Program-made: the position numbers and the translations under genes
Part shown: one piece after another, positions 1 through 64,000 of the stretch
Layout: each line of letters begins with the position of its first letter
How positions within the stretch are numbered: position 1 is the first letter of the stretch
The notes under the pieces: model-generated
Told to the model about the DNA's origin: nothing
What the model saw: only the letters and a program-made list of their open reading frames with translations
The model's database searches: none
Source of the DNA: Dehalococcoidia bacterium
GTDB taxonomy: Bacteria > Chloroflexota > Dehalococcoidia > Lucifugimonadales > UBA1123
NCBI GenBank assembly: GCA_965116415.1
Contig: OZ220693.1
Span: 2,488,806 to 2,552,805, forward strand
Direction: 5' to 3'
DNA length: 64,000 bases

Positions 1-89
1 TGAGCGTCCAGGCGTCGCATGATTGGGCGCCAAGGGAGGCAATTATGCCGCTTGCTCGAATAGTCACAAGACGTCATAGACAATCGGCC

Positions 90-122
90 TAAAGTCACGC
101 TAAAGTCACGCCGAAATTACGC
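90..122. repeat. three tandem 11-bp units (TAAAGTCACGC, TAAAGTCACGC, CGAAATTACGC) upstream of the first CDS; possible operator
   Basis: Read directly from the sequence. The 11-bp phasing equals one helical turn. A related AAAGTCAC/GTCACG word recurs upstream of two other secreted-protein genes. Confidence 0.2.
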
Positions 123-241
123 CAAGGGTCGTAAAATGGGCTCGCATTTTGCGCCAATAGGGTGATACCTGTCTGGCAGGGTTCGCAAGAGGCGTTCGTA
201 GCCATGTCCCAACCCCTTTGACTTACGGATTCACTTTTCCC

Positions 242-1750
242 ATGTTGAGGCTCCTGGTACATACGCATATATTACCTTTGTCCATTCTATTGGCGGCTCT
301 GCTTTTCGGCGCTGCACCGACGGCTACGGCCACAGCCGACGATAGGGATGACTGGATCGTCCTCACCGTGGATAGGAACCCTCTGCTCTACAACGACAAT
401 GTTTTCGTTCTGCCGGTTGAGGGAGAACTCAATGCTGCCTCAGCGCCACTGGAGGACTACACAAGGCTTGTTTACGAGTATTTCCACGATGAATTCGACT
501 TTCTGATACTCGTCTCTAATCTCTCTGTGTATGAACTGAGGCCTGAGGAGTTTAAGCTTCCTTACGCAGGCTCTTTCTTCTCGGTAATGAACGACACAAA
601 GGGTATTGGTAAGGGGATCTATTCTCATCATAGAACGTGGGGATCAGAGGGCACGCTCCAGGGAACTATCCATCTTGGAGAAATCGAAGGCATCTCTCAA
701 AATATACTATTGCATGAACTTATGCATAGATGGGCAAACTTTATTTTTTCATTCGCGGAGATGAGCCCGAACCCCGGCCCCCACTGGGGATTCAGCAGCG
801 CGAATGGTCTATTGGGAGGATTTGACATTGCGGACCTCGTGGATCATGGCAATGGTCGATATACAGCCGGGCGGTTCGTTCCCGACACCGCCCGCGAAGG
901 CGATCATAAGCCTTACAGTCCCACTGAACTGTACTTGGCAGGTCTTATACCACCAGAGGATGTCCCTGACTTATGGGTGGCAGAAAACGGCAAATGGCTG
1001 GAGGACGGATTTCCCACCGACAGGGACTGGCTGTTTTCCGCAAGCAAGGTCAGGACACATACAATCGAAGACATTATCCAGCAGCATGGAGAGCGAATCC
1101 CCGATTCCTCGCAGTCACAACGGGACTTTCGAGCAGCGGTCATTCTGCTGATCGACGAGGACTACCCTCTCACAAAGGGACGGCTGGATCAGGTGAGCGG
1201 CAGCATAAGCTTATTCAGCCACGCCGGCGCGGACGAATTCGATGCGTACAATTTCTACGAAGCAACTGGCGGAAGAGCGACGATCACCATGAACGGCCTG
1301 TCGCAGTTTCTGAAAGAAGGCGCAGGCACCGAGGGGATGGTGGCCCTGCCGGCGTCAGGCTCTCTCGTGAGCGGCGAGACGGTTACCGCGGAGCTGGTGG
1401 ACTATGACATCCCCGTTCCTGGGAGCGTCGTGTGGCGGTGGGCGAGGTCTTCGTCCTCGAACGGGCCGTGGTCGGCGGTACAGGGCGAGACCTCGGCGAG
1501 CTACACCACGACGGACGCCGACGCGGGGAACTACCTGCAGGCGACAGTGACGTACGATGATGCGTCCGGTAAGGGACAGACGGCGAGTTGGGTGTCTGCC
1601 GGAAGAGTGAAGATCCACAGGTACGACGAGGACTCGAATGGGTCGATCGAAAGGAACGAGGTCGTCGCGGCAATCAGCGACTTCCTCTTCGGAAGCGGCA
1701 CCACAAGGGCCGAGGTCATCGAGGTGATCAGCCTCTACCTATTCGCCTAG
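242..1750 (+). CDS. secreted putative zinc metallopeptidase (HExxH) with a C-terminal single EF-hand/dockerin-like tail
   Basis: ORF 218..1750 starts at TTG. The ATG at 242 gives the signal peptide MLRLLVHTHILPLSILLAALLFGAAPTATA. HELMH lies at nt 713-727. The C-terminal loop DEDSNGSIERNE matches DxDxNGxIxxxE. The peptidase family was not assigned. Confidence 0.6.
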   Translation: MLRLLVHTHILPLSILLAALLFGAAPTATATADDRDDWIVLTVDRNPLLYNDNVFVLPVEGELNAASAPLEDYTRLVYEYFHDEFDFLILVSNLSVYELRPEEFKLPYAGSFFSVMNDTKGIGKGIYSHHRTWGSEGTLQGTIHLGEIEGISQNILLHELMHRWANFIFSFAEMSPNPGPHWGFSSANGLLGGFDIADLVDHGNGRYTAGRFVPDTAREGDHKPYSPTELYLAGLIPPEDVPDLWVAENGKWLEDGFPTDRDWLFSASKVRTHTIEDIIQQHGERIPDSSQSQRDFRAAVILLIDEDYPLTKGRLDQVSGSISLFSHAGADEFDAYNFYEATGGRATITMNGLSQFLKEGAGTEGMVALPASGSLVSGETVTAELVDYDIPVPGSVVWRWARSSSSNGPWSAVQGETSASYTTTDADAGNYLQATVTYDDASGKGQTASWVSAGRVKIHRYDEDSNGSIERNEVVAAISDFLFGSGTTRAEVIEVISLYLFA

Positions 1751-1979
1751 TCGTCAAGGAGACTTGGAAAAGCGTGCTGATCCGTCAGGCGCCCTCGGGT
1801 CCCTGACGCAGTTCCAGATGCCCAGGGGCGTTCGATTCAAACTCTGAGGAGAGGGTTGCCAGACCCGTGAGCATCAATCGTGCAAAGTGTTGCATCTGAA
1901 TAACCTCCTCGAAGCTGAGCCTTATCCTTAAACTGGCCGAGAAGGCGCTGGTTTGCAGCAATCGCCCGCGGAGGAATTC

Positions 1980-2999
1980 ATGACCAGAGTTGCTTATGTG
2001 ACAATCGACCGGCGGCGATTCACTCTATTGTGCACGTCACTGATGATCGCGTTGGCGGTTGTGGCGTGCAAGAATACAGAAACCTACTACAGCCAAGGGG
2101 TCACGCATCAGGACAAGGGGGAGTACGACCTGGCAGTCGCCGACTACACCGAAGCCATCCGCATCAACCCTGGCGATGCAGACGCCTACTTCAGCCGGGG
2201 TCTCACCCATAATTACCTGGGGGAGTACGACCTGGCGGTCGCCGACTACACCGAAGCCATCCGCATCGACCCTGAGCATGCTGCAGCCTACTTCAGCCGG
2301 GGTATTATCCATAAGGAACTGGGGGAGTACGACCTCGCGGTCACCGACTTTAGCGAAGCCATCCGCATCAACCCTGAGATTGCTGGCACCTACCTCAGCC
2401 GGGGTATCGCCCATACTTACCTGGGGGAGTATGACCTGGCAATCGCCGACTACACCGAAGCCATCCGCATCAACCCTGGTGATGCCGGCGCCTATGTCAA
2501 CCGGGGGGTTGCCCATAATTCCCTGGGGGAGTACGACCTGGCAATCGCCGACTACACCGAAGCTATCCGCATCGACCCTGAGTATGCCTACGCCCACTTC
2601 AATCGGGGGGTTGCCCATAACTACTTGGGAGAGAACGACCTGGCGATCGCCGACTACACCGAAGCCATCCGCATCAACCCTGAGCTTGCCGAGGCCTATG
2701 TCAGCCGGGGTGCTACCCATTATAAGTACCTGGGGGAGTACGACCTGGCGGTCGCCGACTTTAACGAAGCCATCCGCATCAACCCGGAGCTTGCTGAGGC
2801 CTACTATAACCGGGGCATTACCCATGAGGTCATGGGAGAGTACGACCTGGCGATCGCTGACTACACGGAAGCCATCCGTATCAACCCTGAGCATGCTGGC
2901 GCCTACCACAACCGGGGACTCATTCGCAGGGCAATGGGTGACTTAGTAGGCGCCGCGGACGATTTCGACCAGGCCAAGAAGCTGGGATTCGTGCCCTAA
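1980..2999 (+). CDS. TPR-repeat lipoprotein (8 near-identical 34-aa TPR units plus a capping unit)
   Basis: ORF 1953..2999. GGAGGA sits 5 nt before the ATG at 1980. Lipobox LAVVAC. The repeated unit is GEYDLA[VI]ADYTEAIRINPExAxAYxNRGxxH. Confidence 0.85.
   Translation: MTRVAYVTIDRRRFTLLCTSLMIALAVVACKNTETYYSQGVTHQDKGEYDLAVADYTEAIRINPGDADAYFSRGLTHNYLGEYDLAVADYTEAIRIDPEHAAAYFSRGIIHKELGEYDLAVTDFSEAIRINPEIAGTYLSRGIAHTYLGEYDLAIADYTEAIRINPGDAGAYVNRGVAHNSLGEYDLAIADYTEAIRIDPEYAYAHFNRGVAHNYLGENDLAIADYTEAIRINPELAEAYVSRGATHYKYLGEYDLAVADFNEAIRINPELAEAYYNRGITHEVMGEYDLAIADYTEAIRINPEHAGAYHNRGLIRRAMGDLVGAADDFDQAKKLGFVP
2085..2900 (+). repeat. coding tandem repeat, 102-bp period (TPR units)
   Basis: The DNA strings gagtacgacctggc and gccgactacaccgaagccatccgcatcaaccctg recur every 102 nt. 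All six frames are open here as a side effect. Confidence 0.85.
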
Positions 3000-3172
3000 A
3001 CTGCCGGTAACTGATTCGAACAAGAGCAGGAGAAGGTATACGGGCCAGAACTCCAGCGGATCTGTTCTCTTGCTTAGCACCGCTCGACCGGGGAAGACTC
3101 CAATTATGGTATGGGCAATTGCAAGCAGGATGCCCCTCCATGCCAAAGTAGCCGTTACGCGCCTGGTCGGGG

Positions 3173-4531
3173 TCAAATGCTGATGTCGAAATCTCCTCCG
3201 CCCCCGCCGCCGAAGTCTCCACCACCTCCGTCCCCGCCGATATCGCCTCCTCCATCGCCCCCGGCACCACCGCCGAAGCCTCCGAAAACAGCCGAAAAAT
3301 CCGAAAGGTCAAGGATGGACTCCGCGATCCCCTCTCCCGGATATATGTAACTCCCAAAGTAAAACCCTGTGTAGAATCCAACCTCAGTAGCTATTCTGTC
3401 TCCCCTCGACGAGGTGGCAAAAGCCGCCCCAAGTTCGGATGGCTGCTCATGGGCCATCATCTGAGTCTCCGGTTTAGACAGATGTATGAGTTTCAATGCC
3501 GCTGCGTAAGGCATCAGTGAGTTAATGGCCTCAAAGTCCTCAGCTTGGTCTTCGTCAAGAGCAGACGACTCGAGATGTGTGGCGTAGCCTCTCCACTGCA
3601 TGATCTCGGTCCGTCCCGCAGCGGTGAACTTGTTCAGCTTCGCGTTCTGCCTGCAGGCGATCCACGCCGCCCCGACGTAGGCCACGCCGACCATACTCAG
3701 ACCCACCACCCATGCCAGGCCCAGGCTTATTATCCAGAGGGCCAGGCCGGCACTCATGAGCACCGATCCAAGAATGGCCAGTACCGCAGTCCAGGTTTTC
3801 TGAGTCCTGATGGACCTTTCACTTACCAAAAGGCTCCGGTGCTCCAGGTAGTCGCGTATCTGTCGCCTTACTCCCAGCTCTGAGTCGTTGATCCGTTTCA
3901 GGAGGGCAAGACGAGTCGTCGGCTCGTGTGTAGCCTCCTCTAAGACCGTCTGTTCCCATTGGTATCTCCTGCCCAATCCCGCCGCCAGTTGATAGGTCCT
4001 GAGTTGCGCGGGTCCTTCCCCCACTGAGATGATCTCAAGTGTGCCCTTCTGCAACATCTCCAACACTATTGTGAGCGGGGTGCGGTACCCGTCGTCTCCG
4101 TCCACCAGCTCTGATACCGCGGCAGCGGGAAGGTCGCTCGGCGGATGGTCTGATTGCAGTTCTGAGTACACCTTGCGCCGCATATGCACCATGAACCATA
4201 GATACGCAATCAGGGATAGCGCGATTAAAACACCCACCACTCTGCAGAGCCAGGAAACGTGGTCGAGCCAGTTGACTCCGAACTCGTCGATGCCTGCCAG
4301 CAGCTTGAAGGCCAGCACACACGCGTGCACGATTAGATAGGCGGCAAGAGTGAAGGCCGCAAAGGGAGAAATCACGCGCACGTTGATGGCAAATGCCGCC
4401 ACCAGAATACCCACCACTATCATCCAAACTGAGGCTTCGGAAATCAGCCACAGGGTACATATACCGGTGATCAAGAGAACCAAGCCAGCGACGAACAGCG
4501 ATTCGTTTTTGTGCAGTGCCCGCATTCTCAA
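3173..4531 (-). CDS. polytopic membrane protein, DUF2207-like C-terminal region with an acidic Gly-rich tail
   Basis: Multiple hydrophobic segments. The motif QWRGY..HLE...LMPYAAAL is followed by GGFGGGAGGDGGGDIGGDGGGGDFGGGGGGDFDISI. The family call is from memory of DUF2207 architecture. Confidence 0.5.
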   Translation of the reverse strand: MRMRALHKNESLFVAGLVLLITGICTLWLISEASVWMIVVGILVAAFAINVRVISPFAAFTLAAYLIVHACVLAFKLLAGIDEFGVNWLDHVSWLCRVVGVLIALSLIAYLWFMVHMRRKVYSELQSDHPPSDLPAAAVSELVDGDDGYRTPLTIVLEMLQKGTLEIISVGEGPAQLRTYQLAAGLGRRYQWEQTVLEEATHEPTTRLALLKRINDSELGVRRQIRDYLEHRSLLVSERSIRTQKTWTAVLAILGSVLMSAGLALWIISLGLAWVVGLSMVGVAYVGAAWIACRQNAKLNKFTAAGRTEIMQWRGYATHLESSALDEDQAEDFEAINSLMPYAAALKLIHLSKPETQMMAHEQPSELGAAFATSSRGDRIATEVGFYTGFYFGSYIYPGEGIAESILDLSDFSAVFGGFGGGAGGDGGGDIGGDGGGGDFGGGGGGDFDISI

Positions 4532-5014
4532 ATCCCCCTCACTTTGGAGGCTTCAGAGTGTTCACCCCTCGATTCTGGTCGCAACTCTGACTTTGGTCAA
4601 TAGCTCCGCTCCACCCCTCCAGGGCTTGGGTGGGACTTTAGTCCACCCTGTCGCGCCGACTGAGTCAAGGTACTTCCGTACCCTGTAGATTGGGTACAAG
4701 TCGATCTGTCAGGCCGCGTCATCAATTGCCATAGTCCGATGGCAGTTCCAGTTATGAGCAGCACCTCCTGTCGGAAGAGAGTTGGTACTCGAGTTGAGAA
4801 GGTCGTCAGGACGCTTTCCGGCGGCCCCAGTGACCTCAGGAATAAGACAGATTCACGAGGAGTGATGCAAGGTGGTCTCGTGACCGGACCTGCCGATGCT
4901 GCCCAGCCGATCTCGTTGCGCCTCGTTGGGCGATACCGTACTCTACGACTCGCAGTGCAGACCAATGTGCAGCGGTGTTTGAACCCGAATCCGCAGAGGG
5001 AGATGTGAGCCAGC

Positions 5015-6010
5015 ATGGTCGAACTAGCGGGCTTTCGCCAGATTAACGATTTGGTTGCGAGGGAGTCTCGCTTCATTCACTCGCTGGAGGCGGAGATTCG
5101 CAAGTCGATTATCGGCCAGGACCGCCTGGTGGAACGTACCCTGGTTGGACTGCTGGCAGACGGTCACATCCTGCTCGAGGGTGTGCCGGGCCTTGCAAAG
5201 ACATTGCTGGTCAAGACGGTGGGACAGGCCATCCAGTCGGGGTTCTCGCGCATCCAGTTCACCCCTGATCTTCTTCCCGCCGACCTCATAGGGACGCGGG
5301 TCTACAACCCACGCTCGGGGGAGTTCAGCGTCCACAAGGGCCCGATATTTTCCAACCTGATTCTCGCCGACGAGGTGAACCGGGCGCCAGCGAAGGTGCA
5401 GAGCGCCCTGCTGGAGGCGATGCAGGAGCGACAGGTCACCATAGGGGAAGAGACATACCCGCTGCAGGCACCGTTTCTCGTGCTGGCCACCCAGAACCCG
5501 ATCGAGCAGGAGGGGACATACCCTCTGCCCGAGGCCCAGGTAGACCGGTTCATGATGAAGCTGGTCGTCGACTACCCCGAGTACTCGGAAGAGCGCGAGA
5601 TGATAGTGCGGCTCACGACGGGTTCGACTCTGGAGGTCCAGCCCGTGGTCGACTCCGAGTACATCCTGAATGCCCGTGAGATCGTGCGGCAGGTGTATGT
5701 CGACGAGAAGCTGGTGGACTATGTTCTGGACCTCGTCGTCGCAACCCGCGATCCGTCGTCGGCCGGACTGGACGATCTCGGGAACCTGATTTCGTACGGC
5801 GCTTCTCCGCGGGCGGGACTGTTCCTCATAGCAGCATCCCGGGCCCGAGCGTTCCTGAACGGGCGCGGCTACGTCACTCCGGAGGACGTCAAGCAGCTCG
5901 CGCCGGACGTCCTGAGACACCGCATCATAATGACCTTCGAGGCGGAGGCCCAGGAGATCACCCAGGTGGAGATAGTGCAACGCATCCTCGACAACCTCGA
6001 AGTTCCCTGA
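5015..6010 (+). CDS. MoxR-family AAA+ ATPase
   Basis: Walker A LLEGVPGLAKT and Walker B LILADEVNRA. Size of 331 aa is typical. It is followed by DUF58 and VWA genes. Confidence 0.9.
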   Translation: MVELAGFRQINDLVARESRFIHSLEAEIRKSIIGQDRLVERTLVGLLADGHILLEGVPGLAKTLLVKTVGQAIQSGFSRIQFTPDLLPADLIGTRVYNPRSGEFSVHKGPIFSNLILADEVNRAPAKVQSALLEAMQERQVTIGEETYPLQAPFLVLATQNPIEQEGTYPLPEAQVDRFMMKLVVDYPEYSEEREMIVRLTTGSTLEVQPVVDSEYILNAREIVRQVYVDEKLVDYVLDLVVATRDPSSAGLDDLGNLISYGASPRAGLFLIAASRARAFLNGRGYVTPEDVKQLAPDVLRHRIIMTFEAEAQEITQVEIVQRILDNLEVP

Positions 6011-6011
6011 C

Positions 6012-6899
6012 GTGCTGAACGACGAACTGCTCGCCAAGATCAGGCGCATAGACATAACTACCCGCAAGCTCGTTACGGATGGGTTCGCCGGCGAGTACCA
6101 GTCGGTATTCAAGGGTAGGGGAATGGAGTTCGACGAGGTCCGCCAGTACCACCCCGGCGACGACGTGCGCATGATCGACTGGAACGTCACCGCGCGCACC
6201 GGTGACGCGTACGTCAAGAGCTACATAGAAGAGCGGGAGCTGACGGTAATGCTCGTCGTCGACGCGAGCCGCTCAGGAGACTTCGGCACACGAGCCAGGT
6301 TCAAGCGTGAGCTGGCAGCAGAACTCGCGGCCGTGCTGGCCTTCTCTGCAACCACGAACAACGACAGGGTCGGTCTGCTGGTCTTCACGGACAGGGTGGA
6401 GCTTCTCGTACCACCCCGGAAGGGACGCAGCCACGTGCTGAGAATGGTGCGCGACCTGCTGGTTTTCGAACCGGATGGTGCTGGCACGGACGTCCGCCTT
6501 GCGCTGGAGACGGTCAGCCTGCTTCTGAAGAGACGCAGCATCGTGTTCATGATCTCCGATTTTCTTGCCGTGCCGGAATCGTACCGACAGGCCATGCTCC
6601 TGACGGCCAGGCGTCACGACCTTGCGGCGTTCGATCTGCAGGACCCGATGGAGCGCGAGATGCCGGACGTGGGGATCATACTTCTGGAGGATGCCGAGAC
6701 TGGAGACCGGCGCTGGGTCGATACTGGAAGCAGGGCCTGGAGGCGAGAGTTCTCCGATAGGGTGGTCAGGCTCGAAGAAGACAAGAAAGATGCCTTCGCC
6801 AGTGCCGGCGTCGACCGTGTGCGAGTGACGACGGATGGAGACTACGTACCTGCACTGGCTGCGTTCTTCAAGGACCGTCTCAGGAGGCAGGTCCGGTGA
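6012..6899 (+). CDS. DUF58 domain protein (MoxR-associated, VWA-like)
   Basis: The motif VRQYHPGDDVRMIDWNVTARTGDAYVKSYIEERE is typical of DUF58. The GTG start lies 1 nt after the MoxR stop. Confidence 0.85.
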   Translation: MLNDELLAKIRRIDITTRKLVTDGFAGEYQSVFKGRGMEFDEVRQYHPGDDVRMIDWNVTARTGDAYVKSYIEERELTVMLVVDASRSGDFGTRARFKRELAAELAAVLAFSATTNNDRVGLLVFTDRVELLVPPRKGRSHVLRMVRDLLVFEPDGAGTDVRLALETVSLLLKRRSIVFMISDFLAVPESYRQAMLLTARRHDLAAFDLQDPMEREMPDVGIILLEDAETGDRRWVDTGSRAWRREFSDRVVRLEEDKKDAFASAGVDRVRVTTDGDYVPALAAFFKDRLRRQVR

Positions 6900-7948
6900 G
6901 GACTAATCTGGGCGCCACTGCTTTAGGAGGCCCGCAGGCGTGGTTGTCAGTGGCCGTCGTCGCCCTGCTGACCATGTGGACGTCCGGCACTGCCCTGGCT
7001 CAGGACACCGCTCTTCCAGACATCAGGGTCGCCCTTGTCGCGGACCGCTCGGAGCTGACTGTTGGAGACCCCATCGGCCTGACGCTTGAGGTAGTCCACC
7101 CGGAGGACCATGTTGTTGTGGTGCCAAGGCTGGATACTGACTGGGGTGTGTTCCAGGTGAGGCGCCAGACGACTGCGAACGTCGCGCAGAACAGGGACGG
7201 AACGAGGACGACGAGCCAGCAGCTCGAGGTGACGTTGTTCGCGCCCGGAACGTTCGAGACGCCGGAATTGCCACTGTCTATCCGCCTTCCCGACGGGGGC
7301 GTCGAGAGGATGTCTCCCGCTCCTGTCCGATTGACCGTGGTGTCGGTGTTGTCCGGTGACGATGAGACGCTAAGGGACATCCGTGCGCCCGCGGACTTCT
7401 CCACACCACTGTGGGAACAGCTGTACTTCCGAATTCTGTTGCTCAACGTGGTGGTCGTTGTGATACTGGCCGTCGTGGGGCTGACGTTCTATCGTCGGAC
7501 CCGCCAGGGTCAGGAAACTTCCGCACCGGCGGTCCAGCACCGGTCACCGTGGGAGGTGGCATTCGATGAGTTCGACAGGATCGAGTCACTGGAGCTTCCA
7601 AGGCGTGGCCGCCTCAAGGAGTACTACGCGCTGGTGTCCCGCTCCCTTCGAGTGTACCTCCAGTCGGCGCACCTGGGAGAGGTCGGTTCTGCGGGGGCGG
7701 TCGATATGACGACCGACGAGATAGCGGCTGCGCTGAAGGGTTCTACCCTGAGCCACGAAAATACCCTCGAGGTTGTGGCCCTGCTCACGGAGGCCGACCT
7801 GGTCAAGTTCGCAAACGACACGCCGACTGAGGCTCAGGCCCGCGCTGTTCTGGCACGTGCGAGGCGAGTCGTTGAAGACACACAGACAGACATGGGGTTG
7901 CCAGCTCACCCGGACCACAGAAGCGCTGAAGGTGGGCCGCCGGCATGA
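6896..7948 (+). CDS. membrane protein, BatD-like N-terminal beta-sandwich plus DUF4381-like C-terminal region
   Basis: Signal peptide, extracytoplasmic domain, one TM (ILLLNVVVVVILAVVGLTF), then a cytoplasmic tail ending LLTEADLVKFA. GTGA overlaps the upstream stop. Confidence 0.55.
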   Translation: MRTNLGATALGGPQAWLSVAVVALLTMWTSGTALAQDTALPDIRVALVADRSELTVGDPIGLTLEVVHPEDHVVVVPRLDTDWGVFQVRRQTTANVAQNRDGTRTTSQQLEVTLFAPGTFETPELPLSIRLPDGGVERMSPAPVRLTVVSVLSGDDETLRDIRAPADFSTPLWEQLYFRILLLNVVVVVILAVVGLTFYRRTRQGQETSAPAVQHRSPWEVAFDEFDRIESLELPRRGRLKEYYALVSRSLRVYLQSAHLGEVGSAGAVDMTTDEIAAALKGSTLSHENTLEVVALLTEADLVKFANDTPTEAQARAVLARARRVVEDTQTDMGLPAHPDHRSAEGGPPA

Positions 7949-8916
7949 GCGGCCTGAGTTTCGAGTCTCCCTGGCTGCTCTTCCTGCTGGCGGCGGTGGT
8001 CGCCGTTGGAGTGCTTCCGTATCTGTGGCGACGGCGAATGGCCCCCCCAAGCATGAGGTACGCCGACAATTCTCTCGTCTTAAGCACCCATAGGTCGTTC
8101 CGCCTCCGACTTGCGCCGTTCGTTCCGGTGCTGCGCTTCCTTGCGCTTGCGCTGGTGATAGCGGCTGCTGCAAGGCCACAGGTGGCGGACGCACGCGAGG
8201 TCATCAGGGGCGAGGGCGTGGACATAGCCATCGCGCTCGATATTTCGGGCAGTATGGGGGAGACGGACTTCGCCCCACACAGGCTGGGCGCAGCGAAACA
8301 GATCATTGCAGACTTCATCGACGACAGGCGGTTTGACCGCATCGGTCTCGTCGTGTTCGCGGAGGAGGCGTTCATCCAGAGCCCGCCCACCCTGGACCAC
8401 GGTGTACTCCTCCGTCTGCTCAATGACGTCCATCTTGCCGACGAGATGAGGATAGAGGACGGGACCGCAATGGGCAGCGGCATGGCAACTGCCGCCAACA
8501 TGCTGAAGGACTCGAATGCCGATAGCAAGCTGGTCACGCTGATCACCGACGGCGTCAACAACGCCGGCGAGATCGACCCCATCACTGTTGCGACCGCTGC
8601 GGAGTCGCTCGGCATCAAGCTGTACACGATCGGCGTGGGCTCACCCGGCTCAGGGACAGTACCCGATGAGAACCCACTCGACGAGGAGATGCTCCAGGAG
8701 ATCGCAGACATCTCGAATGCACGGTTCTACCGTGCCACCGACACCGAAGGGTTGAGGAACATCTACGCGGAGATCAACGCGCTGGAGAAGTCCGAGGTGG
8801 AGGTGCTGCTGTTCACGCGCAATAGAGAGCTCCTGGGATGGCTACTGGTCCCGGCGCTGGCGCTTCTGGCGCTCGATCTCGTCCTGTCCCATTCTATTTT
8901 CAGAAGAGTCCCCTGA
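7945..8916 (+). CDS. batA: VWA domain membrane protein, BatA-like
   Basis: N-terminal TMs, MIDAS motif DIAIALDISGSM, C-terminal TM. ATGA overlaps the upstream gene. Confidence 0.8.
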   Translation: MSGLSFESPWLLFLLAAVVAVGVLPYLWRRRMAPPSMRYADNSLVLSTHRSFRLRLAPFVPVLRFLALALVIAAAARPQVADAREVIRGEGVDIAIALDISGSMGETDFAPHRLGAAKQIIADFIDDRRFDRIGLVVFAEEAFIQSPPTLDHGVLLRLLNDVHLADEMRIEDGTAMGSGMATAANMLKDSNADSKLVTLITDGVNNAGEIDPITVATAAESLGIKLYTIGVGSPGSGTVPDENPLDEEMLQEIADISNARFYRATDTEGLRNIYAEINALEKSEVEVLLFTRNRELLGWLLVPALALLALDLVLSHSIFRRVP

Positions 8917-9945
8917 GTGATCATGAGCTTTGGAGCGCCACAGTTTCTATACGCCCTGGTCGTACTCCCCGTGCTGATGGTCTTCGTGTACTGGGCACTG
9001 GCAAGACGGAGAGCGGCGCTGCGGCGCATAGGAGATGCAGACCTAGTCGAACAGATGGCCAGGACCAGCCGAACGCTTCGCATGGTCCGCCTGTCGCTGT
9101 GGTTTCTGGGTAGCGCCCTGATCGTCGTTGCCCTTGCGCGGCCCCAGTGGGGCAGCGAGGTCGAGATCGTAGAACAGAGCGGTGTGCAGATGATGGTCGC
9201 GCTGGACGTTTCACGGAGCATGCTCTCCCCGGACATGGCGCCCACACGACTTGATCGTGCCAAACTGGAGATCTCAGACTTGATGTCGCGTCTGAACGGC
9301 GACGCGGTCGGCATCGTGCTGTTCTCGGGCGCCAGCTTCATCCAGTTCCCGCTGACCTCAGATTACGATACGGCCAGGACATACCTGGCCCATGCAGGCC
9401 CGGACGCCATCACGCGCCAGGGTACGGCAATCAGCGAGGCGATCTACACGGCGTCCGCGGGCTTCAGCGATCAGCGCCTGAGCCAGAAGGTCATAGTCAT
9501 CATGACGGACGGTGAGAACCACGAGGGTGATCCGTTCACGGCCGCGCGGGAGGCGGCAGAGGAGGGCATCGTCATATACACGGTCGGTTTCGGATCTCCA
9601 GAGGGACGGCCCGTTCCGGTGTACGACGAGCAGGGCGCCGTGATCGGCTACCGCCAGGATGCACAGGGTAGTGAGATCATCTCCCGGCTCGACGAGGGTG
9701 CGCTGCAGCAGATCGCCGAGGCCGGAGGAGGCCAGTACTTCAGGGCCTCGGACAGGGGCGCAATCGCAGAACTGGTAGACCAGATCGACTCCTTCCAGAC
9801 CGAGGGCTATCAGAGCGAGCTCAGCCAGAGGAAGGTAGAACGGTTCCAGCTGTTTCTTCTCGGTGGAGCCATCGCTCTTTTGCTGGCAGAGGTGTTGAAT
9901 GACCGCCTGCTGTTGTCGCCGCGCAGACGGTGGCTGGCGGCGTAG
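8917..9945 (+). CDS. batB: VWA domain membrane protein, BatB-like
   Basis: MIDAS motif MMVALDVSRSM, flanked by N- and C-terminal TMs. An ATG alternative exists at 8923. Confidence 0.8.
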   Translation: MIMSFGAPQFLYALVVLPVLMVFVYWALARRRAALRRIGDADLVEQMARTSRTLRMVRLSLWFLGSALIVVALARPQWGSEVEIVEQSGVQMMVALDVSRSMLSPDMAPTRLDRAKLEISDLMSRLNGDAVGIVLFSGASFIQFPLTSDYDTARTYLAHAGPDAITRQGTAISEAIYTASAGFSDQRLSQKVIVIMTDGENHEGDPFTAAREAAEEGIVIYTVGFGSPEGRPVPVYDEQGAVIGYRQDAQGSEIISRLDEGALQQIAEAGGGQYFRASDRGAIAELVDQIDSFQTEGYQSELSQRKVERFQLFLLGGAIALLLAEVLNDRLLLSPRRRWLAA

Positions 9946-9953
9946 GAGCACGC

Positions 9954-10607
9954 ATGTTTCAGCACGCCACGCTGGTTGGCGCAATTGCACTCGCCCTGTC
10001 GGTCACAGCCTGTGGCACGACCCCAGCACAGGTGAACGAGTCAGGCCACGACCCGTATCTGAATGGGGACTACGCAGCGGCTCTTGATGCTTATGAAAAC
10101 GCAGGGGAGCTGGCCTCAGAGGTAGGGGAGCCGCTCTACAACGCCGGAAACGCCCTGTACCGCATGGAACAGTATGACGAGTCGTTGGACTACTACGACG
10201 AGTCACTGCGGTATGCGCGGGACGAGTCGCGCTTGCGCGGGCTGTTCAACCGGGGCAACGCGGCGTACATGATGGAGAACTATGTGGAGGCGGTCGAGGC
10301 GTATATCGAGGTGCTTAGAATCGACCCCGACGATCTCGACGCCAAGCACAACCTGGAGCTGGCTCTGAGGCAACTGCCGCCGGACAGCGACTCTCCGCCT
10401 CCGGATGAGGACGAGACCTCACCACCACCCCAGAGCGAGTCTCCACCGTCGCCGCAGGTTGAATCCCCACCGCCACAGGACGAGCCGATGACCGGAGAGC
10501 AGGCACGGCAGCTACTGGATGCGGTCGGAGAGGATGCACAGACACTGCAGGAGCGAAGAGAACAGTCCCTGGTCTCGTCCAACCCCCAGAGCGAGTTCGA
10601 CTGGTAA
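9954..10607 (+). CDS. batC: TPR lipoprotein, BatC-like, with an acidic Pro/Ser-rich C-terminus
   Basis: ORF 9930..10607. AGGAG lies 5 nt before the ATG at 9954. Lipobox LSVTAC, TPR-like helices, then PPDSDSPPPDEDETSPPPQSESPPSPQVESPPPQDEP. Confidence 0.7.
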   Translation: MFQHATLVGAIALALSVTACGTTPAQVNESGHDPYLNGDYAAALDAYENAGELASEVGEPLYNAGNALYRMEQYDESLDYYDESLRYARDESRLRGLFNRGNAAYMMENYVEAVEAYIEVLRIDPDDLDAKHNLELALRQLPPDSDSPPPDEDETSPPPQSESPPSPQVESPPPQDEPMTGEQARQLLDAVGEDAQTLQERREQSLVSSNPQSEFDW

Positions 10608-10613
10608 CTCGTA

Positions 10614-11990
10614 ATGCGAATCCCCCGGTCCTTACATCACGTCCTGGCCTGCCTGGTGCTTGTCGTGGCGACCCTGGCGTCTTCTTCCATTCACGCACAG
10701 TCTCAGGGCGAAGGGCCACTGTTCGTCCGCGTCTCTGTGGACAACGATCGTCCGTACATCGGCCAGCAGATCACGTATGTCCTCAGGATCTATCAGCGTT
10801 CGGACTTCTCACAGAAGCTTCGGTACATTCCGCCCAGCTTTGCGGGATTATGGAACAGCCAGCCGACCCTGAGAGATGAGTACACCGAGACGGTCGGATC
10901 GGAGCAGTACAGGGTTATCGAGCTGCGGACTCTGCTCTTCCCGAGCGTCGTCGAGACAATCACCATCGAACCCGCCTCGCTGAGGGCAGACTCGGAACTC
11001 CCCGGAGGGTCTGACTCACTTGAGAGCGATCCCATGGTCATCGAGGTGCGCCCTCTGCCCGCAGGCGCCCCGACGGGGTTCGTGGGAGCTGTTGGCCGAT
11101 TCGAGATCTCAGCCGAGGTGAACGCCACCACGGGCACGGCCAACGAACCCGTACTGCTGACCGTAAAGATCATGGGGGACGGCAACGTCGAGGCCCTGCC
11201 GGACCCATCCTGGCCGGAGTTTTCGGGATGGAGAGCCATAGGGTCGCCGCCCGCCTCCAGTGCTGAGGTCATTGATGGAAAGATCACCGGTGTCCGCACC
11301 TATGAGCTCGGGCTGCTGCCGGAGGTGTCCGGCGATCTGACTATTCCGGCGATCGTCTATCCTCACTTCGACCCGGAGGCCGAGCTGTATATTCAGTCCA
11401 AAACCGTGCCCATCGTCGTGACCATAGAGGGCGCCGATGGCGTGTCGCCTCTCGTTTCAGATGATGCCGAGGCGGAGCAGTCCGCGTCGGAAGTGAGGGG
11501 TAACAAGCCTGTTCCCCCCGAGCTCGGACGGTCGAGGAATGGTCTGACGGACACCCCGGTCTATTGGGCCGCGTGGGCTGTTCCGTTGCTCATCATCGTT
11601 GGAGGGGCGATATGGCGACGCAGGGTGGTGGCGCAGGAGGCCGCGCTGGCAACATCACGGCAGCAGAACGCGCTGAGGAACGCGCAGTCTGTTCTCAGAC
11701 GAGCCGCCGCAGATGGCCTCGACACAAGAGTAGCCTCGGCTGATGCCGTCATGTCATACATGTCGGACAAGATGGATGTGACGGAGGGTGGACTGACGCG
11801 TGACTCACTGCACCATTGGCTGGAGGAGGCAGGAGTATCGTCCGACCTCGCGCAAAGAGTCGAGGACACACTGACGGTTGGAGAGGAGGCGAGGTACTCA
11901 CCCGTCGGCGATGGAGGAGGCCGTAGGGAAGGCATGGCAGAACGGACGGATCAACTCCTGACCGACCTGGAGGAGGCGTTCGGGGAATGA
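10614..11990 (+). CDS. batD: BatD-like (oxygen-tolerance family) membrane protein
   Basis: Signal peptide, two beta-rich extracytoplasmic segments, a late TM (VYWAAWAVPLLIIVGGAIW) and a cytoplasmic tail. Its position in the operon also fits. Confidence 0.7.
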   Translation: MRIPRSLHHVLACLVLVVATLASSSIHAQSQGEGPLFVRVSVDNDRPYIGQQITYVLRIYQRSDFSQKLRYIPPSFAGLWNSQPTLRDEYTETVGSEQYRVIELRTLLFPSVVETITIEPASLRADSELPGGSDSLESDPMVIEVRPLPAGAPTGFVGAVGRFEISAEVNATTGTANEPVLLTVKIMGDGNVEALPDPSWPEFSGWRAIGSPPASSAEVIDGKITGVRTYELGLLPEVSGDLTIPAIVYPHFDPEAELYIQSKTVPIVVTIEGADGVSPLVSDDAEAEQSASEVRGNKPVPPELGRSRNGLTDTPVYWAAWAVPLLIIVGGAIWRRRVVAQEAALATSRQQNALRNAQSVLRRAAADGLDTRVASADAVMSYMSDKMDVTEGGLTRDSLHHWLEEAGVSSDLAQRVEDTLTVGEEARYSPVGDGGGRREGMAERTDQLLTDLEEAFGE

Positions 11991-12793
11991 CGAGGTCACG
12001 GAGGCTTTTTGTCGGCACATTGGCCGCACTTGTCGCGCTCATGGCGGTCGCGATTGCAGCGGACGCCCAGGGTCCCGCGGCAGTAGACCTGATGGCCGAG
12101 GCGAACGCCAGATACGACCGCGAAGAGTACGCAGAGGCCGTGCAGCTTTACGAATCTCTCGTCGGCGATGGATACCATGAAACGGCGCTGTACTACAACC
12201 TCGGCAACGCCCACCTGGGTAATGGCGACCTTGGACGGGCGGTCCTGAGCTACCTACGGGCCCGGGAACTGTCCCCTCGAGACCCTGACGTCAATGCCAA
12301 CCTCGAGTTGGCCCGAGAACTGACGGTTGATCGCATTGCGGCCGAGAGGGGATCAATTCTCGAAAGTGTGTCCTACGCCGGGCTCCGGTGGCTGAATCGC
12401 GGCGAACTGGGGCTTGCTGCACTTGGCATGTGGTTTGTGTGCGGAGTCGCAGTTGGTGGGCTGCTGATCTGGAGGACATTTCCAATGAGGCGTGTAGCGC
12501 GCGTCTTCGCGGTCCTCATGGCAGTTACCACGCTTGCGTCAACGCTGTTGTTCCTCAGCACGCTGTACGCGAATCCGTACGACAGCACGGGTGTCGTGAT
12601 TGTCGATGCCGTGGAGGTACTCGATGGGCCCGGATGGCAGTACTCGGAGGAGTTCATCATCCACAGCGGCGCCCAGGTGCGAATGAACGACTCACGTCAC
12701 GGGTGGGTTGAGGTCTCGCTCCCTGGCGGGGAGCTTCAGGGTTGGGTGTCGGCACGTACCGTGGAGGCTGTGGGGCGGGCTGATGGAGGTTGA
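11987..12793 (+). CDS. batE: TPR plus SH3b-like membrane protein, BatE-like
   Basis: TPR helices (YYNLGNAHLGNGDLGRAVLSYLRA), TM segments and a C-terminal GWVEVSLPGGELQGWVSARTVE. ATGA overlaps batD. Confidence 0.7.
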   Translation: MTRSRRLFVGTLAALVALMAVAIAADAQGPAAVDLMAEANARYDREEYAEAVQLYESLVGDGYHETALYYNLGNAHLGNGDLGRAVLSYLRARELSPRDPDVNANLELARELTVDRIAAERGSILESVSYAGLRWLNRGELGLAALGMWFVCGVAVGGLLIWRTFPMRRVARVFAVLMAVTTLASTLLFLSTLYANPYDSTGVVIVDAVEVLDGPGWQYSEEFIIHSGAQVRMNDSRHGWVEVSLPGGELQGWVSARTVEAVGRADGG

Positions 12794-12861
12794 CCACAGC
12801 TTGAATTCCTAACCAGCCAACCATCTGATTCAATTACCCGTGTGTAGATGGTGAAAGTCCT

Positions 12862-14334
12862 CTATTCCATAGCCCCTGCATCTACCAGAATCCGTTCTAT
12901 TTCAGTGTGACCTCGCCAACGTGCAACGTGCAGGAGCGACTCCCCATTGGGCCTTCGGGCGTTGACGTCTGCGCCCGCTTCTACCAGAATCCGGACAGCC
13001 TCTACCTTGTTCCTCCAGACGGCAGTGTACAGCATCGGATCGTTATCTGAATCTCTGGCGTCTAGGTCTGCGTTGGCGTCTACAAGAACCCTGAGTGCCT
13101 CCAGCTTGTCTCGCCAGATGGCGGTGTACAGCATCGGATCGTTGTCAGAATCTCTGGCGTCTAGGTCTGCTTTGGCGTCTACAAGAACCCTGAGTGCCTC
13201 CAGCCTGTCTCGCCAGATGGCGGTGTACAGCATTGGATCGTTGTTGGAGTCTCTGACGTCGACGTCGGCACCCGCATCCACGAGGATCTGCACCTTCTCG
13301 GATTCGGCCCGCCAGATGGCGGTATATAGGTAGGGGTCACCATCCTCATCGCTGACATTGACCTCAATGCCCTGAGCAACCAGGTTTCTCACTTCATCGA
13401 TCGTTCCACGCCAGATTGCTCTGTAGAGTGCAGGATCGCCAGGGGGTAAAGATTCAGCTTTAGCATGTGGGGTCGGTATAGGCGGAATGGGGACGGGCGT
13501 GTTGGTTGTCTGCGGAGTGGGTTCAGGCGTCGGCTCGGGTGTGGGTTCTGGCGTCGGCTCAGGCGTAGGTTCAGGCGTAGGCTCGGGTGTGGGTTCTGGC
13601 GTCGGCTCAGGAGTGGGTTCTGGCGTCGGCTCGGGTGTGGGTTCAGGCGTCGGCTCAGGCGTAGGTTCAGGCGTAGGCTCGGGTGTGGGTTCAGGCGTAG
13701 GCTCAGGAGTGGGTTCTGGCGTCGGCTCGGGTGTGGGTTCAGGTGTCGGCTCAGGAGTAGGTTCAGGCGTCGGCTCGGGTGTGGGTTCAGGCGTAGGCTC
13801 AGGAGTGGGTTCTGGCGTAGGCTCGGGTGTGGGTTCTGGCGTCGGCTCAGGAGTGGGTTCTGGCGTCGGCTCGGGTGTGGGTTCTGGCGTCGGCTCAGGA
13901 GTGGGTTCTGGCGTCGGCTCGGGTGTGGGTTCTGGCGTCGGCTCGGGTGTTGGCTCAGGAGTGGGTTCTGGCGTCGGCTCGGGTGTGGGTTCGGGAGTTG
14001 GCTCAGGAGTGGGTTCGGGCGTCGGCTCAGGAGTAGGTTCTAGCGTCGGCTCCGGCGTCGGGCTGGGAACAGGCGTGTAGGTCGGCGCTGGGGTGAGGGT
14101 TGGCGGAGGCGTGGGCTGGTCGATTGGCACATCAGGACGATCATCAATACCCGGAGGTTCGGCAGTGGGAGCCGGGGTAAGGACATTGGCCGAAACCATC
14201 ACTGGCGCCGGCGTACTGGTGGGACTGGGATTGCCGCCAATCAGACCGCAAGCCAGAAGCATTGGAAGTGTCAGCAGGCAAAAGGCCACTCGGCCCACAG
14301 CCCATGACTTACTGAGCATTATCCGGTCTGTCAT
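12862..14334 (-). CDS. ankyrin-repeat lipoprotein with a roughly 184-aa (TPEP)n linker
   Basis: Lipobox PMLLAC, (T/L)PEP x about 46, then five degenerate 33-aa ANK units ([33 protein letters not shown]). Confidence 0.8.
13513..14064 (-). repeat. 12-bp period coding microsatellite-like array encoding (TPEP) x about 46
   Basis: The unit ggctc[ag]gg[acg]gt[agc]ggttc[at]ggcgt[ac] is iterated. It is open in all plus-strand frames. Confidence 0.9.
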
Positions 14335-14385
14335 CCCTTGGTACCTCCGAGTTGGTGTCCGCCGACCTTGGCGATGAATTGCAAT

Positions 14386-15054
14386 CTACTCCTGGGCTCC
14401 AGCCTCGATGAGGATCTGCTCAATTTCCGTGTGGTCCCGCCACCGTGCCACGTATAGGAGCGACTCGCCGTTGGCCCTTCTCGCGTTGACGTCCGCACCA
14501 GCGTTGACGAGAATCTGTACAGCCCCGACTTTGTTCCTCCAGACCGCGGTGTATAGCAGCGGGTCTTCATCGGCATCGGCGGCATCAACATTCGCGCCTG
14601 CGTCGACCAGGAGTTGTGCGATCTCTGAGTGGCCCCTCCAGATAGCTTCGTACAGTATCGGATTGCCGTCTGTGTCCTTTGCGTTGACGTCGGCCCCTGC
14701 ATCAACGAGCACCCTCGCGACTTCGAGATGGTCACGCCATATCGCTTCATGGAGAAAAGGGTTGCCATCTTCGTCGATTGCGTTGACGTCCGCTCCGTCG
14801 GCTACGAGCTGTCTGACCGTGTTTGCATCCCCTGTCCAAACGGCGCGGTAGAAGGCCGAGTCTATGGATACGGACCTTGAAGCTTGCGTTGGCGCCGTGG
14901 CCGCAGGGGCTACGGATCGAGTGGCGGCAGTCGGCTCAGGTGGTGGTTCTTCGGAAAAGATTCCACAGGCAGCCATTGTCAGCATGGCCAGTACCCCGGC
15001 TGCCAGTTTCAAGTGTGTGTTGGTTACTCTGCGCTCTGTGTTGAGACTGTTCAT
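14386..15054 (-). CDS. ankyrin-repeat lipoprotein (paralogue of 12862..14334 without the long linker)
   Basis: Lipobox LTMAAC. Four to five ANK-like units. The C-terminus ARRANGESLLYVARWRDHTEIEQILIEAGAQE parallels the neighbour [32 protein letters not shown]. Confidence 0.8.
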   Translation of the reverse strand: MNSLNTERRVTNTHLKLAAGVLAMLTMAACGIFSEEPPPEPTAATRSVAPAATAPTQASRSVSIDSAFYRAVWTGDANTVRQLVADGADVNAIDEDGNPFLHEAIWRDHLEVARVLVDAGADVNAKDTDGNPILYEAIWRGHSEIAQLLVDAGANVDAADADEDPLLYTAVWRNKVGAVQILVNAGADVNARRANGESLLYVARWRDHTEIEQILIEAGAQE

Positions 15055-15101
15055 GATTCACTCAACCAAAGGTGGCCCTGTTCGCATAAGCTCGAAGCAC
15101 T

Positions 15102-18100
15102 CTACTCGAGCCACGTGTATTCGATTTCGCAACCGGTCGGCGTCGAGAGTACTATTCCGGTGATGGCGAACGTCACAGTCTCCCCCACAGCCATATCCCC
15201 TATGGATTCAGCTCCCACTATATTTCCGTCAACATAACCCTCGACCCGGACGTGCCTCACGGCCTTGCTTGCGGTGAGGGCACCGGTGATGGTCACGTCA
15301 TAAATCCCACTGAGGTTTGACCTTAATTCGCCAGAGCACTCCGAAATGCTTCCGGTTACAGTATCAGTGGCCGGCTCTTGAGGCGTGGTAGTCGCCGGCG
15401 GCGAGGTGGTAGTAGGAGGCGAGTCTGTCGTGGCGCTGGCGACATTCGACGAGGGACCTGTGCCTGCCGAGTTGATGGCAGACACGCGATAGTAGCGAGT
15501 GCTCCCAGCCGTTAGGCCCGTGTGGGAGTAGCTGGTGGCGGTGGAGCCGGTGTTTGCAACCAGATCGCTCCAACTGGAGTTGTCGGTCGAGACTTCGATC
15601 TTGTAGCCGGCGATGCTGGCTCCTCCGTCAGACGATGGCGCGGTCCAGGATAGGTCTATCTCTGTCTGTCCGTCGGCTGTTGCAGTCAGGTTCGTCGGTG
15701 GGCCGGGCTTCGTGGCTGATTGTGTGGCGATAACGGTTACCTTAAACAGGTCTTCAGACGCTCCCGACGCTCCGTTGCTGTCTCCGGCGTCAACTGCGAC
15801 GATGGTTTCGCCTAAGGTGATCGCCCTGAGACTCAGAACACCAGTGTTGGTGTTAACTGTCCCGGTAAGAATTCCCTCGGTCCGGTATCTAAAGCCGTAG
15901 CTGGTTATTCCGTCGCCGTCCGGGTCCGTGAAGAGCCCGGAGAGGTCCACTGTGAATGATTCACCCAATTCAACGGTCATGTCGTCAACGTTCCCGGTAA
16001 GCTCAGGAGGCCGGTTTGTTCTATCTACTGTCACAGTCACAGCGCTCGAGCAGTTGTTCGTCGTATCGGACTCCCCGGTAACCGTTTCTACGCACACGCC
16101 GTAGTAGTAAGTGCCGAGTGCGGGCGGCGCAGAGGTTCTGGCCGACTTGTCTTCGCTGCCGGAAGGGCTCAGACCATTCACAGAGAGATAGCCTGAAGTC
16201 CCGGCTGTTGGGACTTCAGAGTCACTGGAGGTGATGGTCGCATCGGTGGAGCGGTAGTAGTGCAGTGTGGTAGGACTCGATGAACCATTTCCCCGATTCA
16301 TTACAGTAACGTTCAGAGCGAAGTACTGACGGGGAACCGGGTTGCTGTTGCCGACTGTGAACGTGCTGACTATGAGGTCGGGCGCTGACGACCCGCCGAC
16401 GGTGACTGTCACTGCAGACGAGCAGTTGTTCGTCGTATCTGTCTCGCCGGTCACGGCATCCACACACGCGCCGTAGTAGTAGGTCCCAGCGGAGGATGGA
16501 GCGGTCAGCCTGGCCGATTCGTCTCCGCTCTCCGATGCGTCTATTCGGGACACGTAGTCTGTATCCACTTCTGTGTCACCGGTGGTGATTGTCGAGTCGG
16601 TGGACTGGTAGTAGCGCAGGGTGGTCGAGTCCGAGCGACCGTTGCCCTGGTTGCGCACCGTGGCGTTCAGGGTGATGCTCGCTCCCGCCGCTGGAGCACT
16701 GTCGCTGACCGTGGGCGTGTTCACGACCAGATCCGGCGATGGCGGCGCTCCGACGGTGACTGTCACCGCCGACGAGCAGTTGTTCGTCGTATCTGTCTCG
16801 TCGGTCACTGCATCCACGCAGGCACCGTAGTAGTAGGTGCCCGGAGTGGACGGAGCGGTCAGGTTGATAGACTCGTTGCCGCTCCCCGATGCGTTGAGGC
16901 CAGACACTGGGTCCGTGCCGACCTCAGTATCGCTGGAGGTGATCGTGGAGTCGGAGGACTGGTAGTAGCGAAGCGTGGTCGCGTCCGATCGACCGTTGCC
17001 CTGGTTGCGCACCGTTGCGTTGAGGGTGATGCGGGATCCGGCCGTTGGAGCGCTCTCGCTCACCGTGGGCGTGTCCACCACCAGGTCCGGCGATGGCACC
17101 GCCCCGACGGTGACTGTCACCGCAGATGAGCAGTTGTTGGTCGTGTCCGACTCGTCGGACACCGCATCCACACAGGCGCCGTAGTAGTAGGTGCCCGGAG
17201 TGGACGGCGCGGTCAGGTTGATAGACTCGTTGCCGGCCCTGGATGCACTGAGGCCGAACACGGAGTCTGTGCCGACCGATGTGTCGCCTGTGGTGATGGT
17301 CGTGTCGGTGGACTGGTAGTAGCGAAGCGTGGTCGAGTCCGATCGTCCGTTGCCCTGGTTGCGCACCATGGCGTTCAGGGTGATGCGTGCGCCAGCCGTT
17401 GGAGCGTTGTCGCTGACCGTGGGCGTGTCCACTGCCAGGTCCGGCGCGGGAGCGGCCCCGACGGTGACGGTCACAGCAGTTGAACAGTTGTTGGTCGTGT
17501 CTGACTCGCCGGTCACTGCATCCACACAGGCACCGTAGTAGTAGGTGCCCGGAGTGGACGGAGCGGTCAGGTTGATCCACTCGTTCCCGCTCCTCGATGC
17601 GTTAAGGCTGGACACAGAGTCCGTGCCGACCGCCGTATCGCTGGTGGTGATGGTCGAGTCTGTGGACTGGTAGTAGCGAAGCGTGGTCGAGTCCGATCGT
17701 CCGTTGCCCTGGTTGCGCACCATGGCGTTCAGGGTGATGCGTGCGCCAGCCGTTGGAGCGTTGTCGCTGACCGTGGGCGTGTCCACTGCCAGGTCAGGTG
17801 CGGGAGCGGCGCCGACGGTCACCGTAACCGCAGATGAACAGTTGTTGGTCGTGTCCGACTCGCCGGTTACCGCGTCCACGCATGCGCCGTAGTAGTAGGT
17901 GCCCGGAGTGGACGGAGCGGTCAGGTTGATAGACTGGTTGCCGGCCCTGGATGCACTGAGACCGAACATGGAGTCTCTGCCGACCGATGTGTCGCCTGTG
18001 GTGATGGTCGCGTCGGTGGACTGGTAGTAGCGCAGCGTGGTGGAGTCCGATCGTCCGTTGCCCTGGTTGCGCACAGTGGCACTCAGGGTGATGCGGGATC

Positions 18101-21100
18101 CGGCCGTGGGAGCGCTCTCGCTGACCGTGGGCGTGTCCACTGCCAGGTCAGGTGCGGGAGCGGCGCCGACGGTCACAGTTACCGCAGATGAACAGTTGTT
18201 GGTAGTATCTGTCTCGCCGGTCACCGCATCCACACAGGCGCCGTAGTAGTACGTGCCCGGAGTGGACGGAGCGGTCAGGCTGACCGACTCGTTGCCGGCC
18301 CTGGATGCACTGAGGCCGAACACTGAGTCGGCACCAACCTCTGTATCACTGGTGGTGATTGTCGAGTCTGAGGACTGGTAGTAGCGCAGCGTGGTCGAGT
18401 CTGCCGCTCCATTGCCCTGGTTTCGGACCGTGGCGTTGAGCGTGAAGCTCGCACCTGCTGTCGGAGCACTGGTGTCGACAGTTGGTGTGTTCACCACCAG
18501 ATCCGGCGCGGTCGCTGCGCCAGTGGTGGCGCTGGCGACGTTGGACGTGGGGCCAGTACCCTCTGAGTTGATGGCCGAAACCCGGTAGTGGCGAGTGCTG
18601 CTCGCTGTCAATCCAGTGTGGGAGTGGGTCGTTGCGCTCGATCGGCTGTCGGCAACAAGGTCGCTCCAACTGGAGCCGTCGGGTGACACCTCGATTCTGT
18701 AACCTGTGATGGCTGAGCCGCCCGTGTTCTGAGGGGCACTCCAGGACAGGTCGATCTGGGTCTGCCCGTTGGCTGTCGCAGCAAGACTCGTCGGAGCACC
18801 CGGAGCCATGCCTCTGGCTGTTTGGGTGACGGTCGCAGACCAGGGTCCGTCTCCGGTCGCATTGACCGCCCTAACCTGGATGTCGTACTGAACCCCGCCT
18901 TGCAGATTGGCCAACTCGTAGCTCAGCGCGCCCGAGCCAGTCCAGACATCCTGAACGACCGTCCAGTTGGAGTCGGCCTTGCTTGTGGCGTCGCTGCGAA
19001 TGTGACGCAGATCGTAGGCGGTGATTTCAGAGCCGCCGGTCTGGGTCGGTGCCCGCCACGACACCGTCAGCGAACTGTGGCCCGACGTTATCTGTCTGAT
19101 TGAAGGTGCAGACAGGCCACCTAATCCGGTGACCTCGATCGTGTAAACGCGACTGTCGAGGCCGTCCGACGTGGCGACCTTGATCTGGATGGTCGTGACC
19201 ACGCCTGCAGGCACGTCCACCTGATGTCCCGCCTGCGCTCCATCGGCGTCGGCCAATACTCCGTCGTTTTGATCGAGGTACTGGAACGTCGCGTTGTGGC
19301 GACTCGCGGCACTAACGGTGATACTGGATGCAGTGGCCGCAGCAGTATATCCGGTTACGTAGGAGTCGAACCCGGGTCTCAGATCGGCCGGCGTGATGCT
19401 CAGTCCGCTCAGCAGCACGTCGCAATATGGGATTTCAATTTCCTTGAGCCGATGTGAACGGTCGGTGCTTGCAACGCTTCTCAACTCTGCCGGAACGCAT
19501 CCAGTGAACCGGTTGCCGGCAAGCCACACTTGCTCCAAGTTCGTCAGGCGCCCCAGTCCAGCCGGAATCTCCCCCGTGAGCTGGTTGTCGTGAAGAGTCA
19601 GCCAGCGAAGGTTGGTGAGGTTGCCCAGCTCGGGCGGAATCGGCCCGGTCAACTGGTTGGTGTCGAGATGAAGAGCCTCGAGTCTGGAAAGGCTGCCCAG
19701 TTCAGGAGGTATCGTTCCGTGCAGGTTATTGTCATAGAGTTCCAGTCCCTGAAGGTTGGACAGCCCACTCAGTTCTGGAGGTATGGTGCCGGTTAGCTGG
19801 TTGATGCCCAAGAAAATCTGATTCAGTCGACTCAGGTCAGCCAGCTCTGGGGGTATTGACCCGGTCAGCTCATTGTCCAACAGGGTCAGTTGCTCCAAGC
19901 CGTTCAACTCACCCAATTCCGGCGGAAGCGTTCCGGATAAACCCCGGTTGGGAAGGTACAGCAAGGTAACACGCTGGGGCGTCCCCCCCATGATGATTCC
20001 GTCCCAGTCCGTGATGGGTGTGCTGGAAGACCAGTTCAGCGTCCCGCTGCCCGCCAGGGTGTCCCGCACCGCCAGCAGAATGTCGCAGTCGGCCAACAGG
20101 GCGAGGTTGTCGTGCGGGTCGATCACGGCCCCACCGGTAGAGCAGGGAGTCTCTGCAACAGTTGGCGTGCCCGTGCCTGTGGCCGACCAGGGACCGTCCT
20201 CTGTGCTGTTCACAGCCCGCATCTGTATACCGTATTCAGTGCCCGCTCTCAGCCCGGTCAACTCGTAACTCAGCGCACCTGAACCAGATGTCCAGACGTC
20301 TTCCACAATGGTCCAGTTGGCGTCGACCGTGTCATCGGTTGAGATATCGATGTGACGCAGATCGTAGGAAGTGACGGCCGAGCCTCCGTCACTCGTTGGA
20401 GCGTTCCATGCTACTGTCAGGGCGTTCACTCCGGGCGTTACCGAAACCACGGACGGTGATCCTAATAGTTGCGGTGGGTTCGGAGGGAGCACGATGAAGC
20501 CATGCCCCCATGTATTGTTGGGGTCGGTGCTCTCTCGCTGCTGTGCGTTGTCCTTCAGGTAGGACACGACCTGAGCAGGTGTGTAGTCGGGAAACCTCTG
20601 GCGCACGAGCGCGGCAAGGCCAGCGACATGGGGCGACGCCTGGCTGGTGCCACAAAAGGGACGGGAACTCGAAGCGGTTTCGCCGCAATCCGCCCCGACC
20701 AGGTCCGGCTTGATGCGTCCGTCAGGCGTGGGACCACGGCTGCTGTAGCTCTCCATGGTGTTCACGTCATTCCAATGGGCCGCGCCAACTGCCAGCATGC
20801 CGGGGTTGGCACTCTCCGCCGGATTGACTATGCTGCCGGTCTCCGGGGTATTGAAATTCAGCGATGTTCCGCCCCAGCCCAGCAACTGGATCCAGTCTGG
20901 CTCACTTCCCCCGACGTGCGCGATCAGTATGTCGGATCGCGTTCCCGTGATAACGGTCTCGTACGGGTTGTGCCAATTCTCTCCCGATTGGGGGTCGGTG
21001 CTAAAGAGAACGACATCTCCTGTTCCCGGTCTCGCAAGAAGAAGATCTAGGTTCCTGTCGGCTCCGCCCCAAGTATCGTCCCAGCGGAGGACCAGCCGCC

Positions 21101-22505
21101 CCCAGATGTGAGAGTTGTTGCGGAAGTCGGATCCGTCGAAGTTTACGACTCTGACCTCCTCTCCATCGACGTCTATGGTGCTATATGAAAAAGGACGGCG
21201 TTTGAACCAAGTCCTCTGGGCCTGGTTGCCCGCTGCGTTAACCCAAACGATCCCGGCTGCAACAGCGGTGTCCACGGTGTTCAGCGGACTGATAGACAGC
21301 GGAGAGGTTCCATCACCGGGCCCGTCGAACTCCCAGTGCATGGAGTGGTTGATAACCGATACACCCTCAGAAATCATCCAGTCCACGGTGGCCTTCAGAT
21401 CGCTCAAGGTATCCGGATCAGCTATGTACAGTGAAACATCAGGAGCGATGTCCATGACGGACTCCGCGACCCTCGTGCCGTGATTGCCCCCGTTTGCACA
21501 GTGCTCGAGGTCCTGTGAGTGCGCGCCAACCCACTGATAGCATCTTGCCTGTACTGTTGCTGGCACTTCGCTTCCCATGAGGTCGGCGAACCCGCTGAAC
21601 CCGGAGTCGATCACTCCCACCTTGATGCCCTGACCGGTGAATCCTGCCTGGTTCCAGGCCGGAGAACCGTGAACCCCGGAGCCATCTCCGGGGATTCCTG
21701 ACTGGCTCTGTGGGGCTTCCGGCGGCTGGATAACGCGGACTCGAAGCACCCCTGGCTGCTCCGAGGTTTCCGCCACTTTCAGGACCGGCACATAGGCTTC
21801 TATGTAGTCGTCTCCGGAGGCGATGTTGGAGCCGCCGTTGTTCTCGAGGAAAGACACCACGCCATCGACGTTACCTGATAGGTAGATGGTGACCGCTACC
21901 GAGTCTCCACGATGCAGGGGAGCCTCCTGAGCGGCGTCCTCTGCGGAGACTGCACCTGACTCGATCCTGGCGATCAGGTCGTCCAGCATTGATCCGACCT
22001 TGGGATGTTGAAGCTCAGTCTTTCCCCCCGAGAAAGTGAACTGGGTTGTTGGCCCTGCTGCGGGTGCTGGAGTGCCTGAGGCGGGCTGCTGGGCCACAGG
22101 TGTGGATACGGCCTGTGGAGGAGGTGTTGCTGTGGGCTGTGGGACTGCAACGGGCGCCGGAGTCGGCGTGAATGCAGGTGAAATCGCCTGTGCCGGGGTT
22201 GCTGCTGGCGCCGGGGGAGGCACGGCTGTTGGATACGGGGTGGCCGTCGGATACGGAGTCGCGGTGGGATACGGGGTGGCCGTCGGATATGCGGTGGCCT
22301 GGGGCTCGATTTCTATTTCTGAACGAGGTTCACCGGCGCCTGGCGACACGGTTAGAGGTGGCGTGATGCCGGGTGGCGCAGCCGGAGTTGGTTCCGTATC
22401 GCCAGTGAAAAGGCCGCAGGCCAGCATGACCCATATGGTCAGTCCCAGCAATAGAGTCCTGGCGATGGCACCGACTCCTGGGCGCAACACGCGGCCGCAG
22501 ATCAC
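15102..22505 (-). CDS. giant (2467 aa) surface lipoprotein: S8 subtilisin-like protease, FN3, Cys-capped LRR, cadherin-like beta-sandwich, 2 FN3, 7 CARDB-like repeats, cadherin/dystroglycan-like domain, FN3, C-terminal domain
   Basis: Lipobox VMLAC and (YPTATP)x4. S8 triad motifs VGVIDSGF (D300), GGNHGTRVAE (H342) and GTSQASPHVAG (S621). LRR consensus LxxLxLxxNxLTGxIPPELGxLxxL. CARDB-like unit APDLxVxTPTVS...TLNATVRNQGNG...TLRYYQS...GTYYYGACVDAV..E.DTTNNCS. Confidence 0.9.
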   Translation of the reverse strand: MICGRVLRPGVGAIARTLLLGLTIWVMLACGLFTGDTEPTPAAPPGITPPLTVSPGAGEPRSEIEIEPQATAYPTATPYPTATPYPTATPYPTAVPPPAPAATPAQAISPAFTPTPAPVAVPQPTATPPPQAVSTPVAQQPASGTPAPAAGPTTQFTFSGGKTELQHPKVGSMLDDLIARIESGAVSAEDAAQEAPLHRGDSVAVTIYLSGNVDGVVSFLENNGGSNIASGDDYIEAYVPVLKVAETSEQPGVLRVRVIQPPEAPQSQSGIPGDGSGVHGSPAWNQAGFTGQGIKVGVIDSGFSGFADLMGSEVPATVQARCYQWVGAHSQDLEHCANGGNHGTRVAESVMDIAPDVSLYIADPDTLSDLKATVDWMISEGVSVINHSMHWEFDGPGDGTSPLSISPLNTVDTAVAAGIVWVNAAGNQAQRTWFKRRPFSYSTIDVDGEEVRVVNFDGSDFRNNSHIWGRLVLRWDDTWGGADRNLDLLLARPGTGDVVLFSTDPQSGENWHNPYETVITGTRSDILIAHVGGSEPDWIQLLGWGGTSLNFNTPETGSIVNPAESANPGMLAVGAAHWNDVNTMESYSSRGPTPDGRIKPDLVGADCGETASSSRPFCGTSQASPHVAGLAALVRQRFPDYTPAQVVSYLKDNAQQRESTDPNNTWGHGFIVLPPNPPQLLGSPSVVSVTPGVNALTVAWNAPTSDGGSAVTSYDLRHIDISTDDTVDANWTIVEDVWTSGSGALSYELTGLRAGTEYGIQMRAVNSTEDGPWSATGTGTPTVAETPCSTGGAVIDPHDNLALLADCDILLAVRDTLAGSGTLNWSSSTPITDWDGIIMGGTPQRVTLLYLPNRGLSGTLPPELGELNGLEQLTLLDNELTGSIPPELADLSRLNQIFLGINQLTGTIPPELSGLSNLQGLELYDNNLHGTIPPELGSLSRLEALHLDTNQLTGPIPPELGNLTNLRWLTLHDNQLTGEIPAGLGRLTNLEQVWLAGNRFTGCVPAELRSVASTDRSHRLKEIEIPYCDVLLSGLSITPADLRPGFDSYVTGYTAAATASSITVSAASRHNATFQYLDQNDGVLADADGAQAGHQVDVPAGVVTTIQIKVATSDGLDSRVYTIEVTGLGGLSAPSIRQITSGHSSLTVSWRAPTQTGGSEITAYDLRHIRSDATSKADSNWTVVQDVWTGSGALSYELANLQGGVQYDIQVRAVNATGDGPWSATVTQTARGMAPGAPTSLAATANGQTQIDLSWSAPQNTGGSAITGYRIEVSPDGSSWSDLVADSRSSATTHSHTGLTASSTRHYRVSAINSEGTGPTSNVASATTGAATAPDLVVNTPTVDTSAPTAGASFTLNATVRNQGNGAADSTTLRYYQSSDSTITTSDTEVGADSVFGLSASRAGNESVSLTAPSTPGTYYYGACVDAVTGETDTTNNCSSAVTVTVGAAPAPDLAVDTPTVSESAPTAGSRITLSATVRNQGNGRSDSTTLRYYQSTDATITTGDTSVGRDSMFGLSASRAGNQSINLTAPSTPGTYYYGACVDAVTGESDTTNNCSSAVTVTVGAAPAPDLAVDTPTVSDNAPTAGARITLNAMVRNQGNGRSDSTTLRYYQSTDSTITTSDTAVGTDSVSSLNASRSGNEWINLTAPSTPGTYYYGACVDAVTGESDTTNNCSTAVTVTVGAAPAPDLAVDTPTVSDNAPTAGARITLNAMVRNQGNGRSDSTTLRYYQSTDTTITTGDTSVGTDSVFGLSASRAGNESINLTAPSTPGTYYYGACVDAVSDESDTTNNCSSAVTVTVGAVPSPDLVVDTPTVSESAPTAGSRITLNATVRNQGNGRSDATTLRYYQSSDSTITSSDTEVGTDPVSGLNASGSGNESINLTAPSTPGTYYYGACVDAVTDETDTTNNCSSAVTVTVGAPPSPDLVVNTPTVSDSAPAAGASITLNATVRNQGNGRSDSTTLRYYQSTDSTITTGDTEVDTDYVSRIDASESGDESARLTAPSSAGTYYYGACVDAVTGETDTTNNCSSAVTVTVGGSSAPDLIVSTFTVGNSNPVPRQYFALNVTVMNRGNGSSSPTTLHYYRSTDATITSSDSEVPTAGTSGYLSVNGLSPSGSEDKSARTSAPPALGTYYYGVCVETVTGESDTTNNCSSAVTVTVDRTNRPPELTGNVDDMTVELGESFTVDLSGLFTDPDGDGITSYGFRYRTEGILTGTVNTNTGVLSLRAITLGETIVAVDAGDSNGASGASEDLFKVTVIATQSATKPGPPTNLTATADGQTEIDLSWTAPSSDGGASIAGYKIEVSTDNSSWSDLVANTGSTATSYSHTGLTAGSTRYYRVSAINSAGTGPSSNVASATTDSPPTTTSPPATTTPQEPATDTVTGSISECSGELRSNLSGIYDVTITGALTASKAVRHVRVEGYVDGNIVGAESIGDMAVGETVTFAITGIVLSTPTGCEIEYTWLE
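16026..18509 (-). repeat. seven tandem coding repeats (six at exactly 354 bp/118 aa plus one divergent unit of about 360 bp), CARDB-like domains
   Basis: Antisense mini-ORFs in the ORF track recur at 16621, 16975, 17329, 17683, 18037 and 18391 (354-bp spacing). Units 3 and 4 are nearly identical at protein level. Confidence 0.9.
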
Positions 22506-22646
22506 GCAGCATCCTCCCGAGCGTACGTTGTCTGAAGAGACAACCTACCAATGGCCCGCATTCTACAGAGATAAACTGGCTTTGACACTGATTATTCACA
22601 CGAGTTGAAGCCCTGGGCCCCATTAAGTAACGTGCGTCAAGACTCA

Positions 22647-22664
22647 GTCACGTGACTGTCACGT
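22647..22664. promoter_or_regulatory. perfect 10-bp palindrome GTCACGTGAC followed by a second GTCACGT in the divergent intergenic region
   Basis: The sequence agTCACGTGACtGTCACGTac was read directly. CACGTGAC recurs at 22732-22739. It lies between the giant-protein gene and the orphan kinase gene. Confidence 0.2.
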
Positions 22665-22883
22665 ACTCGAGGTGGAATTCACGGTGACCATGCGCTCCGA
22701 CAGGCTTGCGACATTCGGCCCCCAGACGAACCACGTGACTCTCACAGCGCCAACATTGCGATGCCGGAGGAGAGTTCGTAAGGTTCTTCTGTACCCGTCA
22801 GATGCGGTGTTTCCGTACCTGCCGGCCGCGTACAACCCAAGCTACCATGACAGCGGAGCGGCGCATGTCGCAGGAGGCGGGAC

Positions 22884-24116
22884 ATGAACTACGTCGAGGC
22901 GATTCCACGCAACCCCTTTGGACGGTTCGGTCATGGGTATGACCAGAGCGACCCAGACGACTTCCGCTTCAGTATGAGGATAGCCGTGTGGGTGCGTTGG
23001 TTCCTGGTGCTCGCATGGCTGACTCAGCACAACTACAGGGTGAGTTTCGATCACCCCGCGTATGTAGCCCACACTGTGTTGGCGGTGCTGCTGCTGGCCC
23101 TCAATGCCTACGTTCACTACCGGATCGAGACGGGAAAGACCCTGACATGGCGCTGGGGTCTTTCGCTCAGTACGCTGGACATGGTGTTGCTTACGGGTGG
23201 GCTCGCGATCTCAGGGGGATTTGGGAACACCTTCTTCGTTCTCTACTACGCCACCCTGGCAATGTTCGCTGTTGTCTTCACATCCCTCAGGGTCAGCTTT
23301 GCAGGTGTGACAGTGACCGCTGGCGTGTATGCAGCCCTGAGCCTGATGGTGGATCCTGGCATCGACTTTTCCATAGAGCAGGAAAAGGTCCTGTTCATGA
23401 GGATTGTCGTTATGTATGCGGTTGTGGCGGCGGTCAGCCTGGTGTCGAGATTCGAGAGGTACAGGCGAAGAGAGGCGGTGGAGCGGGAGAGGGAACTACA
23501 GAGAGAGCGGATCGAACTCTCACAGACCATTCATGACACGATAGCCCAGTCAACCTACGTGATTGGACTCGGCCTGGAGACCGCGATCGACCTTGCGAGG
23601 GAACACAAGGAACACGCTCTCGATGACCTCCTGTCAAAGCTGGATGCCACCCATGCACTTGCCAGATCCACCATGTGGGAGCTAAGACATCAGATCGACA
23701 TCGGTCCAATCTTCGAGGGTCGGGAGCTGAACAGGGTATTGCGTTCTCACACTTCAACCTTCGCCACGATCACCTCGATTCCAACGGAATTTGTCCAATC
23801 CGGCGAGGAGCCACCACTCCCTCTAACCACGAGGCGGCTGCTCTTCTCGATCGCTCATAACGGTCTGACGAACGCTCTCCGTCACGCCAGTGCCACAAAG
23901 ATAGTGATCTCTCTGGAATTTCAGGGAGACAGGCTGCGAATGTCGATAGCCGACGACGGTATTGGGCTCTCAGGCGAATACGAGGACAGTGGTCGAGGCA
24001 TCAGCAACATGAGAACAGACGCAGAGCGCCTCGGCGGTATCCTGGAAGTTGGCCCTGACAGGTTCGGACGGGGCACCACCGTGACCACCACGATTCCAGT
24101 GAAAGTTGAATCGTGA
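22884..24116 (+). CDS. membrane sensor histidine kinase (HisKA_3/NarL-partner type), no adjacent response regulator
   Basis: AGGAGG lies 7 nt upstream of the start. About 5 TM segments. H-box TIHDTIAQ. ATPase motifs HNGLTNALRHA and DDGIGL. Confidence 0.85.
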   Translation: MNYVEAIPRNPFGRFGHGYDQSDPDDFRFSMRIAVWVRWFLVLAWLTQHNYRVSFDHPAYVAHTVLAVLLLALNAYVHYRIETGKTLTWRWGLSLSTLDMVLLTGGLAISGGFGNTFFVLYYATLAMFAVVFTSLRVSFAGVTVTAGVYAALSLMVDPGIDFSIEQEKVLFMRIVVMYAVVAAVSLVSRFERYRRREAVERERELQRERIELSQTIHDTIAQSTYVIGLGLETAIDLAREHKEHALDDLLSKLDATHALARSTMWELRHQIDIGPIFEGRELNRVLRSHTSTFATITSIPTEFVQSGEEPPLPLTTRRLLFSIAHNGLTNALRHASATKIVISLEFQGDRLRMSIADDGIGLSGEYEDSGRGISNMRTDAERLGGILEVGPDRFGRGTTVTTTIPVKVES

Positions 24117-24417
24117 TGGCGTATGCGGGGCCTGTCCTGCCATGGAGCCGCCCGCATACGGATAGTCCCAGGAAGTGGTCGGACACAGGGATGAGTGGGA
24201 CACAACGGCAGCACTTCGACCCACAGCGATATGGTGTCTACGAGTTGCGCCCGCGGGAAAACCCGGCAGCCCAACTTTGTAGTAGTATGAAAGGCAGGCC
24301 GAATTCATCGTGGCATTCACATCCACAGGGTAGCGCGAAAGATCCCCTCTCTCCACCGGCACGGGGACAAGTTTTGCAGGGATGTCCGGTAAGGAGTCAA
24401 GAACAGAAAGCGTGACC

Positions 24418-25542
24418 ATGCAAATCGGGATGTTCTATCAGATGCAGGTCCCGAGGCCGTCATCCCGCTCCTACGAGGCTGACCGGTTCCTGGAAATGCT
24501 TGACCAGGTGGCCTACGCTGAAGGGATGGGCCTGACCAGCGTCTGGATGGCCGACCACCAGTTCCGCACCGAGTGGTCCCACTCCAGCGCCCCCGACGTA
24601 ACCCTTGGCGCATTGAGCCAGCGCACCAGCCGGATGCGTCTGGGCATCGCCGTGGTGGTGCCCCCGGTGCAGCACCCTCTCCACATCGCGGCCCGCACCG
24701 CCACCCTGGACATTCTCAGCAAGGGAAGGGTTGACCTGGGCGTGGGCCGCTCCGGCTACCCCTACCAGATGGCCGCTTTCGGTACAGACCTGGAAGACGC
24801 CACCGGAATGGTGGACGAGGCCCTGGAAATCATCCCGCGGGCATGGACCGAGGGAGAGTTCACCTACGAGGGCAACCACTACAAGATTCCCTTGCGCGAG
24901 GTCCACCCCAAGCCGGCACAGCAGCCCCATCCGCCCATCTGGCTCGGTTGCAGCCAGGAAGACACGTTCAGGAAGGCGGGACTCATGGGTTTGGGCTGCC
25001 TGGCAATGGCCGGCGGCGGAGCTACAGGATTGGCTCCTCTCGTGCAAGCCTACCGGGGCGGCATCCGGAACGCTAGTCCGACCACCGGGGTCGTCCACAA
25101 CCGCGTCGCTGTAAGCACCGTGGCCATCTGCGGGGAGTCGCGCAAGAAGGTGCAGGAACGCTCCGCCGAATTGATCGACTGGTACCGCCATCAGCAGGCT
25201 CTCAGGGACGTCCGCGTGTGGAGCGAACAGGACCCGTCCCGCGTTCCCGAAGACTACCAGTGGCACTACACCCGCTCCACCGCGACCGACTCTCCAAAGC
25301 GCGAGGAAACATCATCCCTCGACCAGATAAGAAGTGGACGCTACTGCATCGGCGACCCCGACGACTGTATCCGCTACCTGGAAGCCTATGCCGAGGCCGG
25401 TGTGGACGAGGTCATGCCCCTGTTTCAAGTGGGCGGCATATTCCATGAGGAAGTGATGGATACGCTGCGTCTCTTCGGCAAGCACGTCATCCCCCACTTC
25501 AACGCCAAGGCAAGTTCGTCCTCCGGTAGCCCTGCAAGATAG
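24418..25542 (+). CDS. LLM-class (luciferase-like) flavin-dependent oxidoreductase
   Basis: MQIGMFYQMQVP..., ...WMADHQF..., RVDLGVGRSGYPYQ. The ORF extends to 24382 and the start is uncertain (24382, 24412 or 24418). Confidence 0.8.
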   Translation: MQIGMFYQMQVPRPSSRSYEADRFLEMLDQVAYAEGMGLTSVWMADHQFRTEWSHSSAPDVTLGALSQRTSRMRLGIAVVVPPVQHPLHIAARTATLDILSKGRVDLGVGRSGYPYQMAAFGTDLEDATGMVDEALEIIPRAWTEGEFTYEGNHYKIPLREVHPKPAQQPHPPIWLGCSQEDTFRKAGLMGLGCLAMAGGGATGLAPLVQAYRGGIRNASPTTGVVHNRVAVSTVAICGESRKKVQERSAELIDWYRHQQALRDVRVWSEQDPSRVPEDYQWHYTRSTATDSPKREETSSLDQIRSGRYCIGDPDDCIRYLEAYAEAGVDEVMPLFQVGGIFHEEVMDTLRLFGKHVIPHFNAKASSSSGSPAR

Positions 25543-25988
25543 GTGATCCTATTCCCTGGTCTGACTATTGTTCCAGTGTCAGAAGGTGAACCCCCTGCCG
25601 TAGGCTTGCCAAGCTCCTCGAGTGTCTCTCCATATACGCTGACATCGTACTCAAAGTACGATTCGATCACTCTCAGCCCCTTGTAACCGACCTATGCCGC
25701 GACCTAACGCCTGGGGACTCGGGAATTCATCCTGTCCTTCGCTCAGTGTCGCAGCTGCGGGTACGGGGGAAGCATTGCCCCCTAGCTAGCCTGCACCTGA
25801 ACTGGTCTCGATATCTCGCTGCGTGACTGTAGAGGCCGTCTGATCCACGTCAACCATTTTGACCGCCTGTTGCCTCACTGACGAATGTTACCGAGCATTC
25901 AGCGGCTTCTAATCGACGCCCACAGGCCCAATGTCAACCGGTCGCGCCTGGATGGTGCTCAGACTGCGTTGTAGACGGCGAAATAGCG

Positions 25989-26042
25989 CATGTTCACAAC
26001 ATGTCCACACAAATCCCATGAAACCCACATGTTAGTTCATGG
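25989..26042. promoter_or_regulatory. cluster of CATG-centred inverted repeats in a long non-coding region
   Basis: CATGTTcacAACATG at 25989-26003. CCATGAA(N13)TTCATGG at 26016-26042. ACATGT occurs twice. The stretch is locally AT-richer. Confidence 0.15.
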
Positions 26043-26299
26043 CAATCCCATATTGCCCCTGTAACTTGATGTGCTGATGGGATGGCCGATTCTAGGCGCC
26101 AGAAGGCGCGGGTCCGGTCTGCGCGTCCGCACCAATGACGATCCGGCTGCCGCGCCGGATGGTGCCTTCGATCCAGTTCGCCACGCCGAGCGAATGTATT
26201 GGACATGGGAAAACAGGACTTTGGACAGTCGGGGGACGGCGTTCCCGAAGGATCCATTCGTTCAGCGCAATTGCGTGCGCCATGCAGGGAGAAGTGGCA

Positions 26300-27910
26300 A
26301 TGATTGGTCGAATTAACGACATAGACACGAATGGGTGCGAAGTGCGAACAGGCGCCCGGGATGGAAAGTCGCCGGGCCTGAGCGTCTCTCTACGGTGGCT
26401 GTGCCTTCGATTGTCGCTCGCCGGTCTCGTCATTGGATTGGCAGTACAGTTCGCCTTGCCGATCCTAAGCCCGACGGGCACGGCTCTGGCCCAAGACCAG
26501 AATACGCCAACGGTCGTTCCCCTGGGGTGGCCCCTCATTCCTGCAGGGTTGGGCCAAGGCGAACAGTTCCGCCTGCTGGCCAAGACGAAGAATCCCCTCG
26601 CGTCCTCGACCTCGACGAATATTGCCGACTACAACGATCATGTGCAGTATCAGGTCCGGAACAGGGGACACCTTTCCATCCAGGGCTACGCCGATGAGTT
26701 CATGGTGCTGGGGTCTACCGCTGCGGTGAATGTGCGAACCAACACAGGAACCACGGGGAGTGACGGTGTCCCGATCTATTGGCTGAACGGTGCGAAGGTA
26801 GCGGACTCCTACGGCGACTTCTACGACGGGACGTGGAGCAATAAGTACAGCGGGAGAGGCGTTGCGGGCGATCTGATTGAGGGAAGCCGCGCCTCGGGGC
26901 GACAACTGCTCTGCACCGGGACTGCGGACGACGGCACGACGACGAATCTTCCCCTCGGAGGTGGCGACCCGGACGGCGATGGGACCTCTGAGTGTACGGC
27001 GACGTCTATTGCCATCACTTCTAGCACCCTTGGCGGTGATGTAGTGAATGTCGCAGGTAGAGCCCGCTATTTGGCTCTGTCAAACGTCTTTGAGGTCGGA
27101 GTTGCCACCGTTGCGACAATCGAGGATGTATCGATCACATCCGATGCCGGCAGCGACAGGGAGTACGAGGATGGGGACGTTATCGAGATCACCACGACGT
27201 TCTCTGAGGCCGTCACGGTTACGGGCATACCCCGGATGCGGTTCAGGGTCGACCACCACAACGGCAGACGTCTGGTAGAGCGCAACAGAAAGGCCCAATA
27301 TGACGCTGACGCAAGCACGTCGACCGAGCTGGTGTTCACCTACACGGTAAGGTCAAACGACTTCGACAGGGACGGGATACGGGTGAAGAAGGACAGCCTG
27401 CTCCTCGATGGCGGGACGATCAGGAACACGTCGGACGATACTGACGCGGATCTGGCGCACGGCGCGGTCGGAATCCAAGCCGACCACAGGATACACGCGC
27501 GTGCTAAGGCCACCGGAGTGAGCGTGGTCTCGACCCCGAATGAAGGGATGAGCTATGAGACCGGGGAGACCATAACCATCCAGGTTACCTTCGACAAGGA
27601 CGTGCAGGTAATCACGGACAACGGGACACCCGTCTATATGTTGCATTTCTTTGGCGAACTCGGAGGAGGGTCCACGGTGCATCATGCTGAGTATGCGCGT
27701 GTCGTGGAGGGAAACAAGGTCCAGTTTGACTACGAGGTACAGGAGGACGATCGTGCCTCCAGTGGAATTGGAGCAATGAACCCGGCCATCACATGGAACA
27801 GAGGCATCATCACTCTGACGGACGTGGATGCCAGTATCGCATTGGCGGTGCGCGCCGATGTCATGGGCACTTACTTACTCCGCCAGGAGGAGCACAAAGT
27901 AAATCAATAG
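26300..27910 (+). CDS. secreted protein of unknown function (N-terminal domain plus two beta-sandwich-like repeats of about 125 aa)
   Basis: ORF 26135..27910. In-frame ATGs at 26282 and 26300 precede the signal-like LRWLCLRLSLAGLVIGLAVQFALPILSPTGTALA. Repeat pattern Y(E)xG(D/E)xIxIxxTFxxxVxV...LxFxYxVxxxDxDxDGI. Confidence 0.5.
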   Translation: MIGRINDIDTNGCEVRTGARDGKSPGLSVSLRWLCLRLSLAGLVIGLAVQFALPILSPTGTALAQDQNTPTVVPLGWPLIPAGLGQGEQFRLLAKTKNPLASSTSTNIADYNDHVQYQVRNRGHLSIQGYADEFMVLGSTAAVNVRTNTGTTGSDGVPIYWLNGAKVADSYGDFYDGTWSNKYSGRGVAGDLIEGSRASGRQLLCTGTADDGTTTNLPLGGGDPDGDGTSECTATSIAITSSTLGGDVVNVAGRARYLALSNVFEVGVATVATIEDVSITSDAGSDREYEDGDVIEITTTFSEAVTVTGIPRMRFRVDHHNGRRLVERNRKAQYDADASTSTELVFTYTVRSNDFDRDGIRVKKDSLLLDGGTIRNTSDDTDADLAHGAVGIQADHRIHARAKATGVSVVSTPNEGMSYETGETITIQVTFDKDVQVITDNGTPVYMLHFFGELGGGSTVHHAEYARVVEGNKVQFDYEVQEDDRASSGIGAMNPAITWNRGIITLTDVDASIALAVRADVMGTYLLRQEEHKVNQ

Positions 27911-27918
27911 TGTAGCTT

Positions 27919-27960
27919 CGTGCATAATTCGATCTCGCACCTTCCGATTATGCACGGTTT
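27919..27960 (+). terminator. putative intrinsic terminator hairpin
   Basis: CGTGCATAAT (27919-27928) pairs perfectly with ATTATGCACG (27947-27956), with an 18-nt loop, followed by GTTTG. It starts 9 nt after the stop codon. Confidence 0.4.
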
Positions 27961-28123
27961 GCCTTATCGCTGCTGTCGCGGGTGTTTCGCCAAGAAGTCG
28001 TCGGCCATATGGTACCCCACTCGGGGGATATGACGAACGTCTATAGTGATTGTCCAGCCTGGGAATTTAGCCAAATCTCCCCGTGTTAGTATCTGTCGGA
28101 GCAGCATTGCCGAGGTGGACAGA

Positions 28124-29140
28124 ATGGTTTTGAAAGGCGAAGACTGGCTGGCATTGACCGCAGAAGAGACCCTGGAGCCGGACATCCCGATTTGCGATCC
28201 GCACCACCACTTCTGGGTGTCCCGCCCGGAGCCTCCCGCTTACCAGCGATACCTTCTGCCGGAACTGGCTGCGGACGTGAGCAGCGGCCACAATGTGCGC
28301 TCAACCGTGTTCATCGAGGTGCGGTGCGAATACCGTCAAAGCGGACCGGAAGAGATGCAGCCTGTTGGAGAGGTGGAGTACATCGAGACCATCGCGGCCG
28401 AGAGCGCCGCAGGCAGCCACGGTCCCACCAGGGCCGCCGCCGCAATCATCGGGCACGCCGACCTGAAACTCGGCGAGGCTGTGCGTCCGGTTCTGGAAGC
28501 CATGCAGGAGGCCAGTCCGGAGCGGTTCCGGGGTATCCGCCACTCGACCGGATGGGATGAAAGCCCCGAGCTTGTCAGGAGGGACATTCGAGGTGCTCTG
28601 TCCACTGACGGCTACCGGGCAGGGGCCAGGGTTATGGCCGATATGGGGCTGGTGCTGGAGAACTCTCTCTATCACCCCCAACTGTCCGAACTTGCCAGTT
28701 TCGCCCGCGCTGTTCCCGATTTGACCATCGTACTCAACCATATCGGCGGCCTGGTGCGCGTTGGCCCTTATGCCAACCGGGACGATGGGGTGCTGCCCGC
28801 GTGGAGACAGGGGGTCGCTGAGGTGGCGCAGTGTCCCAACGTCGTCCTCAAGCTGGGCGGCGTTGGCCAGGTGCGCTACGGCTACTACTGGCACGACCGC
28901 GAGACCCCTATTGGGTCCGAAGAGCTGGCGGGAACCCTCGGCCCGCTTATGAACTACTGCATCGAGCAGTTCGGGCCGGACCGCTGCATGTTTGAGAGCA
29001 ACTTCCCGGTGGACAAACCGTCCTATTCCTACAACGTTCTCTACAACGCTTTCAAACGGCTGTCTGCCGGCTACACTGCGAGCGAACGCGCCGCATTGTT
29101 CCACGACACGGCGGCACGAGTGTACAGCATCAGCGTCTGA
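28124..29140 (+). CDS. amidohydrolase-2 family metal-dependent hydrolase
   Basis: ICDPHHHFW near the N-terminus, LNHIGG, and ESNFPVD near the C-terminus. GAGGTGG precedes the ATG at 28124. The ORF extends to 28046. Confidence 0.8.
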   Translation: MVLKGEDWLALTAEETLEPDIPICDPHHHFWVSRPEPPAYQRYLLPELAADVSSGHNVRSTVFIEVRCEYRQSGPEEMQPVGEVEYIETIAAESAAGSHGPTRAAAAIIGHADLKLGEAVRPVLEAMQEASPERFRGIRHSTGWDESPELVRRDIRGALSTDGYRAGARVMADMGLVLENSLYHPQLSELASFARAVPDLTIVLNHIGGLVRVGPYANRDDGVLPAWRQGVAEVAQCPNVVLKLGGVGQVRYGYYWHDRETPIGSEELAGTLGPLMNYCIEQFGPDRCMFESNFPVDKPSYSYNVLYNAFKRLSAGYTASERAALFHDTAARVYSISV

Positions 29141-29220
29141 CGCCTTTTCAACCGCTTACTTGGCGGCGGCGTGAATGCTGGCATTGACACCGGCGTCTCT
29201 CCGATACTCTCTCCCCTGAT

Positions 29221-29394
29221 GGGCTTACAGGGGTAGGTATTCGAGGTTTTCACCCTCACCCCTACCCTCTCCCTGAGGGAGAGGGGGTCGTCGGCTGGAG
29301 TTCGTCCCTGTCTGTTCAAGCATAGCTACCCCTGTAAGCCCCTGATGGGAGAGGGCCAGAGCCTGCCCCGGACTTGATCCGGGGGAGAGAGTGA
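29221..29394. repeat. composite REP/MITE-like cluster (reverse type-A palindrome flanked by a 16-bp inverted repeat, then a type-B hairpin unit)
   Basis: gggcttacaggggtag (29221-29236) is the reverse complement of ctacccctgtaagccc (29326-29341). Core ttcaccctcacccctaccctctccctgagggagaggggg. Then gggagagggccagagcctgccccggacttgatccgggggagag. Confidence 0.85.
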
Positions 29395-29395
29395 T

Positions 29396-30187
29396 CTACA
29401 TTACCGACCGCACCAGACCGCCGTCCACCAGCATCGTCGTGCCGGTGATGTAGCTCGACCGCGACGACGCCAGGAACGCTACCAGGTATGCCAGTTCCCG
29501 CGGCTCACCGATGCGCTTCAATGCCGTCTGTTCCGCCCGCTGCTCCAGTGCGTCTTCAATGGAAATCCCCTGCGTCCGCGCCCGATCCTCCACGTTCTCC
29601 ATCATCCGCTCCGACATGATGCTGCCAGGGCACACGTTGTTGATGAGTATGTTCTCGTGCCCGATGTCGTCGGCCAGGTTCTTCATAAACCCGATGACGC
29701 CCATCCGCGTTGCCGCCGACAGCGCCAGGTTCGGTATCGGCGTATAGACCGTGCTGGCCAGGATGTTGATGATGCGTCCGCCACCCTGTGCCCGCAGATG
29801 CGGCAGCGCCTCCCGTGTCATCCGCGCGAAGAAGAACAGCGAGCGATTCGCCGACACCTGCCACAGCTCTTCGGTGGAGTCCTTGGCATAGGCTTGCGGC
29901 GGCCCGCCGGAATTGTTCACCATGATGTCCAGATGCCCGAAGCGTTCCACCGTGCCTGCCACCAGCTCGGCTATGGTCTCTTCCCTGTCCAGGTCGCCGG
30001 CAAAGGTGAAAATCTCTGCTCCCGTAGCGCTTCGTATCTCGTCCGCCGCCCGTTCCAGGTCTGATGCCGTGCGCGCGCACATCGCCACCCGCACGCCCTC
30101 CTCTGCCAGCACCTCCGAGCACGCGCGTCCCAGACCCTTGCTGGCGCCGCCCACAATCGCTACCTTGCCGTTCAGTTCCAGGTCCAT
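29396..30187 (-). CDS. SDR-family oxidoreductase (FabG-like)
   Basis: GGASKGLG and NNSGG motifs. LAS...PIPNLALSAATRMGVIGFMKNLA. The classical YxxxK is not evident by eye at the expected position (SAATR), suggesting a divergent subfamily. Confidence 0.8.
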   Translation of the reverse strand: MDLELNGKVAIVGGASKGLGRACSEVLAEEGVRVAMCARTASDLERAADEIRSATGAEIFTFAGDLDREETIAELVAGTVERFGHLDIMVNNSGGPPQAYAKDSTEELWQVSANRSLFFFARMTREALPHLRAQGGGRIINILASTVYTPIPNLALSAATRMGVIGFMKNLADDIGHENILINNVCPGSIMSERMMENVEDRARTQGISIEDALEQRAEQTALKRIGEPRELAYLVAFLASSRSSYITGTTMLVDGGLVRSVM

Positions 30188-30307
30188 TGTCAGCCCGGCC
30201 TCCTCAATTGCTGCCGCCGATTATAGCAAGTGAGGCTGGAACCTTTTCAGTGGCCTGGTTGGCACTCAGTCACAATTGGCGCTGGGCTTGTTGTCCTTCA
30301 AAGGTGC

Positions 30308-30360
30308 CTCCCCACCCGTCACGCGGCGGCAACGTACTCTTCGGGGTAGCGGTAGTGTTC
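30308..30360. repeat. 53-bp direct repeat, copy 1 (orphan copy of the TrkH-like gene 3' end)
   Basis: ctccccacccgtcacgcggcggcAacgtactcttcggggtagcggtagtgttc matches 37116-37168 at 52 of 53 positions. The reverse strand reads EHYRYPEEYVAAA-stop. Confidence 0.9.
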
Positions 30361-30401
30361 AAGCGGTATCCCGACCAGCAGGTCGTACTCAATGAGCGAC
30401 G

Positions 30402-31052
30402 TCACGCACGTCCGGTCTCGTGGGCCCAGATTGCGAGCTCGACCCGATTTCGGACATCGAGCTTTGTCATGAGGCTCGTGAGGTGCGTCTTTACGGTGCT
30501 GAGGCTGACGTGAAGCTCGCCGGCTATCTCGGCGTTGGTCAGGCCGTGAGCGACATGAGAGATCACCTCTTCCTCCCGTTCAGACAGGGGTGACGCAGGC
30601 CGAGGAAGCCTCCCCACGCCCGGACCGCGTGCAAAGGTCGAGAGCAGCCTTGCGGTTACGCTGGGGCTGATGAGCGCATCGCCATCGGCTGCGGCCTGAA
30701 TAGCCTGGACCAGCAGTTCCGGACCCGCGTCCTTGAGCACGAACCCTCGCGCACCGGCTCTGAGGGCGTTGTACACGTACTCGTCGAGGTCGTAGGTGGT
30801 GATCATGACTATGGCGAAGGGTGAGTCGGCCTGCGGCCCAGCCAGTATGCGAGTGGCCTCGATACCGTCCATCTCGGGCATGCGGATGTCGAACAGGCAG
30901 ACGTCGGGACGTAACTGACGGGCAAGCGCGACCGCCTGGACCCCGTCTGCGGCTTCGCCCACCACCTCTATGCCGGGCTGGTGGTCCAGGATCACGCGGA
31001 GCCCGGCACGGACGAGTGCCTGGTCGTCGGCGATCAGAACCCGGACTGCCAC
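30402..31052 (-). CDS. NarL/LuxR-family response regulator
   Basis: Receiver motifs VLIADDQ and FDIRMPEMDG. C-terminal HTH LSEREEEVISHVAHGLTNAEIAGELHVSLSTVKTHL. Confidence 0.9.
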   Translation of the reverse strand: MAVRVLIADDQALVRAGLRVILDHQPGIEVVGEAADGVQAVALARQLRPDVCLFDIRMPEMDGIEATRILAGPQADSPFAIVMITTYDLDEYVYNALRAGARGFVLKDAGPELLVQAIQAAADGDALISPSVTARLLSTFARGPGVGRLPRPASPLSEREEEVISHVAHGLTNAEIAGELHVSLSTVKTHLTSLMTKLDVRNRVELAIWAHETGRA

Positions 31053-31055
31053 GTC

Positions 31056-32195
31056 CTACCCCCTGGTCTTGGGTATCTGTGCATCGACCACCCAACGGCC
31101 GGCCCGCCCGCGGCCGGCGCTTAGCTGACCTCCCAGCAGGGACACCCGTTCGGTCATGCCGATGACTCCATAGCCGGAACCGAGACGGGTTCCAGGCCTG
31201 ACCGGGTCTCCGTCGTCCGTCACGGTCAGGTGTACGGCGTCGGCTGACCCATTGATGTGAACTGAGATCCGGCTCGCGCGGCGAGCATACCTCCGGGCGT
31301 TGGTGATGGACTCCTGCACGACCCTGTACAGTCCCGCCTCCAGAGATGCTCCCAGATCATCCAGGTCACCATCCAGATGGACTCGCACCGGTGTCTCTCC
31401 GGCACTGGTGTTGGCGATGCGTTCGATGTCGGCGACGGTGTGATGCGACTCGACCGGAGAACTCGCGTCGCGGAGTACGCCGATGATCTGGCGCATGTCC
31501 TGCAGGCTGCTGGATGCGGTATCTTCGATCGTCGCCAGCGTCTCCAGGACGGCTTCCGGGTTAGATGCTGCCATGGCGCGTCCGGCCTGCGCCTGGATGG
31601 CAATGGCAGTCATTCGATGAGCCAGGGTGTCGTGGAGCTCGCGAGCGATCTGCTGGCGCTCATTGAAGCGCGACTCACGGGCTTTCGCATGGCGCAGCTC
31701 CGCAAGATGCCGGGTGACGGCGCCGGTGATAACCGGGAGGCAAATTACAACTCCCTTGAGGACCATGACCGGGAAACTGTCCGATGGGATGTTCCAGGCG
31801 ATCATCCAGCAGACAGCGGCAACGCCCAGGCCTATCCCAATGTGCCGGCCGGGAGCCCAGCGCACCAGGACATGCGTCAGCACAAGCAGGGCAGCCGGGT
31901 TCACCAGGGTACTCTCGACGTCCACGATGAACATTTCAATGTGCAGCAGGCCATATCCGCCGAAGACGATCATGGTCGCAGGAAGCGGATAGCCGCGCGC
32001 CCACGGAGTCACCAGCGGCGCGATCACGGCCACGCCGGTCACCACGGGACGCCATCCAAGGTCCGCCCGCAGGACCCCCTCCAGCAGACCTGCGACGACC
32101 AGCGCGAGCATGAGAAGCCAGTCCCTCCAGGACTGTTCCGGGGGATCAAGAGACAGGGGCAGCCCCAGCAACCTCTGCAACGCGCCCGCAAACAT
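31056..32195 (-). CDS. membrane sensor histidine kinase (HisKA_3)
   Basis: H-box ELHDTLAH; ATPase motifs VQESITNARRYA and DDGDP. The ORF runs to 32306; I prefer Met38 (MFAGALQRLLG) as the start. The stop lies 3 nt before the regulator gene start. Confidence 0.85.
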   Translation of the reverse strand: MFAGALQRLLGLPLSLDPPEQSWRDWLLMLALVVAGLLEGVLRADLGWRPVVTGVAVIAPLVTPWARGYPLPATMIVFGGYGLLHIEMFIVDVESTLVNPAALLVLTHVLVRWAPGRHIGIGLGVAAVCWMIAWNIPSDSFPVMVLKGVVICLPVITGAVTRHLAELRHAKARESRFNERQQIARELHDTLAHRMTAIAIQAQAGRAMAASNPEAVLETLATIEDTASSSLQDMRQIIGVLRDASSPVESHHTVADIERIANTSAGETPVRVHLDGDLDDLGASLEAGLYRVVQESITNARRYARRASRISVHINGSADAVHLTVTDDGDPVRPGTRLGSGYGVIGMTERVSLLGGQLSAGRGRAGRWVVDAQIPKTRG

Positions 32196-32394
32196 GCCCG
32201 AAGTGTAGCAAACGTAAATTGCGGTCGCATTGACCGAAAGTACGACCTCCGACCTGGCCGATCTGCCAGAGTGAATCGGTACCTTCTCCCGATTCGCGGC
32301 CGTCACGCACGTGTCAACATTGCGTCTGAGTTCGGTCGGCGCAGTCGTGGCCCATGGGAACGGACCCCACTCGCCGGGTGATGGGAGGAGTCCG

Positions 32395-32850
32395 ATGATT
32401 CAGCAGGGACAGAGGCTGTACAGGAGTCGCGAAGAACGGCTCCTGTTCGGAGTTGCGGGAGGCCAGGCCGAGTATTTCGATGTCGATCCCGTCCTGATCC
32501 GTGTGGGGTGGGTTGTGCTGATCCTGGCCACTGCGGGGATCGCCGCAGTGGCCTACATCGTACTGGCGGTAATCACACCCAAGAGCAGGCAACCTGTATC
32601 CAGGGAGGTAGAAACAGTGAACGACAGCTCAAGGGAAGTCTCCGACAGGGCAGTCGGACCTGATCCGGCTGAGGGTTCTTCAAGGCGACATACGGCCAGG
32701 AACGTGTTTGGGGTCGGCCTTATCGTCGTGGGCTCGATCCTACTGCTGCAGAACCTGGAGCTATTTGGCTCGATTCGATGGGACATCGTCTGGCCCGTGG
32801 CCCTGGTGGTCCTGGGCGTGATCGCCCTGCTGCCCTCCATCCGGCGCTGA
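32395..32850 (+). CDS. PspC-domain membrane protein (copy 1)
   Basis: GGGAGGAG precedes the ATG at 32395. RLYRSREERLLFGVAGGQAEYFDVDPVLIRVGWVVL is a canonical PspC domain. It is divergent from the kinase gene. Confidence 0.8.
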   Translation: MIQQGQRLYRSREERLLFGVAGGQAEYFDVDPVLIRVGWVVLILATAGIAAVAYIVLAVITPKSRQPVSREVETVNDSSREVSDRAVGPDPAEGSSRRHTARNVFGVGLIVVGSILLLQNLELFGSIRWDIVWPVALVVLGVIALLPSIRR

Positions 32851-32856
32851 ACGTTC

Positions 32857-35310
32857 ATGAGAGCGCACCTGATAAATCTTCTATCGCGCCTGAGACGCCG
32901 GCGCTTCGTCATCCTGGGAATCGTACTTGTCATTGTGATCGCAGGAGCACTCCTGGTGCTGCGTGTCACCTCAGACCCCGATTCGGTTGTGCTGGAGGAA
33001 GAGCAGCAACTCATTCCGGTGAGACGCGGCGACCTCGTGGACGCGATCAAAGTCACCGGCAGCGTGAGTTTCCCTGACCGGGAGAACATGACCTTCGGGT
33101 CGGATGGTGTTGTCGAGGACGTGCTCGTCAAGGAGGGCCAGCGGGTCTCAGCCGGAGACCTGATTGCCACCTTCGACGCCGAAACCGTGGCAAGGCTGGA
33201 ACGCGAGGTCACTGACGCCCGCGCAGGTGTGCGAGACGCGCGGTCCGAGCTCGATGCCCTCGTCGATCCGCCGGACCTCGTGGTCGTGGGGGCTGAACAC
33301 AGGGTCGCAGTAGCACAGGTCACCCTGGCTGACGCAGTGGAGGCCCTCGACCGAATAACCAGCCCTACCGATCTACAGATTGCGCAGACAGAAGCCAAGG
33401 TCTCCACAGCGCTCCTGGAACTCGAAAGGGCCGAAGAAGCTCTGGCGGAGGGAGTCGCACCCACATCGGAGATTGAACTGGCCCAGGCGAGGATGCGGGT
33501 CACAGACGCCGAGATAGCGCTTGCGGAACTCGCAAACACTCCTGGCCAGTTGGAACTGGTTAAGGCAGAGTCGAGGGTCGCAGATGCCGAGGTGGCGCTT
33601 CGATCCGCCATCGAAGCTCGGGACGACTACATGGATGGTCCCTCGCAGGAAGACCTGCAGGACGCCAGTGACGCGGTTGCGGTAGCTGAAACGGAGCTTG
33701 CAAACTCCCGGTCGGCTCTTGACGTGGCGGAGCAAGAGTGGGCCGCAACGACCGACGAAGCCCAGGCCGCACTCGATTCAGCGTCTGAAACGTACTCAGC
33801 GACTTTCCAGAAGTGGCTCGGAATCCAAACGGACCTCACTTCGGTCGGCCCGGACTACGAGACTGCCTTCGCGGACTTGGGTATCGATCTAGACATCCTG
33901 TTCGCATTGCCGGAACGCTTCAGCGGCCTGGACTACAACGCACCTAATCTGCCCCCTAACGACCCGTCTACGCCCTGGGACGAGACCCAGGTATACGTAT
34001 GGCTGCACTTCTCGAGGTCAGACCTCGTGGCCACATGCGACAGCGGTGACCGTCCCACCTTCGGTGTCTGTATAGAGGAGGAGTTCCGCACCGCAAGCGA
34101 TGCCTACCGGAACGCCATCGGCAGAGTTGCGGAAGTTGAGTACCGGGCGTCCAACGCCATCGCCGCCGCCCATGCCAGGGTTGCAGATGCCGAGACCAGT
34201 CTTCGAGCAGCCTCAGAGAGACGCAGAGAACTCGAAGGCCTACCGGACCCGCTGGTGACCGAGCAGTTGAAAGCCGCGGTCCGTGAGGCTGAGGAGAGCC
34301 TGGGCGGTGCAGGAAGGGACCTGGCGGACCTTGCACAGCCTTCGGACCTTCTCATCAGGGGTCGACAGCACAGAATCGAAGTCGTCAGGGCGACACTGGA
34401 GGATGCCCGTGAAAGGTTCAATGAACTGATTGCGCCCAGTGAATCGTCTGAGATCGCGGACCTGGAAGTGCGGGTCACTCTCGCAAGGGCCAACCTGGAA
34501 GAGGCACGGACCGAGTTGGATGATCTGACGTCCGGAGCTAAGCATCCCGAATACGAGGCCTCCCGGCTTGCGGTCGATGTCGCTCGCGAGACCCTCGCAG
34601 AAGAGAGCGAGAAACTCGCCACCCTTACCGGAGGCCCGGACCCCATTGATCTTGCCCTGATTCAGTCGAAGCTCGATGCTGCAAGGACGCTGCTCTCCGA
34701 GTCCGAGCAGCGACTTGGTGACGCCACCCTGGAGGCCCCCTGGGACGGCTTCGTCTCACGAGTAGAGGCCAGGGCCGGCAGGGAGATCAAGGCCACGGAC
34801 GTGGTCGCCGTACTGGTGGATACCAGCGTTGTGGAGATAGACGGTGACGTGGATGAGGTGGACGTGCTGAGAGTACTGATCGACGCAATCGCGGAGGTGC
34901 GCATGGACGCCCTCCCTGACCGGACAATCGACGGTACGGTCTCATTCGTGGGTGCGGAGGCAAACTCGGAACAGGGCGTCGTCAGCTATCCCGTCCGGGT
35001 CCGGATCGATCTCCCGCAGGAGCTGAAGGCCCCCGAGGGGCTCAGCGCGGCAGCCTCCATCACAATCAGCGAGCACAGAGACGTCCTTCTGCTCCCGGCC
35101 AACGCGATCCGGGGCAGCTTCACACGCCCAACCGTCAACGTCATGGTGGACGGCGAAGTGGTCGAGACGCCGGTCACCCTGGGCGAGAGCGACGACTTCT
35201 GGACGGCAATCACCGACGGCGTTCAGGAGGGAGACATGGTCGTCGCAGAGTCCGACGTGTCGATTCCTGAACTGGCCGGGGCCCATGTAGAGGCTGGGTC
35301 ACAGCCGTGA
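32857..35310 (+). CDS. HlyD/MacA-like periplasmic adaptor with an unusually long coiled-coil (817 aa)
   Basis: N-terminal TM, VTGSVSF...FGSDGVVEDVLVKEGQRVSAGDLIATFD, about 450 aa of heptad-rich helical sequence, then a C-terminal beta-barrel-like region. Confidence 0.75.
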   Translation: MRAHLINLLSRLRRRRFVILGIVLVIVIAGALLVLRVTSDPDSVVLEEEQQLIPVRRGDLVDAIKVTGSVSFPDRENMTFGSDGVVEDVLVKEGQRVSAGDLIATFDAETVARLEREVTDARAGVRDARSELDALVDPPDLVVVGAEHRVAVAQVTLADAVEALDRITSPTDLQIAQTEAKVSTALLELERAEEALAEGVAPTSEIELAQARMRVTDAEIALAELANTPGQLELVKAESRVADAEVALRSAIEARDDYMDGPSQEDLQDASDAVAVAETELANSRSALDVAEQEWAATTDEAQAALDSASETYSATFQKWLGIQTDLTSVGPDYETAFADLGIDLDILFALPERFSGLDYNAPNLPPNDPSTPWDETQVYVWLHFSRSDLVATCDSGDRPTFGVCIEEEFRTASDAYRNAIGRVAEVEYRASNAIAAAHARVADAETSLRAASERRRELEGLPDPLVTEQLKAAVREAEESLGGAGRDLADLAQPSDLLIRGRQHRIEVVRATLEDARERFNELIAPSESSEIADLEVRVTLARANLEEARTELDDLTSGAKHPEYEASRLAVDVARETLAEESEKLATLTGGPDPIDLALIQSKLDAARTLLSESEQRLGDATLEAPWDGFVSRVEARAGREIKATDVVAVLVDTSVVEIDGDVDEVDVLRVLIDAIAEVRMDALPDRTIDGTVSFVGAEANSEQGVVSYPVRVRIDLPQELKAPEGLSAAASITISEHRDVLLLPANAIRGSFTRPTVNVMVDGEVVETPVTLGESDDFWTAITDGVQEGDMVVAESDVSIPELAGAHVEAGSQP

Positions 35311-35324
35311 TGGTGCTCTAGGAC

Positions 35325-36599
35325 GTGAACCCTCTGGACATACTCCTGACTGCGCTGACGTCCCTGGCGTCCAACAAGATGCGTGCCGGGCTGACGCTGC
35401 TGGGCATCGTGATAGGGGTCACGTCCGTCATTGTCCTCATGTCTATGGGACGGGGCGTACAGAAGTCCATAACATCGAGCATCGAGTCATTGGGCAGCAA
35501 CCTGCTGGTTGTCACACCTGGGTCTCCTGTGGCCGATGACGACGAGTTCGCGTTCTTCGGCGCCGCGACCTTTGGTGGCGAAGGCGAGAACCTCACAATG
35601 GATGACGCCTACGCGCTGCTCGACCCCCTGTATGCGCCGTCCATTGCCGCCGTAGCGCCCCAGCAGAGTACCTGGGGGCATGTCGTCGCCCGTGGCAGAG
35701 AGATCGATGCGCCGGTGCTCGGGGTTACGGCCGAGTACCGTGATGTCAGAAACTCCAGACTCACGTATGGGAACTTCATCTCGCACGGACACGTGCTCGA
35801 TAACTCCACGGTAGCTGTGCTGGGACCTGAAGTCTCGGACGACCTCTTCGGTCCCAGAAACCCTGTTGGCCAGCCGGTGCGTATCCGCGGTAGGGAGTTC
35901 ACCGTGATAGGCGTCCTGGAAGACGAGGGCTCTGGCTTCTTCAGTGTAGGGAACGATAAGGTCCTGGTACCCCTTACCACACTCAGCCACAGGATGGTCT
36001 CCGAGGGCCCGGAAAGTGACGAGATCCTGGTCAATTCGATAAATGTACAGGCGGCCAGCTCGGATCTGGTCGAAAGCGCAAAGTCGGAAATTGCGAGTGT
36101 CCTGAGATTCCGACATCGCCTGTCGGGACCGGACGACTTCACGATCAACGATCAGCAGCAGGCCCTTCAGGCTGTCCAGAGTGTCACCGCGGCCATCGTG
36201 GTGTTCCTCGGGGTCATTGCGGGCATAAGCCTTCTGGTGGGCGGCATCGGCATAATGAACATCATGCTCGTGACAGTTACCGAGCGGACTCGGGAGATCG
36301 GAATACGCAAGGCAATGGGGGCAAAACGTCGCGACGTGCTGTTCCAGTTCGTGACCGAGGCTGCGCTGCTCAGCCTGGGCGGAGGCCTGTTTGGGCTGGC
36401 GATAGGCTTTGTGATAGCCGGCGTCATTGACGGCTCGCACCTGTTCGGCGAAGAGTCGGACCCGGTTACCATGGCGGTGACCGGAGACGTGATCGCGCTG
36501 GCGCTCGGGGTGTCGATAATGGTCGGCCTCTTCTTCGGGATCTACCCGGCGATGCGGGCCGCCAGGCTTCATCCCATCGAAGCGCTGCGTTACGAGTGA
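35325..36599 (+). CDS. ABC transporter permease, MacB/FtsX type
   Basis: N-terminal TM, a periplasmic domain of about 230 aa, and a C-terminal FtsX region with TERTREIGIRKAMGAKRRDV. Confidence 0.9.
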   Translation: MNPLDILLTALTSLASNKMRAGLTLLGIVIGVTSVIVLMSMGRGVQKSITSSIESLGSNLLVVTPGSPVADDDEFAFFGAATFGGEGENLTMDDAYALLDPLYAPSIAAVAPQQSTWGHVVARGREIDAPVLGVTAEYRDVRNSRLTYGNFISHGHVLDNSTVAVLGPEVSDDLFGPRNPVGQPVRIRGREFTVIGVLEDEGSGFFSVGNDKVLVPLTTLSHRMVSEGPESDEILVNSINVQAASSDLVESAKSEIASVLRFRHRLSGPDDFTINDQQQALQAVQSVTAAIVVFLGVIAGISLLVGGIGIMNIMLVTVTERTREIGIRKAMGAKRRDVLFQFVTEAALLSLGGGLFGLAIGFVIAGVIDGSHLFGEESDPVTMAVTGDVIALALGVSIMVGLFFGIYPAMRAARLHPIEALRYE

Positions 36600-36655
36600 C
36601 ACTGCCCTTAGCGGACTGGATGGCTTGCCCAGAGCCGACTGGTGGAAGGAATGTG

Positions 36656-37102
36656 ATGGTCCAGCAGAGACGGAGACTGCACAGAAGTCGTGACGACCGG
36701 TTCCTCTTTGGTATGGCGGGAGGGCTGGCCGAGTTCTTTGATATTGACCCGGTGCTGGTCAGGGTGGGCTGGGCGCTGCTTACCGTGGCCACGGTGGGAA
36801 TCGCCGCGCTGGCGTACCTGGTACTGGTGATAGTCACTCCCGACGGCAGCCGGACCGAATCCGCGCCGGTCGACGATCAGTCTGACGAAAGTTCCAGTAG
36901 CATAGTCCATGGTGACACTGACGAAGTACTGCCGAAGAGGCACGTTGTCAGGAACCTGTTCGGGGTTGGCTTTATCATCGTCGGCATGATCGTGCTGCTC
37001 GGGAACCTGGGAGTGTTTGACTCGATCCGATGGGACATTGTCTGGCCCGTGGTCATAGTGATCCTGGGGGTGACCATCCTGCTTCCCTCCATCCGGAGGT
37101 AA
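36656..37102 (+). CDS. PspC-domain membrane protein (copy 2, roughly 60% identical by eye to copy 1)
   Basis: RLHRSRDDRFLFGMAGGLAEFFDIDPVLVRVGWALL. The C-terminus IRWDIVWPVVIVILGVTILLPSIRR parallels copy 1. Confidence 0.8.
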   Translation: MVQQRRRLHRSRDDRFLFGMAGGLAEFFDIDPVLVRVGWALLTVATVGIAALAYLVLVIVTPDGSRTESAPVDDQSDESSSSIVHGDTDEVLPKRHVVRNLFGVGFIIVGMIVLLGNLGVFDSIRWDIVWPVVIVILGVTILLPSIRR

Positions 37103-37115
37103 ACAGCCTGGAAAT

Positions 37116-37168
37116 CTCCCCACCCGTCACGCGGCGGCTACGTACTCTTCGGGGTAGCGGTAGTGTTC
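37116..37168. repeat. 53-bp direct repeat, copy 2 (functional 3' end plus 11 nt of 3' flank of the TrkH-like gene)
   Basis: Matches 30308-30360 at 52 of 53 positions. The single difference is synonymous (GTA versus GTT, Val). Confidence 0.9.
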
Positions 37169-38002
37169 CACCTCAGGTTGAGGTGCATGCGCCATTGCCA
37201 GGCCGATGGTCAGGGGGCCCAGCCTTCCGACCAGCATTGTCAGCATCAGAAGGCACTGTCCGGGGATCGAAAGCTGAGAAGTTGCCCCCGAGGTCAGTCC
37301 TACGGTGTCGAAGGCGGACACTCCCTCGAAGAGCAGGTCGAGCGAGTCCAGTCCGCTGTCCGTGATGCTCAGGCATATGAGCACCCCGAAGATCGCCGCC
37401 ACGGCGACCGTTCCGATCATCAGCGCGCTCATGACCTGACGGTCCGATATCTCCCGTCCGAAGGCCGAGGCGTGCCTACTGCCCTTGATGGCCGACCATA
37501 TCCCTATGAACATCACGGCCAGTGTGTTGATCTTCACGCCTCCCGCAGCAGAAGCTGAAGCCCCTCCCACGAGCATCGATCGGATCGTCCACAGCTTGGC
37601 CGCGTGACCAGTCTCGGAGTGGTCGATCAGCGAGAATCCGCCGCTCCTGGCGCTTACTGGCTCGAAAGCTGCCGTGGCGACCTTCTGGGTGGTGGGCAGG
37701 TCTCCCTGCGTACCCGGATTGCTGTACTCCAGCACCAGGAACGTGCCGATGCTGATAGGCAGGACCAGTGCAGTGACCGCGACAACCAGCTTGGTCGTCA
37801 GGCTGAAGCGTCCGAACCTGCGCCTTGTGACCACGTCCGACAGCACCAGGGCGACGAAAGCGTAGATGACTATCAGGGCAGGCGACAGGCCCCTGCGCGT
37901 CCTGCGGCCGTTCCCGGCCGAGAACGCCGGGCGCTCCAGGTCAGCCCTCCTATGTAGTCTAACCAGCCTGTCCCCCGGCTTTGGTGTCCAGCTGATTTCC
38001 AC
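37127..38002 (-). pseudogene. TrkH/KtrB-family K+ transporter membrane subunit, apparently N-terminally truncated (291 aa)
   Basis: ARSGGFSLID and GGASASAAGGVKINTLAV selectivity-filter-like loops are present. The length is about 60% of typical family members and the first 40 aa are non-hydrophobic. Confidence 0.5.
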
Positions 38003-38368
38003 TTAATGCTTGCCTTCGCTTGAGGTACTCAGAGAGAGTCCGTCAACTCGCTGAGGCCCGGCCGACCTGTCGATTCACCACCCCGAAAGTCACTAACCAC
38101 ATTTCATAAAGAATAGACTAATACGGAACTAGCCTGGATCAATTGTGCTTTATGAGGATTGGCAGACAGCCGAGAGTGCTAGTCTGTTTCCGAGCCAGGC
38201 AGGTCGCACTGTCTGTAGTCGGCAGATCTGGCCATCAGTCGATGTAGAATCTGGTTGTGCCCACGATGAAGACAGTTGACTTGAGAAAGAGATGTTCCTG
38301 CGACAGGACACCTCGGATCAGGGACTCGGCACAGTGACAACCGTGCGCTGCAGACGTGAGGAATTGAC

Positions 38369-41300
38369 ATGAATCTCCGCAGATTTGCTGCCCCAAGAAC
38401 CGCCACGGGTGCAGCTGTATTGCTGGGTGCTGTCACCGCTTCATTGGTGACTGTCGGGATCATCTCCCACAGTCTGGCGACGGCTGACGACTGTTCGACT
38501 GGATCTGCCGTGTCAGACCAGACTAACAATCCCGGACTGGTATCGGACTGTGAGATCCTCCTCACAGTCCGGAACACATTGGCAGGGAGCGCAACTCTCA
38601 ACTGGTCGTCGGGAACTCCCATCCACGACTGGGAAGGAGTTACAGTCGCAGGAACACCCTTGCGGATCACGGGGCTGTCACTCGGTGGCAAGCAGCTTAG
38701 TGGTTCAATACCCTCGGAGTTGGGCCGTCTTTCCAACCTAAAATGGCTCTACCTCAACGGCAATGAGCTGAGCGGGCCGATTCCGCCGGAGCTGGGAGAC
38801 CTTTCCAACCTAATATGGCTAGACCTCGGCCACAACGACTTGAGCAGTGAGATACCTCCAGAGTTGGGCCGTCTCTCCAACCTAACCGAGCTGGCCCTCT
38901 GGGCCAACCGATTGAACGGCGCCATACCGGCTGAGTTGAGCGATCTCACCAGACTGACGTCGCTGGGCCTCAGCGAAAACGATCTAAGCAGCCCGATTCC
39001 ACCGGAGTTGGGCAGCCTCTCCAACCTGGAATTGCTAAACCTCAGCAGCAACAGTCTGACCGGCCCGATACCGGCTGAATTGGGCGGCTTCTCCAACCTG
39101 ACCGTGCTCGATCTCGGCCGCAACCGGCTGAATGGCCCGATACCCCCTGAAGTGGGCAGTCTTTCCAAATTGACTTGGCTGGACCTCAGAGACAACGAGT
39201 TGACCACAGCGATACCGGTTGAGGTGGGCGGACTCACCAACCTGAATTGGCTGGACCTCAGAGACAACAAGCTGAGCGGACCGATTCCGCCAGACCTTGG
39301 CAACCTGTCCAACTTGGAGTGGCTGTACCTCGGAGGCAACCGGCTGAGTGGCTCAATTCGAACCGAGTTGGGCAGTCTTTCCTACGTGACGTTGCTGGGA
39401 CTCGAAGGCAACCGGCTGACCGGGCCGATTCCACCGGAGTTGGGCGGACTCTCCAACCTGACGGTACTGTACCTCAATGCCAATGAATTAAGCGGACCGA
39501 TTCCGCCAGAGTTGAGCGGCCTCTCCCATCTGACTGGGCTATACCTTGGCAACAACCAGTTGACCGGCCCAATTCCTGCGGAACTGGGTGAGCTCACCAA
39601 CCTGGTGTTGCTGGACCTTTGGGTCAACCAACTAAGTGGGCCGATACCGCCGGAACTGAGCGGCCTCTCCAACCTGATTGAGCTGGACCTCAGATATAAC
39701 CTGCTGAGTGGACTGATTCCGCCGGAGCTAGCCGGCCTCCCAAATCTGGAACGGCTTTACCTCATGGGTAACCAGTTCAGCGGTTGCATCCCCGTGGGTC
39801 TGCGGTCCGTTGATGAGAACGATCTCGCTGAAACTGGCACGCCATTCTGCGACCTGTTGCTCAGCAGACTGACCATCGCACCGGGATCATTGAGCCCTGC
39901 CTTCGATTCCTACGTGAGCTACTACATCGCGGAGGTTGGAAGTGCGTCTCAGTTCACCGTGAGTCCTGTCAACGACCACAACGCCGCCATCCGATTCCTG
40001 GATGAAGACTTCGTCGAAGTGTCGGATGCGAATGACTCACTGGCGGGCTACCAGGTGAACCTCGGCGACGGTACTACTACTGTCACTGTCAGGGTCATCT
40101 CACCGGACGGATCAGGGACGCACACCTATGTCATTCAGGCCAGCCGGAAGCCGGCGACTCTAAATGCCTGTGCCACCGGCGGTGCGGTGTCCGATCCGGT
40201 TAGTGATCCTGGCCTGGTGTCCGACTGCGTTGCGCTGCTGTCGGCACACGATACGCTGGAGGGAAGTTCAATCTTCGACTGGTCAGAAGAAACTCCCATC
40301 CGAGGTTGGGATGGTGTCACGCTAGGAGGGACTCCTCAGCGCGTCACGGAGTTGCGTCTTGCCTCCAGACAGTTGAGTGGTACGGCCCCTCCGGAGTGGG
40401 GGAGCATCTCCAGCTTGACGTGGCTGTCCCTCGTTGGCAATGAGTTGAGCGGACCAGTACCACCTGAGTGGGGCAGTCTCTCCAAACTGGAGTGGCTGAA
40501 TCTAGCCGGTAATAAACTGACCGGTCCGATACCGCCCGAGCTGAGCAACCTCTCCAGCCTGACGGTCGCGTACCTCAACGGCAATGAACTAGACGGGCCG
40601 ATACCTCCAGAGTTGGGCAGTCTCCCCCACCTGGAAAGGTTGTACCTCAGCCATAACGAACTGAGCGGGGAGATACCTGCTGAGTTGGGTAATATTTCCA
40701 GCCTGGTGGGGATGAGCCTCTATGGCAACCATCTGAGTGGCCCAATACCGCCAGAGTTGGGGGACCTCTCCAACCTCCGGTGGCTGGTACTCGGCGGCAA
40801 CGAGCTGAGCGGCCGAATACCGCCGAAACTGGGGGATCTCTCCAACCTCGAGGTGCTGGACCTCAGCGGCAACGAGTTGAGTGGTCCAATGCCACCTGAG
40901 TTGGGCAGTCTCTCCAACCTGGAGGGGTCGGGCGAGTCGACCAACGTGACGGGGCTGAATCTCAGCCGTAACAGGTTGAGCGGACAGATACCACCGGAAT
41001 TGGGGAATCTCTCCAATCTGAAGGGACTGAACCTCAGAGACAACGAGTTGAGTGGTCCGGTGCCGCCGGAACTCGGCAGTCTCTCCAACCTGATACGGTT
41101 GGACCTCGACGGCAACGAACTGGATGGCACCATACCATCGGAGTGGGGCAGTCTGTCCAACCTAGAGGAGCTGAACCTCGATCGGAACCAGTTTAGCGGG
41201 GAGCTTCCAGACACGTTGACCTCCCTAACCGTGCTGGAGTGGATGGTGTTCTACAACAACCTGGGGATCTGCGCTCCTGTCAATGACGAATTCCAAGCAT

Positions 41301-42445
41301 GGCTCCAGAGCATACACACTGTGCGTGGCAGCAGCTGCGCACCGAGGGACTCGCAGGAAGACCGGGCCACGCTGGCCAAGCTTTACAACGCAACGGCAGG
41401 TAGTAATTGGGAAAATAGTTCCAACTGGCTGACCGACCGTCCCATGAGGGAGTGGTACGGCGTCACCAATGACGCCCACGGGAGAGTCATCGGACTGTAC
41501 CTTGCCCATAACCAGATGAGCGGGCCTCTACCGCTCGAGTTGGGCGGGCTCTCCAACCTGAAGTGGATGGAACTTAGAGTCAACAAGCTGAGCGGGCCTA
41601 TACCTTCCGAGATGGGAGGTCTCTCCAACCTGGAATGGCTGCTTCTCGGCGGCAACGAGCTGACCGGTCCAATACCCCCTGAGTTGGGCAGTCTCTCCAA
41701 CCTGGAGTGGATGTACCTCTACAACAACCGGTTGAGTGGAGAGATCCCGTCAGAACTTGGGAACCTGACGAATCTGGACAGTATGCACCTCTCGTGGAAC
41801 AGGCTTACCGGACAGGTGCCGGCTTCGCTGGGCAACCTTGCCAATCTGACCAGTCTGTCACTAAAGGGCAACCGTTTGGATGGACAGATACCGGCCTCGC
41901 TGAGTAGCCTCGCGAGACTGAGGTGGTTGAACCTTAGTCGAAACGATTTTACAGGCTGCATCCCGACAGGTCTGCAGGACGTGATTTCCAACGATCTTAC
42001 AAGTCTGCGCCTGCCGTTCTGCTCCATGCCGACGACAGCCATGAGCGCCGCTCCCACACGTAGCCCAGTCAGAATCGACTCGCCAATCCCTGTGACGACA
42101 TGGTTCAGCGAACCGGTCAACGGATTTACAGTCGATGATGTCATCGTGGTCAACGGCTCAGCAGCCAACTTTGTCGGTAGTGATGGCACCACGGTGTTCA
42201 CCTTTGTCGTGACGCCAACCGGCATCGGTGACGTGACAGTAGACATTCCGTCCGGAGTCGCGACCGCCGGAACAGGATACCGAAACTCACCCGCGCATCT
42301 ATCCCTCGGCATCCCATACGACGACGATCGGGACGGGGAAATCAGCCGGGACGAGTTAGTCACGGCCATCAACGATTACCTGTTCAATAACCTCCTGACC
42401 AGGGATCAGGTCATAGCTCTGATAAGTCTCTATCTCTTCGAGTGA
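38369..42445 (+). CDS. secreted 1358-aa leucine-rich-repeat protein (three Cys-capped plant-type LRR blocks, about 34 repeats; cadherin-like beta-sandwich; Ig-like domain; EF-hand/dockerin-like tail)
   Basis: Signal peptide. 24-aa LRR consensus LxxLxLxxNxLSGPIPPELGxLSNL. N-caps of type C..(18-20 aa)..C..LL...L.....NW....P...W.GV. C-caps NxF[ST]GC[IV]P...[FY]C. Tail DDDRDGEISRDE...ISLYLFE. Confidence 0.9.
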   Translation: MNLRRFAAPRTATGAAVLLGAVTASLVTVGIISHSLATADDCSTGSAVSDQTNNPGLVSDCEILLTVRNTLAGSATLNWSSGTPIHDWEGVTVAGTPLRITGLSLGGKQLSGSIPSELGRLSNLKWLYLNGNELSGPIPPELGDLSNLIWLDLGHNDLSSEIPPELGRLSNLTELALWANRLNGAIPAELSDLTRLTSLGLSENDLSSPIPPELGSLSNLELLNLSSNSLTGPIPAELGGFSNLTVLDLGRNRLNGPIPPEVGSLSKLTWLDLRDNELTTAIPVEVGGLTNLNWLDLRDNKLSGPIPPDLGNLSNLEWLYLGGNRLSGSIRTELGSLSYVTLLGLEGNRLTGPIPPELGGLSNLTVLYLNANELSGPIPPELSGLSHLTGLYLGNNQLTGPIPAELGELTNLVLLDLWVNQLSGPIPPELSGLSNLIELDLRYNLLSGLIPPELAGLPNLERLYLMGNQFSGCIPVGLRSVDENDLAETGTPFCDLLLSRLTIAPGSLSPAFDSYVSYYIAEVGSASQFTVSPVNDHNAAIRFLDEDFVEVSDANDSLAGYQVNLGDGTTTVTVRVISPDGSGTHTYVIQASRKPATLNACATGGAVSDPVSDPGLVSDCVALLSAHDTLEGSSIFDWSEETPIRGWDGVTLGGTPQRVTELRLASRQLSGTAPPEWGSISSLTWLSLVGNELSGPVPPEWGSLSKLEWLNLAGNKLTGPIPPELSNLSSLTVAYLNGNELDGPIPPELGSLPHLERLYLSHNELSGEIPAELGNISSLVGMSLYGNHLSGPIPPELGDLSNLRWLVLGGNELSGRIPPKLGDLSNLEVLDLSGNELSGPMPPELGSLSNLEGSGESTNVTGLNLSRNRLSGQIPPELGNLSNLKGLNLRDNELSGPVPPELGSLSNLIRLDLDGNELDGTIPSEWGSLSNLEELNLDRNQFSGELPDTLTSLTVLEWMVFYNNLGICAPVNDEFQAWLQSIHTVRGSSCAPRDSQEDRATLAKLYNATAGSNWENSSNWLTDRPMREWYGVTNDAHGRVIGLYLAHNQMSGPLPLELGGLSNLKWMELRVNKLSGPIPSEMGGLSNLEWLLLGGNELTGPIPPELGSLSNLEWMYLYNNRLSGEIPSELGNLTNLDSMHLSWNRLTGQVPASLGNLANLTSLSLKGNRLDGQIPASLSSLARLRWLNLSRNDFTGCIPTGLQDVISNDLTSLRLPFCSMPTTAMSAAPTRSPVRIDSPIPVTTWFSEPVNGFTVDDVIVVNGSAANFVGSDGTTVFTFVVTPTGIGDVTVDIPSGVATAGTGYRNSPAHLSLGIPYDDDRDGEISRDELVTAINDYLFNNLLTRDQVIALISLYLFE

Positions 42446-42535
42446 AAGGGTCCGCCTGAACAATTGCCCCCGCATCGGTGCCACCGTACACTGTCAGCGT
42501 CTGTTAGTTCCGACCACACACCACGGAGGCGCGCT

Positions 42536-43321
42536 ATGAGTGAACTGGACGACCGCTACGAACGAGGGCAGGAGACTCGGAGGATGTTCGGCGGCGGGCA
42601 GATCTCTGGTGGCTCGTCGCCAGCAGCGTGGGAGCTTGCGCCTGACCTGGAGAGGATTCTCGGCGAGGCGCTGTTCGGCACTATCTGGAGGCGGCCCGCG
42701 CTGACGCCGGTGCAGCGGGAGATGGTCACGCTGTCGTGCCTGATCGTCATGAACCGCGAGGTGCAGCTCAAGCGTCACCTGGGAAACGCGCTGAACGTGG
42801 GACTGACTCCTGAGCAGCTCGTGGAGCTGATCATTCACGACACCTGGTACGGCGCGGCGCCCGCGGGCATCCAGGCGCTGACGATCTGCAAGGAGGTCTT
42901 CGAGGAGCGTGGGATAGACTTCACTCCGTCCCGTGTCCACGACACCGACGAAGACCCCGACAGCCTGTTCCAACGGGGCGAGGAACTCCGGCAACGCTAC
43001 ATGGGCACCACCTCGCCGACACGCGCGAACCAGCCGACACAGGCCGAGAGGGACCTTGGACAGATCACTGGAGAGTACTACTGGGGCGCGACCTGGACCC
43101 GGCCGGGCCTCGATCTCCCCAGCCGCTGCATCTGCACCATGGCGTGCCTGGCCGCGCTGGGACGCGAGGGGCCGCTGCGGAGCCACATCAGGGCCGCGCT
43201 GAACATCGGGTTCACGCAGGACCAGATCATCGAGGTGTTCGGACACATGACGCTGTACGCCGGGATACCATTCGCCCGCGGCGCGATGGACCTCGCCAAC
43301 GAGATATTCACCAGCGGATAA
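42536..43321 (+). CDS. carboxymuconolactone decarboxylase (CMD/AhpD-like) family protein, tandem CMD domains
   Basis: GGAGG lies 6 nt before the ATG at 42536. Two copies of the pattern REMVTLSCL...L..H...ALN.G.T.EQ..E...H...Y.G.P. Confidence 0.75.
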   Translation: MSELDDRYERGQETRRMFGGGQISGGSSPAAWELAPDLERILGEALFGTIWRRPALTPVQREMVTLSCLIVMNREVQLKRHLGNALNVGLTPEQLVELIIHDTWYGAAPAGIQALTICKEVFEERGIDFTPSRVHDTDEDPDSLFQRGEELRQRYMGTTSPTRANQPTQAERDLGQITGEYYWGATWTRPGLDLPSRCICTMACLAALGREGPLRSHIRAALNIGFTQDQIIEVFGHMTLYAGIPFARGAMDLANEIFTSG

Positions 43322-43379
43322 AGATGCCGATGTCCCTGTCCGCAAGCCTGCGCATGTCGTTCAGACTGAGGCGTCTCCT

Positions 43380-44462
43380 GTGCACGAGGGGCTATCAGTG
43401 AAGACGATAGTCCTGTCCGACCACACGGGCGACATGATCGCCATGCAGGAGCGCCAGAACAACCGGGGCTATGACATCGAGATGGCCCGGTATGAGAGCG
43501 CGACTGCAGAGCTCGAGAAGCGTATCGAGGGGGAGTACGCGAGCCGCATGTCGGCATACCGGCAGGAGCTTGTGGACTGGAACGCCATGAACTGGGTGCG
43601 GAAGCTTGCCGACGGCATCTCGAAATGGAGGGTGCTGTTCCTGCTGTGCATAGTCGTGATAGTTGGCTGTGCGTTCGCATACGCTGCAATGCCCGGAAAC
43701 TGGACGGTCCTGCTGGGCATTCCAGCAACTGCCGGGTTCATTGCGCTGTTCTTCCCGACCCGCGTCCCGAGGCAGCCGTCGCGCGAGAAGATCAGCATGC
43801 GCTGGCTTGCGCCCGCACGGCCCGAGCGCATGGAGTCCAGTGACGAGGAACTGGTGTGGCAGGCCGGAAACGAGGGAGAGCGCAGGGTTGCCTCGCATCT
43901 GTCCAGCCTGCTGGACGACGACTGGACGCTGATCTCGGGATATCGAGGGCCGGGAGGCGAGGTCGACCAGATTCTCGTCGGCCCTCGAGGAGTCTGCGCC
44001 ATGGAGACGAAGTTCCTCAACGGAACAGTGTTCGTGAACGGGGACTCCTGGGAGCTCGACAAGTACGACAACTACGGCAATCGTGTTGAGTCCGGTCGGG
44101 CTATCGAAGACCGCAGAGGGCGCTCTCCCAGCGAGCAGGTGAATGGCGCTGTGAAGCCCCTCGAGAGGTTCCTGTCCAAGCGGGGCCCCGTGAAACAAAT
44201 CAGCCGAACCGTGATCCTGACACACGACAAGTCACGTGTGGGCAGGGTCAAGGGCCGAACCGTGGACCACATCGGGACACTGGATGATCTGGACGTCGAC
44301 AGGCTGTTCCCGCGACGTACCCCTCGCCTCGACCCCGAAGCAGCGATGAGCGTGGTCCAGCGCATTCAGGGCGACCACGAATACCACAGGAAGCGCTCCA
44401 GCAATCGCTCCAGGCGTCCTGGCCGTCCCGGACGTCGTAGGGGGTGGAGTCGCAGACGCTAG
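43380..44462 (+). CDS. membrane-anchored NERD (nuclease-related) domain protein with an Arg-rich C-terminal tail
   Basis: Two TM segments, then GERRVASHL..LLDDDWTLISGY...GEVDQILVGPRGVCAMETKFLNG (NERD-like). The start is uncertain (43380, 43398 or 43434). Confidence 0.65.
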   Translation: MHEGLSVKTIVLSDHTGDMIAMQERQNNRGYDIEMARYESATAELEKRIEGEYASRMSAYRQELVDWNAMNWVRKLADGISKWRVLFLLCIVVIVGCAFAYAAMPGNWTVLLGIPATAGFIALFFPTRVPRQPSREKISMRWLAPARPERMESSDEELVWQAGNEGERRVASHLSSLLDDDWTLISGYRGPGGEVDQILVGPRGVCAMETKFLNGTVFVNGDSWELDKYDNYGNRVESGRAIEDRRGRSPSEQVNGAVKPLERFLSKRGPVKQISRTVILTHDKSRVGRVKGRTVDHIGTLDDLDVDRLFPRRTPRLDPEAAMSVVQRIQGDHEYHRKRSSNRSRRPGRPGRRRGWSRRR

Positions 44463-44617
44463 CCGGGCGTGCCTGTGAAGGCGGCGATCATCTGGGCCTC
44501 CGAGGTGCGGCTCGCCTGCCTGCTAACCAAGTCCGTCAAGTGACCTCGCATCGTGCCGGTGCTATGCTGTTGGCAAGCACGGTACAGGACTGTCTTGAGA
44601 CACCACGGAGGAACGGC

Positions 44618-44869
44618 ATGACAGTTGACCAGGACCTCCTGAAGCGGATAACTGCCCGTCCAGACGTTTTTGGCGGCAAGCCGATCATCCGTGACATGAG
44701 AGTGTCCGTGGAACTGATACTGAGCCTGCTCACTCAGGGCGTTCAGCCGGAGGAAATCCTCGACGACTACCCCGACCTTGAGTTGGATGACATTCGTGCA
44801 TGCACCGCCTACGCACACGCAGTCATAGCGGGAGACTCTCTGGCCGCAGTGTCCGTTGGAGAGTCGTGA
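44618..44869 (+). CDS. DUF433 domain protein (antitoxin-like), no cognate partner seen
   Basis: GGAGG lies 6 nt before the ATG at 44618. ITARPDVFGGKPIIRDMRVSVELILSLLTQGVQPEEILDDYPDLELDDIRACTAYA is the classic DUF433 pattern. Confidence 0.75.
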   Translation: MTVDQDLLKRITARPDVFGGKPIIRDMRVSVELILSLLTQGVQPEEILDDYPDLELDDIRACTAYAHAVIAGDSLAAVSVGES

Positions 44870-45063
44870 GGCACTGGAAGCACGCTCCATAGTTACTGTG
44901 AGTGGCGGGAGAATCAGGATTTCCAGACCCCATGCGCTCTGAACTGAACCCATTGATGGTCGGGCTCTGATTAAGGCCGCTCAAGACCCCTTGGAAAGCG
45001 CCTTAGCATGTAGGAGCAGTGCCACGCCTCCTTGGATGCTGTACCAATCTAGTAGGCGAACAT

Positions 45064-45102
45064 TTCACCCTCACCCTAACCCTCTCCCTCAAGGGAGAGG
45101 GG
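45064..45102. repeat. REP type-A unit, reverse orientation
   Basis: ttcaccctcaccctaaccctctccctcaagggagagggg. Confidence 0.85.
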
Positions 45103-45145
45103 ATTGTCGGTCCCGGAATGCGACACCGACCAAACTGATACAGGC

Positions 45146-46361
45146 GTAACCGTCCCATAGTCGGTGTGGAAAGAAGAGGGCGGGGAAACTTGGTAAGGTT
45201 TCGGTATCCAAAGAGACCAAGACCAAGAGACCCCGCCGATGCCCAGAGTAAGATTCACACTTCCCCAGGTCAAGCTCTTTCCAGATACCAGGCCGTCATT
45301 CTGTCCATACTGTGGCAGCGTGTACCTGAGTCGACACGGACTGGTCACAAAACGCATCAAAGACCTCTATGTCAGTGAGGTCACGGTGCAAAGGTACCGA
45401 TGTTACGACTGTGATTGCACGTTCAGACATTATCCTCAGGGAGTTGACCGTCACGATCAGAGTCACAGACTCAGAGGGTTGGCGGCATTGAGTTGGGCTC
45501 TGGGTCTGTCGCTTCGTTCGGTGAGTCATCTGCTGAGCGCGCTGGGATGTAAGTTGTCGAGGATGAGTGTATGGCGAGACGTTCAGGAGTCGGGATCAAA
45601 CGCACTGGATGGGTGGTTGAGTCCGCTGCGGCAGAGTCGTGTGAGGCTGATGGGAGCCGATGAGACTGTGATCAAGGTGCGGGGTAAGCAGACGGTGGTC
45701 GGGTTCGTCACAGATGCTGAGAGTGGACAGCTTGTGGGAATGGACGTGTTGGTTGACAGGGACAGTGACGGCTTCGTCAGGTGGCTTGAGAGGTATGTAA
45801 ATGGGTTCGGAGTGGAGTCGATAGTGACCGACGACCTCAACACCTACAAGCCAGTGGTCGAACATCTCGGAGTGGACCACCAGGTATGTATCGCACACGT
45901 CAGGAAGTGGGTGTGGAATCGACTCAGAGAGATAGGTGGGTGGGACTGGTACAAGTCGAGGATATGGCTTCTGATGACCGAACTGCCCAGGGGAGGCGGT
46001 CGAGAACTGCTCGACATGGAGCATCGTGTTCGCGGACACCCGAAGCTTCACCGTCTGGTGGTGGAGTTATGTGATAAGTGGCGGTCTCTGACATGTCACC
46101 AGCGAGTGAGAGGGATGCCACAGACCAACAACTGCACAGAGCGAACGATAGGAAGGAGCAAGGTCAGGTACAGGACAGTCAGAGGGTACAAGAGCGAGAA
46201 GGGAATGATGAATGGATTGGGACTCACACAGTGGGTGTGGAGCGGTCAGGAGGGACTCGATCTCAGCGAGCTGATCGCTGCCTAGATACAAGTACGAAAC
46301 CTGGTCGCCGATGACTCTTTCAAGCCACTCCCAAATCTCCCACCGACTATGGGACGGTTAC
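45146..46361 (+). mobile_element. insertion sequence (1216 bp) with perfect 21-bp terminal inverted repeats and a single DDE transposase
   Basis: IRL gtaaccgtcccatagtcggtg (45146-45166) is the reverse complement of 46341-46361. No target-site duplication was recognisable. Confidence 0.8.
45239..46285 (+). CDS. DDE transposase with an N-terminal zinc ribbon (ISL3-like or IS6-like; family uncertain)
   Basis: CPYCGS...RYRCYDCDCTF zinc ribbon. MGADETVIKVRGK, VTDDLNTYKP and TNNCTERTIGRSKVRYRTVRGY motifs (D, D, E regions). Confidence 0.8.
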   Translation: MPRVRFTLPQVKLFPDTRPSFCPYCGSVYLSRHGLVTKRIKDLYVSEVTVQRYRCYDCDCTFRHYPQGVDRHDQSHRLRGLAALSWALGLSLRSVSHLLSALGCKLSRMSVWRDVQESGSNALDGWLSPLRQSRVRLMGADETVIKVRGKQTVVGFVTDAESGQLVGMDVLVDRDSDGFVRWLERYVNGFGVESIVTDDLNTYKPVVEHLGVDHQVCIAHVRKWVWNRLREIGGWDWYKSRIWLLMTELPRGGGRELLDMEHRVRGHPKLHRLVVELCDKWRSLTCHQRVRGMPQTNNCTERTIGRSKVRYRTVRGYKSEKGMMNGLGLTQWVWSGQEGLDLSELIAA

Positions 46362-46365
46362 CTAG

Positions 46366-46405
46366 CCCCCTCTCCCTTGACGGGAGAGGTCTGGGGTGAG
46401 GGTGA
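46366..46405. repeat. REP type-A unit, forward orientation
   Basis: ccccctctcccttgacgggagaggtctggggtgagggtga, lying 3 nt from the SMP-30 gene stop codon. Confidence 0.85.
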
Positions 46406-46408
46406 CGA

Positions 46409-47260
46409 TCACCCCCCAGGCGCGATCCCCGCAACATTAACCCTAACGCTATACAACCCCGTCCTCGCCGTCACGAACAGCGTCTTATAGCCATCGCCCC
46501 CGAACCCGACGTTCGCCGGCAGCTCAGGAAACACGATCGTCCCAAGGTGCTCCGCCTCCGGGCTGATCACCCACACACCGCCCGCGCCCGTCACGTACAG
46601 GTTGCCCGATGTGTCCACCTTCATACCGTCCGGGCTTCCCTGCTCAGGCGTGTCCATGTCGATGAACACCCTGTCGTTCGACAGCGACAGGTCGTCGTTC
46701 ACGTCGAACAACCGCACGTTTCGCCGCTCGGTGTCGTCGACGTACAGCACCGACTCGTCCGGCGAGAACGCCAGCCCGTTCGGACGCCCGAAGTCCGACT
46801 CCAGCAGCGTGATGCTCCCGTCGCCGTCGATCCTGTAGACGCCGTTGAACCCGATCTCCGCCTCCTCAGGCTGGATGCCATACGGCGGATCGGTGAAGAA
46901 CACGCTCCCGCTGGAGTGGACGACAAGGTCGTTCGGGCTGTTCAGCCGCTTGCCGTCCCAGTAGGACACTACGGTCTCCATCTGCCCGTCGTCGGCCTGT
47001 CGCGAGACCTGCCTGCCCGTGTGCTCGCACGCCACCAGCCTGAGGTCGTGGTCGAACGTGAGCCCGTTCGAATTGCGACTGGGCTGTAGGTACGTCTCGA
47101 CGCTCCCGTCAGGCGTGTACTTGATGATCCGGTTCGCCGGAATGTCGCTGAACAGCAGGTAGCCGTCCGGGTGCCACACCGGCCCCTCGGTGAATTGAAG
47201 GTCGCCGATCAGCTTCTCAGGCTGCTGCTCCGGAACGATCTCGTTGAAAGCTGAAGTCAT
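46409..47260 (-). CDS. SMP-30/gluconolactonase/LRE-family lactonase
   Basis: FTEGPVWHPDGYLLFSDIPANRI, NGLTFD, PNDLVV, PNGLAFSPDE and PDGMKVD propeller-blade motifs. Confidence 0.85.
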   Translation of the reverse strand: MTSAFNEIVPEQQPEKLIGDLQFTEGPVWHPDGYLLFSDIPANRIIKYTPDGSVETYLQPSRNSNGLTFDHDLRLVACEHTGRQVSRQADDGQMETVVSYWDGKRLNSPNDLVVHSSGSVFFTDPPYGIQPEEAEIGFNGVYRIDGDGSITLLESDFGRPNGLAFSPDESVLYVDDTERRNVRLFDVNDDLSLSNDRVFIDMDTPEQGSPDGMKVDTSGNLYVTGAGGVWVISPEAEHLGTIVFPELPANVGFGGDGYKTLFVTARTGLYSVRVNVAGIAPGG

Positions 47261-47415
47261 CTCTCTAAGTCCTTTGGTGCTGCGGTCAATTTGCTAACGC
47301 TGGCCCATCGTCACAGGTCACCACTCAGCGGTCAAGACGACACCCCCACTCCCCCGTAGCATATACTGTCACCTATCACCCTATAGACTATCTAAATCAC
47401 GAGGAACTGCGAAAC

Positions 47416-48438
47416 ATGCCCACCTTCATCTACGTAACCGCGGCCAGCGACGACCGCATTCACATATTCAGCCAGGACACCGACTCCGGCGCGCTCGAGC
47501 ATCTCGACGAAGTCGAGGCCCCGGGACGACCGGCGCCCCTGACCACCGACCCCAATCGCCTGTACCTGTACGTCGCCAGACGCGACGTCAACCAACTCTC
47601 CAGCTACCGCATCGACTCGGGCACCGGCGCGCTGACCCTCCTGGGTTCTGCGCCTCTGGAGTCCGACCCCAACTACCTCTCCACCGACAAGACCGGACGC
47701 TGGCTGCTCTCCGCCTACTACAACGCTGGCAGGTGCGCCGTGCATCCAATTGACGAGAACGGTGTCGTCAAGGCTCCGCCAGTTGAGTGGCGCGAGACGG
47801 GCAGGGGAGCCCACTGCATGCAGACCGACTCGTCCAACCGCTTCGCGTTCGTCCCCAGCATCGCTGGAGGCAACGGACCTAACACCATCTTCCAGTTCAG
47901 GTTCGACGACTCCACCGGCGAACTGACTCCGAACGATCCTCCGAACGTCCCCCAGGAAGGCGAGCTTGGTCCCCGCCACTACTGCTTCCACCCCTCGCTG
48001 GACGTGCTCTACTTCTCCAACGAACAGGGATGCAGCGTGACTGCGTACAACTTCGACCCGGACGCGGGCACGTTAACGGCGTTCCAGACGGTGCCCACGC
48101 TGCCGACCGGCTGGTCGGGCAGGAACTCGTGCGCGCAGATCCAGATCGCTCCCGACGGCGGGATGCTGTTCGCCCCGAATCGCGGACACGACAGCATCGC
48201 CTGCTTCGCTATCGACCCTGACTCCGGCAGCCTCGAGAGGACAGCCATAGTGCCCTCCGAGCGTGTGCCCAGGGCGCTCAGCCTCGATCCCACAGGCCAG
48301 TTCATGTACGCCGCCGGCCTCGACACCGGCAGGCTCGCCGCCTACAAGGTCAACCGGGCCTGGGGCGGCCTCGACCCCATAGCCCTGTACGATGTCGGCA
48401 CAGAACCCATGTGGGTGCTGCCTATCAGCTACCCTTGA
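47416..48438 (+). CDS. 7-bladed beta-propeller lactonase (6-phosphogluconolactonase / cycloisomerase-2 family)
   Basis: IYV...I..F..D..SG.L repeated blade pattern; GPRHYCFHPS; PRALSLDPTGQFMYAAG. Confidence 0.8.
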   Translation: MPTFIYVTAASDDRIHIFSQDTDSGALEHLDEVEAPGRPAPLTTDPNRLYLYVARRDVNQLSSYRIDSGTGALTLLGSAPLESDPNYLSTDKTGRWLLSAYYNAGRCAVHPIDENGVVKAPPVEWRETGRGAHCMQTDSSNRFAFVPSIAGGNGPNTIFQFRFDDSTGELTPNDPPNVPQEGELGPRHYCFHPSLDVLYFSNEQGCSVTAYNFDPDAGTLTAFQTVPTLPTGWSGRNSCAQIQIAPDGGMLFAPNRGHDSIACFAIDPDSGSLERTAIVPSERVPRALSLDPTGQFMYAAGLDTGRLAAYKVNRAWGGLDPIALYDVGTEPMWVLPISYP

Positions 48439-48546
48439 TTGCCGATGTCTCGATGTCCGGTTGCATCATTATTTTCACCTGTTAGAATGCATGAAATCAG
48501 GAGCATGTGTCTCCTTCGGCAAGGAGCAAAGCGAGAGGACGGAACA

Positions 48547-50721
48547 GTGAGAACGAGAAGATTTGTTTTGGTAGCGTTTTCGTTGATGGTGCTGTCCGTA
48601 CTGGCTGCGGCCTGTTCGAGCAGTGAGCCTGAGGCGGCTGCCCCCGCGCCCGCAGGAGCAACTGCGGCAGAAGTCCAGGCGGCCATGGATGCGGCCGTTC
48701 AGAAGGCAATGGAGTCCCAGCAGCAGGGTGCTTCGGCTGACGACGTTGCTGCCGCTGTCCAGTCAGCAATGGCAGCCCAGCCGGGCGTCACCCAGGCTGA
48801 CGTTGCTGACGCCATAGCTCAAGCGCTTGCTGCACAGCCCGGAGGAGTCACTGAAGCCCAGGTGGCGGGTGCGATTGCGAACGCTCTGGCTGAACAGCAG
48901 GGCACCACTGAGGCCCAGGTTGCCGACGCGATTGCCTCGGCTCTAAGGCAGCAGACCCCTGGCCTGACCGAAGCGCAGGTGAGTGAAGCAATCGCCAGTG
49001 CGCTTGCCGAAAGGCCCGGCGTCTCGCAGGCTGACATCCAGTCTGCGGTCGAAGCCGCTGTCGCCAAGGCTGTCCCAGCCGAAGATGAGTCCATGATGAT
49101 GATGGGCCCGAGTGGCAAGGTCACCGGCGCGGTCGTCAGCGTAGGGACTCCCAGCGGCTGGCCGACAGACTGCGTCTGGTGCGCGACCTTCCCGAACATC
49201 GGCGCGGGTGAAGTGCTTGTCACTGCTGCTCGCTCCACCACGGGCGCGTTCATCGCTGACCCATGGGTGGCAGAGTCCTGGACCCTCAACCTCGATGACA
49301 TGGACAACATGTACGTCGACTGGAAGATTCGCGAGGGCATCCAGTACCACCAGGGATGGGGTGAGCTGACCGCTGAAGACGTTGTCTACACCTACAACGC
49401 TGGCAACCCCGCCATTACCCCCGAGGCCGTGCACGATACGCTGCCGAGCCCGATGATCGGAAAGCTCGAGCTGCTCAGCAAGTACGTTGCCCGGATGTAT
49501 CTCAACTCATTCTCCGCAAACACCATTCTCTCCATCTCCGACCTCGGTGAGGGCGTGCCGATCATGTCCAGCCGCGTACAGGCCGAGAAGGGCACCGACT
49601 GGATGCGCCAGAACATCATCCTCTCGGGGCCGTTCGAGGTGCCTGAGTGGACGCAGCAGAAGGGTATCTACCTGGAAGCCCGCTCCGATGGTGAACACTG
49701 GAAGCAGATGCCGAGCATCGAGAGATTCGACATGATTGAGGTCCCTGAATCCGCCACCAGGAGGGCCATGCTCGAGAGCGGCCAGGCAGACATGGCCGAC
49801 ATCCCCATCAAGGACTGGGGCGCTCTCCTGGATGAAGGCATGGCAAAGTCGCAGGAAGGCGTCAGCAGCGCCCAGGGCGTCCTGTTCCAGGGTCACTACT
49901 GGGAGACAACGCATCCCAGGAACGGCGATGCGCTCGAGCGCATGGTTGACGACTCGAAGCCATGGATCTCCAAGATGGACGATATGGCAGGACGAGAGCG
50001 GGCGAGAGACGTTCGCGTTGCCATATCCCAGTGCGTGGACCGCGAAGCCATTCTAGACACCGTACTTGGTGGCCAGGGCAGGGTCGCGTACGTGCAGTAC
50101 ATCCACCCGGACACCGCACTCTACGCGAAGGTAGACGGGGACACCCGTTGGAGTATCCCGTTCGACTGTGAAGCCTCGAAGGCGCTCCTCGCCAAGCACG
50201 GTTACGAAGACGGGTTCACCATCAACGACTACTGGGCAGGCCCCAGCGGTGTCGTGGTGGAGATGGCAGAGGCCATGTCGGCCCAGTGGCTGTCTGAGCT
50301 CAATATCACCGTCGAGATCGACAGGCAGATCTACTCCACCTGGAGGCCTGGCCTGATATCACGCTCGGTGAACGGCATGCACGGAAGCTTCAACCCGAGG
50401 ACTGCTCCTCCGACATGGGCGAGCGAGTGGACGTGGAGCGCTGTGGCCTCGCCAGCCGGTTACAACTCCGGCAACGAGCTGCCCAAGGCGAGCGAGACGG
50501 TAATTGCCAAGGAAGCGACCACCAACCAGGAGGAGCTCGAGCAGCTCACGCTGGACTGGGTGGACTACATCTTCGAAGAGCGCTTCGGCTTCACCGTCGG
50601 CACCATGCCCAACAACACGATCTACAACCCAGAAGTGATCTCGTCGTGGGAGATGCGGCCGATGACCAACTTCAGGGTCGGCGGCATGAAGGCGCTCGAG
50701 AACATCATTCTCGCCAAGTAG
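48547..50721 (+). CDS. ABC transporter substrate-binding lipoprotein (family 5, peptide/nickel type) with a helical repeat extension of about 140 aa
   Basis: VRTRRFVLVAFSLMVLSVLAAC lipobox. Seven 19-22-aa units (TEAQVADAIASALxxQPG). SBP_bac_5-like GWGELTAEDVVYTYN. The ORF extends to 48439, with an alternative ATG at 48505. Confidence 0.8.
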   Translation: MRTRRFVLVAFSLMVLSVLAAACSSSEPEAAAPAPAGATAAEVQAAMDAAVQKAMESQQQGASADDVAAAVQSAMAAQPGVTQADVADAIAQALAAQPGGVTEAQVAGAIANALAEQQGTTEAQVADAIASALRQQTPGLTEAQVSEAIASALAERPGVSQADIQSAVEAAVAKAVPAEDESMMMMGPSGKVTGAVVSVGTPSGWPTDCVWCATFPNIGAGEVLVTAARSTTGAFIADPWVAESWTLNLDDMDNMYVDWKIREGIQYHQGWGELTAEDVVYTYNAGNPAITPEAVHDTLPSPMIGKLELLSKYVARMYLNSFSANTILSISDLGEGVPIMSSRVQAEKGTDWMRQNIILSGPFEVPEWTQQKGIYLEARSDGEHWKQMPSIERFDMIEVPESATRRAMLESGQADMADIPIKDWGALLDEGMAKSQEGVSSAQGVLFQGHYWETTHPRNGDALERMVDDSKPWISKMDDMAGRERARDVRVAISQCVDREAILDTVLGGQGRVAYVQYIHPDTALYAKVDGDTRWSIPFDCEASKALLAKHGYEDGFTINDYWAGPSGVVVEMAEAMSAQWLSELNITVEIDRQIYSTWRPGLISRSVNGMHGSFNPRTAPPTWASEWTWSAVASPAGYNSGNELPKASETVIAKEATTNQEELEQLTLDWVDYIFEERFGFTVGTMPNNTIYNPEVISSWEMRPMTNFRVGGMKALENIILAK

Positions 50722-50727
50722 CAGATC

Positions 50728-50751
50728 CAGGGTCGGGAAAACCCGACCCTG
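50728..50751 (+). terminator. perfect 10-bp stem/4-nt loop hairpin just after the SBP gene (attenuator or mRNA-stabiliser candidate; no U-tract)
   Basis: cagggtcggg aaaa cccgaccctg, starting 7 nt after the stop codon. Confidence 0.45.
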
Positions 50752-50929
50752 TCCGCACCCAATCTGTGGAGGGGTTGCCTTCGCGCCAGTCCCTCCACAG
50801 CGTTTATCTGGTGATTCGTCAACTCAGTTCTGGTGGTCACTAACGTTCGTCCTGAGCCTGTCGAAGGGAGCTTGCGGAAGGGCGGCCTGTAGACCATCAC
50901 AACTCGCCGGGACTAACGGAGGAGAGGCC

Positions 50930-51865
50930 ATTACCACATTCGTAATTCGTCGGTTCTTCACCTCCATTCTGGCGCTGATGGGTGCGACGATTATCATTTT
51001 CGCGGCCTCACGTGTGCTGGGCGATCCCACCGTGCTGTTTCTCCCGGAAGAAGGGTATGGGCTGGACGCTGCCGAGTTGGAGGCGGCGAGAGCGCGACTT
51101 CACCTGGACAAGCCGGTGCCGTTACAGTACGCATTCTGGGTGGCCGACATTGTCAGGGGAGACCTCGGACAGGACCTCGGCGACAGGCACCCGATCTCCA
51201 GCAAGCTCAGGGACAAGCTGCCACCCACGCTGAGGCTTGCGGTGGCCGCCTACATAATCTCCACGCTCATCGGCATTCCCCTCGGCGTGCTGTCGGCGGT
51301 CAAACGGGGATCTGTCTGGGACATTGCCGGTAGGACATTCGCCCTCCTCGGCCAGGCGCTGCCCATCTTCTGGGTGGGCATCTTGGGAATCCTGATATTC
51401 GCGGTGTGGCTGCAGCTCCTGCCCGCAGGTACACAGGGCGAGGGATTCTCGCTCAAGCACTACGTACTGCCCACGCTTACGCTTGCGTGGTTCCCTGCGG
51501 CTGGATACATGAGGCTCATGCGATCGGCGATGCTCGACGTTCTCGATTCCGAGTATGTAAAGCTTGCGCGCGCAAAGGGCGTTGGCGCGAACACCATCAT
51601 CTGGAAGCACGCTTTCAAGAACGCCGCAATCGCTCCCCTGACCTTCTCCGGGCTCCTGCTCGCCGGATTCGTCACGGGTTCCGTATCGGTAGAGGTCGTC
51701 TTCGGATGGCCCGGCATCGCCAGGCTCGCGGTGGAAGCGGTACAGACCAATAACCTGACCACGCTGTCGGTCATCACGCTTATGTTCACGCTGATCTACG
51801 TGGTGATGAACTTCATCGTGGACCTTATCTACGGCTTGATCGATCCTCGAATTCGCTACTCATAA
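50930..51865 (+). CDS. ABC transporter permease (DppB/OppB-like); probable non-canonical ATT start
   Basis: The first ATG/GTG/TTG in frame is 50978, but that would remove half of TM1 (ITTFVIRRFFTSILALMGATIIIFAAS). GGAGGAG (50918-50924) lies 5 nt before the ATT at 50930. Confidence 0.8.
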   Translation: MTTFVIRRFFTSILALMGATIIIFAASRVLGDPTVLFLPEEGYGLDAAELEAARARLHLDKPVPLQYAFWVADIVRGDLGQDLGDRHPISSKLRDKLPPTLRLAVAAYIISTLIGIPLGVLSAVKRGSVWDIAGRTFALLGQALPIFWVGILGILIFAVWLQLLPAGTQGEGFSLKHYVLPTLTLAWFPAAGYMRLMRSAMLDVLDSEYVKLARAKGVGANTIIWKHAFKNAAIAPLTFSGLLLAGFVTGSVSVEVVFGWPGIARLAVEAVQTNNLTTLSVITLMFTLIYVVMNFIVDLIYGLIDPRIRYS

Positions 51866-51881
51866 AGGGGTCCGGTAACTA

Positions 51882-51946
51882 CCCCTTCTTCCTCAATGGG
51901 AGAGGGCTGGAGCCTGCCCCGTACTTGATACGGGGGTGAGGGTGAA
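51882..51946. repeat. REP type-B unit between the two permease genes
   Basis: ccccttcttcctcaatgggagagggctggagcctgccccgtacttgatacgggggtgagggtgaa. Confidence 0.8.
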
Positions 51947-51982
51947 CGCCCGATCCTTTCAGCGCATAAAAGAGAAGGACTA

Positions 51983-52897
51983 ATGGCACAAGCGGCTCCG
52001 GAAACTACGCTAACGGGCAGAGGCAACCCTTTCGCCAGAGCCATTAACGCGTTTCGACGATGGCCGATAGTCTCTCTCGTCCTGATTTTCATCCTGTCCT
52101 TCGTGGCGATATTTGCGCCGCTGATCTCACCGGCGGACCCAATCAAGAGCAACATACGCGACAGAAACGCGCCGCCTTTCTGGTATACCGAGTGGTACGA
52201 GGAGAACCCGAAGGTTACGAAGACCTACATCCTCGGCGCCGACCCGATAGGTCGCGACGTGCTCAGCAGGCTGATCTATGGGGCCAGGGTCTCGATGATG
52301 GTGGTCGTGGTGGCCATGGTCAGCGGCACCGTCATCGGCACCGCGCTAGGGCTCGTAGCAGGCTACGCGGGAGGGATAACCGACGAGGTTATCACTCGTC
52401 TCGTCGACATATGGCTGGGACTGCCGTTCATTCTGCTCGCCCTGATTGTGGCGATCACCATCGGCGCGGGCCTGTATACCATGATGGGACTGCTCGCTGC
52501 CACGTCCTGGACTCCATTCGTGCGAAACGTGAGAGGCGAGGTGCTGACCCTCCGAGAGCGGGACTACGTGGCCCTGGCCAGGGTCGCCGGCGCGTCCCCG
52601 CTAAGGATTCTCATACGCCACATCCTGCCCGGTGTGACGAACACCGTGCTGGTCATCGCCACGCTGCGCATCGGTCAGCTCATTCTCACAGAGTCGTTCC
52701 TCAGCTTCCTGGGTGCAGGCATACCACCTCCGACACCAACCTGGGGCGCGATCATCGCCGACGGCCGGGAGTATCTCAGGGATGCCTGGTGGGTTTCGGT
52801 GTTCGCAGGGATCGCCATCGGCCTCACCGTCCTGGCCCTGAACTTCTTCGGCGACTGGATGCGAGACACCTTCGACCCCCGCCTCCGCCAGGTGTAA
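51983..52897 (+). CDS. ABC transporter permease (DppC/OppC-like)
   Basis: N-terminal TM after RRWPIVSLVLIFILSF. DPIGRDVLSRLIYGARVS. EAA-like region ARVAGASPLRILIRHILPG. Confidence 0.9.
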   Translation: MAQAAPETTLTGRGNPFARAINAFRRWPIVSLVLIFILSFVAIFAPLISPADPIKSNIRDRNAPPFWYTEWYEENPKVTKTYILGADPIGRDVLSRLIYGARVSMMVVVVAMVSGTVIGTALGLVAGYAGGITDEVITRLVDIWLGLPFILLALIVAITIGAGLYTMMGLLAATSWTPFVRNVRGEVLTLRERDYVALARVAGASPLRILIRHILPGVTNTVLVIATLRIGQLILTESFLSFLGAGIPPPTPTWGAIIADGREYLRDAWWVSVFAGIAIGLTVLALNFFGDWMRDTFDPRLRQV

Positions 52898-52920
52898 TTA
52901 TTCACGGATCGTCTGGAGGG

Positions 52921-53265
52921 ATGATGAGTAGGTTCCCTGACGCAGCTGCTCGCATGGCCGATTCAGTAGAGGGGTTTCACCGTCACTTCGGCATCGAGGC
53001 AGGCCGAGACGGGATTGACTTTCATTCGCGACTCACCCTGCTGATGGAAGAGGTCGGCGAACACGCCAACGCCATCAACAAGGGACATCCCATCGATGAG
53101 GTCCTGAAAGAGATGGCCGACATAGCCTACGTCGCCCTGGGCACGCTCGAGCTGGCAGGCGAAGACGGCGTGGACGCGATGCTGCACGTCGTGGACAAAA
53201 ACAACAGCAAGACCACCGCCACCCACGAACTGAACCCCAAGACCGGCAAGATCCTCAGATCCTGA
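52921..53265 (+). CDS. small MazG-like nucleoside-triphosphate pyrophosphohydrolase family protein
   Basis: This is the last 115 codons of ORF 52060..53265. LLMEEVGEHANAI....EMADIAYVALGT....VVDKNNSK follows the MazG-like EExxE / D-helix / NxxK pattern. Confidence 0.55.
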   Translation: MMSRFPDAAARMADSVEGFHRHFGIEAGRDGIDFHSRLTLLMEEVGEHANAINKGHPIDEVLKEMADIAYVALGTLELAGEDGVDAMLHVVDKNNSKTTATHELNPKTGKILRS

Positions 53266-53285
53266 CTAATCTGCGAGTTCGATAG

Positions 53286-53418
53286 GCCCCCTCTCCCTCA
53301 GAACCTGCCCCGTACTTGATCCCGGGGGCTCACAGGGGTAGGTATAGATGTGCAGACCGGTTCGAATACCAATCAAGGGCCCCCTCTCCCTAAGGGAGAG
53401 GGCTGGGGTGAGGGTGAA
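53286..53418. repeat. REP cluster (type-B unit plus C module, spacer, type-A unit)
   Basis: gccccctctccctcagaacctgccccgtacttgatcccgggggctcacaggggtaggtat ... ccccctctccctaagggagagggctggggtgagggtgaa. Confidence 0.85.
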
Positions 53419-53454
53419 TCTACGAGCCCCCTCTTGCTGGAACGCCGGCAGCCC

Positions 53455-53985
53455 TCAGTCCCCGACCTCTGTACCCACATCTCTCCAGTCGTCCATCATC
53501 AGGGCTTGAATCGGATAACCCATCGCAGTCGCCAGCCTCTGCACAGTCTCCAACCTCGGCGACTGCGACGCCGCTTCGATCCGAGCAATCGTAACCCTGC
53601 CCACCCCACTTAACTCAGCGAGTTCTCGCTGGGACAGGCCTGATCTACGTCTGAGCGAGCTCAGACGATCTGCGAACCTGCGCTGACCCTCAAGAGCAGT
53701 TCTGTCAGCGAGCTTCCTGTAGTCAACGTCCCCGACATGTCTGGCAAAGTCCCAGGGAATCTCCGCAACTTCACCGTGCCTGGTCCTGATGAGTATCTCA
53801 TAGGGATCGTCAAACTCGATGGAGTCAACGTCCGACAGCCCACGCACCTCTCTGATGCTGCCCCACGGCACAGCCGACACAATACCATCCGCAAAAGAGA
53901 TGTTCAGCCCCTCGCCGGATGTCTCGACGCTTATCATCATCTGGTTAGCATTCTGGACTCTGGTGACCTGTACCACGATTCTCAC
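53455..53985 (-). CDS. DUF2442-like N-terminal domain fused to an XRE-family helix-turn-helix
   Basis: LNISFADGIVSAVPW...EILIRTRHGEVAEIPWDF, then LRRRSGLSQRELAELSGVGRVTIARIEAASQSPRLETVQRLATAMG. An alternative Met start lies at 53940. Confidence 0.6.
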   Translation of the reverse strand: MRIVVQVTRVQNANQMMISVETSGEGLNISFADGIVSAVPWGSIREVRGLSDVDSIEFDDPYEILIRTRHGEVAEIPWDFARHVGDVDYRKLADRTALEGQRRFADRLSSLRRRSGLSQRELAELSGVGRVTIARIEAASQSPRLETVQRLATAMGYPIQALMMDDWRDVGTEVGD

Positions 53986-54126
53986 CTATGTCCTCAGTGG
54001 GCGACCGCAATCTCGCACCCGGGGTGCGAAGACTCATTGGCGCTCGTTCGCCGTCGAGGACACAGCACAAGCTCGCAGCTGATGCGGAGAATAAGCCTTC
54101 GGACAGGTCTCCTATTGGCCAACCAT

Positions 54127-55308
54127 TCATCCGCTCTTCCTAAAACGTAGAACCGATTCAGTTCTCATTCGAGCCGCCAATTGGTCATTTTCGGTGACCT
54201 GCGGGGGCGGCAGATATCTGTGTTCACAGGGAATCTCACGTGCATATCGATCTTCGAACGTAAACCCGGCGTCAGACGCCGCCTCTAAGATAATTCTCTC
54301 GGTGTCAACTTCAGTTCCTCGAAGAACTGAATTGCTGATCACATACACTGCATACCCATCTCGGCGTAGTACACGATATGCTTGCTTAAGGCAATTCTTC
54401 ATGTCTGAGATGTAGCGAACGACCATTCGCCTGATGTCGTTTGGCGGCTGACCGACCATTGCCAATCGGATGATCTCCCCCACCCTGTCAGTATCGTGTG
54501 CGTTGCGTTGACTACTTGCTCCAACACCTTGCGTTTTGACGTCGCGAATATGAGGAATGGAGTAGCCGAGCCAAACAAGGGCAAGTTTGTGACCACGCAA
54601 ATAATCAATGGCGTTCAGGTAGGGAGGGGAAGTAACAACTGCGTCGACAGATGCCGCCTTAATTCCACGCAGAGTCTTAGCATCGCCTCGACGAACTCTT
54701 CCATCGGATTCCACAGGTGAGCTCCTAAGAATCTGTAGGAGGCGTTCGAAAGATTTCGAGAACCCTACAAACACGTCAAAGTCGTTTTCTGTCCTTACCC
54801 TGTGAGGGCGGCTATGTGACGTGTCCGCCGCTACCGATGCTCCCTTTGATTTGGTAACAATGATTCGACTTAGTGCTAGATGGGCCAAATCTCTGCGTTG
54901 ACCTCGCAGTCTGCGACTAGCGGCGATCAATGCCCTGAGTTGTTGACGCTGTTCCGGAAGGAACCAGAAGTCTATATATTCGGCAGTTTGCTGGTCTCGG
55001 TCTATCCAAGGAAGTTCTACATCAGTATCAAATAAGGCTGAGGCCCTTTGGGCGATTTCCAAGCCTAACTGTGGCTGAATGGATTGCGGGATCTTCTTAG
55101 TCCACACTCTAGCCATAAGTACGGCTAGAGGATCGATATCAAGTCCGATTCCTGTATGGCCGCGGTCAAGCGCGCGACGCACAACCACGCCAGACCCGCA
55201 CATGGGATCCAGTACAGTACTTTTGGGTGGTAGTCCGGCAAGGGCGTTCAAAGCAACCTCGGACGCCATGCGAGCCGGAAATGGATGCACCGTTCTGGGA
55301 TATGCCAC
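54127..55308 (-). CDS. DNA methyltransferase (N4-cytosine or N6-adenine; motif I precedes motif IV)
   Basis: HPFPARM, VLDPMCGSGVV (AdoMet motif I) and VVTSPPYLNAIDY (motif IV). The ORF runs to a TTG at 55455 but would then overlap the upstream gene by 137 nt. The GTG at 55308 lies 11 nt after that gene's stop, with AGGTG upstream. Confidence 0.8.
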   Translation of the reverse strand: MAYPRTVHPFPARMASEVALNALAGLPPKSTVLDPMCGSGVVVRRALDRGHTGIGLDIDPLAVLMARVWTKKIPQSIQPQLGLEIAQRASALFDTDVELPWIDRDQQTAEYIDFWFLPEQRQQLRALIAASRRLRGQRRDLAHLALSRIIVTKSKGASVAADTSHSRPHRVRTENDFDVFVGFSKSFERLLQILRSSPVESDGRVRRGDAKTLRGIKAASVDAVVTSPPYLNAIDYLRGHKLALVWLGYSIPHIRDVKTQGVGASSQRNAHDTDRVGEIIRLAMVGQPPNDIRRMVVRYISDMKNCLKQAYRVLRRDGYAVYVISNSVLRGTEVDTERIILEAASDAGFTFEDRYAREIPCEHRYLPPPQVTENDQLAARMRTESVLRFRKSG

Positions 55309-55318
55309 TGACTCGCAC

Positions 55319-57904
55319 CTAGTCTTGGCTAAAAAGATCTCGGTCGATTCCCATTCTGATCGAGTCGGGAAGCAGTTGGAGTTGCTCAACAAGGGCGTTC
55401 CTAATGTCCCTGGGACCAGCGCTGAGGAAGACTTGCTTGTTGTTACTTCGAACAATCGCAGGTAGAAACACGCTTAGGCCGGATACAGCGTATCTGACGT
55501 TCCTCTCTGACGGGAAGCTAGTACTTTCATATTTCGACCTTAACCGATCTGCAATGACAGTTGTTTCAAGCTCATCCGGCCCGTCAATTCCAATCGCATC
55601 AAATGCCCAAAGCAAGTCCCCTATCGGGATACGCGGTTCTGAATCAACGTCGCTAATGAATTCTTTGACCCAGCGATGAACCTCGTCAGGATCGTAAAGC
55701 TTAAACACATCCTGAAACCCCACGAAATTCAAAGTACCTGCCCTTGCCGACAGCATTAGGAGCTTTGCCAAGTCTTTTGCTCGCATGGGCGTCACTTGGC
55801 TTGCCTCGCACTCACTCTGTAGAGCGCCGGACTCAAAGTCAGGTGCAATGACTAGGGTGTAATCTGCATCATGCTCTCGGCGGTGTCTTGCCAGTCTTCC
55901 TGGGCCGATCTCCTTGTTGGCCACACGACCGTTTTGCTTGGATGTGCTCTTAGCATCGTATGTGAAAGTAAACGGACCTTTGCTAGAATCCACGTTAGGA
56001 CTCAGCGGAGCCTGCGCTATGCCTTCAGGCTGGCCTTTGCCTCCGATTCGAGTAACATTGAACCCCATATAGTCGAGGGCGTCCCCAACAATCTCCTCAA
56101 GGGCTGTTGCGTTACCAGTTGACTCGTGAAGCATCTGCGCTATTTGGCCCCCGGTCCTGCGATTCAGCTGGGCAAGTAAGCGAAGAAATTCATCGCGAAA
56201 GGCACGTCCTTCGTCCAAGGTGACAGAATCAACCTCTTGTGCGATCAAGTAGAGTTCAGTTAGAAAGTCGGCAAGGACAAACTCCTGAACGAGCTTTCGC
56301 TCCTCAATTGTTCCACTACGCTCGACGACATAAGGGTGGTTGTCGTTAACTACTACGTCTCTTGTGCGCAAGTCATAGAGGGATAGGGGCAACTGGTCTC
56401 CAAATGCGTCTGCCCTTACCGATGCAATCAGGTTTCCGGGGTTATCTTCGACAGCTTGATTCCACAGATCCCTAAACTCATCCACATCGTCAATGTCTCC
56501 TCGGCTAATTGAGCTAGGAAGACCCCTGTTAGTTGCAAGACGCTCCGCCACGACCTCCGCCAGCGGCTTCATGGGAATGCTCTTCCAAGAACCGTCCAGT
56601 ATGTCACCAGCTCTTGGCCATTCAGCCATAGCGGCCTCTTTCAAGGCTGATCGCGCTCTATTGAAGGTAGACAACAGAAAACGCTTGAAGATTCTTACCT
56701 GTTGACTGTCCCTTAGTCCGTTGCGCTCCACTCCAAGGTCTGAGTCAAGGCCGTCGGCCCGAATAGTAGCCCTAAATTGCGCCCATGGGCCGTGGCTCAG
56801 GTTCTCTAAACCAAAGTCGGCCTGTTCGAGGTTAATCACTCTTCCGAGGATATTGACGAAGAACCCATTTGATGGCCCTAAGTCCTCACTCTTTCCTCCA
56901 GTTATTCTAGACTTGTAAAGAGTGACTTGTCCGGAAATTCTGCCTTCAACACCATCAATCTCCATATAAGGATAGTCAGGATCGTCAAACTCAGTAACCT
57001 TGGCGCTGTCGGCTTCGGAAGAAGGGTCGACTTCTTCAAGCCCAACTTCCTCAACAGGCAGATTCCTCCCCAGTATCCAAGTTTCACAGGGATTGATCTC
57101 GACTTTGGTAGGTTCCAAGACCTCGTCGTTTAGAATGATGGATATGTCGCTTGTTAAGGGTAGAGCACTCCTAAGCATTCTTCTGATTCGCCCCTTTTGG
57201 ATTGATCTTCCCGTTCCCCGGAGAGACGTCAAGAGAACCATTGTCCAAGTGCCAGATGGCTGAATCGGTGTGGGCTCAGGATGATGAAATTCCGTTACAG
57301 AGTGCCCCGACTCCACAAATGGCACATCTTGAGAGATTAAGTCCAAAATCTCCGTGCTCTCACGGATGGCCGTTAGAATCTCAGGTAGCTCGACCTCGGC
57401 GATTTCTCTTACCGTTAGGGGAAGTTGCTCAGGCCGCCAGACCCCTTGTAATTCCTCGATGTCGCGGTAGTTGACTGATACAGTTCGTATCTTGCCGTCG
57501 GCCGCCTTACAAATGAAGGTGACTTCAGAGGCCAAAATGTAGGTGGCGAGCTTGCCAATACCAAACTTGCCTATCTGTGGCCGCTTCGGATTCTCAATCT
57601 TCCTCTTGTGGTCACTTGTGATCGTCCAGAGTGTTTCTAGGCCGCTTATGTCCATCGAGGTGCCGTTATCGAGGACCCAGATACTGGCATTATCGCTCTT
57701 GAGGTCGTCTGGGATGGAAATGTACACAGCGGTAGCATCAGCGTCCCACGAGTTTGCTACCAACTCCTCGAAGGTCTTATTCGGGGATGAGTAAAGATTC
57801 TCCGAAAACAATTCCAGGAAACGAGGCCCAATTTCGATCGGGAACTGTTTCACTTGTTCCCCAGTTGAACGAACTGCTTCAAGAGTCTGTGAACTCGCAG
57901 CCAT
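55319..57904 (-). CDS. GHKL (Bergerat-fold, MORC/paraMORC-like) ATPase fused to a C-terminal PD-(D/E)xK (Mrr-like) nuclease domain, 861 aa
   Basis: N-box EELVANSWDADAT (aa 46-58), G1 LDNGTSMD (aa 78-85), G2 GKFGIGKLATY (aa 112-122). C-terminal LEEIVGDAL...GQPEGIA...FTFTYDAKST...LVIAPDF (aa 602-687). Residues 250-600 are unassigned. Confidence 0.7.
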   Translation of the reverse strand: MAASSQTLEAVRSTGEQVKQFPIEIGPRFLELFSENLYSSPNKTFEELVANSWDADATAVYISIPDDLKSDNASIWVLDNGTSMDISGLETLWTITSDHKRKIENPKRPQIGKFGIGKLATYILASEVTFICKAADGKIRTVSVNYRDIEELQGVWRPEQLPLTVREIAEVELPEILTAIRESTEILDLISQDVPFVESGHSVTEFHHPEPTPIQPSGTWTMVLLTSLRGTGRSIQKGRIRRMLRSALPLTSDISIILNDEVLEPTKVEINPCETWILGRNLPVEEVGLEEVDPSSEADSAKVTEFDDPDYPYMEIDGVEGRISGQVTLYKSRITGGKSEDLGPSNGFFVNILGRVINLEQADFGLENLSHGPWAQFRATIRADGLDSDLGVERNGLRDSQQVRIFKRFLLSTFNRARSALKEAAMAEWPRAGDILDGSWKSIPMKPLAEVVAERLATNRGLPSSISRGDIDDVDEFRDLWNQAVEDNPGNLIASVRADAFGDQLPLSLYDLRTRDVVVNDNHPYVVERSGTIEERKLVQEFVLADFLTELYLIAQEVDSVTLDEGRAFRDEFLRLLAQLNRRTGGQIAQMLHESTGNATALEEIVGDALDYMGFNVTRIGGKGQPEGIAQAPLSPNVDSSKGPFTFTYDAKSTSKQNGRVANKEIGPGRLARHRREHDADYTLVIAPDFESGALQSECEASQVTPMRAKDLAKLLMLSARAGTLNFVGFQDVFKLYDPDEVHRWVKEFISDVDSEPRIPIGDLLWAFDAIGIDGPDELETTVIADRLRSKYESTSFPSERNVRYAVSGLSVFLPAIVRSNNKQVFLSAGPRDIRNALVEQLQLLPDSIRMGIDRDLFSQD

Positions 57905-58491
57905 CTAACGGTTCTCTCCAATCATGCTCTCTGGGTCGCTGGACAAGGGGACGACAATTGTGTCAGCGCAAATTCTGTATGCTGCAGCCTGAGTTGGTTA
58001 TTGTTCATCTGTGCTACCGGCAGATCTGCTTGTAGCTTTCCACAATAGGGCATTGCACTACGGGCGTGAGCCCCGACCCATCATACACCGCAACTTCCCT
58101 GTCAATGTCCAACGAATTCGCTCGTTTGTACCGACTATTGTAACATTTCGTCACCGAGGCGACGCTAGCAGCAGTCAACCCGGAGCTTGTGTAGGCATTG
58201 TGGCTTCTGAACGACTACGTTGACGTCCAGTGCCTAAGCAAGCAAATGCGCAGACTTCCACTCGGTCTCTACGTGTCAATGTCGGGACTAAATGAGACTC
58301 GCGAGTCGGGCCGGGCGTGCCAAGGCGATGATCTACGTAACGCCTGAAGGACGAACCAACGCTCTTCCTCTGTTAAATCGCGAAGTCGGCATCCGACGCC
58401 TCGTAAGTGCCGATGAGCAACTCCATTCTAGGGTGTGAGTGTATCCTATCTGGCGAGGCGACCTTGTTGTTGCACGACTGCTCACCCCCGT

Positions 58492-58520
58492 TTGCCCCTC
58501 GTACGTTGCCTAAGTATAAT
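58492..58520 (+). promoter_or_regulatory. sigma70-like promoter candidate for the acyl-CoA dehydrogenase gene
   Basis: TTGCCC (58492-58497), a 17-nt spacer, then TATAAT (58515-58520), about 74 nt upstream of the ATG at 58594. Confidence 0.3.
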
Positions 58521-58593
58521 CACCACGGCCCCACGCAACTTAAGCTGTACAGGGCCGCCATACAGAAAATCCCACATCAGAGGTTGAACACAA

Positions 58594-59736
58594 ATGGACC
58601 TTACGCTCAATGAAATCCAGACCATGCTCCAGACTTCCGCGCGCGAGTTCATGGAGGACCAGGTCCCCAAGACGCGCGTCCTGGAGATAGACGACAGCGA
58701 GTCCGGGTTCGACCCCAACCTCTGGGAGCAGATGTCCGAGCTTGGCTGGCCCTCCCTCGCCATCCCCGAAGAGTACGGCGGACTGGGACAGGGATGGGTC
58801 GATCTCGGAGTCGTCTCCGAGGTCATGGGCTACTACGCCTGCCCCAGCCCGCTGCTTTCGTCCGCTGTCCTCGCTGCCCAGGCGATCCTCGCCGCCGGCT
58901 CCGAGGACCAGAAGCAGGCGATGGTTCCCGCTATCGCTGCTGGTCAGCAGATATTCACCCTCGCATACACCGAGCCTGACTACTCATGGTCCCCCAGGTC
59001 CGTGCAGCTACAGGCCTCCGCCAGCAACGGCGGCTACGTCCTGAACGGCACCAAGCTGTTCATCCCCGACGCGAACGTCGCCGACCGCATCCTGGTCGTG
59101 GCGCGCACCTCCAACGGCGACTCGCCCGAGCAGGGACTCAGCCTGCTGGCAGTCGACCGCACCGCCCCCGGCGTATCGGTCCGCGTCATGGACGGCTGGA
59201 TCGGCCCCAAGGCGTGCGAGGTCAACTTCGAGAACGTCGAAGTCGGCTCCGCAGACGTCCTCGGCGAGCCAGGAGGGGCATGGGGCGCAATCGAGACCGC
59301 GATGGACAGGGCGACTGCCGTCCTCTGCGCCTTCATGGCGGGCGGCACTCAGGCCGTCTACGACATGACCCGCGAGTACAGCCAGACTCGAATCGCCTTC
59401 GGCGTGCCCATCGGCACCTTCCAGCGCGTGCAGGACCACGTGATCGACGCGCTGACCGACGCCGACTCCGCCAAGTGGACCGCCTTCGAGGCGCTGTGGC
59501 AGCTCGACGAGGGCATGTCCGATGCCCCGGTCGGAGTATCGACCGCCAAGTCGGTCGCCAGCCTCGGATTCCCCCGGGCCTGTGACGCCGCGCACCACGT
59601 CCACGCCGGAATCGGCGCCGACCTCGAGTACGGCCTGACCCAGTACACCAAGCGCGCCCGCACTCTCCAGCACTACCTCGGCGACCACGTCTACCACAAG
59701 GCCCGCATGGCCCGCCTTCTCGCAATGGCCGGCTAG
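58594..59736 (+). CDS. acyl-CoA dehydrogenase family protein
   Basis: 380 aa. YTEPDYSWSP, GTKLFIPDA, and the RIAFGVPIGTFQRVQDHV pattern. The C-terminal helical domain has the typical ACAD layout. Confidence 0.85.
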   Translation: MDLTLNEIQTMLQTSAREFMEDQVPKTRVLEIDDSESGFDPNLWEQMSELGWPSLAIPEEYGGLGQGWVDLGVVSEVMGYYACPSPLLSSAVLAAQAILAAGSEDQKQAMVPAIAAGQQIFTLAYTEPDYSWSPRSVQLQASASNGGYVLNGTKLFIPDANVADRILVVARTSNGDSPEQGLSLLAVDRTAPGVSVRVMDGWIGPKACEVNFENVEVGSADVLGEPGGAWGAIETAMDRATAVLCAFMAGGTQAVYDMTREYSQTRIAFGVPIGTFQRVQDHVIDALTDADSAKWTAFEALWQLDEGMSDAPVGVSTAKSVASLGFPRACDAAHHVHAGIGADLEYGLTQYTKRARTLQHYLGDHVYHKARMARLLAMAG

Positions 59737-59744
59737 TTCAACAG

Positions 59745-59786
59745 CTCCCTCTCCCTTGACGGGAGAGGGTTGGGGTGAGGGTGAAA
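59745..59786. repeat. REP type-A unit, forward
   Basis: ctccctctcccttgacgggagagggttggggtgagggtgaaaa, ending immediately before the ATG of the next gene. Confidence 0.85.
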
Positions 59787-60467
59787 ATGGCCACGCAAAC
59801 CACACTCCCAATTCGCCGCTTCAACGTGGACGAGTACTACAAGATGGGCGAGATTGGCATCCTGCCGGAGGGAGGTTGCGAGTTGCTCGGTGGCGTCGTC
59901 TACATGAAGGGGGTCGACAGACCGTGGCGGTTCACCGTGGACGACTACTACGCCATGGCCGAGGCCGGCATCCTCACCCACGATGAGCGAGTGGAGCTCG
60001 TGAACGGAGAGATTGTCGAGATGTCCCCGATTGGTAGAAGGCACAGGTCTTCGGTCTATGCGCTGGGTCATCTCATCTCTCTGCAACTGGGAGACCAGGC
60101 GATCGTCGGAGTCCAGAACGCTGTGCATCTGGACAACAGTAGGGAGTTTCAGCCTGACGTCACTATTCTGAGATCAAGCGATGACTTCTACTTGTCCAAT
60201 CCGCCCGGCCCCGAGGACGTCCTCCTGCTGATCGAGGTCTCGGATTCGTCACTCAGCTATGACAGGGACGTGAAGCTCTCGCTGTACGCCGGTGCGGGCA
60301 TCCGTGAGTTCTGGATCGTAAACATCCCTGACAGTGTGGTCGAAGTCTACACCGACCCATCTGAGGGCGAATACCAGACCCGGCGCGTCTTTGGATCAGA
60401 AGATGATGTCAGCCCCACAGCGTTCTCGGACATCTCTCTGCCTGTCAGCCGGATTGTCCCGTCGTAG
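59787..60467 (+). CDS. Uma2-family (DUF820) endonuclease-like protein
   Basis: FTVDDYYAMAEAGILTHDERVELVNGEIVEMSPIGRRH ... PDVTIL ... LLIEVSDSSLSYDRDVKLSLYAGAGIREFWIVN. The ORF start at 59775 lies inside the REP, so the ATG at 59787 is preferred. Confidence 0.8.
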   Translation: MATQTTLPIRRFNVDEYYKMGEIGILPEGGCELLGGVVYMKGVDRPWRFTVDDYYAMAEAGILTHDERVELVNGEIVEMSPIGRRHRSSVYALGHLISLQLGDQAIVGVQNAVHLDNSREFQPDVTILRSSDDFYLSNPPGPEDVLLLIEVSDSSLSYDRDVKLSLYAGAGIREFWIVNIPDSVVEVYTDPSEGEYQTRRVFGSEDDVSPTAFSDISLPVSRIVPS

Positions 60468-60474
60468 GAGCCCC

Positions 60475-61191
60475 ATGGTAGACCTATCCCAGATCAAAGC
60501 CCTGACATTCGACGTAGGCGGCACCGTGTTCGACTGGCGCGGCACCATCGAGGCCGAAGTCAGCGAGCTCGCCAAACAGCAGGGCGCTGACGGCCTGGAC
60601 GTCACGGAGTTCGCCATCGACTGGCGTAGAGGTATGTTCGCCAGGCTGGCGCGCGTACGCTCACGCGAGCTTCCCTGGATGAACGCCGACGATCTGCACC
60701 GAAGCGTGCTCGACGACGTTCTCGACAAGCATACCGCGCTCACCCTCTCCGAGTCCGAGCGGGACGAACTGAACAACGTCTGGCACCGGCTCAACGCCTG
60801 GCCGGACGCTCCTGAGGCAATCGCAAGACTGCGCAGCCGCTACACGGTCGTCGTGCTGACGGTGCTGAGCTGGTCGATCGCCGTCGACTGCTCCAAACAC
60901 AACGGCATCGACTGGGACGGCATCCTGTCCTGCGAGTTCCTCGGCGACTACAAGCCCGACGAAGCAGCGTATCACGCAGGCGTCAGGCTGCTGAGACTCG
61001 AGCCAAGCCAGGCGATGATGGTCGCAGCCCATCAAGGAGACCTCAACGCCGCGATGGCCGCCGGTCTTCGCTCCGCGTTCGTAATGCGAGAGGGCGAGAC
61101 CAACATCCTGACAGGCCTCTCAGGCGAACCCGCAGAGTACGACGTCAGCGCCAAGGATTTTCCAGAACTGGCAGACCTTCTCCTCGCGTGA
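60475..61191 (+). CDS. HAD-superfamily hydrolase, haloacid dehalogenase type II-like
   Basis: AGGAG lies 4 nt before the ATG at 60475. ALTFDVGGTVFDW (motif I, D-x-x-G-T), VLTVLS, and KPDEAAY...AAHQGDLNAA. Confidence 0.75.
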   Translation: MVDLSQIKALTFDVGGTVFDWRGTIEAEVSELAKQQGADGLDVTEFAIDWRRGMFARLARVRSRELPWMNADDLHRSVLDDVLDKHTALTLSESERDELNNVWHRLNAWPDAPEAIARLRSRYTVVVLTVLSWSIAVDCSKHNGIDWDGILSCEFLGDYKPDEAAYHAGVRLLRLEPSQAMMVAAHQGDLNAAMAAGLRSAFVMREGETNILTGLSGEPAEYDVSAKDFPELADLLLA

Positions 61192-61206
61192 GGGCAACAT
61201 AAAATG

Positions 61207-61273
61207 CCCCCTCTCCCTTGAGGGAGAGGGCTGGGGTGAGGGTGAAAACCTCGAATACCTACCCCTGTCAGCC
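61207..61273. repeat. REP type-A unit plus C module, forward
   Basis: ccccctctcccttgagggagagggctggggtgagggtgaaaacctcgaatacctacccctgtcagccc. It is close to the reverse complement of 29221-29287. Confidence 0.9.
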
Positions 61274-61293
61274 CGCCAAGGGAGAGGAGGCCA

Positions 61294-62349
61294 TTAAGCG
61301 AAAGTCAACACCCTCGCCGCATTCTCCCTCGTCAGCGCCCTCACCTGGTCCTCGGTGTACCCCCGACGCCTCATCCTCGGCACAATGTTCTCGAAGATGT
61401 GCGCGTATCCATGACCGCCGTACTTGATCTGGCGGTGCCGAGTGCAGATGTCGTGCGCCATGACCACGCGGTCGTCACAGCCTAGCTCGTCCACCACCCG
61501 CTTGATGATGTCCATGCGCTGGCTGTCCGACGGCATGTCGAGGTCCGACAGCGGGTAGTGGCTCGACTCGTTGCCGAACAGGTCCCACTCCAGGTAGCAG
61601 CCGGTCTCCGCCAGCGACCTGAACGTGTCGAACTCGGCTATCGTGCGGTCGAGGTGCCCCATGATGACGCGCCCGATGTCGGCGCCCGCCTCGTCCAGTA
61701 TCTCGAGGATCTCCATCGGCGCGGTCTCGTGCCGGCCGGGGTGGATCAGGATCGCCGCGCCGGTCTCGCGCTGCGCGACCGCCGACGCTCGGAGCGACTT
61801 GCGCTCGTTGTCGGTCAGCGGCCACGTGCACCCGACCTCGCCGATGATGCCTGCGCGCACGCCCGTCCCGACCGCTCCGCTCTCGATGTCCTCGACGATC
61901 CGTCTGACCAGGTCGTCCTCTGTGCGTGAGTCCATCCCTGGCGGGTGTACGGCGTCGACGTAGAAGCCCGCGCCCATGACCACGTTGATCCCGGCCTCCC
62001 GCGCTACCCTCGCAAGTCCGTTGGGGTCGCGGCCGATGCCGATCGTCGTCGCGTCCACGATCGTCCCGCCGCCCGCGGCCTTGAACGCCCTCGCCTCTTC
62101 GACAGCGGTATCCACGTCCGTCAGCAGCAGGTTCGGAAGGCTGGAGTAGTGGTTGTAGGCTATCCAGCCACGGTTCTTGAGGGTGATCTCCTCGCGCGCG
62201 AGCCGCTGCGCCTCCGCGCCCTCAGGCTCCCTGAACATGAACGTGAAGTCGATTATCAGGTGCTCATGAGTCGTCGTCTGCCCAAGGGCGGACGGCTCCA
62301 CCGGCCCGAGTACGGTCTGAACTTTACCCTTGATGGCGTTGCTGGACAC
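61294..62349 (-). CDS. phosphotriesterase-related (PTE/PHP family) amidohydrolase-fold protein
   Basis: GQTTTHEHLIID at the N-terminus; IGEVG; ILIHPGRH; the fourth metal-binding region GHLD; MAHDI. Confidence 0.85.
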   Translation of the reverse strand: MSSNAIKGKVQTVLGPVEPSALGQTTTHEHLIIDFTFMFREPEGAEAQRLAREEITLKNRGWIAYNHYSSLPNLLLTDVDTAVEEARAFKAAGGGTIVDATTIGIGRDPNGLARVAREAGINVVMGAGFYVDAVHPPGMDSRTEDDLVRRIVEDIESGAVGTGVRAGIIGEVGCTWPLTDNERKSLRASAVAQRETGAAILIHPGRHETAPMEILEILDEAGADIGRVIMGHLDRTIAEFDTFRSLAETGCYLEWDLFGNESSHYPLSDLDMPSDSQRMDIIKRVVDELGCDDRVVMAHDICTRHRQIKYGGHGYAHIFENIVPRMRRRGYTEDQVRALTRENAARVLTFA

Positions 62350-62520
62350 GTCGAGTCACCTCACTGACTTACGCAGGCTCATTCTGACGAAACCACTAAT
62401 GACGCTAACTAACGCCCACCCGTCATTCCCGCGAAAGCGGGAATCCATTGGACTGCCTAGCTAGAAACAGTGGGGTATCAATGAAGAGTGGCGTTACGTG
62501 ACACTGATTCTATACCACCC

Positions 62521-63720
62521 CTACTCCACGCGCCTGAACCCCGGGTAGAAGATCCCGAAGAGCAGCGTGATGACCGCCAGCAGAATGCCGCTGATCATCA
62601 GCGAGTCAGGCGTGCCGGTGTACTCAGCCAGAATGCCGAACGGGATCGAGCTGAGCGGCATTGCCCCGAACGTCATCATCGCGATGCTCATCATGCGGCC
62701 CCGCATCTCCGGCGCGGCCAGCACCTGCATCATGGTCATCGTAAGCGACATCGAGATCGAGCTTATCGCCCCGATTGCGAGCAGGAACGGTATCGACACC
62801 CCGTAGTTCGTCACCTGCGAGAACATCGCCAGCGAGACGCCCCACATTATGGACGAACCTAACAGCCACAGCCCCCTGCGCTTCACGTTCGGAGCGGCGG
62901 CAAGCCCCAGTGTCCCCACCAGTGCGCCGATGCCCATGATTCCCATGAGGGCGCCGAGGTCTTCGGACCCCACGTTCAGCGCCTCTCTCGCCCACGCTGG
63001 CAGCAGCGCGTAGTACGAGAACCCGAACAGCGTCGTGAGCAGCACCAGGATGATCAGGCCCAGCCGAGCGCGGTCTCCGGCGGCGTACTTCAGCCCCTCG
63101 ATGACGTCGCCGCCCACGCTCCTGCGGGAGTTGGATGCAGGCTTCGTTCCGGCATTTACCAGCATCGTGGAAATCACAGAGAAGACGTATATCGCGCCAA
63201 CGGTGAAGAACACGCCGTGAGTGCCGACCAGCACGATCATGAACCCAGCCACGGCCGGCCCCACGATTCGCGTCAGGTTCATCCCCGAGTTGTTCAGGCT
63301 GATGGCGTTCATCAGGCTCCTCTCAGGAACGATCTCCGACAGCATCGCCTGCCTGCTCGGCATGTTGAACGTCATCAGCGAGCCGTTGATGAACCCGATC
63401 GCCAGCACGTGCCAGAACTCCACGAGCCCGGTCATGTCCAGCATACCGATGACGATCGTCATCACCGCGTTGCCCGCCTGAGAGATGATGACCAGGTACT
63501 TGCGTGGAAGCCTGTCCGCCAGCGCACCCCCGATCGGGGACACCAGCGTCATCGGCACCGAGAAGCTCGCCATGACCCACGCCAGCGCGACCGGGGAGTC
63601 GTCCGTCAGCCGCAGCACCAGCCATGCCCGCGTGATCATCTGCATGTTCATCGCCAGGAACGACACGAACGAGCCAGCGGCCATCCAGCGGAAGTCGCGG
63701 TACTGCATCGACTCGAACAT
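62521..63720 (-). CDS. MFS transporter
   Basis: 12 predicted hydrophobic segments. MFESMQYRDFRWMAAGSFVS N-terminus. GGALADRLPRK loop 2-3 motif. The ORF extends to a TTG at 63810. Confidence 0.85.
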   Translation of the reverse strand: MFESMQYRDFRWMAAGSFVSFLAMNMQMITRAWLVLRLTDDSPVALAWVMASFSVPMTLVSPIGGALADRLPRKYLVIISQAGNAVMTIVIGMLDMTGLVEFWHVLAIGFINGSLMTFNMPSRQAMLSEIVPERSLMNAISLNNSGMNLTRIVGPAVAGFMIVLVGTHGVFFTVGAIYVFSVISTMLVNAGTKPASNSRRSVGGDVIEGLKYAAGDRARLGLIILVLLTTLFGFSYYALLPAWAREALNVGSEDLGALMGIMGIGALVGTLGLAAAPNVKRRGLWLLGSSIMWGVSLAMFSQVTNYGVSIPFLLAIGAISSISMSLTMTMMQVLAAPEMRGRMMSIAMMTFGAMPLSSIPFGILAEYTGTPDSLMISGILLAVITLLFGIFYPGFRRVE

Positions 63721-63950
63721 CGGGTACCGGCGATAGGACAGCAGCGAGGGTTTCGTGACCTCTTCCGAAGACGCGGCGGTATCCTCTGGGGTCAGAGTCC
63801 GTTGATCCAAGGTCTACCGCGCACTGAAGCTGAATTGCGGAAATGGAGTGCAGGTCACAATGAATCAGATTACACCCGCCACCCCAACCGGGTCAACAGA
63901 ATTTGGGCGGTGACTTCCACTCTCGCCCGATGGAAGGGCCAGGACAATGG

Positions 63951-64000
63951 CCCCCTCTCCCTCAGGGCCTGCCCCGGACTTGATCCGGGGGAGAGGGTTG
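63951..64000. repeat. REP type-B unit, truncated by the window end
   Basis: ccccctctccctcagggcctgccccggacttgatccgggggagagggttg. Confidence 0.8.

What the first reader, a model, noticed from the sequence alone, without database searches (positions are those of the whole stretch)
1622..1750. Two secreted proteins 37 kb apart end in the same 42-aa single EF-hand tail, ...ISLYLF[AE]-stop
The metallopeptidase-like protein ends YDEDSNGSIERNEVVAAISDFLFGSGTTRAEVIEVISLYLFA (nt 1622-1750). The LRR protein ends YDDDRDGEISRDELVTAINDYLFNNLLTRDQVIALISLYLFE (nt 42317-42445). Both contain a canonical 12-residue Ca-binding loop (D-x-D-x-[DN]-G-x-I-x-x-x-E), then a conserved helix (A-I-x-D-[FY]-L-F) and an identical terminal ISLYLF. 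The rest of the two proteins is unrelated. A single-loop, dockerin-like module fixed at the extreme C-terminus suggests a shared anchoring, sorting or partner-binding tag. No cohesin-like partner is obvious in the window.
Basis: partly seen in the sequence, partly recalled or inferred. Interest (0 to 1): 0.55.

Follow-up and report, generated by a model that had tools for sequence, protein, structure and literature searches.

The report
Shared calcium-binding tail on secreted proteins
Two unrelated secreted proteins in this window end in the same roughly 45-residue calcium-binding module, one of a large family with no database entry of its own, found so far on surface adhesin-like proteins and proteases of marine, probably sponge-associated, Dehalococcoidia bacteria, where it most likely joins these proteins to each other or to the cell surface.

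Summary
Both ORFs (218-1750 and 38369-42445) end in a 42-aa tail that is 23/41 identical (BLASTP E=2e-10), and nothing else in the two proteins is similar.

The tail belongs to a large domain family that Pfam and NCBIfam do not curate. A profile search found 1033 cluster representatives at E<=1e-3. All 32 genomic loci recovered are Dehalococcoidia MAGs. Carriers are proteins with signal peptides: LRR, cadherin, fn3/Ig and S8 subtilase proteins.

The Ca loop is a canonical EF-hand loop (E at position 12 in 100% of modules). The module is not a lone EF-hand. It is an internal duplication of an 18-aa loop-helix unit whose second copy has lost the Ca ligands, so it has dockerin-like topology with a single Ca site.

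It is not a strict C-terminal tag. About a fifth of the best-scoring family members carry it just after the signal peptide or between domains, followed by Pro/Thr linkers, and some proteins have 2-4 copies.

No cohesin, sortase or conserved neighbouring gene was found.

Best reading: an autonomous extracellular Ca-dependent association module. AlphaFold predicts that two tandem modules pack on each other. Function is inferred, not shown. I rate it a new variant of a known kind, of moderate interest.

The parts
218..1750 (+). Carrier 1: 510-aa secreted protein of unknown family. It has a hydrophobic N-terminal signal-like segment, a HELMH motif, a sub-threshold Ig-like region and the tail.
   Evidence: ORF. 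No Pfam or NCBIfam family above cut-off. No PDB relative. P0028 is a 37%-identical homologue of the central part and carries three tail modules.
1607..1747 (+). Tail module 1: lead-in VKIHR, EF-hand loop, helix A (EVVAAISDFLF), short turn (GSGTT), helix B (RAEVIEVISLYLF), then A and the stop codon.
   Evidence: Translation. HMM hit of 75.1 bits ending 1 residue before the stop. Sub-threshold EF-hand_6/EF-hand_1 matches.
1625..1660 (+). 12-residue Ca-binding loop DEDSNGSIERNE (EF-hand positions 1-12).
   Evidence: Regex hit. Family conservation of the ligand positions.
38369..42445 (+). Carrier 2: 1358-aa secreted LRR protein with three plant-type LRR blocks, a cadherin-like beta-sandwich, a Big_12 Ig-like domain and the tail.
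   Evidence: ORF. Pfam LRR_1 (E=1.6e-101), Cadherin-like at residues 499-593 and Big_12 at 1234-1302.
42068..42274 (+). Big_12 Ig-like domain just upstream of the tail. The pair 'Big_12 + ...LSLGIPYDDD tail' recurs as a cassette at the C-terminus or just after the signal peptide in other family members.
   Evidence: residues 1234-1302. Same cassette in L005, L016, L018 and L020 and, at the N-terminus, in P0050, P0057, P0058 and P0117.
42302..42442 (+). Tail module 2: lead-in SLGIP, EF-hand loop, helix A (ELVTAINDYLF), turn (NNLLT), helix B (RDQVIALISLYLF), then E and the stop codon.
   Evidence: Translation. HMM hit of 83.4 bits ending 1 residue before the stop. AlphaFold model with pLDDT 83.6: coil and loop, then helices at residues 20-32 and 38-50.
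42320..42355 (+). 12-residue Ca-binding loop DDDRDGEISRDE.
   Evidence: Regex hit. EF-hand_6 match at E=2.6e-4, 20.9 bits, below the cut-off of 25.

Best explanation
The tail is an autonomous extracellular Ca2+-binding association module of about 45 residues. It arose by duplication of an EF-hand-type 'loop + exiting helix' unit. The first copy keeps a canonical 12-residue loop (D1, D/N3, D/N/S5, G6, I8, E12). The second copy keeps only the back half of the loop (I-[TS]-[RK]-x-[EQD]) and the helix. The result is one Ca site at the head of an antiparallel helical hairpin, and each helix ends in Y-L-F-G. Inferred mechanism: at seawater or host Ca2+ levels the loop is occupied and holds the hairpin rigid. 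The hairpin's conserved hydrophobic and aromatic face is too large to be buried in a two-helix unit, so it packs against a second copy of the module. This pairing would occur in cis in proteins with 2-4 copies and in trans between single-tail proteins, as lone EF-hands usually pair. It may also pack against an unidentified surface receptor. Either way, the cell's secreted LRR and cadherin adhesin-like proteins and proteases would be clustered or tethered through one common tail. These bacteria are reported to lack peptidoglycan, so wall-based anchoring would not be available. Shown here: the family, the domain's mobility, the canonical loop, the internal repeat and the secreted carriers. Inferred: Ca binding, pairing and tethering.
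For: - Family size: a profile search of 1.84 billion representatives found 1033 proteins at E<=1e-3 and 160 at E<=1e-10.
- Taxonomy: all 32 loci from species-representative genomes are Dehalococcoidia MAGs.
- Position in those loci: all 49 HMM hits in the loci and the window lie within 0-4 residues of the stop, with one exception at 12. Carrier genes often sit in tandem arrays (four in L028, three in L026).
- Secretion: 21 of 27 complete carriers have a signal-peptide-like N-terminus.
- Carrier types: S8 subtilases, LRR, cadherin, fn3 and Big_12 proteins.
- Domain behaviour: full modules also occur right after signal peptides or internally, followed by Pro/Thr linkers, and in 2-4 tandem copies. 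A homologue of window protein 1 has three modules in place of 'Ig + one module'.
- Ca loop: D 97%, D/N 96%, N/D/S 97%, G 92%, I 93%, E 100% across 175 modules. The profile matches EF-hand loops of ALG-2, hippocalcin and calmodulin in the PDB. 68 of 71 members match Pfam EF-hand_6 at E<=1.
- Internal repeat: offset 18 scores +27.5 while every other offset scores below 0; 0 of 100,000 permutations reach it.
- Fold: AlphaFold predicts a loop plus helical hairpin at pLDDT 83.6.
- Compact, oxidised fold: 5 of 175 modules have a Cys in the last helix and all 5 also have a Cys three residues before the loop; none has one Cys without the other.
- Pairing: a natural double module is predicted at pLDDT 81.9 and pTM 0.69 despite a disordered linker. 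By my estimate, two independent 50-residue domains would give about 0.4.
- Context: SAR202 genomes lack peptidoglycan synthesis genes (PMC6306507). DxDxDG motifs are strongly biased to secreted or surface proteins (PMC3123361).
Against: - There is no experimental evidence of any kind.
- The pairing inference rests on one AlphaFold model, and only its pTM was available. I could not inspect contacts or PAE. The five models ranged from pLDDT 69 to 82, and the first module of that model had almost no alignment depth.
- Foldseek found no significant structural neighbour for either model (best E=0.16).
- Trans pairing alone would join proteins to each other but would not anchor them to the cell unless one partner is membrane-bound. 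No such partner was identified.
- The taxonomic restriction to Dehalococcoidia may be inflated, because the genome scan used patterns taken from the closest subfamily.
- Peptidoglycan absence and sponge association are taken from the literature on SAR202. Neither was shown for this window's organism.
Confidence: 0.4

Rival explanations
1. A true dockerin analogue. The tail docks in a Ca-dependent way onto a dedicated, cohesin-like receptor domain of a membrane- or S-layer-anchored scaffold protein encoded elsewhere in the genome, so all carriers are displayed on one scaffold.
For: - The topology is dockerin-like: two loop-helix repeats forming an antiparallel helix pair.
- Its placement matches dockerin habits: mostly C-terminal, sometimes N-terminal or multiple, often after a linker.
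- One genome has many unrelated carriers: at least 6 loci in OY762210.1 and at least 7 in DAOUHG01.
- [ST]-[RK] at loop positions 9-10 and Asn at position 18 are conserved in both repeats. This recalls the duplicated cohesin-contact residues of type I dockerins (my own knowledge).
- Dockerins make up 6 of the 22 weak Foldseek hits for the single module, with TM about 0.5, and the double dockerin 8x39 is the top hit for the double module.
Against: - No member matches Pfam Dockerin_1 even at E<=1.
- The Foldseek hits are not significant (E>=0.16).
- No cohesin domain was found in the window or among the called genes of seven related loci.
- No non-carrier gene family is conserved next to carriers in the 32 loci, apart from generic SDR and luciferase-like enzymes.
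- Only one Ca site is present, and position 12 is Glu, not the Asp typical of dockerins.
Confidence: 0.25
2. A purely structural Ca2+-stabilised end-cap. The module binds Ca2+ to stabilise itself and the neighbouring Ig-like domain against proteolysis or unfolding outside the cell, and has no partner.
For: - In one large subfamily the tail always follows a Big_12 Ig-like domain as a fixed cassette.
- Many extracellular DxDxDG sites are structural (PMC3123361).
- No partner was found.
Against: - A second large subfamily (lead-in DPLxxRYDANGNG...) has no Ig domain before the tail and follows LRR caps, cadherin repeats or signal peptides directly.
- Modules are often separated from the rest of the protein by Pro/Thr or Gly linkers, and occur in 2-4 tandem copies. 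That does not fit a cap for a neighbouring domain.
- The two Y-L-F-G helix ends are strongly conserved and hydrophobic, more than a self-contained two-helix unit seems able to bury (my inference).
Confidence: 0.2
3. A C-terminal sorting or secretion signal, either recognised and removed by a sortase-, exosortase- or archaeosortase-type enzyme or used by an ABC/type I exporter.
For: - The tail is at the extreme C-terminus in both window proteins and in all 49 hits in the Dehalococcoidia loci and the window.
- An HlyD-like protein and a MacB/FtsX-like permease lie at 32857-36599, just upstream of the LRR gene.
Against: - The tail has no transmembrane helix or basic tail, which the sequence shows directly.
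- No NCBIfam sorting-domain model matches.
- No sortase or exosortase gene is in the window.
- Carriers already have Sec-type N-terminal signal peptides.
- About a fifth of the best family members carry the module at the N-terminus, internally or in tandem.
- No exporter is conserved next to carriers in the 32 loci.
Confidence: 0.05

Closest known systems
Type I dockerin module (Pfam PF00404 Dockerin_1) of cellulosomal and non-cellulosomal proteins
   Same: It is a small extracellular module built from a tandem duplication of a 'Ca loop + helix' unit that gives an antiparallel helix pair. It is usually C-terminal, sometimes N-terminal or multiple. It is shared by many otherwise unrelated secreted proteins of one organism.
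   Different: Only the first repeat keeps the Ca ligands, so there is one Ca site rather than two. The repeat period is 18 residues and the second loop is cut down to a 3-9 residue turn, so the module is about 45 aa rather than about 60-70. Loop position 12 is Glu, as in EF-hands, not Asp. There is no Dockerin_1 HMM match, structural similarity is not significant, and no cohesin was found.
Canonical EF-hand (Pfam EF-hand_1 PF00036, EF-hand_6 PF13405; e.g. ALG-2, calmodulin)
   Same: The 12-residue loop is canonical at every ligand position, with Gly6, Ile8 and an invariant Glu12. The profile aligns to the loop and exiting helix of solved EF-hand proteins. In the DPLxxRYD subfamily AlphaFold also predicts a short entering helix.
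   Different: It is extracellular, on Sec-exported multidomain proteins. There is one functional loop per module rather than a pair, and the partner 'hand' is a degenerate copy without ligands. In the window's LRR tail the lead-in is predicted as coil rather than an entering helix. The window tails score below the Pfam gathering cut-offs (20.9 and 14.8 bits against 25).
'Single-handed' bacterial EF-hand-like and DxDxDG domains (e.g. the Excalibur domain; Rigden et al. 2003, cited in PMC3123361)
   Same: These are bacterial extracellular proteins with a lone DxDxDG-type Ca loop. The general rule that such motifs are biased to secreted or surface proteins also applies here.
   Different: Excalibur has a conserved Cys-containing DxDxDGxxCE loop in a different scaffold (my own knowledge, not tested here). 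This module has a full 12-residue EF loop followed by the duplicated helix, and a distinctive ...[IL]NLYLFG end.
Wall- or S-layer-binding anchoring repeats (SLH, LysM, and the pseudomurein-binding repeat PMBR PF09373)
   Same: They are short modules placed at a terminus of secreted proteins, in 1-4 copies and separated from the functional domains by linkers. They tether diverse proteins to the cell surface.
   Different: There is no sequence relationship. The only matches are chance-level: PMBR in 5 of 71 members (best E=0.0019) and SLH in 1 of 71. Those repeats bind glycan polymers and do not depend on Ca or an EF-hand.

Membership tests
Dockerin (Pfam PF00404 Dockerin_1) | Sequence match to the Dockerin_1 profile | tested here: not met
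   None of 71 diverse module sequences, including both window tails, matches Dockerin_1 at E<=1, or at E<=10 for the two window tails.
Dockerin (Pfam PF00404 Dockerin_1) | Two tandem repeats of a loop-helix segment | tested here: met
   Profile self-comparison: offset 18 scores +27.5 and every other offset scores below 0; z=5.6; 0 of 100,000 column permutations reach it. The consensus I-[SE]-[RK]-x-E-V-I-x-A-I-N-D-Y-L-F aligns with I-[TS]-[RK]-x-[EQ]-V-I-x-[VL]-I-N-L-Y-L-F.
Dockerin (Pfam PF00404 Dockerin_1) | Two Ca2+-binding loops, one per repeat | tested here: not met
   Only the first repeat has D-x-[DN]-x-[DNS]-G. The second has a variable 3-9 residue turn in its place.
Dockerin (Pfam PF00404 Dockerin_1) | Structural similarity to solved dockerins | tested here: inconclusive
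Dockerin (Pfam PF00404 Dockerin_1) | A cohesin partner in the same organism | tested here: inconclusive
   There is no Cohesin Pfam hit on 42 window ORFs or among the called genes of L001, L002 and L035-L039. No neighbouring gene is conserved in the 32 loci. Whole genomes could not be searched.
EF-hand (Pfam PF00036, PF13405) | Canonical 12-residue loop with ligands at positions 1, 3, 5 and 12, plus Gly6 and a hydrophobic residue at 8 | tested here: met
   D 97%, D/N 96%, N/D/S 97%, G 92%, I 93%, E 100% over 175 modules. Both window loops fit.
EF-hand (Pfam PF00036, PF13405) | Score above the Pfam gathering cut-off | tested here: not met
   The window tails score 20.9 and 14.8 bits on EF-hand_6 against a cut-off of 25. 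68 of 71 family members match at E<=1, with a best E of 7.8e-7. L023 just reaches EF-hand_1 at 25.4 bits.
EF-hand (Pfam PF00036, PF13405) | Helix-loop-helix with an entering helix, occurring as a pair of hands | tested here: inconclusive
   The window LRR tail model has coil before the loop. The DPLxxRYD subfamily model has a short entering helix. The second 'hand' is degenerate. Pairing of two modules is suggested only by pTM 0.69.
EF-hand (Pfam PF00036, PF13405) | Actual Ca2+ binding | not testable with these tools
   Needs ITC, Tb3+ luminescence or a structure.
C-terminal sorting signals (LPXTG, PEP-CTERM, PGF-CTERM and similar NCBIfam models) | Signature motif, then a transmembrane helix, then a basic tail at the C-terminus, with a cognate sortase, exosortase or archaeosortase | tested here: not met
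   No NCBIfam model matches the tails at E<=10. The last 20 residues contain charged residues and no stretch long enough to span a membrane. No sortase-type gene is in the window. The module also occurs at the N-terminus and internally.

The most novel reading that the evidence does not exclude
The tail is a cohesin-independent 'half-dockerin'. In this reading it is a one-calcium module that assembles the secreted adhesin-like proteins (LRR, cadherin) and proteases of peptidoglycan-less SAR202-type Dehalococcoidia into a multi-protein surface complex, through Ca-dependent pairing of tails in trans. That would be a previously undescribed mode of cell-surface display, and it would mark out the host-facing 'surfaceome' of a dominant sponge symbiont lineage.
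Probability: 0.2. Interest if true: 0.75.

Novelty: new variant of a known kind. Interest (0 to 1): 0.5.

Why it matters
SAR202-type Dehalococcoidia are among the most abundant bacteria in the deep ocean and in high-microbial-abundance sponges. They are uncultured and reported to lack peptidoglycan, and how they hold proteins at their surface is not known to me.

This tail marks a coherent set of secreted proteins per genome: LRR and cadherin 'eukaryote-like' proteins and subtilases. These are the protein types proposed to mediate contact between symbiont and host.

An HMM of the tail would be a cheap way to pick out this set of secreted proteins in MAGs. It also defines a small, easily expressed, probably Ca-switchable module that could be tested for self-association or a receptor, and that might serve as a compact protein-assembly tag. 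It is also a clear case of an EF-hand/dockerin-type duplication in which one Ca site has been lost.

Tried and rejected
- A word-indexed homologue search with the 51-aa tail gave only 2 hits. With a 71-sequence profile it returned only short ORFs of 44-90 aa. These are mostly C-terminal fragments of broken or mis-started genes, so they served only as alignment depth.
- Cluster look-ups gave no names or taxa.
- NCBIfam has no model for the tail.
I used the natural double module of P0010 instead, but only pTM and pLDDT are returned, so the interface could not be inspected.
- Neighbourhood clustering over 32 loci found no conserved candidate partner, only generic SDR and luciferase-like enzymes and more LRR genes.
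- Full-text searches for the motif strings (AINDYLF, INLYLFG, ISLYLF) and for EF-hand or dockerin together with Dehalococcoidia, Chloroflexi or sponge found no description of this module.
- The weak Pfam hits to PMBR and SLH were considered as a hint of wall binding and rejected as chance-level.
- The recent-duplication idea was rejected because the two tails are only 64% identical at the nucleotide level.
Full report
**Observation**

- They end the ORFs 218-1750 (510 aa) and 38369-42445 (1358 aa).
- BLASTP between the two proteins finds a single significant segment, the tail: 23/41 identical, 32/41 similar, E=2e-10. Everything else has E>=1.
- No other 42-mer in the six-frame translation of the window shares more than 12 residues with the LRR tail.
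- A regex scan and an HMM scan both find exactly two copies in the window.
- The two tails are 64% identical at the DNA level, so this is an old shared module rather than a recent copy.
- The second protein is an LRR protein with a cadherin-like and a Big_12 Ig-like domain.
- The first protein has no recognisable family. 'Metallopeptidase-like' rests only on a HELMH motif.

**A large family with no curated model**

Pfam gives only sub-threshold EF-hand matches on the tails, and NCBIfam gives nothing.

A four-sequence profile searched exhaustively against 1.84 billion cluster representatives found 1033 proteins at E<=1e-3 and 160 at E<=1e-10.

A pattern scan of one genome per GTDB species returned 32 loci. 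Every one is from a MAG labelled Dehalococcoidia, with up to 6-7 loci per genome. The patterns came from the closest subfamily, so this taxonomic restriction is a lower bound on breadth, not proof of exclusivity.

In these loci and the window, all 49 HMM hits end 0-4 residues before the stop codon, with one exception at 12. Carrier genes are often arrayed head-to-tail: four in L028 and three in L026.

The only source annotation seen anywhere was JGI's 'Ca2+-binding EF-hand superfamily protein' on two fragments. Full-text searches for the motif strings and for EF-hand or dockerin together with Dehalococcoidia, Chloroflexi or sponge found no description of the module.

**Who carries it**

Of 27 carriers with a complete N-terminus, 21 begin with a signal-peptide-like hydrophobic segment, for example MKRYVVGLIAVLVVAGFW...AQS. 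The remaining six look mis-started or truncated.

Their domains are S8 subtilase with a P-domain, LRR, cadherin, fn3, and Big_12, Big_13 or cadherin-like Ig folds. All are typical extracellular adhesin-like or protease architectures.

**Not a strict C-terminal tag**

Among the 151 best representatives, 115 have the module at the very end. About 25-30 have a complete module elsewhere:
- Directly after the signal peptide and followed by a Pro/Thr-rich linker and then the functional domains: P0084, P0104, P0144, P0143, P0151, and the 'Big_12 + tail' cassette in P0050, P0057, P0058 and P0117.
- Between domains: P0035, P0097, P0125, P0136.
- In tandem: two copies in P0009, P0010 and P0041; three in P0028 and P0083; four in P0111.

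P0028 is a 37%-identical homologue of window protein 1 that carries three modules where the window protein has an Ig-like region plus one.

This is how a mobile, independently folding domain behaves. It argues against a processed sorting or secretion signal. So do the Sec signal peptides, the absence of a C-terminal transmembrane helix and basic tail, the lack of any NCBIfam sorting-domain match, and the lack of sortase-type genes in the window.

**Anatomy**

Across 175 distinct modules the loop is a textbook EF-hand loop: position 1 D 97%, position 3 D/N 96%, position 5 N/D/S 97%, Gly6 92%, Ile8 93%, Glu12 100%. The family profile aligns to the loop and exiting helix of solved EF-hand proteins such as ALG-2, hippocalcin and calmodulin. 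68 of 71 members hit Pfam EF-hand_6 at E<=1, and none hits Dockerin_1.

- Profile columns 15-29 (I-[SE]-[RK]-x-E-V-I-x-A-I-N-D-Y-L-F) and 33-47 (I-[TS]-[RK]-x-[EQD]-V-I-x-[VL]-I-N-L-Y-L-F) align at an offset of 18 with a score of +27.5.
- Every other offset scores below zero, and none of 100,000 column permutations reaches the observed score.
- In the window tails the repeat gives 7/15 identities (SIERNEVVAAISDFLF against TTRAEVIEVISLYLF, read from the sequence) and 6/15 (ISRDELVTAINDYLF against LTRDQVIALISLYLF).

The module is therefore a duplicated 'loop + helix' unit, as in dockerins. The second copy has replaced the D-x-D-x-D-G half of its loop with a 3-9 residue turn.

AlphaFold, given a 122-row alignment, predicts the LRR tail at pLDDT 83.6 as coil and loop followed by helices at residues 20-32 and 38-50.

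Five of the 175 modules have a Cys in the last helix (...NCYLF). All five also have a Cys three residues before the loop Tyr, and no module has one Cys without the other. This is best read as a disulfide tying the lead-in to the last helix, which fits a compact fold in an oxidising, extracellular setting.

**Search for a partner**
- The window contains no cohesin, sortase, exosortase or S-layer domain.
- Called genes in seven related metagenomic loci show none either.
- All-against-all clustering of non-carrier ORFs in the 32 loci finds only generic SDR and luciferase-like enzymes and more LRR genes.
- Foldseek against the PDB gives no significant neighbour. Dockerins and EF-hand proteins dominate the weak hits: TM about 0.5 for 2ccl_B, 4dh2_D and 2vn6_B, and the double dockerin 8x39 is the top hit for the double module at E=0.16.

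**Pairing**

The result was pLDDT 81.9 and pTM 0.69, with a disordered Gly linker at residues 58-64 and a short entering helix before each loop.

By my estimate, two independent 50-residue domains on a flexible linker would give a pTM near 0.4. The model therefore implies a defined packing of one module on the other. Three caveats apply:
- I could not see contacts or PAE.
- The five models varied from pLDDT 69 to 82.
- The first module had almost no alignment depth.

**Mechanism, with what is shown and what is inferred**

Shown:
- a mobile extracellular domain family
- a canonical EF loop
- an internal duplication with loss of one Ca site
- carriers that are secreted adhesin-like proteins and proteases
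- no adjacent partner gene

Inferred:
- Ca2+ occupies the loop and holds the hairpin rigid.
- The hydrophobic Y-L-F-G helix ends are too extensive for a two-helix unit to bury, so they form an association surface.
- The most likely partner is another copy of the module, as is usual for unpaired EF-hands. That would be in cis in multi-copy proteins and in trans otherwise. The main alternative is an unidentified cohesin-like surface receptor.

Either way, the tail would cluster or tether the secreted proteins. SAR202 genomes are reported to lack peptidoglycan biosynthesis genes (PMC6306507), which would rule out wall-based anchoring and give a reason for such a module.

**Context of the window**

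The window encodes TPR, ankyrin and LRR proteins, a luciferase-family monooxygenase and an SDR.
- The repeat proteins are the 'eukaryote-like protein' set described for sponge symbionts (PMC6306507).
- The two enzyme families are among those highlighted for SAR202 (PMC8826442).
- One of the 32 loci is from a 'Langseth' MAG. Langseth Ridge metagenomes came from Geodia parva sponges dominated by SAR202 (PMC8826442).

Assigning the window to a sponge-associated SAR202-type Dehalococcoidia is therefore plausible but not proven.

**Comparison and verdict**

The module works most like a dockerin. It is a duplicated Ca loop-helix module, usually at a protein terminus, shared by many unrelated secreted proteins of one organism. 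It fails dockerin membership on the HMM match, on the second Ca site and, so far, on a cohesin partner.

Its loop is a canonical EF-hand loop. The module is nevertheless extracellular, has a single functional loop and scores below the Pfam thresholds.

I rate it a new variant of a known kind. It is a real, widespread domain that is not described in the databases and literature I could search, and its function is plausible but untested. Interest is moderate at 0.5. It would be higher if the tail proved to be a cohesin-independent surface-assembly system in a major uncultured symbiont lineage.

Noticed in passing
window 5015-12793 (+): A Bat-like (Bacteroides aerotolerance-type) operon: MoxR AAA_3 ATPase, a DUF58/VWA protein, an ORF with no family, two VWA-BatA proteins, a TPR protein, a BatD-like protein and another TPR protein.
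   Followed up: partly
window 12862-14334 (-), 14386-15054 (-), 15102-22505 (-): Two ankyrin-repeat proteins sit next to a 2467-aa S8 subtilase with LRR, 7 CARDB and 4 fn3 domains. This giant protease has no tail, although S8-LRR proteins of other Dehalococcoidia (L005, L024) end in it.
   Followed up: partly
window 1953-2999 (+): A TPR protein directly downstream of carrier 1, built from about 8 nearly identical 34-aa repeats (GEYDLA[VI]ADYTEAIRI[ND]P...), with a hydrophobic N-terminal segment.
   Followed up: no
window 3173-4531 (-): A DUF2207_C-type membrane protein ending in a long Gly/Asp-rich tail (GGGAGGDGGGDIGGDGGGGDFGGGGGGDFDISI).
   Followed up: no
window 32857-36599 (+): An 817-aa HlyD-like membrane-fusion protein and a MacB/FtsX-type permease lie about 1.8 kb upstream of the LRR carrier. 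No such pair is conserved next to carriers in the other loci.
   Followed up: partly
window 53455-60467: A possible defence or restriction island: an HTH protein, a DNA-methylase-like protein (54127-55455), an 861-aa HATPase_c_3 protein (55319-57904) and a Uma2 endonuclease (59775-60467). There is also an IS66-type transposase remnant at 45239-46285 and a NERD-domain protein at 43380-44462.
   Followed up: no
L035-L038, locus coordinates 2600-6174: Four copies, from two samples, of an LRR gene that stops at ...LPRCDS*. After an identical 137-nt spacer comes a detached 57-aa tail ORF in another frame. The copies sit among transposase, resolvase and PIN genes. This is a decayed or split tail inside a repeated element.
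   Followed up: partly
L028 3-9848; L026 661-9303: Tail-bearing LRR genes occur as head-to-tail arrays of three or four paralogues on one strand in some Dehalococcoidia genomes.
   Followed up: partly
family alignment, profile column 44 and the position 3 residues before the loop Tyr (P0041, P0080, P0106, P0111): A perfectly co-occurring Cys pair (5 of 175 modules have both, none has one alone) suggests a disulfide between the lead-in and the last helix.
   Followed up: yes
P0028, P0083 (family members outside the window): P0028, a homologue of window protein 1's central region, carries three tandem tail modules instead of an Ig-like region plus one; P0083 ends in the same triple. The number of copies therefore varies between related proteins.
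   Followed up: partly

Follow-up and report, generated by a model that had tools for sequence, protein, structure and literature searches.

Several described systems resemble parts of the locus analysed here. The clostridial Csp subtilases (CspB, CspC and CspA), proteins of about 550 aa, serve as spore germination factors, and the CspB prodomain remains bound after cleavage. The streptococcal C5a peptidases ScpA and ScpB cleave a host immune mediator. They are very large S8 proteases displayed on monoderm surfaces, with a prodomain and arrays of FN3-like beta-sandwiches, and so is lactocepin PrtP, a cell-envelope proteinase of Gram-positive bacteria that needs the separately encoded maturation protein PrtM (PMC7783315). 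Extracytoplasmic ankyrins have precedents as well, namely the periplasmic RARP-1 and the Bdellovibrio self-protection protein Bd3460, which lies beside the secreted hydrolase Bd3459 and binds and inhibits it (PMC4686830). An enrichment of such eukaryotic-like domains has been reported for sponge symbionts; in sponge MAGs, ANK, LRR, TPR, FN3 and cadherin genes are enriched and secretion systems are mostly absent (PMC8163846). Sponge-associated microbes likewise supply the ANKp proteins of 'Ankyphages' and the ARPs tested in amoebae (Nguyen et al. 2014); some of these have an N-terminal signal peptide and are believed to work outside the producer cell, dampening phagocytosis. Eukaryote-like proteins of sponge symbionts and cell-envelope subtilases are already known, and the cluster described here is a variant of these.

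The window, a 64,000-nt stretch of bacterial DNA, belongs to the Dehalococcoidia, a lineage that an earlier sequence-only reading had left to a taxonomic check. Genes for exported ANK, LRR, TPR, FN3 and cadherin-like proteins are dense in it. On the minus strand, positions 22505-12862 hold three close-packed genes, the first for a protein of 2467 aa and the other two for ankyrin proteins (ORF list, translation); they are listed here with two features beside them.

15102..22505, minus strand: gene 1, 2467-aa multidomain pro-subtilase lipoprotein (ORF list, translation, Pfam, orthologues)
14386..15054, minus strand: gene 2 (ANK1), 222 aa (Pfam, AF2, repeat register, orthologue alignment)
12862..14334, minus strand: gene 3 (ANK2), 490 aa (Pfam, repeat register, composition)
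22560..22588, minus strand: weak sigma-70-like promoter match, 9/12 (consensus scan)
22884..24116, plus strand: HisKA_3 sensor histidine kinase, divergent from the cluster, conserved neighbour (Pfam, synteny)

Gaps of 47 nt (genes 1 and 2) and 51 nt (genes 2 and 3) separate the genes, and no terminator-like hairpin was seen between them. Gene 1 starts with GTG, with the Shine-Dalgarno sequence GGGAGG 7 nt upstream (22513-22518) and the single promoter match found in its upstream region; GGAGGT precedes gene 3. The three genes form a conserved unit, probably co-transcribed as an operon. No response regulator gene adjoins the kinase within the window.

Each of the three proteins begins with a basic n-region, a hydrophobic h-region and then a lipobox that satisfies the PROSITE-type rule (VMLAC, TMAAC and MLLAC, each followed by Gly). 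The earlier description of three minus-strand lipobox genes with these spacings was borne out in ORFs, gaps and lipoboxes alike. All of the 14/14 ANK relatives that were aligned keep the lipobox cysteine, as do 6/6 orthologues of the giant protein with the N-terminus in view. A lipobox is likewise found in an ABC solute-binding protein encoded elsewhere in the window, a trait typical of monoderm bacteria. Lipidation and surface exposure of the three proteins are predicted on these grounds; the term 'surface-exposed' used in the sequence-only reading presupposes a monoderm envelope, which is likely for Chloroflexi, though still debated. Other genes of the window code for an ABC binding protein of the peptide/oligopeptide type and a permease, a luciferase-like monooxygenase, an amidohydrolase and lactonases.

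The giant protein matches Peptidase_S8 (E 4e-22), four fn3, LRR and seven CARDB domains (E 1e-79) in Pfam, and is built, from the N-terminus, as follows.

22416..22505, minus strand: signal peptide and lipobox V-M-L-A-C30, Gly at +2 (PROSITE-type rule, hydrophobicity)
22011..22415, minus strand: Pro/Thr/Ala-rich linker, aa 31-165 (composition)
22231-22299, minus strand: 4 x TATPYP within the linker, a DNA repeat (TRF)
21732..21902, minus strand: subtilisin-type prodomain, beta-alpha-beta-beta-alpha-beta, aa 202-258 (AF2, Foldseek)
20406..21659, minus strand: S8 catalytic domain, aa 283-700 (subtilisin BPN' alignment, motifs, AF2/Foldseek)
21606-21608, minus strand: S8 Asp300 (alignment to subtilisin BPN')
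21480-21482, minus strand: S8 His342 (same alignment)
21225-21227, minus strand: S8 Asn427 (same alignment)
20877-21212, minus strand: beta-rich insertion, aa 432-543, between Asn427 and Ser621 (AF2/Foldseek)
20643-20645, minus strand: S8 Ser621 (same alignment)
20106-20372, minus strand: FN3-1 (Pfam fn3)
19416..19973, minus strand: plant-type 24-residue LRR block, aa about 845-1030 (Pfam LRR_4/LRR_8)
19110-19388, minus strand: cadherin-like sandwich (PF12733, 23.9 bits, just under the cut-off of 24.2)
18531-19103, minus strand: FN3-2/3 (Pfam fn3)
16101..18524, minus strand: seven tandem CARDB domains (Pfam, seven stretches; TRF; repeat listing)
15720-16094, minus strand: Cadherin_4-like segment (24.5 bits, just under the Pfam cut-off of 25.1)
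15435-15713, minus strand: FN3-4 (Pfam fn3)
15105..15350, minus strand: C-terminal 82-aa domain, no family match (tblastn, Pfam)

The catalytic residues Asp300, His342, Asn427 and Ser621 are intact and conserved in eight orthologues, and protease activity is predicted from them. The AF2 model (pLDDT 74) shows both prodomain and insertion. The prodomain stretch, modelled at pLDDT about 87-94, gave no Pfam I9 match; its top Foldseek matches are pro-forms (CspC/CspA, ProN-Tk-SP and pro-subtilisin E). Over the modelled N-terminal region, the Csp subtilases are the top structural match (E 2e-14, TM 0.57) and share prodomain, subtilase and inserted beta-rich domain, whereas identity is about 16% and they have neither lipobox nor adhesin-like array; in these models the likeness is structural only. 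Each CARDB unit spans 118 aa (DNA period 354, 84% matches by TRF), and the array is flanked by FN3-2/3 on one side and the Cadherin_4-like segment and FN3-4 on the other; the LRR block lies between FN3-1 and the cadherin-like sandwich. The 82-aa domain, without a Pfam match, is conserved only in L003 (66%) and L013 (45%) by tblastn. In contrast to PrtP and ScpA, the giant protein lacks a C-terminal cell-wall anchor and a Pfam match to a PA domain, having instead the N-terminal lipobox upstream of the prodomain and a different beta-rich insertion. The name 'protease-adhesin lipoprotein' proposed earlier overlooked that the anchor precedes a subtilisin-type prodomain. Maturation may consequently free the protease from the membrane, so the mature enzyme may lose its lipid anchor and 'surface-anchored protease' may apply to the zymogen alone.

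Both ankyrin proteins match Pfam Ank families above gathering scores (E 1e-24 to 1e-26), and their ankyrin domains are 51% identical. ANK1 consists of a lipobox (T-M-A-A-C30), a linker of about 30 aa and five ankyrin repeats (aa 61-222); its AF2 model shows a signal helix and 10 repeat helices at pLDDT 97-99, with a linker between them that is disordered (pLDDT below 50). ANK2 has a lipobox (M-L-L-A-C29), a 266-aa stalk that is 83% Pro/Thr/Glu and six repeats (aa 296-490; 12865-13449). Within the stalk lies one further feature.

13513..14040, minus strand: 44 x EPTP tandem repeat, aa 99-274, 176 aa (TRF periods 24/48, count)

The spacer of about 184 aa noted previously roughly fits this repeat, but the whole linker is longer. 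The repeats of both proteins are of a Chloroflexota-specific type here named WR-ANK, in which positions that are hypervariable in usual ankyrins, where they form binding sites, are fixed as Trp13, Arg14 and Asp3 (Trp13 89%, Arg14 84%, Asp3 62%, Asp/Asn5 82%; n=220 repeats). Among 79 GTDB species loci the motif is confined to Dehalococcoidia/Chloroflexota. The predicted extracytoplasmic location extends to the family, 78/81 members having a lipobox or signal/TM segment; the earlier contrast with normally intracellular ankyrins needs the correction that such a location has precedents in bacteria, as in Bd3460, RARP-1 and signal-peptide ANKp. The ankyrins of sponge symbionts and phages are free and those of the window are predicted to be tethered as lipoproteins on Pro/Thr-rich stalks, with fixed groove residues and linkage to a giant S8 gene; unlike ANKp, they have no close relative among IMG/VR viral contigs.

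The three-gene order, whose conservation had been left to be checked, recurs at ten related loci, which come from MAGs and metagenome contigs of Dehalococcoidia/Chloroflexota, as a giant S8 lipoprotein followed by one to four ankyrin lipoproteins. In the ANK-seeded search, 8/8 loci (L001-L005, L012-L014) have the gene 1 orthologue directly upstream; these are relatives sharing kinase and Bat synteny, and their conservation is partly inheritance. The S8-seeded search adds L168 and L249, both with a WR-ankyrin lipoprotein directly downstream, no Bat operon nearby and an adjoining kinase and LuxR-type regulator. A HisKA_3 kinase is usually beside the cluster (syntenic in L002-L005, L012 and L013). 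Judged by gene order, the S8/ANK cluster is not a chance juxtaposition.

Based on these comparisons, we propose the following mechanism, to which we give somewhat better than even odds. The bacterium would export the three proteins via the Sec/lipoprotein pathway, and they would stay tethered to its cell membrane on the outer side. The gene 1 product would be a membrane-tethered zymogen, comprising lipid anchor, Pro/Thr/Ala linker, prodomain, S8 domain with beta-sandwich insertion and modules, of which about 1700 residues of FN3, LRR, cadherin-like and CARDB type would give reach and a binding surface. Alongside it, the solenoids of five and six repeats would stand on stalks of about 30 and 266 aa as displayed binding modules rather than injected effectors, with Trp-Arg (plus Asp/Asn) lining a predicted groove in every repeat. 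The protease would cleave protein outside the cell, on its surface or close to it, most likely in the extracellular matrix of an animal host (a sponge) or on the surface of the host's cells, with control by the neighbouring HisKA_3 two-component system. Host interaction is a plausible, putative role because the WR-ANK paralogue P0008 (contig 'IrcVar142') comes from IMG 3300003251, listed as a sponge metagenome (PMC7848895). This at least one sponge paralogue, together with the literature (PMC8163846), agrees with the link to sponge symbionts drawn in the sequence-only reading. The proposal suggests that bacteria could present 'eukaryote-like' proteins outside, probably to a sponge host, without injection machinery.

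Alternatively, at perhaps one chance in a few, the ankyrin lipoproteins may be dedicated partners of the protease, either as a membrane-tethered docking receptor that holds the mature enzyme on the cell once the prodomain has been cleaved off together with the lipid anchor, or as an inhibitor or maturation factor guarding the producer surface. The constant position of the ankyrin gene behind the CARDB-type giant in the window and ten relatives, including the two found via S8 alone, points this way, as does the predicted location on the same membrane face; since the lipid anchor precedes the prodomain, the mature protease would also need a retention mechanism. An ankyrin inhibiting the enzyme encoded beside it (PMC4686830) and a giant S8 proteinase requiring a maturation protein (PMC7783315) offer precedents. 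Bd3459 is a peptidoglycan DD-endopeptidase, Bd3460 is soluble in the periplasm of a diderm, and the partner of PrtP is a PrsA/PrtM-type isomerase. Against this alternative, WR-ankyrins with the same groove also occur with no protease nearby, as Sec-type/TM-type paralogues whose neighbours are kinase/regulator pairs and ABC permeases (L082, L163-L166, L006), and the S8 family includes many paralogues that carry other C-terminal modules, PPC or LRR tails, and lack a neighbouring ankyrin gene (L169, L248). Moreover, an identical groove in each repeat fits a periodic ligand more than a single globular enzyme epitope.

A reading that we regard as improbable makes the giant protein an ordinary exoprotease with which a free-living marine heterotroph scavenges nutrients, with the repeats as generic spacers or substrate-binding modules, the ankyrins as unrelated envelope proteins and no host. 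The ABC peptide/oligopeptide, monooxygenase, amidohydrolase and lactonase genes would fit a degrader of organic matter. Amino-acid utilisation has been described for sponge SAR202 genomes (PMC6306507), and lactic acid bacteria feed by means of giant S8 cell-envelope proteinases (PMC7783315). This reading nonetheless leaves the steady ankyrin linkage to the CARDB-type S8 subfamily unexplained, and the density of exported eukaryotic-like proteins, the sponge-derived relative and the absence of WR-type relatives among 80 loci listed from the JGI metagenome scan count against it. Shared ancestry alone within one MAG family, without a functional link, matches the bias of ANK-seeded loci towards relatives and the synteny of kinase and Bat/MoxR operon in most of them, but is very improbable, as the order outlasts inversion of that operon and exists without it (L168, L249), adjacency persists while ANK identity drops to 35-54%, and one to four ankyrin copies always directly follow the giant gene on the same strand with short gaps.

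The flanking TPR genes sit in a standard MoxR-DUF58-BatA-BatB-TPR-BatD-TPR operon (Pfam). Their inclusion in a special 'eukaryotic-like block', as read earlier, is rejected, and from the accompanying list of surface-protein domains ANK, LRR, FN3 and CARDB are retained by Pfam, with cadherin-like just below threshold. Operon and cluster share one direction in L001-L003, whereas they converge in the window and in L004, L005 and L012-L014, the S8-then-ANK order being constant throughout.

From the gene order, the domain content and the structural models, we propose that a kinase-flanked operon would export and lipid-tether a pro-subtilase extended by a long array of binding and spacer modules (the protein termed giant), and would also display two stalked binding modules, ANK1 and ANK2, of the WR-ankyrin subfamily, in which each repeat carries a fixed Trp13/Arg14 pair (plus Asp3). 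Protease and WR-ankyrins would act on extracellular proteins, with the host matrix or host cell surface as the most likely target, and the two-component system of the HisKA_3 sensor histidine kinase divergent from giant is a candidate regulator of the cluster. The genes concerned, together with the Bat/MoxR operon, are arranged as follows.

22505-15102, minus strand: giant, S8 pro-subtilase lipoprotein of 2467 aa, GTG start, GGGAGG preceding
15054-14386, minus strand: ANK1, 222 aa
14334-12862, minus strand: ANK2, 490 aa, GGAGGT preceding
5015-12793, plus strand: Bat/MoxR operon, in the order MoxR ATPase, DUF58, unknown gene, BatA-vWA, BatB-vWA, TPR lipoprotein, BatD, TPR
9930-10607, plus strand: TPR lipoprotein of the Bat/MoxR operon (Pfam)

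The three minus-strand ORFs are separated by gaps of 47 and 51 nt, just as the sequence-only reading had described, and inspection of both gaps found no terminator-like hairpin. The lipoboxes that it assigned to the three proteins agree in every case with the PROSITE PS51257-type rule, which asks for [LVI..][ASTVI..][GAS]-C no further than ~40 residues from the start, behind a basic n-region and a hydrophobic core (h-region); the lipobox cysteine is kept in orthologues. Diacylglyceryl modification of the three proteins is predicted, with indirect support from the SBP_bac_5 transporter protein of the window, which also has a lipobox; no lgt or lspA gene was found within the 64-kb window. For a lipoprotein to be surface-exposed, the envelope must have just one membrane, and a lipobox on SBP_bac_5 is the usual arrangement in monoderms. 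Chloroflexi show an outer-membrane gene pattern common to monoderm phyla, yet their envelope type is under debate (PMC8871954). None of the proteins reached an NCBIfam family threshold, the only matches being sub-threshold repeat matches (Xop LRR effectors, Legionella Ank effectors). The perfect palindrome GTCACGTGAC at 22647-22656, between the kinase and giant genes, was considered as an operator and dropped, being neither over-represented nor kept in relatives, and the ORF at 24113-24415, downstream of the kinase, was ruled out as a response regulator.

In Pfam, giant matches Peptidase_S8 (PF00082, 79.4 bits vs a cut-off of 21.8), four fn3, LRR and seven CARDB modules, and contains two cadherin-like segments with scores just below the cut-offs. 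Asp300, His342, Asn427 and Ser621 align to D32/H64/N155/S221 of subtilisin BPN', all four being kept in eight orthologues. In the AlphaFold2 model of residues 166-720 (52-sequence alignment, pLDDT 74), residues 202-258 form a confidently predicted beta-alpha-beta-beta-alpha-beta unit and residues 432-543 a beta-rich insertion, in addition to the subtilase core. The model gave 182 PDB matches at E<=1e-3, and 50 of the 50 matches listed are subtilases or Csp proteins; the best are pro-forms, namely C. difficile CspC/CspA, made up of prodomain, subtilase and an inserted beta domain, ProN-Tk-SP and pro-subtilisin E. The unit before the catalytic domain, modelled at high pLDDT, has a secondary structure that fits an I9-type prodomain, with no Pfam I9 match, and the beta-rich insertion within S8 matched no Pfam family, the PA domain included.

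From the N-terminus, the chain of giant runs through predicted lipid anchor, Pro/Thr/Ala linker, putative prodomain and protease to a ~1700-residue array of FN3, LRR, cadherin-like and CARDB modules, then an 82-aa tail without family match. Since the anchor lies upstream of the prodomain, ordinary subtilase maturation would separate enzyme and anchor, except if the prodomain remains associated after the cut; we infer from the modelled layout that the mature protease may be freed in this way. PrtP/ScpA-type cell-envelope proteinases carry a C-terminal sortase (LPXTG-type) wall anchor and a PA domain in S8, whereas giant lacks both, its C-terminus (…GCEIEYTWLE) showing neither an LPXTG motif nor a hydrophobic tail; giant is an analogue, not a member, of that group. 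The S8 family is large (1779 matches at E<=1e-10), and the middle of giant is modular, with LRR, cadherin-like and FN3 content and CARDB number varying among orthologues. At the DNA level, a 354-nt unit is tandemly duplicated in six copies (84%) across the CARDB array (16396-18511), as is a 99-nt unit in 2.8 copies (88% matches) across the ANK2 ankyrin repeats (12980-13260); both coding duplications indicate recent repeat expansion. Because of such tandem duplications, other assemblies break inside the giant gene. ENA contig ERZ25072185:contig_176, which holds a 100%-identical S8 fragment, has the gene fragmented and ends within it.

Both ANK1 and ANK2 have Ank, Ank_2 and Ank_4 matches above the Pfam cut-offs in a 33-aa register, and their PDB matches include ankyrin and DARPins, down to E 1e-71. 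In the ANK1 model, a signal helix and a linker that is disordered (pLDDT below 50) precede five repeats, whose 10 helices reach pLDDT 97-99; ANK2 carries six repeats and shares 51% identity with ANK1 over the ankyrin domain. The sequence-only reading had placed one of the two on a spacer of about 184 aa, which roughly fits the EPTP repeat of ANK2 itself (44 units, 176 aa) but falls short of the full stretch, which spans 266 aa and is 83% Pro/Thr/Glu in composition. Among 220 repeats taken from 74 relatives, Trp occupies position 13 in 89% and Arg position 14 in 84%; Asp stands at position 3 in 62%, and Asp or Asn at position 5 in 82%. Positions 2, 3, 5, 13, 14 and 33 are reportedly those randomised, and contacting the target, in the DARPin design of Binz et al. 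2003. Because the conserved positions fall on these, the WR-ankyrin groove is fixed and repeat-uniform, which is unusual among ankyrins and suggests, at the level of sequence, a periodic ligand.

Export signals were tallied in 81 relatives carrying two or more WR motifs: a lipobox is present in 19 of them and a hydrophobic signal or TM segment in 59, while three lack an N-terminal hydrophobic segment, P0067 and P0115 starting inside an ankyrin repeat and looking truncated. With such signals in nearly all members, predicted export is a trait of the whole family. WR-ankyrins other than those of the protease cluster are Sec-type with a Cys-containing N-domain, or TM-type, and stand after kinase/regulator pairs with no protease nearby. 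In loci L082 and L163-L166, the Sec-type paralogues share a conserved Cys-containing N-domain (…QWPTTCVDLNDIVE…) and always lie downstream of a HisKA_3 kinase and a LuxR/GerE response regulator and upstream of an ABC permease, a second conserved WR-ankyrin context whose gene order suggests control by a two-component system. We note that in two ANK1 orthologues from different assemblies, P0001 and P0004 (L001:10001-10864 and L002:10001-10834), one and the same out-of-frame tail (…PVHRGLAGENGGSEDSHR…) replaces the final repeats at the C-terminus; the two may share a genuine frameshift, or a long-read error may have recurred. Downstream lipoproteins at L003:10861-13179, L003:13238-14527 and L001:10861-11895 have the signal peptide and first linker part of ANK2 (…PAPVMVS.N.LTP.PT…) and differ in their C-terminal domains, a PD40/TolB-like beta-propeller (by eye) or divergent ankyrins; this looks like a common 'signal + stalk' cassette with swappable heads.

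Scanning the ankyrin alignment against GTDB species genomes retrieved 79 loci, among which the WR motif occurs only in those of Dehalococcoidia/Chloroflexota; the closest matches are Dehalococcoidia/Chloroflexota MAGs (best DAOUKV01, 69% identity). The 600 matches listed from a JGI metagenome scan with the same alignment are generic ankyrins, the best 45% identical, with no WR-type locus among them, which is weak evidence of absence. A phage origin of the 'Ankyphage' kind was rejected, the IMG/VR scan giving generic ankyrins at <=41% identity without the WR motif. The three-gene order was checked in relatives, and a giant S8 lipoprotein lies directly upstream in 8/8 loci found through the ankyrin gene (L001-L005, L012-L014), followed by one to four tandem ankyrin lipoproteins, with the HisKA_3 kinase divergent upstream of giant in every such locus with that flank in view. 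The Bat/MoxR operon, which is complete in the window and convergent with the ankyrin genes, adjoins the cluster in most relatives in either orientation: in L001-L003 it runs in the same direction as the cluster, and in L004, L005, L012-L014 and the window it is convergent. Its BatA/BatB vWA, TPR, BatD and second TPR proteins are identified by Pfam, and its MoxR and DUF58 are 72-84% identical to relatives' genes annotated bpMoxR/AAA_3 and DUF58. Two loci found via the S8 domain alone, L168 and L249, are an unbiased check on the coupling: in each, a kinase and regulator are followed by a giant S8 gene of the CARDB type and then by a WR-ankyrin lipoprotein gene, and the Bat operon is missing. That every S8 paralogue might have an ankyrin partner was considered and rejected, as the more distant S8-PPC (L169) and S8-LRR (L248) loci have none. 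In L248 (8140-8817) and L169 (7099-7785, 11319-12038), stand-alone ORFs consisting only of a lipobox/TM segment, a linker and a subtilase prodomain adjoin full S8 paralogues within stretches rich in transposases; these ORFs could be pseudogene fragments or else inhibitors resembling a propeptide and tethered to the membrane.

The strict adjacency of giant and ankyrin genes favours the main rival, in which the WR-ankyrins would serve the protease specifically, by docking it, inhibiting it or helping it mature. The position of the anchor before the prodomain speaks for it too, and by analogy so may the precedents Bd3460/Bd3459 (PMC4686830) and PrtM/PrtP (PMC7783315). Paralogues with the same groove that occur without a protease weaken it. 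Immunity ankyrins of the Bd3460 type bind and inhibit the secreted hydrolase encoded next to them, and gene adjacency is the feature observed for the WR-ankyrins as well. We consider the partner role possible but somewhat doubtful. Less probable still, and offered as speculation, the WR-ankyrins may be lineage-specific extracellular receptors whose groove reads a periodic polymer (candidates are a polyproline-II/collagen-like chain, Pro/Thr-rich stalks on surface proteins of the same cell, or an acidic or sulfated glycan) and which serve as docking posts. Such posts would be lipid-anchored at two heights, on 30-aa and 266-aa stalks, and would catch the giant subtilase after cleavage of the prodomain has released it from its own anchor. 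If true, this would be a previously undescribed way to build an enzyme-bearing surface layer in monoderm Chloroflexota, and a route for sponge symbionts without secretion systems to show eukaryote-like proteins to the host.

As to habitat and lineage, the ankyrin scan of GTDB species genomes points to the class Dehalococcoidia, and paralogue P0008 stems from contig 'IrcVar142' of IMG 3300003251, which is listed among sponge metagenomes (PMC7848895). The MAG name RHO1_bin_9 and contig names in the metaMDBG style, which sponge genome notes also use, are weaker hints. Sponge Chloroflexi and other sponge MAGs are reported to be enriched in ANK, LRR, TPR, FN3 and cadherin genes (PMC6306507, PMC8163846), and the domains of these kinds that the sequence-only reading had named were recovered in the window by Pfam, the cadherin-like segments of giant just below cut-off. 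On the basis of one sponge-metagenome paralogue and the literature, a sponge association of the lineage is plausible; a purely nutritional, free-living reading of the cluster is less likely, and in our estimate improbable. Mere synteny of the three genes is the weakest reading and hardly credible.

Ankyrins secreted in sponge systems have been described before, as have giant S8 proteinases at the cell surface. What appears new is the lipoprotein-tethered, stalked ankyrin format, the fixed Trp/Arg groove of a Chloroflexota-specific ankyrin subfamily and the invariant coupling to a CARDB-type pro-subtilase lipoprotein; the literature searched, whose coverage is incomplete, held no description of the tethered WR-ankyrin and CARDB-type pro-subtilase combination. 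Most sponge-symbiont lineages are without secretion systems to deliver eukaryote-like proteins to host cells (PMC8163846), and for one abundant lineage the locus represents a concrete, testable answer to this delivery problem: Sec export, lipid anchoring and long Pro/Thr stalks would hold the proteins outward. Handles for follow-up are a fixed-groove ankyrin subfamily, easily expressed and open to Trp mutagenesis, the giant pro-subtilase as a conserved genetic partner and the HisKA_3 system as a candidate regulator. Should the host link fail, the cluster would still illustrate cleanly how large surface enzymes are assembled in monoderm Chloroflexota.

Elsewhere in the window, two further eukaryote-like proteins are encoded on the plus strand, an LRR protein of 1358 aa that also contains Cadherin-like and Big_12 domains (38369-42445) and a TPR protein with eight repeats and a lipobox at Cys39 (1953-2999). 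The plus-strand ORF at 26135-27910 (591 aa) has no Pfam or NCBIfam match and is kept in the near-identical contig L167. On the minus strand, the region 54000-58000 has a GC content of 0.51 vs ~0.61 elsewhere and encodes a DNA-methylase-like protein (54127-55455) and an 861-aa HATPase_c_3, MORC/Hsp90-like protein (55319-57904). It looks like an acquired defence or restriction-type island; an IS66-like transposase (45239-46285) and a NERD nuclease (43380-44462) are encoded nearby.

Follow-up and report, generated by a model that had tools for sequence, protein, structure and literature searches.

A 53-bp duplication of the trkH gene end around a stress-sensing and export cluster in a Dehalococcoidia genome, and its possible origin by homology-anchored recombination

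In the 64,000-nucleotide stretch of contig OZ220693.1 analyzed here (the window), a six-gene stress-sensing and export cluster lies between two direct repeats of 53 bp, one of them the working end of a TrkH-like gene (trkH) and the other an orphan of that end. We propose, with a probability of about 40%, that the repeat pair does not border a self-mobile element but is the scar of a recombination, anchored by homology and not site-specific, in which the resident trkH end was displaced.

The repeat pair and the trkH end

The 53-mer, CTCCCCACCCGTCACGCGGCGGC[A/T]ACGTACTCTTCGGGGTAGCGGTAGTGTTC, was found by reads of the sequence and by a repeat finder at 30308-30360 (copy 1) and 37116-37168 (copy 2), 6808 nt apart, both on the minus strand and identical at 52 of 53 positions, in agreement with the positions and the match originally predicted. 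No third copy was detected in the 64 kb by a search tolerating 3 mismatches, and matches to the 53-mer were obtained in none of 100 dinucleotide-preserving shuffles of the window. Copy 2 is the functional trkH 3' end: read on the minus strand it consists of EHYRYPEEYVAAA, the stop codon and the 11 following nucleotides of the TrkH-like ORF 37127-38002, and the coding end, stop and 11 nt attributed to it beforehand are all present. Copy 1 duplicates these last 13 codons, the stop codon and the 11 nt as a non-coding orphan, within no ORF, inside the 214-bp spacer that separates the start of an SDR gene (30187) from the stop of the response-regulator gene (30402), 41 nt from the latter. The sole difference between the copies, GTT versus GTA, leaves a valine codon in both, so the description of copy 1 as an orphan past the regulator gene with a synonymous change was accurate. 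The borders of the repeat are sharp. Copy 1 matches the trkH ends of four relatives (L001, L002, L005 and L012) at 92-96%; it is 3-7 positions away from every other lineage and only 1 of 53 away from copy 2, so the event involved either this lineage alone or strains very close to one another.

The same one-base difference bears on an assembly artefact of a strain-mixed metagenome, which we hold to be scarcely credible. The window proteins are found only in one metagenome-derived record (3,755,442 bp), several related records are labelled MAGs, and their contig names resemble those of metagenome assemblies. However, copies that differ by one base are not a collapsed k-mer overlap, and a simple two-strain mixture would contain neither junction of copy 1. 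Moreover, all six genes between the repeats are intact ORFs collinear with those of relatives and, if the assembly is a long-read one as the contig names of the relatives suggest, single reads would cover the whole 6.8 kb.

The trkH gene that ends in copy 2 (37127..38002, minus strand) has the real 3' end that was predicted, but it is not an intact gene. Pfam searches and comparison with relatives show an in-frame internal deletion of residues 55-241: residues 1-54 of the 481-aa protein of the relatives are joined in frame to residues 242-481, with the loss of 187 internal residues. The deletion junction, at about 37840-37849, lies between two copies of the 11-nt repeat TCTGGTGCTGT. Similarity to the trkH loci of relatives stops at 37116-37120, and five distinct flanks (L012/L005, L001, L002, copy 1 and copy 2) begin within about 4 nt of a common point, some 11 nt past the trkH stop. 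The segments downstream of trkH elsewhere hold a retropepsin-like ORF (L012, L005) or a DUF2779 segment (L002).

The gene cluster, its relatives and the SDR spacer

Six genes fill the 6.7 kb between the repeats, and their domain content assigns them to a putative stress sensing and export unit. On the minus strand are a NarL/LuxR-type response regulator (30402..31052; Pfam Response_reg and GerE, NCBIfam NarL-like but below the equivalog cut-off) and a HisKA_3 sensor histidine kinase, LiaS/NarX-like by Pfam and NCBIfam (31056..32306). The plus strand carries a first PspC-domain membrane protein with a LiaF-type transmembrane region by Pfam (32311..32850), an 817-aa membrane-fusion (periplasmic adaptor) protein of HlyD/YknX/MacA type (32857..35310; Pfam, with TIGR01730 above cut-off) that shares 66-82% identity with its orthologs, a MacB-type ABC permease with MacB_PCD and FtsX domains by Pfam (35325..36599), and a second Pfam-assigned PspC-domain membrane protein (36596..37102). 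The 3' end of the first PspC gene is an old paralog of the second (79%, repeat family D10), and both paralogs are also found in L006 and L014.

The tripartite ABC exporter set is incomplete in the window, where the fusion protein and the permease are present and the ATPase gene is deleted. At 35307..35326 (plus strand) about 6 codons of this gene are left, with an in-frame stop, and this scar is fused to the start of the permease at a CGT microhomology; the same position in L006 and L014 holds an intact ATPase gene of 239-254 aa. The permease lacks a nucleotide-binding domain, and its match to the E. coli MacB model (648 positions) covers only positions 258-646. The exporter would be unable to function unless an ATPase were borrowed. 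The gene liaF is deleted as well, while L006 and L014 keep both the ATPase gene and a LiaF-like gene. A 13-bp remnant (37103..37115), made of the spacer between the second PspC gene and liaF and the start of liaF, marks the point at which the cluster meets the trkH flank; homology to L006 extends to 37112. The losses in trkH, of the ATPase gene and of liaF are microhomology deletions, and three lesions here besides the repeat pair have short-homology junctions, which indicates that illegitimate recombination is active in this region.

The cluster is an ordinary chromosomal unit of these sponge-associated Dehalococcoidia. Its orthologs occupy four other neighborhoods (L003, L004, L006 and L014), with the stop codons of the end genes as borders and no flanking repeat at either one; the original prediction would have been contradicted by relatives that all carry the module at the same site, and they do not all do so. 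In L005, a sister lineage, the cluster lies downstream of an intact trkH, with a 737-bp spacer between them that is homologous to the native trkH neighbor in L012; its far border is unassembled. The identity of the cluster is mosaic, the nearest relative being L014, L005 or L003 depending on the part, which implies frequent homologous exchange among these lineages. Breakpoints precise to the gene end are general in the lineage, and one also occurs after the regulator stop, where the repeat is absent.

On the other side of copy 1, the SDR block (29383..30258, minus strand) covers the gene (29396-30187) with the 71 nt upstream of it and shares 92-94% identity with L007 and L015. The gene stands outside its conserved MFS-SDR-TPR context, the MFS transporter and TPR protein neighbors being missing, and is itself a translocated single-gene block. 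From this block to copy 1 runs a 49-bp filler (30259..30307) with no homolog in the fetched loci or in the rest of the window, and from copy 1 to the regulator stop a 41-bp filler (30361..30401) for which no homolog was found either; the search for a source of both pieces covered the window and every fetched locus. The relatives share 14-18 nt after the regulator stop that are missing from the window. The 214-bp spacer is a patchwork of 71, 49, 53 and 41 bp segments.

This patchwork suggests a different origin for copy 1, as templated filler: template switching during break repair or replication restart would have copied 53 nt of the nearby trkH end into the junction between the SDR gene and the cluster, the 49-bp and 41-bp pieces possibly being copied from elsewhere. 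Such an origin, which we judge rather unlikely, fits a spacer whose segments have different or unknown origins, a relocated single-gene SDR block and several short-homology deletions within the same few kilobases; it needs no empty site, and it is compatible with a trkH-cluster linkage held in common with L005. It does not account, however, for the precise end of the copied piece at the pre-existing junction of cluster and trkH flank (37115|37116), unless the template was cut short by a break there, and neither the window nor the fetched loci offers a source for the two other pieces. To our knowledge, templated fillers of tens of bases taken from kilobases away are poorly documented in bacteria.

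Site-specific integration or a homology scar

The original prediction had read the 53-mers as attL and attR of an integrative island whose insertion regenerated the 3' end of its target gene. The topology on which it relied, one working gene end and one orphan, stands, and the direct repeats with copy 2 as the trkH terminus are of the kind expected of a site-specific integrative island; the recombinase, tRNA, inverted repeat and compositional shift of attL/attR integration are lacking, and this interpretation is only weakly supported. The absence of an integrase was correctly noted, all six ORFs between the repeats being assigned to other Pfam families. The 14 ORFs scanned in the two flanks, up to about 8 kb away, include no recombinase, and the nearest mobility gene is an IS66-like transposase ORF at 45239-46285. 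No tRNA, terminal inverted repeat or RNA structure was found either. The proposed check of composition gave a typical module: its tetranucleotide distance is equalled or exceeded by 42% of equal-sized windows, and the GC3 of the cluster is similar to that of the flanks. A transposon with a target-site duplication was considered separately and rejected, no transposase being encoded between the repeats and no inverted repeat being present at the ends. We know of no transposase-made duplication that approaches 53 bp in length.

The island could nevertheless have lost its integrase, as a cis-mobilizable circular element integrated at the trkH 3' end whose recombinase was later deleted or acted in trans. 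Islands classically leave a direct repeat that restores the 3' end of their target gene, the five flanks start within about 4 nt of one point past the trkH stop, the almost exact deletion of whole genes in this lineage makes the loss of an integrase plausible, and 15 Dehalococcoides ssrA islands without an integration module have been suggested to be cis-mobilizable (PMC3146451). Against this, the recombinase is absent from both the 6.8 kb and its surroundings, and the cluster sits in its four other neighborhoods without repeats. The 53-mer is not a dispersed sequence, which would have told against the original prediction; its core is single-copy in the chromosomes of two complete relatives (OZ247432.1 and OZ220685.1) despite their differing trkH flanks, and it is absent from the viral and JGI contigs searched. 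No degenerate copy was detected at the far border of the trkH-downstream segments of L012, L002 and L005. Conservation of synonymous sites at the trkH terminus is ordinary, 26 of 227 windows being equally or more conserved, and breakpoints precise to the gene end are general in the lineage, also where there is no repeat. Neither the same element with the same borders nor another element at the same att site was found in L003, L004, L006, L014, the two complete relatives or the viral and JGI contigs. The typical composition and the missing empty site weigh in the same direction, and we regard an island of this kind as distinctly unlikely. The window, the 94 loci and the viral contigs, the material covered for a cognate autonomous element or an integrase with that site, showed none.

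The empty site had been predicted as an SDR gene adjoining the trkH end. This adjacency is absent from the 86 SDR-bearing loci (83 from SDR searches, L007-L009 and L015-L094, with extra SDR-family genes in L001, L008 and L009) and from six trkH-bearing loci (the trkH-side loci checked being L001, L002, L005 and L010-L013), a sample that contains no truly close strains.

A wider form of site-specific exchange, which we consider very unlikely, would make the trkH 3' end, to about 11 nt past the stop, an attachment hot spot of sponge-associated Dehalococcoidia where integrase-less cassettes are swapped in trans. The cassettes would be the stress/export cluster of the window, the retropepsin-like ORF of L012 and L005 and the DUF2779 segment of L002, with the window as the sole instance where both att copies are still present. 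If so, integrase-less cassettes of an uncultured symbiont lineage would have a new attachment site in trkH.

A working gene end and an orphan are also expected where incoming DNA brings a gene end of its own and recombines with the resident one, and the homology-anchored recombination that we prefer would proceed in this manner. The duplication with its exact borders, the lack of mobility genes, the other locations of the cluster, the linkage in L005 and the deletion junctions are observed; that a donor molecule existed, which way the event ran and by what pathway are what we infer here. The cluster already lies downstream of trkH in L005, and incoming DNA made of the cluster and an adjoining trkH end would have paired with the resident trkH by homology, with no dedicated attachment site. 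Two routes could be followed: (i) a single crossover of a circularized fragment inside the common 53 bp; or (ii) homologous pairing in trkH at one end, with the other end joined illegitimately 14 codons from the stop. By both routes the incoming trkH end would be joined to the gene and the resident end displaced by 6.8 kb as an orphan, after which the region would decay further through short-homology deletions. In agreement with such a scar, the duplicated segment forms direct repeats around the insert and equals the common homology, and L005 offers a linked source composed of the cluster, the 737-bp spacer and an intact trkH.

Several points count against the homology scar. The pre-insertion arrangement, with the SDR gene or the 49-bp filler adjoining trkH, was found in no relative, and neither was a donor whose cluster directly adjoins trkH, with no 737-bp spacer in between. 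The SDR gene is itself out of its usual place, and the two fillers and the 53-mer together could come from a repair process. The window cluster is on average nearer to L014, which shows no trkH linkage within the 21-kb locus fetched, than to L005. Homologous recombination over 53 bp alone is inefficient. One-sided illegitimate integration occurs in E. coli at about 3e-10 (PMC3240628).

A tandem duplication of the cluster plus trkH end, followed by the loss of most of the first copy, is the least parsimonious of the rival models and highly improbable. Tandem duplications that later decay are a common event and the region has frequent deletions, but the model requires two independent deletions whose ends coincide to the nucleotide at the outer border of the 53-mer. 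Moreover, no other remnant of a first cluster copy is present and the 49-bp filler is unlike the cluster.

Significance and comparison with known systems

The homology-scar reading would make the window a natural example of a short gene-end duplication that arises and persists without mobile-element machinery, of little wider importance. It calls for caution, since a repeat that regenerates a gene end is not always the mark of an integrative island. More generally, the loci compared show that genomes of sponge-associated Dehalococcoidia are extensively shuffled in blocks of gene size, broken at gene ends, and that they lose genes by short-homology deletion.

Among known systems, the closest in topology are Campbell-type crossover, homology-facilitated illegitimate recombination and the 3'-end displacement of Rhs, CDI and T6SS loci, in which the resident end likewise becomes a direct-repeat orphan beyond the insert and no recombinase is necessary. 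In E. coli, 109-950 bp of the lacZ end became duplicated through a single crossover with circular DNA that carried part of it (PMC3240628), whereas only 53 bp, a shorter segment, are duplicated here. The orphaned 3' regions seen at natural Rhs and T6SS loci have been suggested to arise by displacement (PMC5361080); unlike the toxin/immunity genes of Rhs, CDI and T6SS loci, the cargo in the window is a housekeeping-type sensor/exporter cluster. In the ssrA-specific islands of Dehalococcoides, from the same class, variable DNA downstream of a single-copy gene is also bordered by direct repeats of that gene's 3' end, and about half of the islands are without integrase (PMC3146451). Their own features are 20-bp repeats of the tmRNA gene that recur many times within a genome and from strain to strain, an association with a conserved DsiB serine-recombinase module, and low-GC foreign DNA. 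In the window, by contrast, the target is protein-coding, the repeat occurs once beyond the gene and in this genome only, no recombinase was found, and the composition is native. The cargo resembles LiaFSR/PspC-type two-component systems joined to a MacAB/YknXYZ-type exporter, with its HisKA_3 kinase, NarL-type regulator, PspC proteins with LiaF-type transmembrane regions, fusion protein and MacB-type permease, and it differs from these systems in the deletion of the ATPase gene and of liaF.

A duplicated trkH end and a truncated trkH gene

The pair of 53-mers at 30308-30360 and 37116-37168 was confirmed in the sequence itself and with a repeat finder, with one mismatch between the copies, and a search allowing up to 3 mismatches detected only these two copies in the 64-kb window (0 matches in 100 shuffles of the window sequence). 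As the original prediction had stated, copy 2 (37116-37168) is the real end of the TrkH-like gene, comprising on the minus strand its 13 terminal codons (EHYRYPEEYVAAA), the stop codon and 11 nt. Copy 1 (30308-30360) is indeed an orphan, located outside any ORF, 41 nt past the response-regulator stop and 120 nt upstream of the SDR start, and the sole difference between the copies is synonymous (GTT vs GTA, both valine). A dispersed multi-copy repeat, one outcome named as fatal to the prediction, was rejected, the 27-nt repeat core being single-copy in the two complete chromosomes containing it, which are those of the closest complete relatives (OZ247432.1 and OZ220685.1, both 'MAG: Dehalococcoidia bacterium'). 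No match to this core was found in JGI metagenomes and viral contigs. An RNA element or terminator was also rejected (folding z-scores of 0.5-1.8, no terminator, no Rfam or tRNA match), as was the inclusion in the duplication of D10, a 156-nt match (79%) abutting copy 2, which reflects an ancient PspC paralogy present too in L006 and L014, two of the fetched loci of relatives (L numbers). The 53-mer repeat is real and lineage-specific. It can hardly be credited to misassembly, since there is a one-base difference between the copies, and in a simple two-strain mixture the junctions of copy 1 would not arise. Copy 1 differs from copy 2 at 1 of 53 positions and from other lineages at 3-7, so that the event was recent and took place within the lineage or between very close strains.

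Compared with the 481-aa protein of relatives, the TrkH-like ORF (37127-38002, minus strand) has residues 1-54 joined in frame to residues 242-481. This deletion (residues 55-241) has its junction at about 37840-37849, between two 11-nt direct repeats, TCTGGTGCTGT, which intact genes carry at equivalent positions of TrkH's internal repeats. The resulting allele, a singleton in the protein collection, is an open 291-aa 'half' TrkH, in which the native N-terminus is retained together with the final two of the four pore repeats, the other two being missing. Intact genes, 82-92% identical, are present in L001/L011, L002/L010, L005 and L012/L013. Upstream of trkH, synteny is partly preserved: the CMD gene is conserved (90-94% match), and where the window has its LRR gene, between trkH and the CMD gene, L012 also has an LRR gene, of 377 aa, other genes occupying this position in L001, L002 and L005. 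Downstream, the homology of relatives to the window ends at 37116-37120 at every locus. Natively, trkH adjoins a small retropepsin-like ORF, after which comes a luciferase-like monooxygenase (order in L012 and L013). This 0.7-kb ORF (Asp_protease_2; L012 3010-3700) is also present in L005 (4488-5172), and L002 harbours before the same monooxygenase a different 2.9-kb segment with a DUF2779 gene (11460-14330). Given the sharp borders at both ends, the trkH-monooxygenase interval looks like a small replaceable cassette site. No second copy of the trkH end was detected in the trkH loci of relatives, whether by BLAST, by repeat search or, at the distal borders of the alternative segments, by sensitive local alignment; a 20/24 match inside the Uma2 gene of L012, considered as a degenerate att copy, was rejected as chance.

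An apparently decaying export cluster and its relatives

On the basis of domain content, the segment between the repeats encodes a NarL-type response regulator (30402-31052) and a HisKA_3 kinase (31056-32306), both on the minus strand, a first PspC-domain protein (32311-32850), an 817-aa membrane-fusion protein (32857-35310), a MacB-type permease (35325-36599) and a second PspC-domain protein, PspC2 (36596-37102). The label 'envelope-stress/export' given to this module is reasonable, and none of its six genes encodes a recombinase, in agreement with the absence of an integrase noted previously. Together with the trkH deletion, two gene losses in the cluster make up three lesions that the original prediction had not noticed. 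An ABC ATPase gene, located in relatives between the fusion-protein and permease genes and retained in L006 and L014, is almost exactly deleted in the window (35307-35326), where about six codons are left and the junction lies at a CGT microhomology. A different internal deletion, leaving a 43-aa remnant, is found in L003 (12436-12567) and L004 (between 8371 and 8496). The exporter ATPase gene was lost in two independent events, one in the window and one in L003/L004, which suggests either a relaxed selection on the exporter or the use of a paralogous ATPase. The LiaF-like gene found 3' of PspC2 in L006 and L014 is also gone from the window, its remnant being about 10 nt of upstream spacer (37103-37112). 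It is truncated at three different points, at 37103-37115 in the window, about 4438-4487 in L005 and about 14350-14400 in L003, each of which lost the gene separately. An 11-nt match of the 13-bp junction filler to L002 was judged coincidental, the PspC2-liaF spacer of L006 explaining this filler better. Since the cluster is deprived of its ATPase and liaF, and trkH of two of its four pore repeats, the segment as a whole gives the impression of ongoing decay and not of an adaptive island under maintenance.

The module does not occupy the same site in all relatives. Orthologous clusters, whose fusion proteins are 78-82% identical, have other surroundings: between a Uma2 gene and an M16 peptidase in L003/L004, between plsY and liaF, a second two-component system and cas genes in L006, and between a transglutaminase-like gene and liaF in L014. 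DNA homology between the window and these clusters extends from the stop codon of the regulator (30404) to that of PspC2 (about 37100), and no repeat was detected at either of their borders. L005 has the cluster 3' of an intact trkH, with a ~70-nt liaF remnant and a 737-bp spacer homologous to the native trkH neighbour in L012 separating the two; the L005 contig, from sample ERZ25069412, stops inside PspC1, so the far border of the cluster is unseen. The window cluster resembles those of relatives in mosaic fashion: over most of its length L014 is the closest (81-93%), and locally L005 or L003 is closer. The L014 cluster is flanked by two short integrase-like ORFs (3025-3627, 200 aa; 17508-17867, 119 aa), which have no counterpart in the window, and it adjoins an IS66-like element.

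The SDR gene and the genomic surroundings

The original prediction expected an empty site with the SDR gene adjoining trkH. Such a site was not found, trkH and the 53-mer being absent from all 86 SDR-bearing loci. At 90% identity the window SDR falls into a cluster of 184 members. Its homology to L007 and L015 (92-94% nt) is confined to the gene and 62-71 nt upstream, and it lacks both the MFS transporter that lies upstream in L007 and L015 (with an extra gene in between in L007) and the TPR neighbour adjacent to the SDR in L007, L009, L016 and L017. On these grounds the window SDR (29383-30258) is itself a relocated single-gene block. Its similarity to the sponge-metagenome loci L007/L015 exceeds that of the genes around it to any relative, and it may represent a recent gene-sized transfer.

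The window encodes giant repeat proteins of eukaryote-like type, as is typical of sponge symbionts: a 1358-aa LRR protein (38369-42445), a 2467-aa CARDB/fn3/LRR/subtilase protein (15102-22505) and an ankyrin protein (12862-14334). The Aplysina aerophoba sponge metagenome MKWU01 (PMC5649159) is the source of close relatives of the SDR. The window genome is that of a sponge-associated Dehalococcoidia.

A REP-like intergenic repeat family (CCCTCTCCC...GGGAGAGGG...GGGGTGAGGGTGA) is dispersed across the window (29162-29394, 45052-45104, 46364-46418, 51896-51945, 53285-53430, 59743-59797, 61204-61263 and 63949-64000) and is also present in L001, L007, L012 and L015, often at synteny breaks. An IS66-like transposase element (45146-46361, ORF 45239-46285) shares 87% identity with L014 1770-2982. 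The L012 contig stops at both ends inside the terminal 55 nt of this element, which is therefore present in multiple copies and interrupts assemblies of this lineage. In several relatives, genes of the Uma2 family (putative endonuclease) are repeatedly found beside the points where synteny near trkH, the cluster and the SDR breaks (L001 8779-9528 and 17964-18746, L002 8949-9677, L003 6916-7662, L004 2848-3594, L007 4820-5572 and L012 4962-5648).

Origin of the duplication

The proposed attL/attR island stands as regards direct repeats regenerating a gene end, but of the defining features of an island the repeat alone is present: recombinase, empty site and recurring borders are lacking, no tRNA or RNA target was found at the repeat and no terminal inverted repeats at the cluster ends, and the comparison of module and flanks revealed no atypical composition, so that a foreign origin was rejected. 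Conservation of the trkH terminus at synonymous sites, as an att signature, was not significant (26 of 227 windows at least as conserved). A residual hint of an island is that five different flanks start within about 4 nt of one point, 11 nt past the trkH stop. This hint is weakened because gene-end breakpoints are general here (flanks diverge 0-18 nt past the regulator stop, where there is no repeat), because a second copy is missing from two complete genomes whose trkH flanks differ, and because no degenerate att copies occur at the distal borders of the alternative trkH-downstream segments. An att-flanked island having lost its integrase, for which the closest analogue in the class is provided by the Dehalococcoides ssrA islands (PMC3146451), is therefore improbable. 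A tandem duplication followed by decay is even harder to accept and was rejected as unparsimonious, as two deletions must end at the same base. A repair or template-switch event that put a 53-nt templated filler into a patchwork junction is the most probable of the rivals but still unlikely; in its favour, the 49-bp (30259-30307) and 41-bp (30361-30401) pieces on either side of copy 1 are without explanation.

Our best reading, put forward tentatively with a probability of roughly 0.4, is a recombination scar in which cluster-bearing DNA including its own trkH end would have recombined into the resident trkH end. This could have occurred either through a circular molecule and a single crossover inside the 53 bp, or through homologous pairing in trkH and an illegitimate join 14 codons before the stop. 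By both routes the outer repeat border would mark the divergence of two flanks, the incoming one (the cluster junction) and the resident one, so that no coincidence is required, and this topology is the simplest one giving two copies with identical borders. We infer the direction of the event, its donor and its pathway from the structure and its comparative context, which are directly observed. The two 53-bp direct repeats could in turn drive a rare RecA-dependent loss of the 6.8 kb. Precedents exist for the recombination scar, since the lacZ end was duplicated over 109-950 bp by single crossovers (PMC3240628) and orphaned 3' regions at Rhs and T6SS loci have been attributed to displacement (PMC5361080); the repeat pair is one case of this already known kind of recombination footprint.
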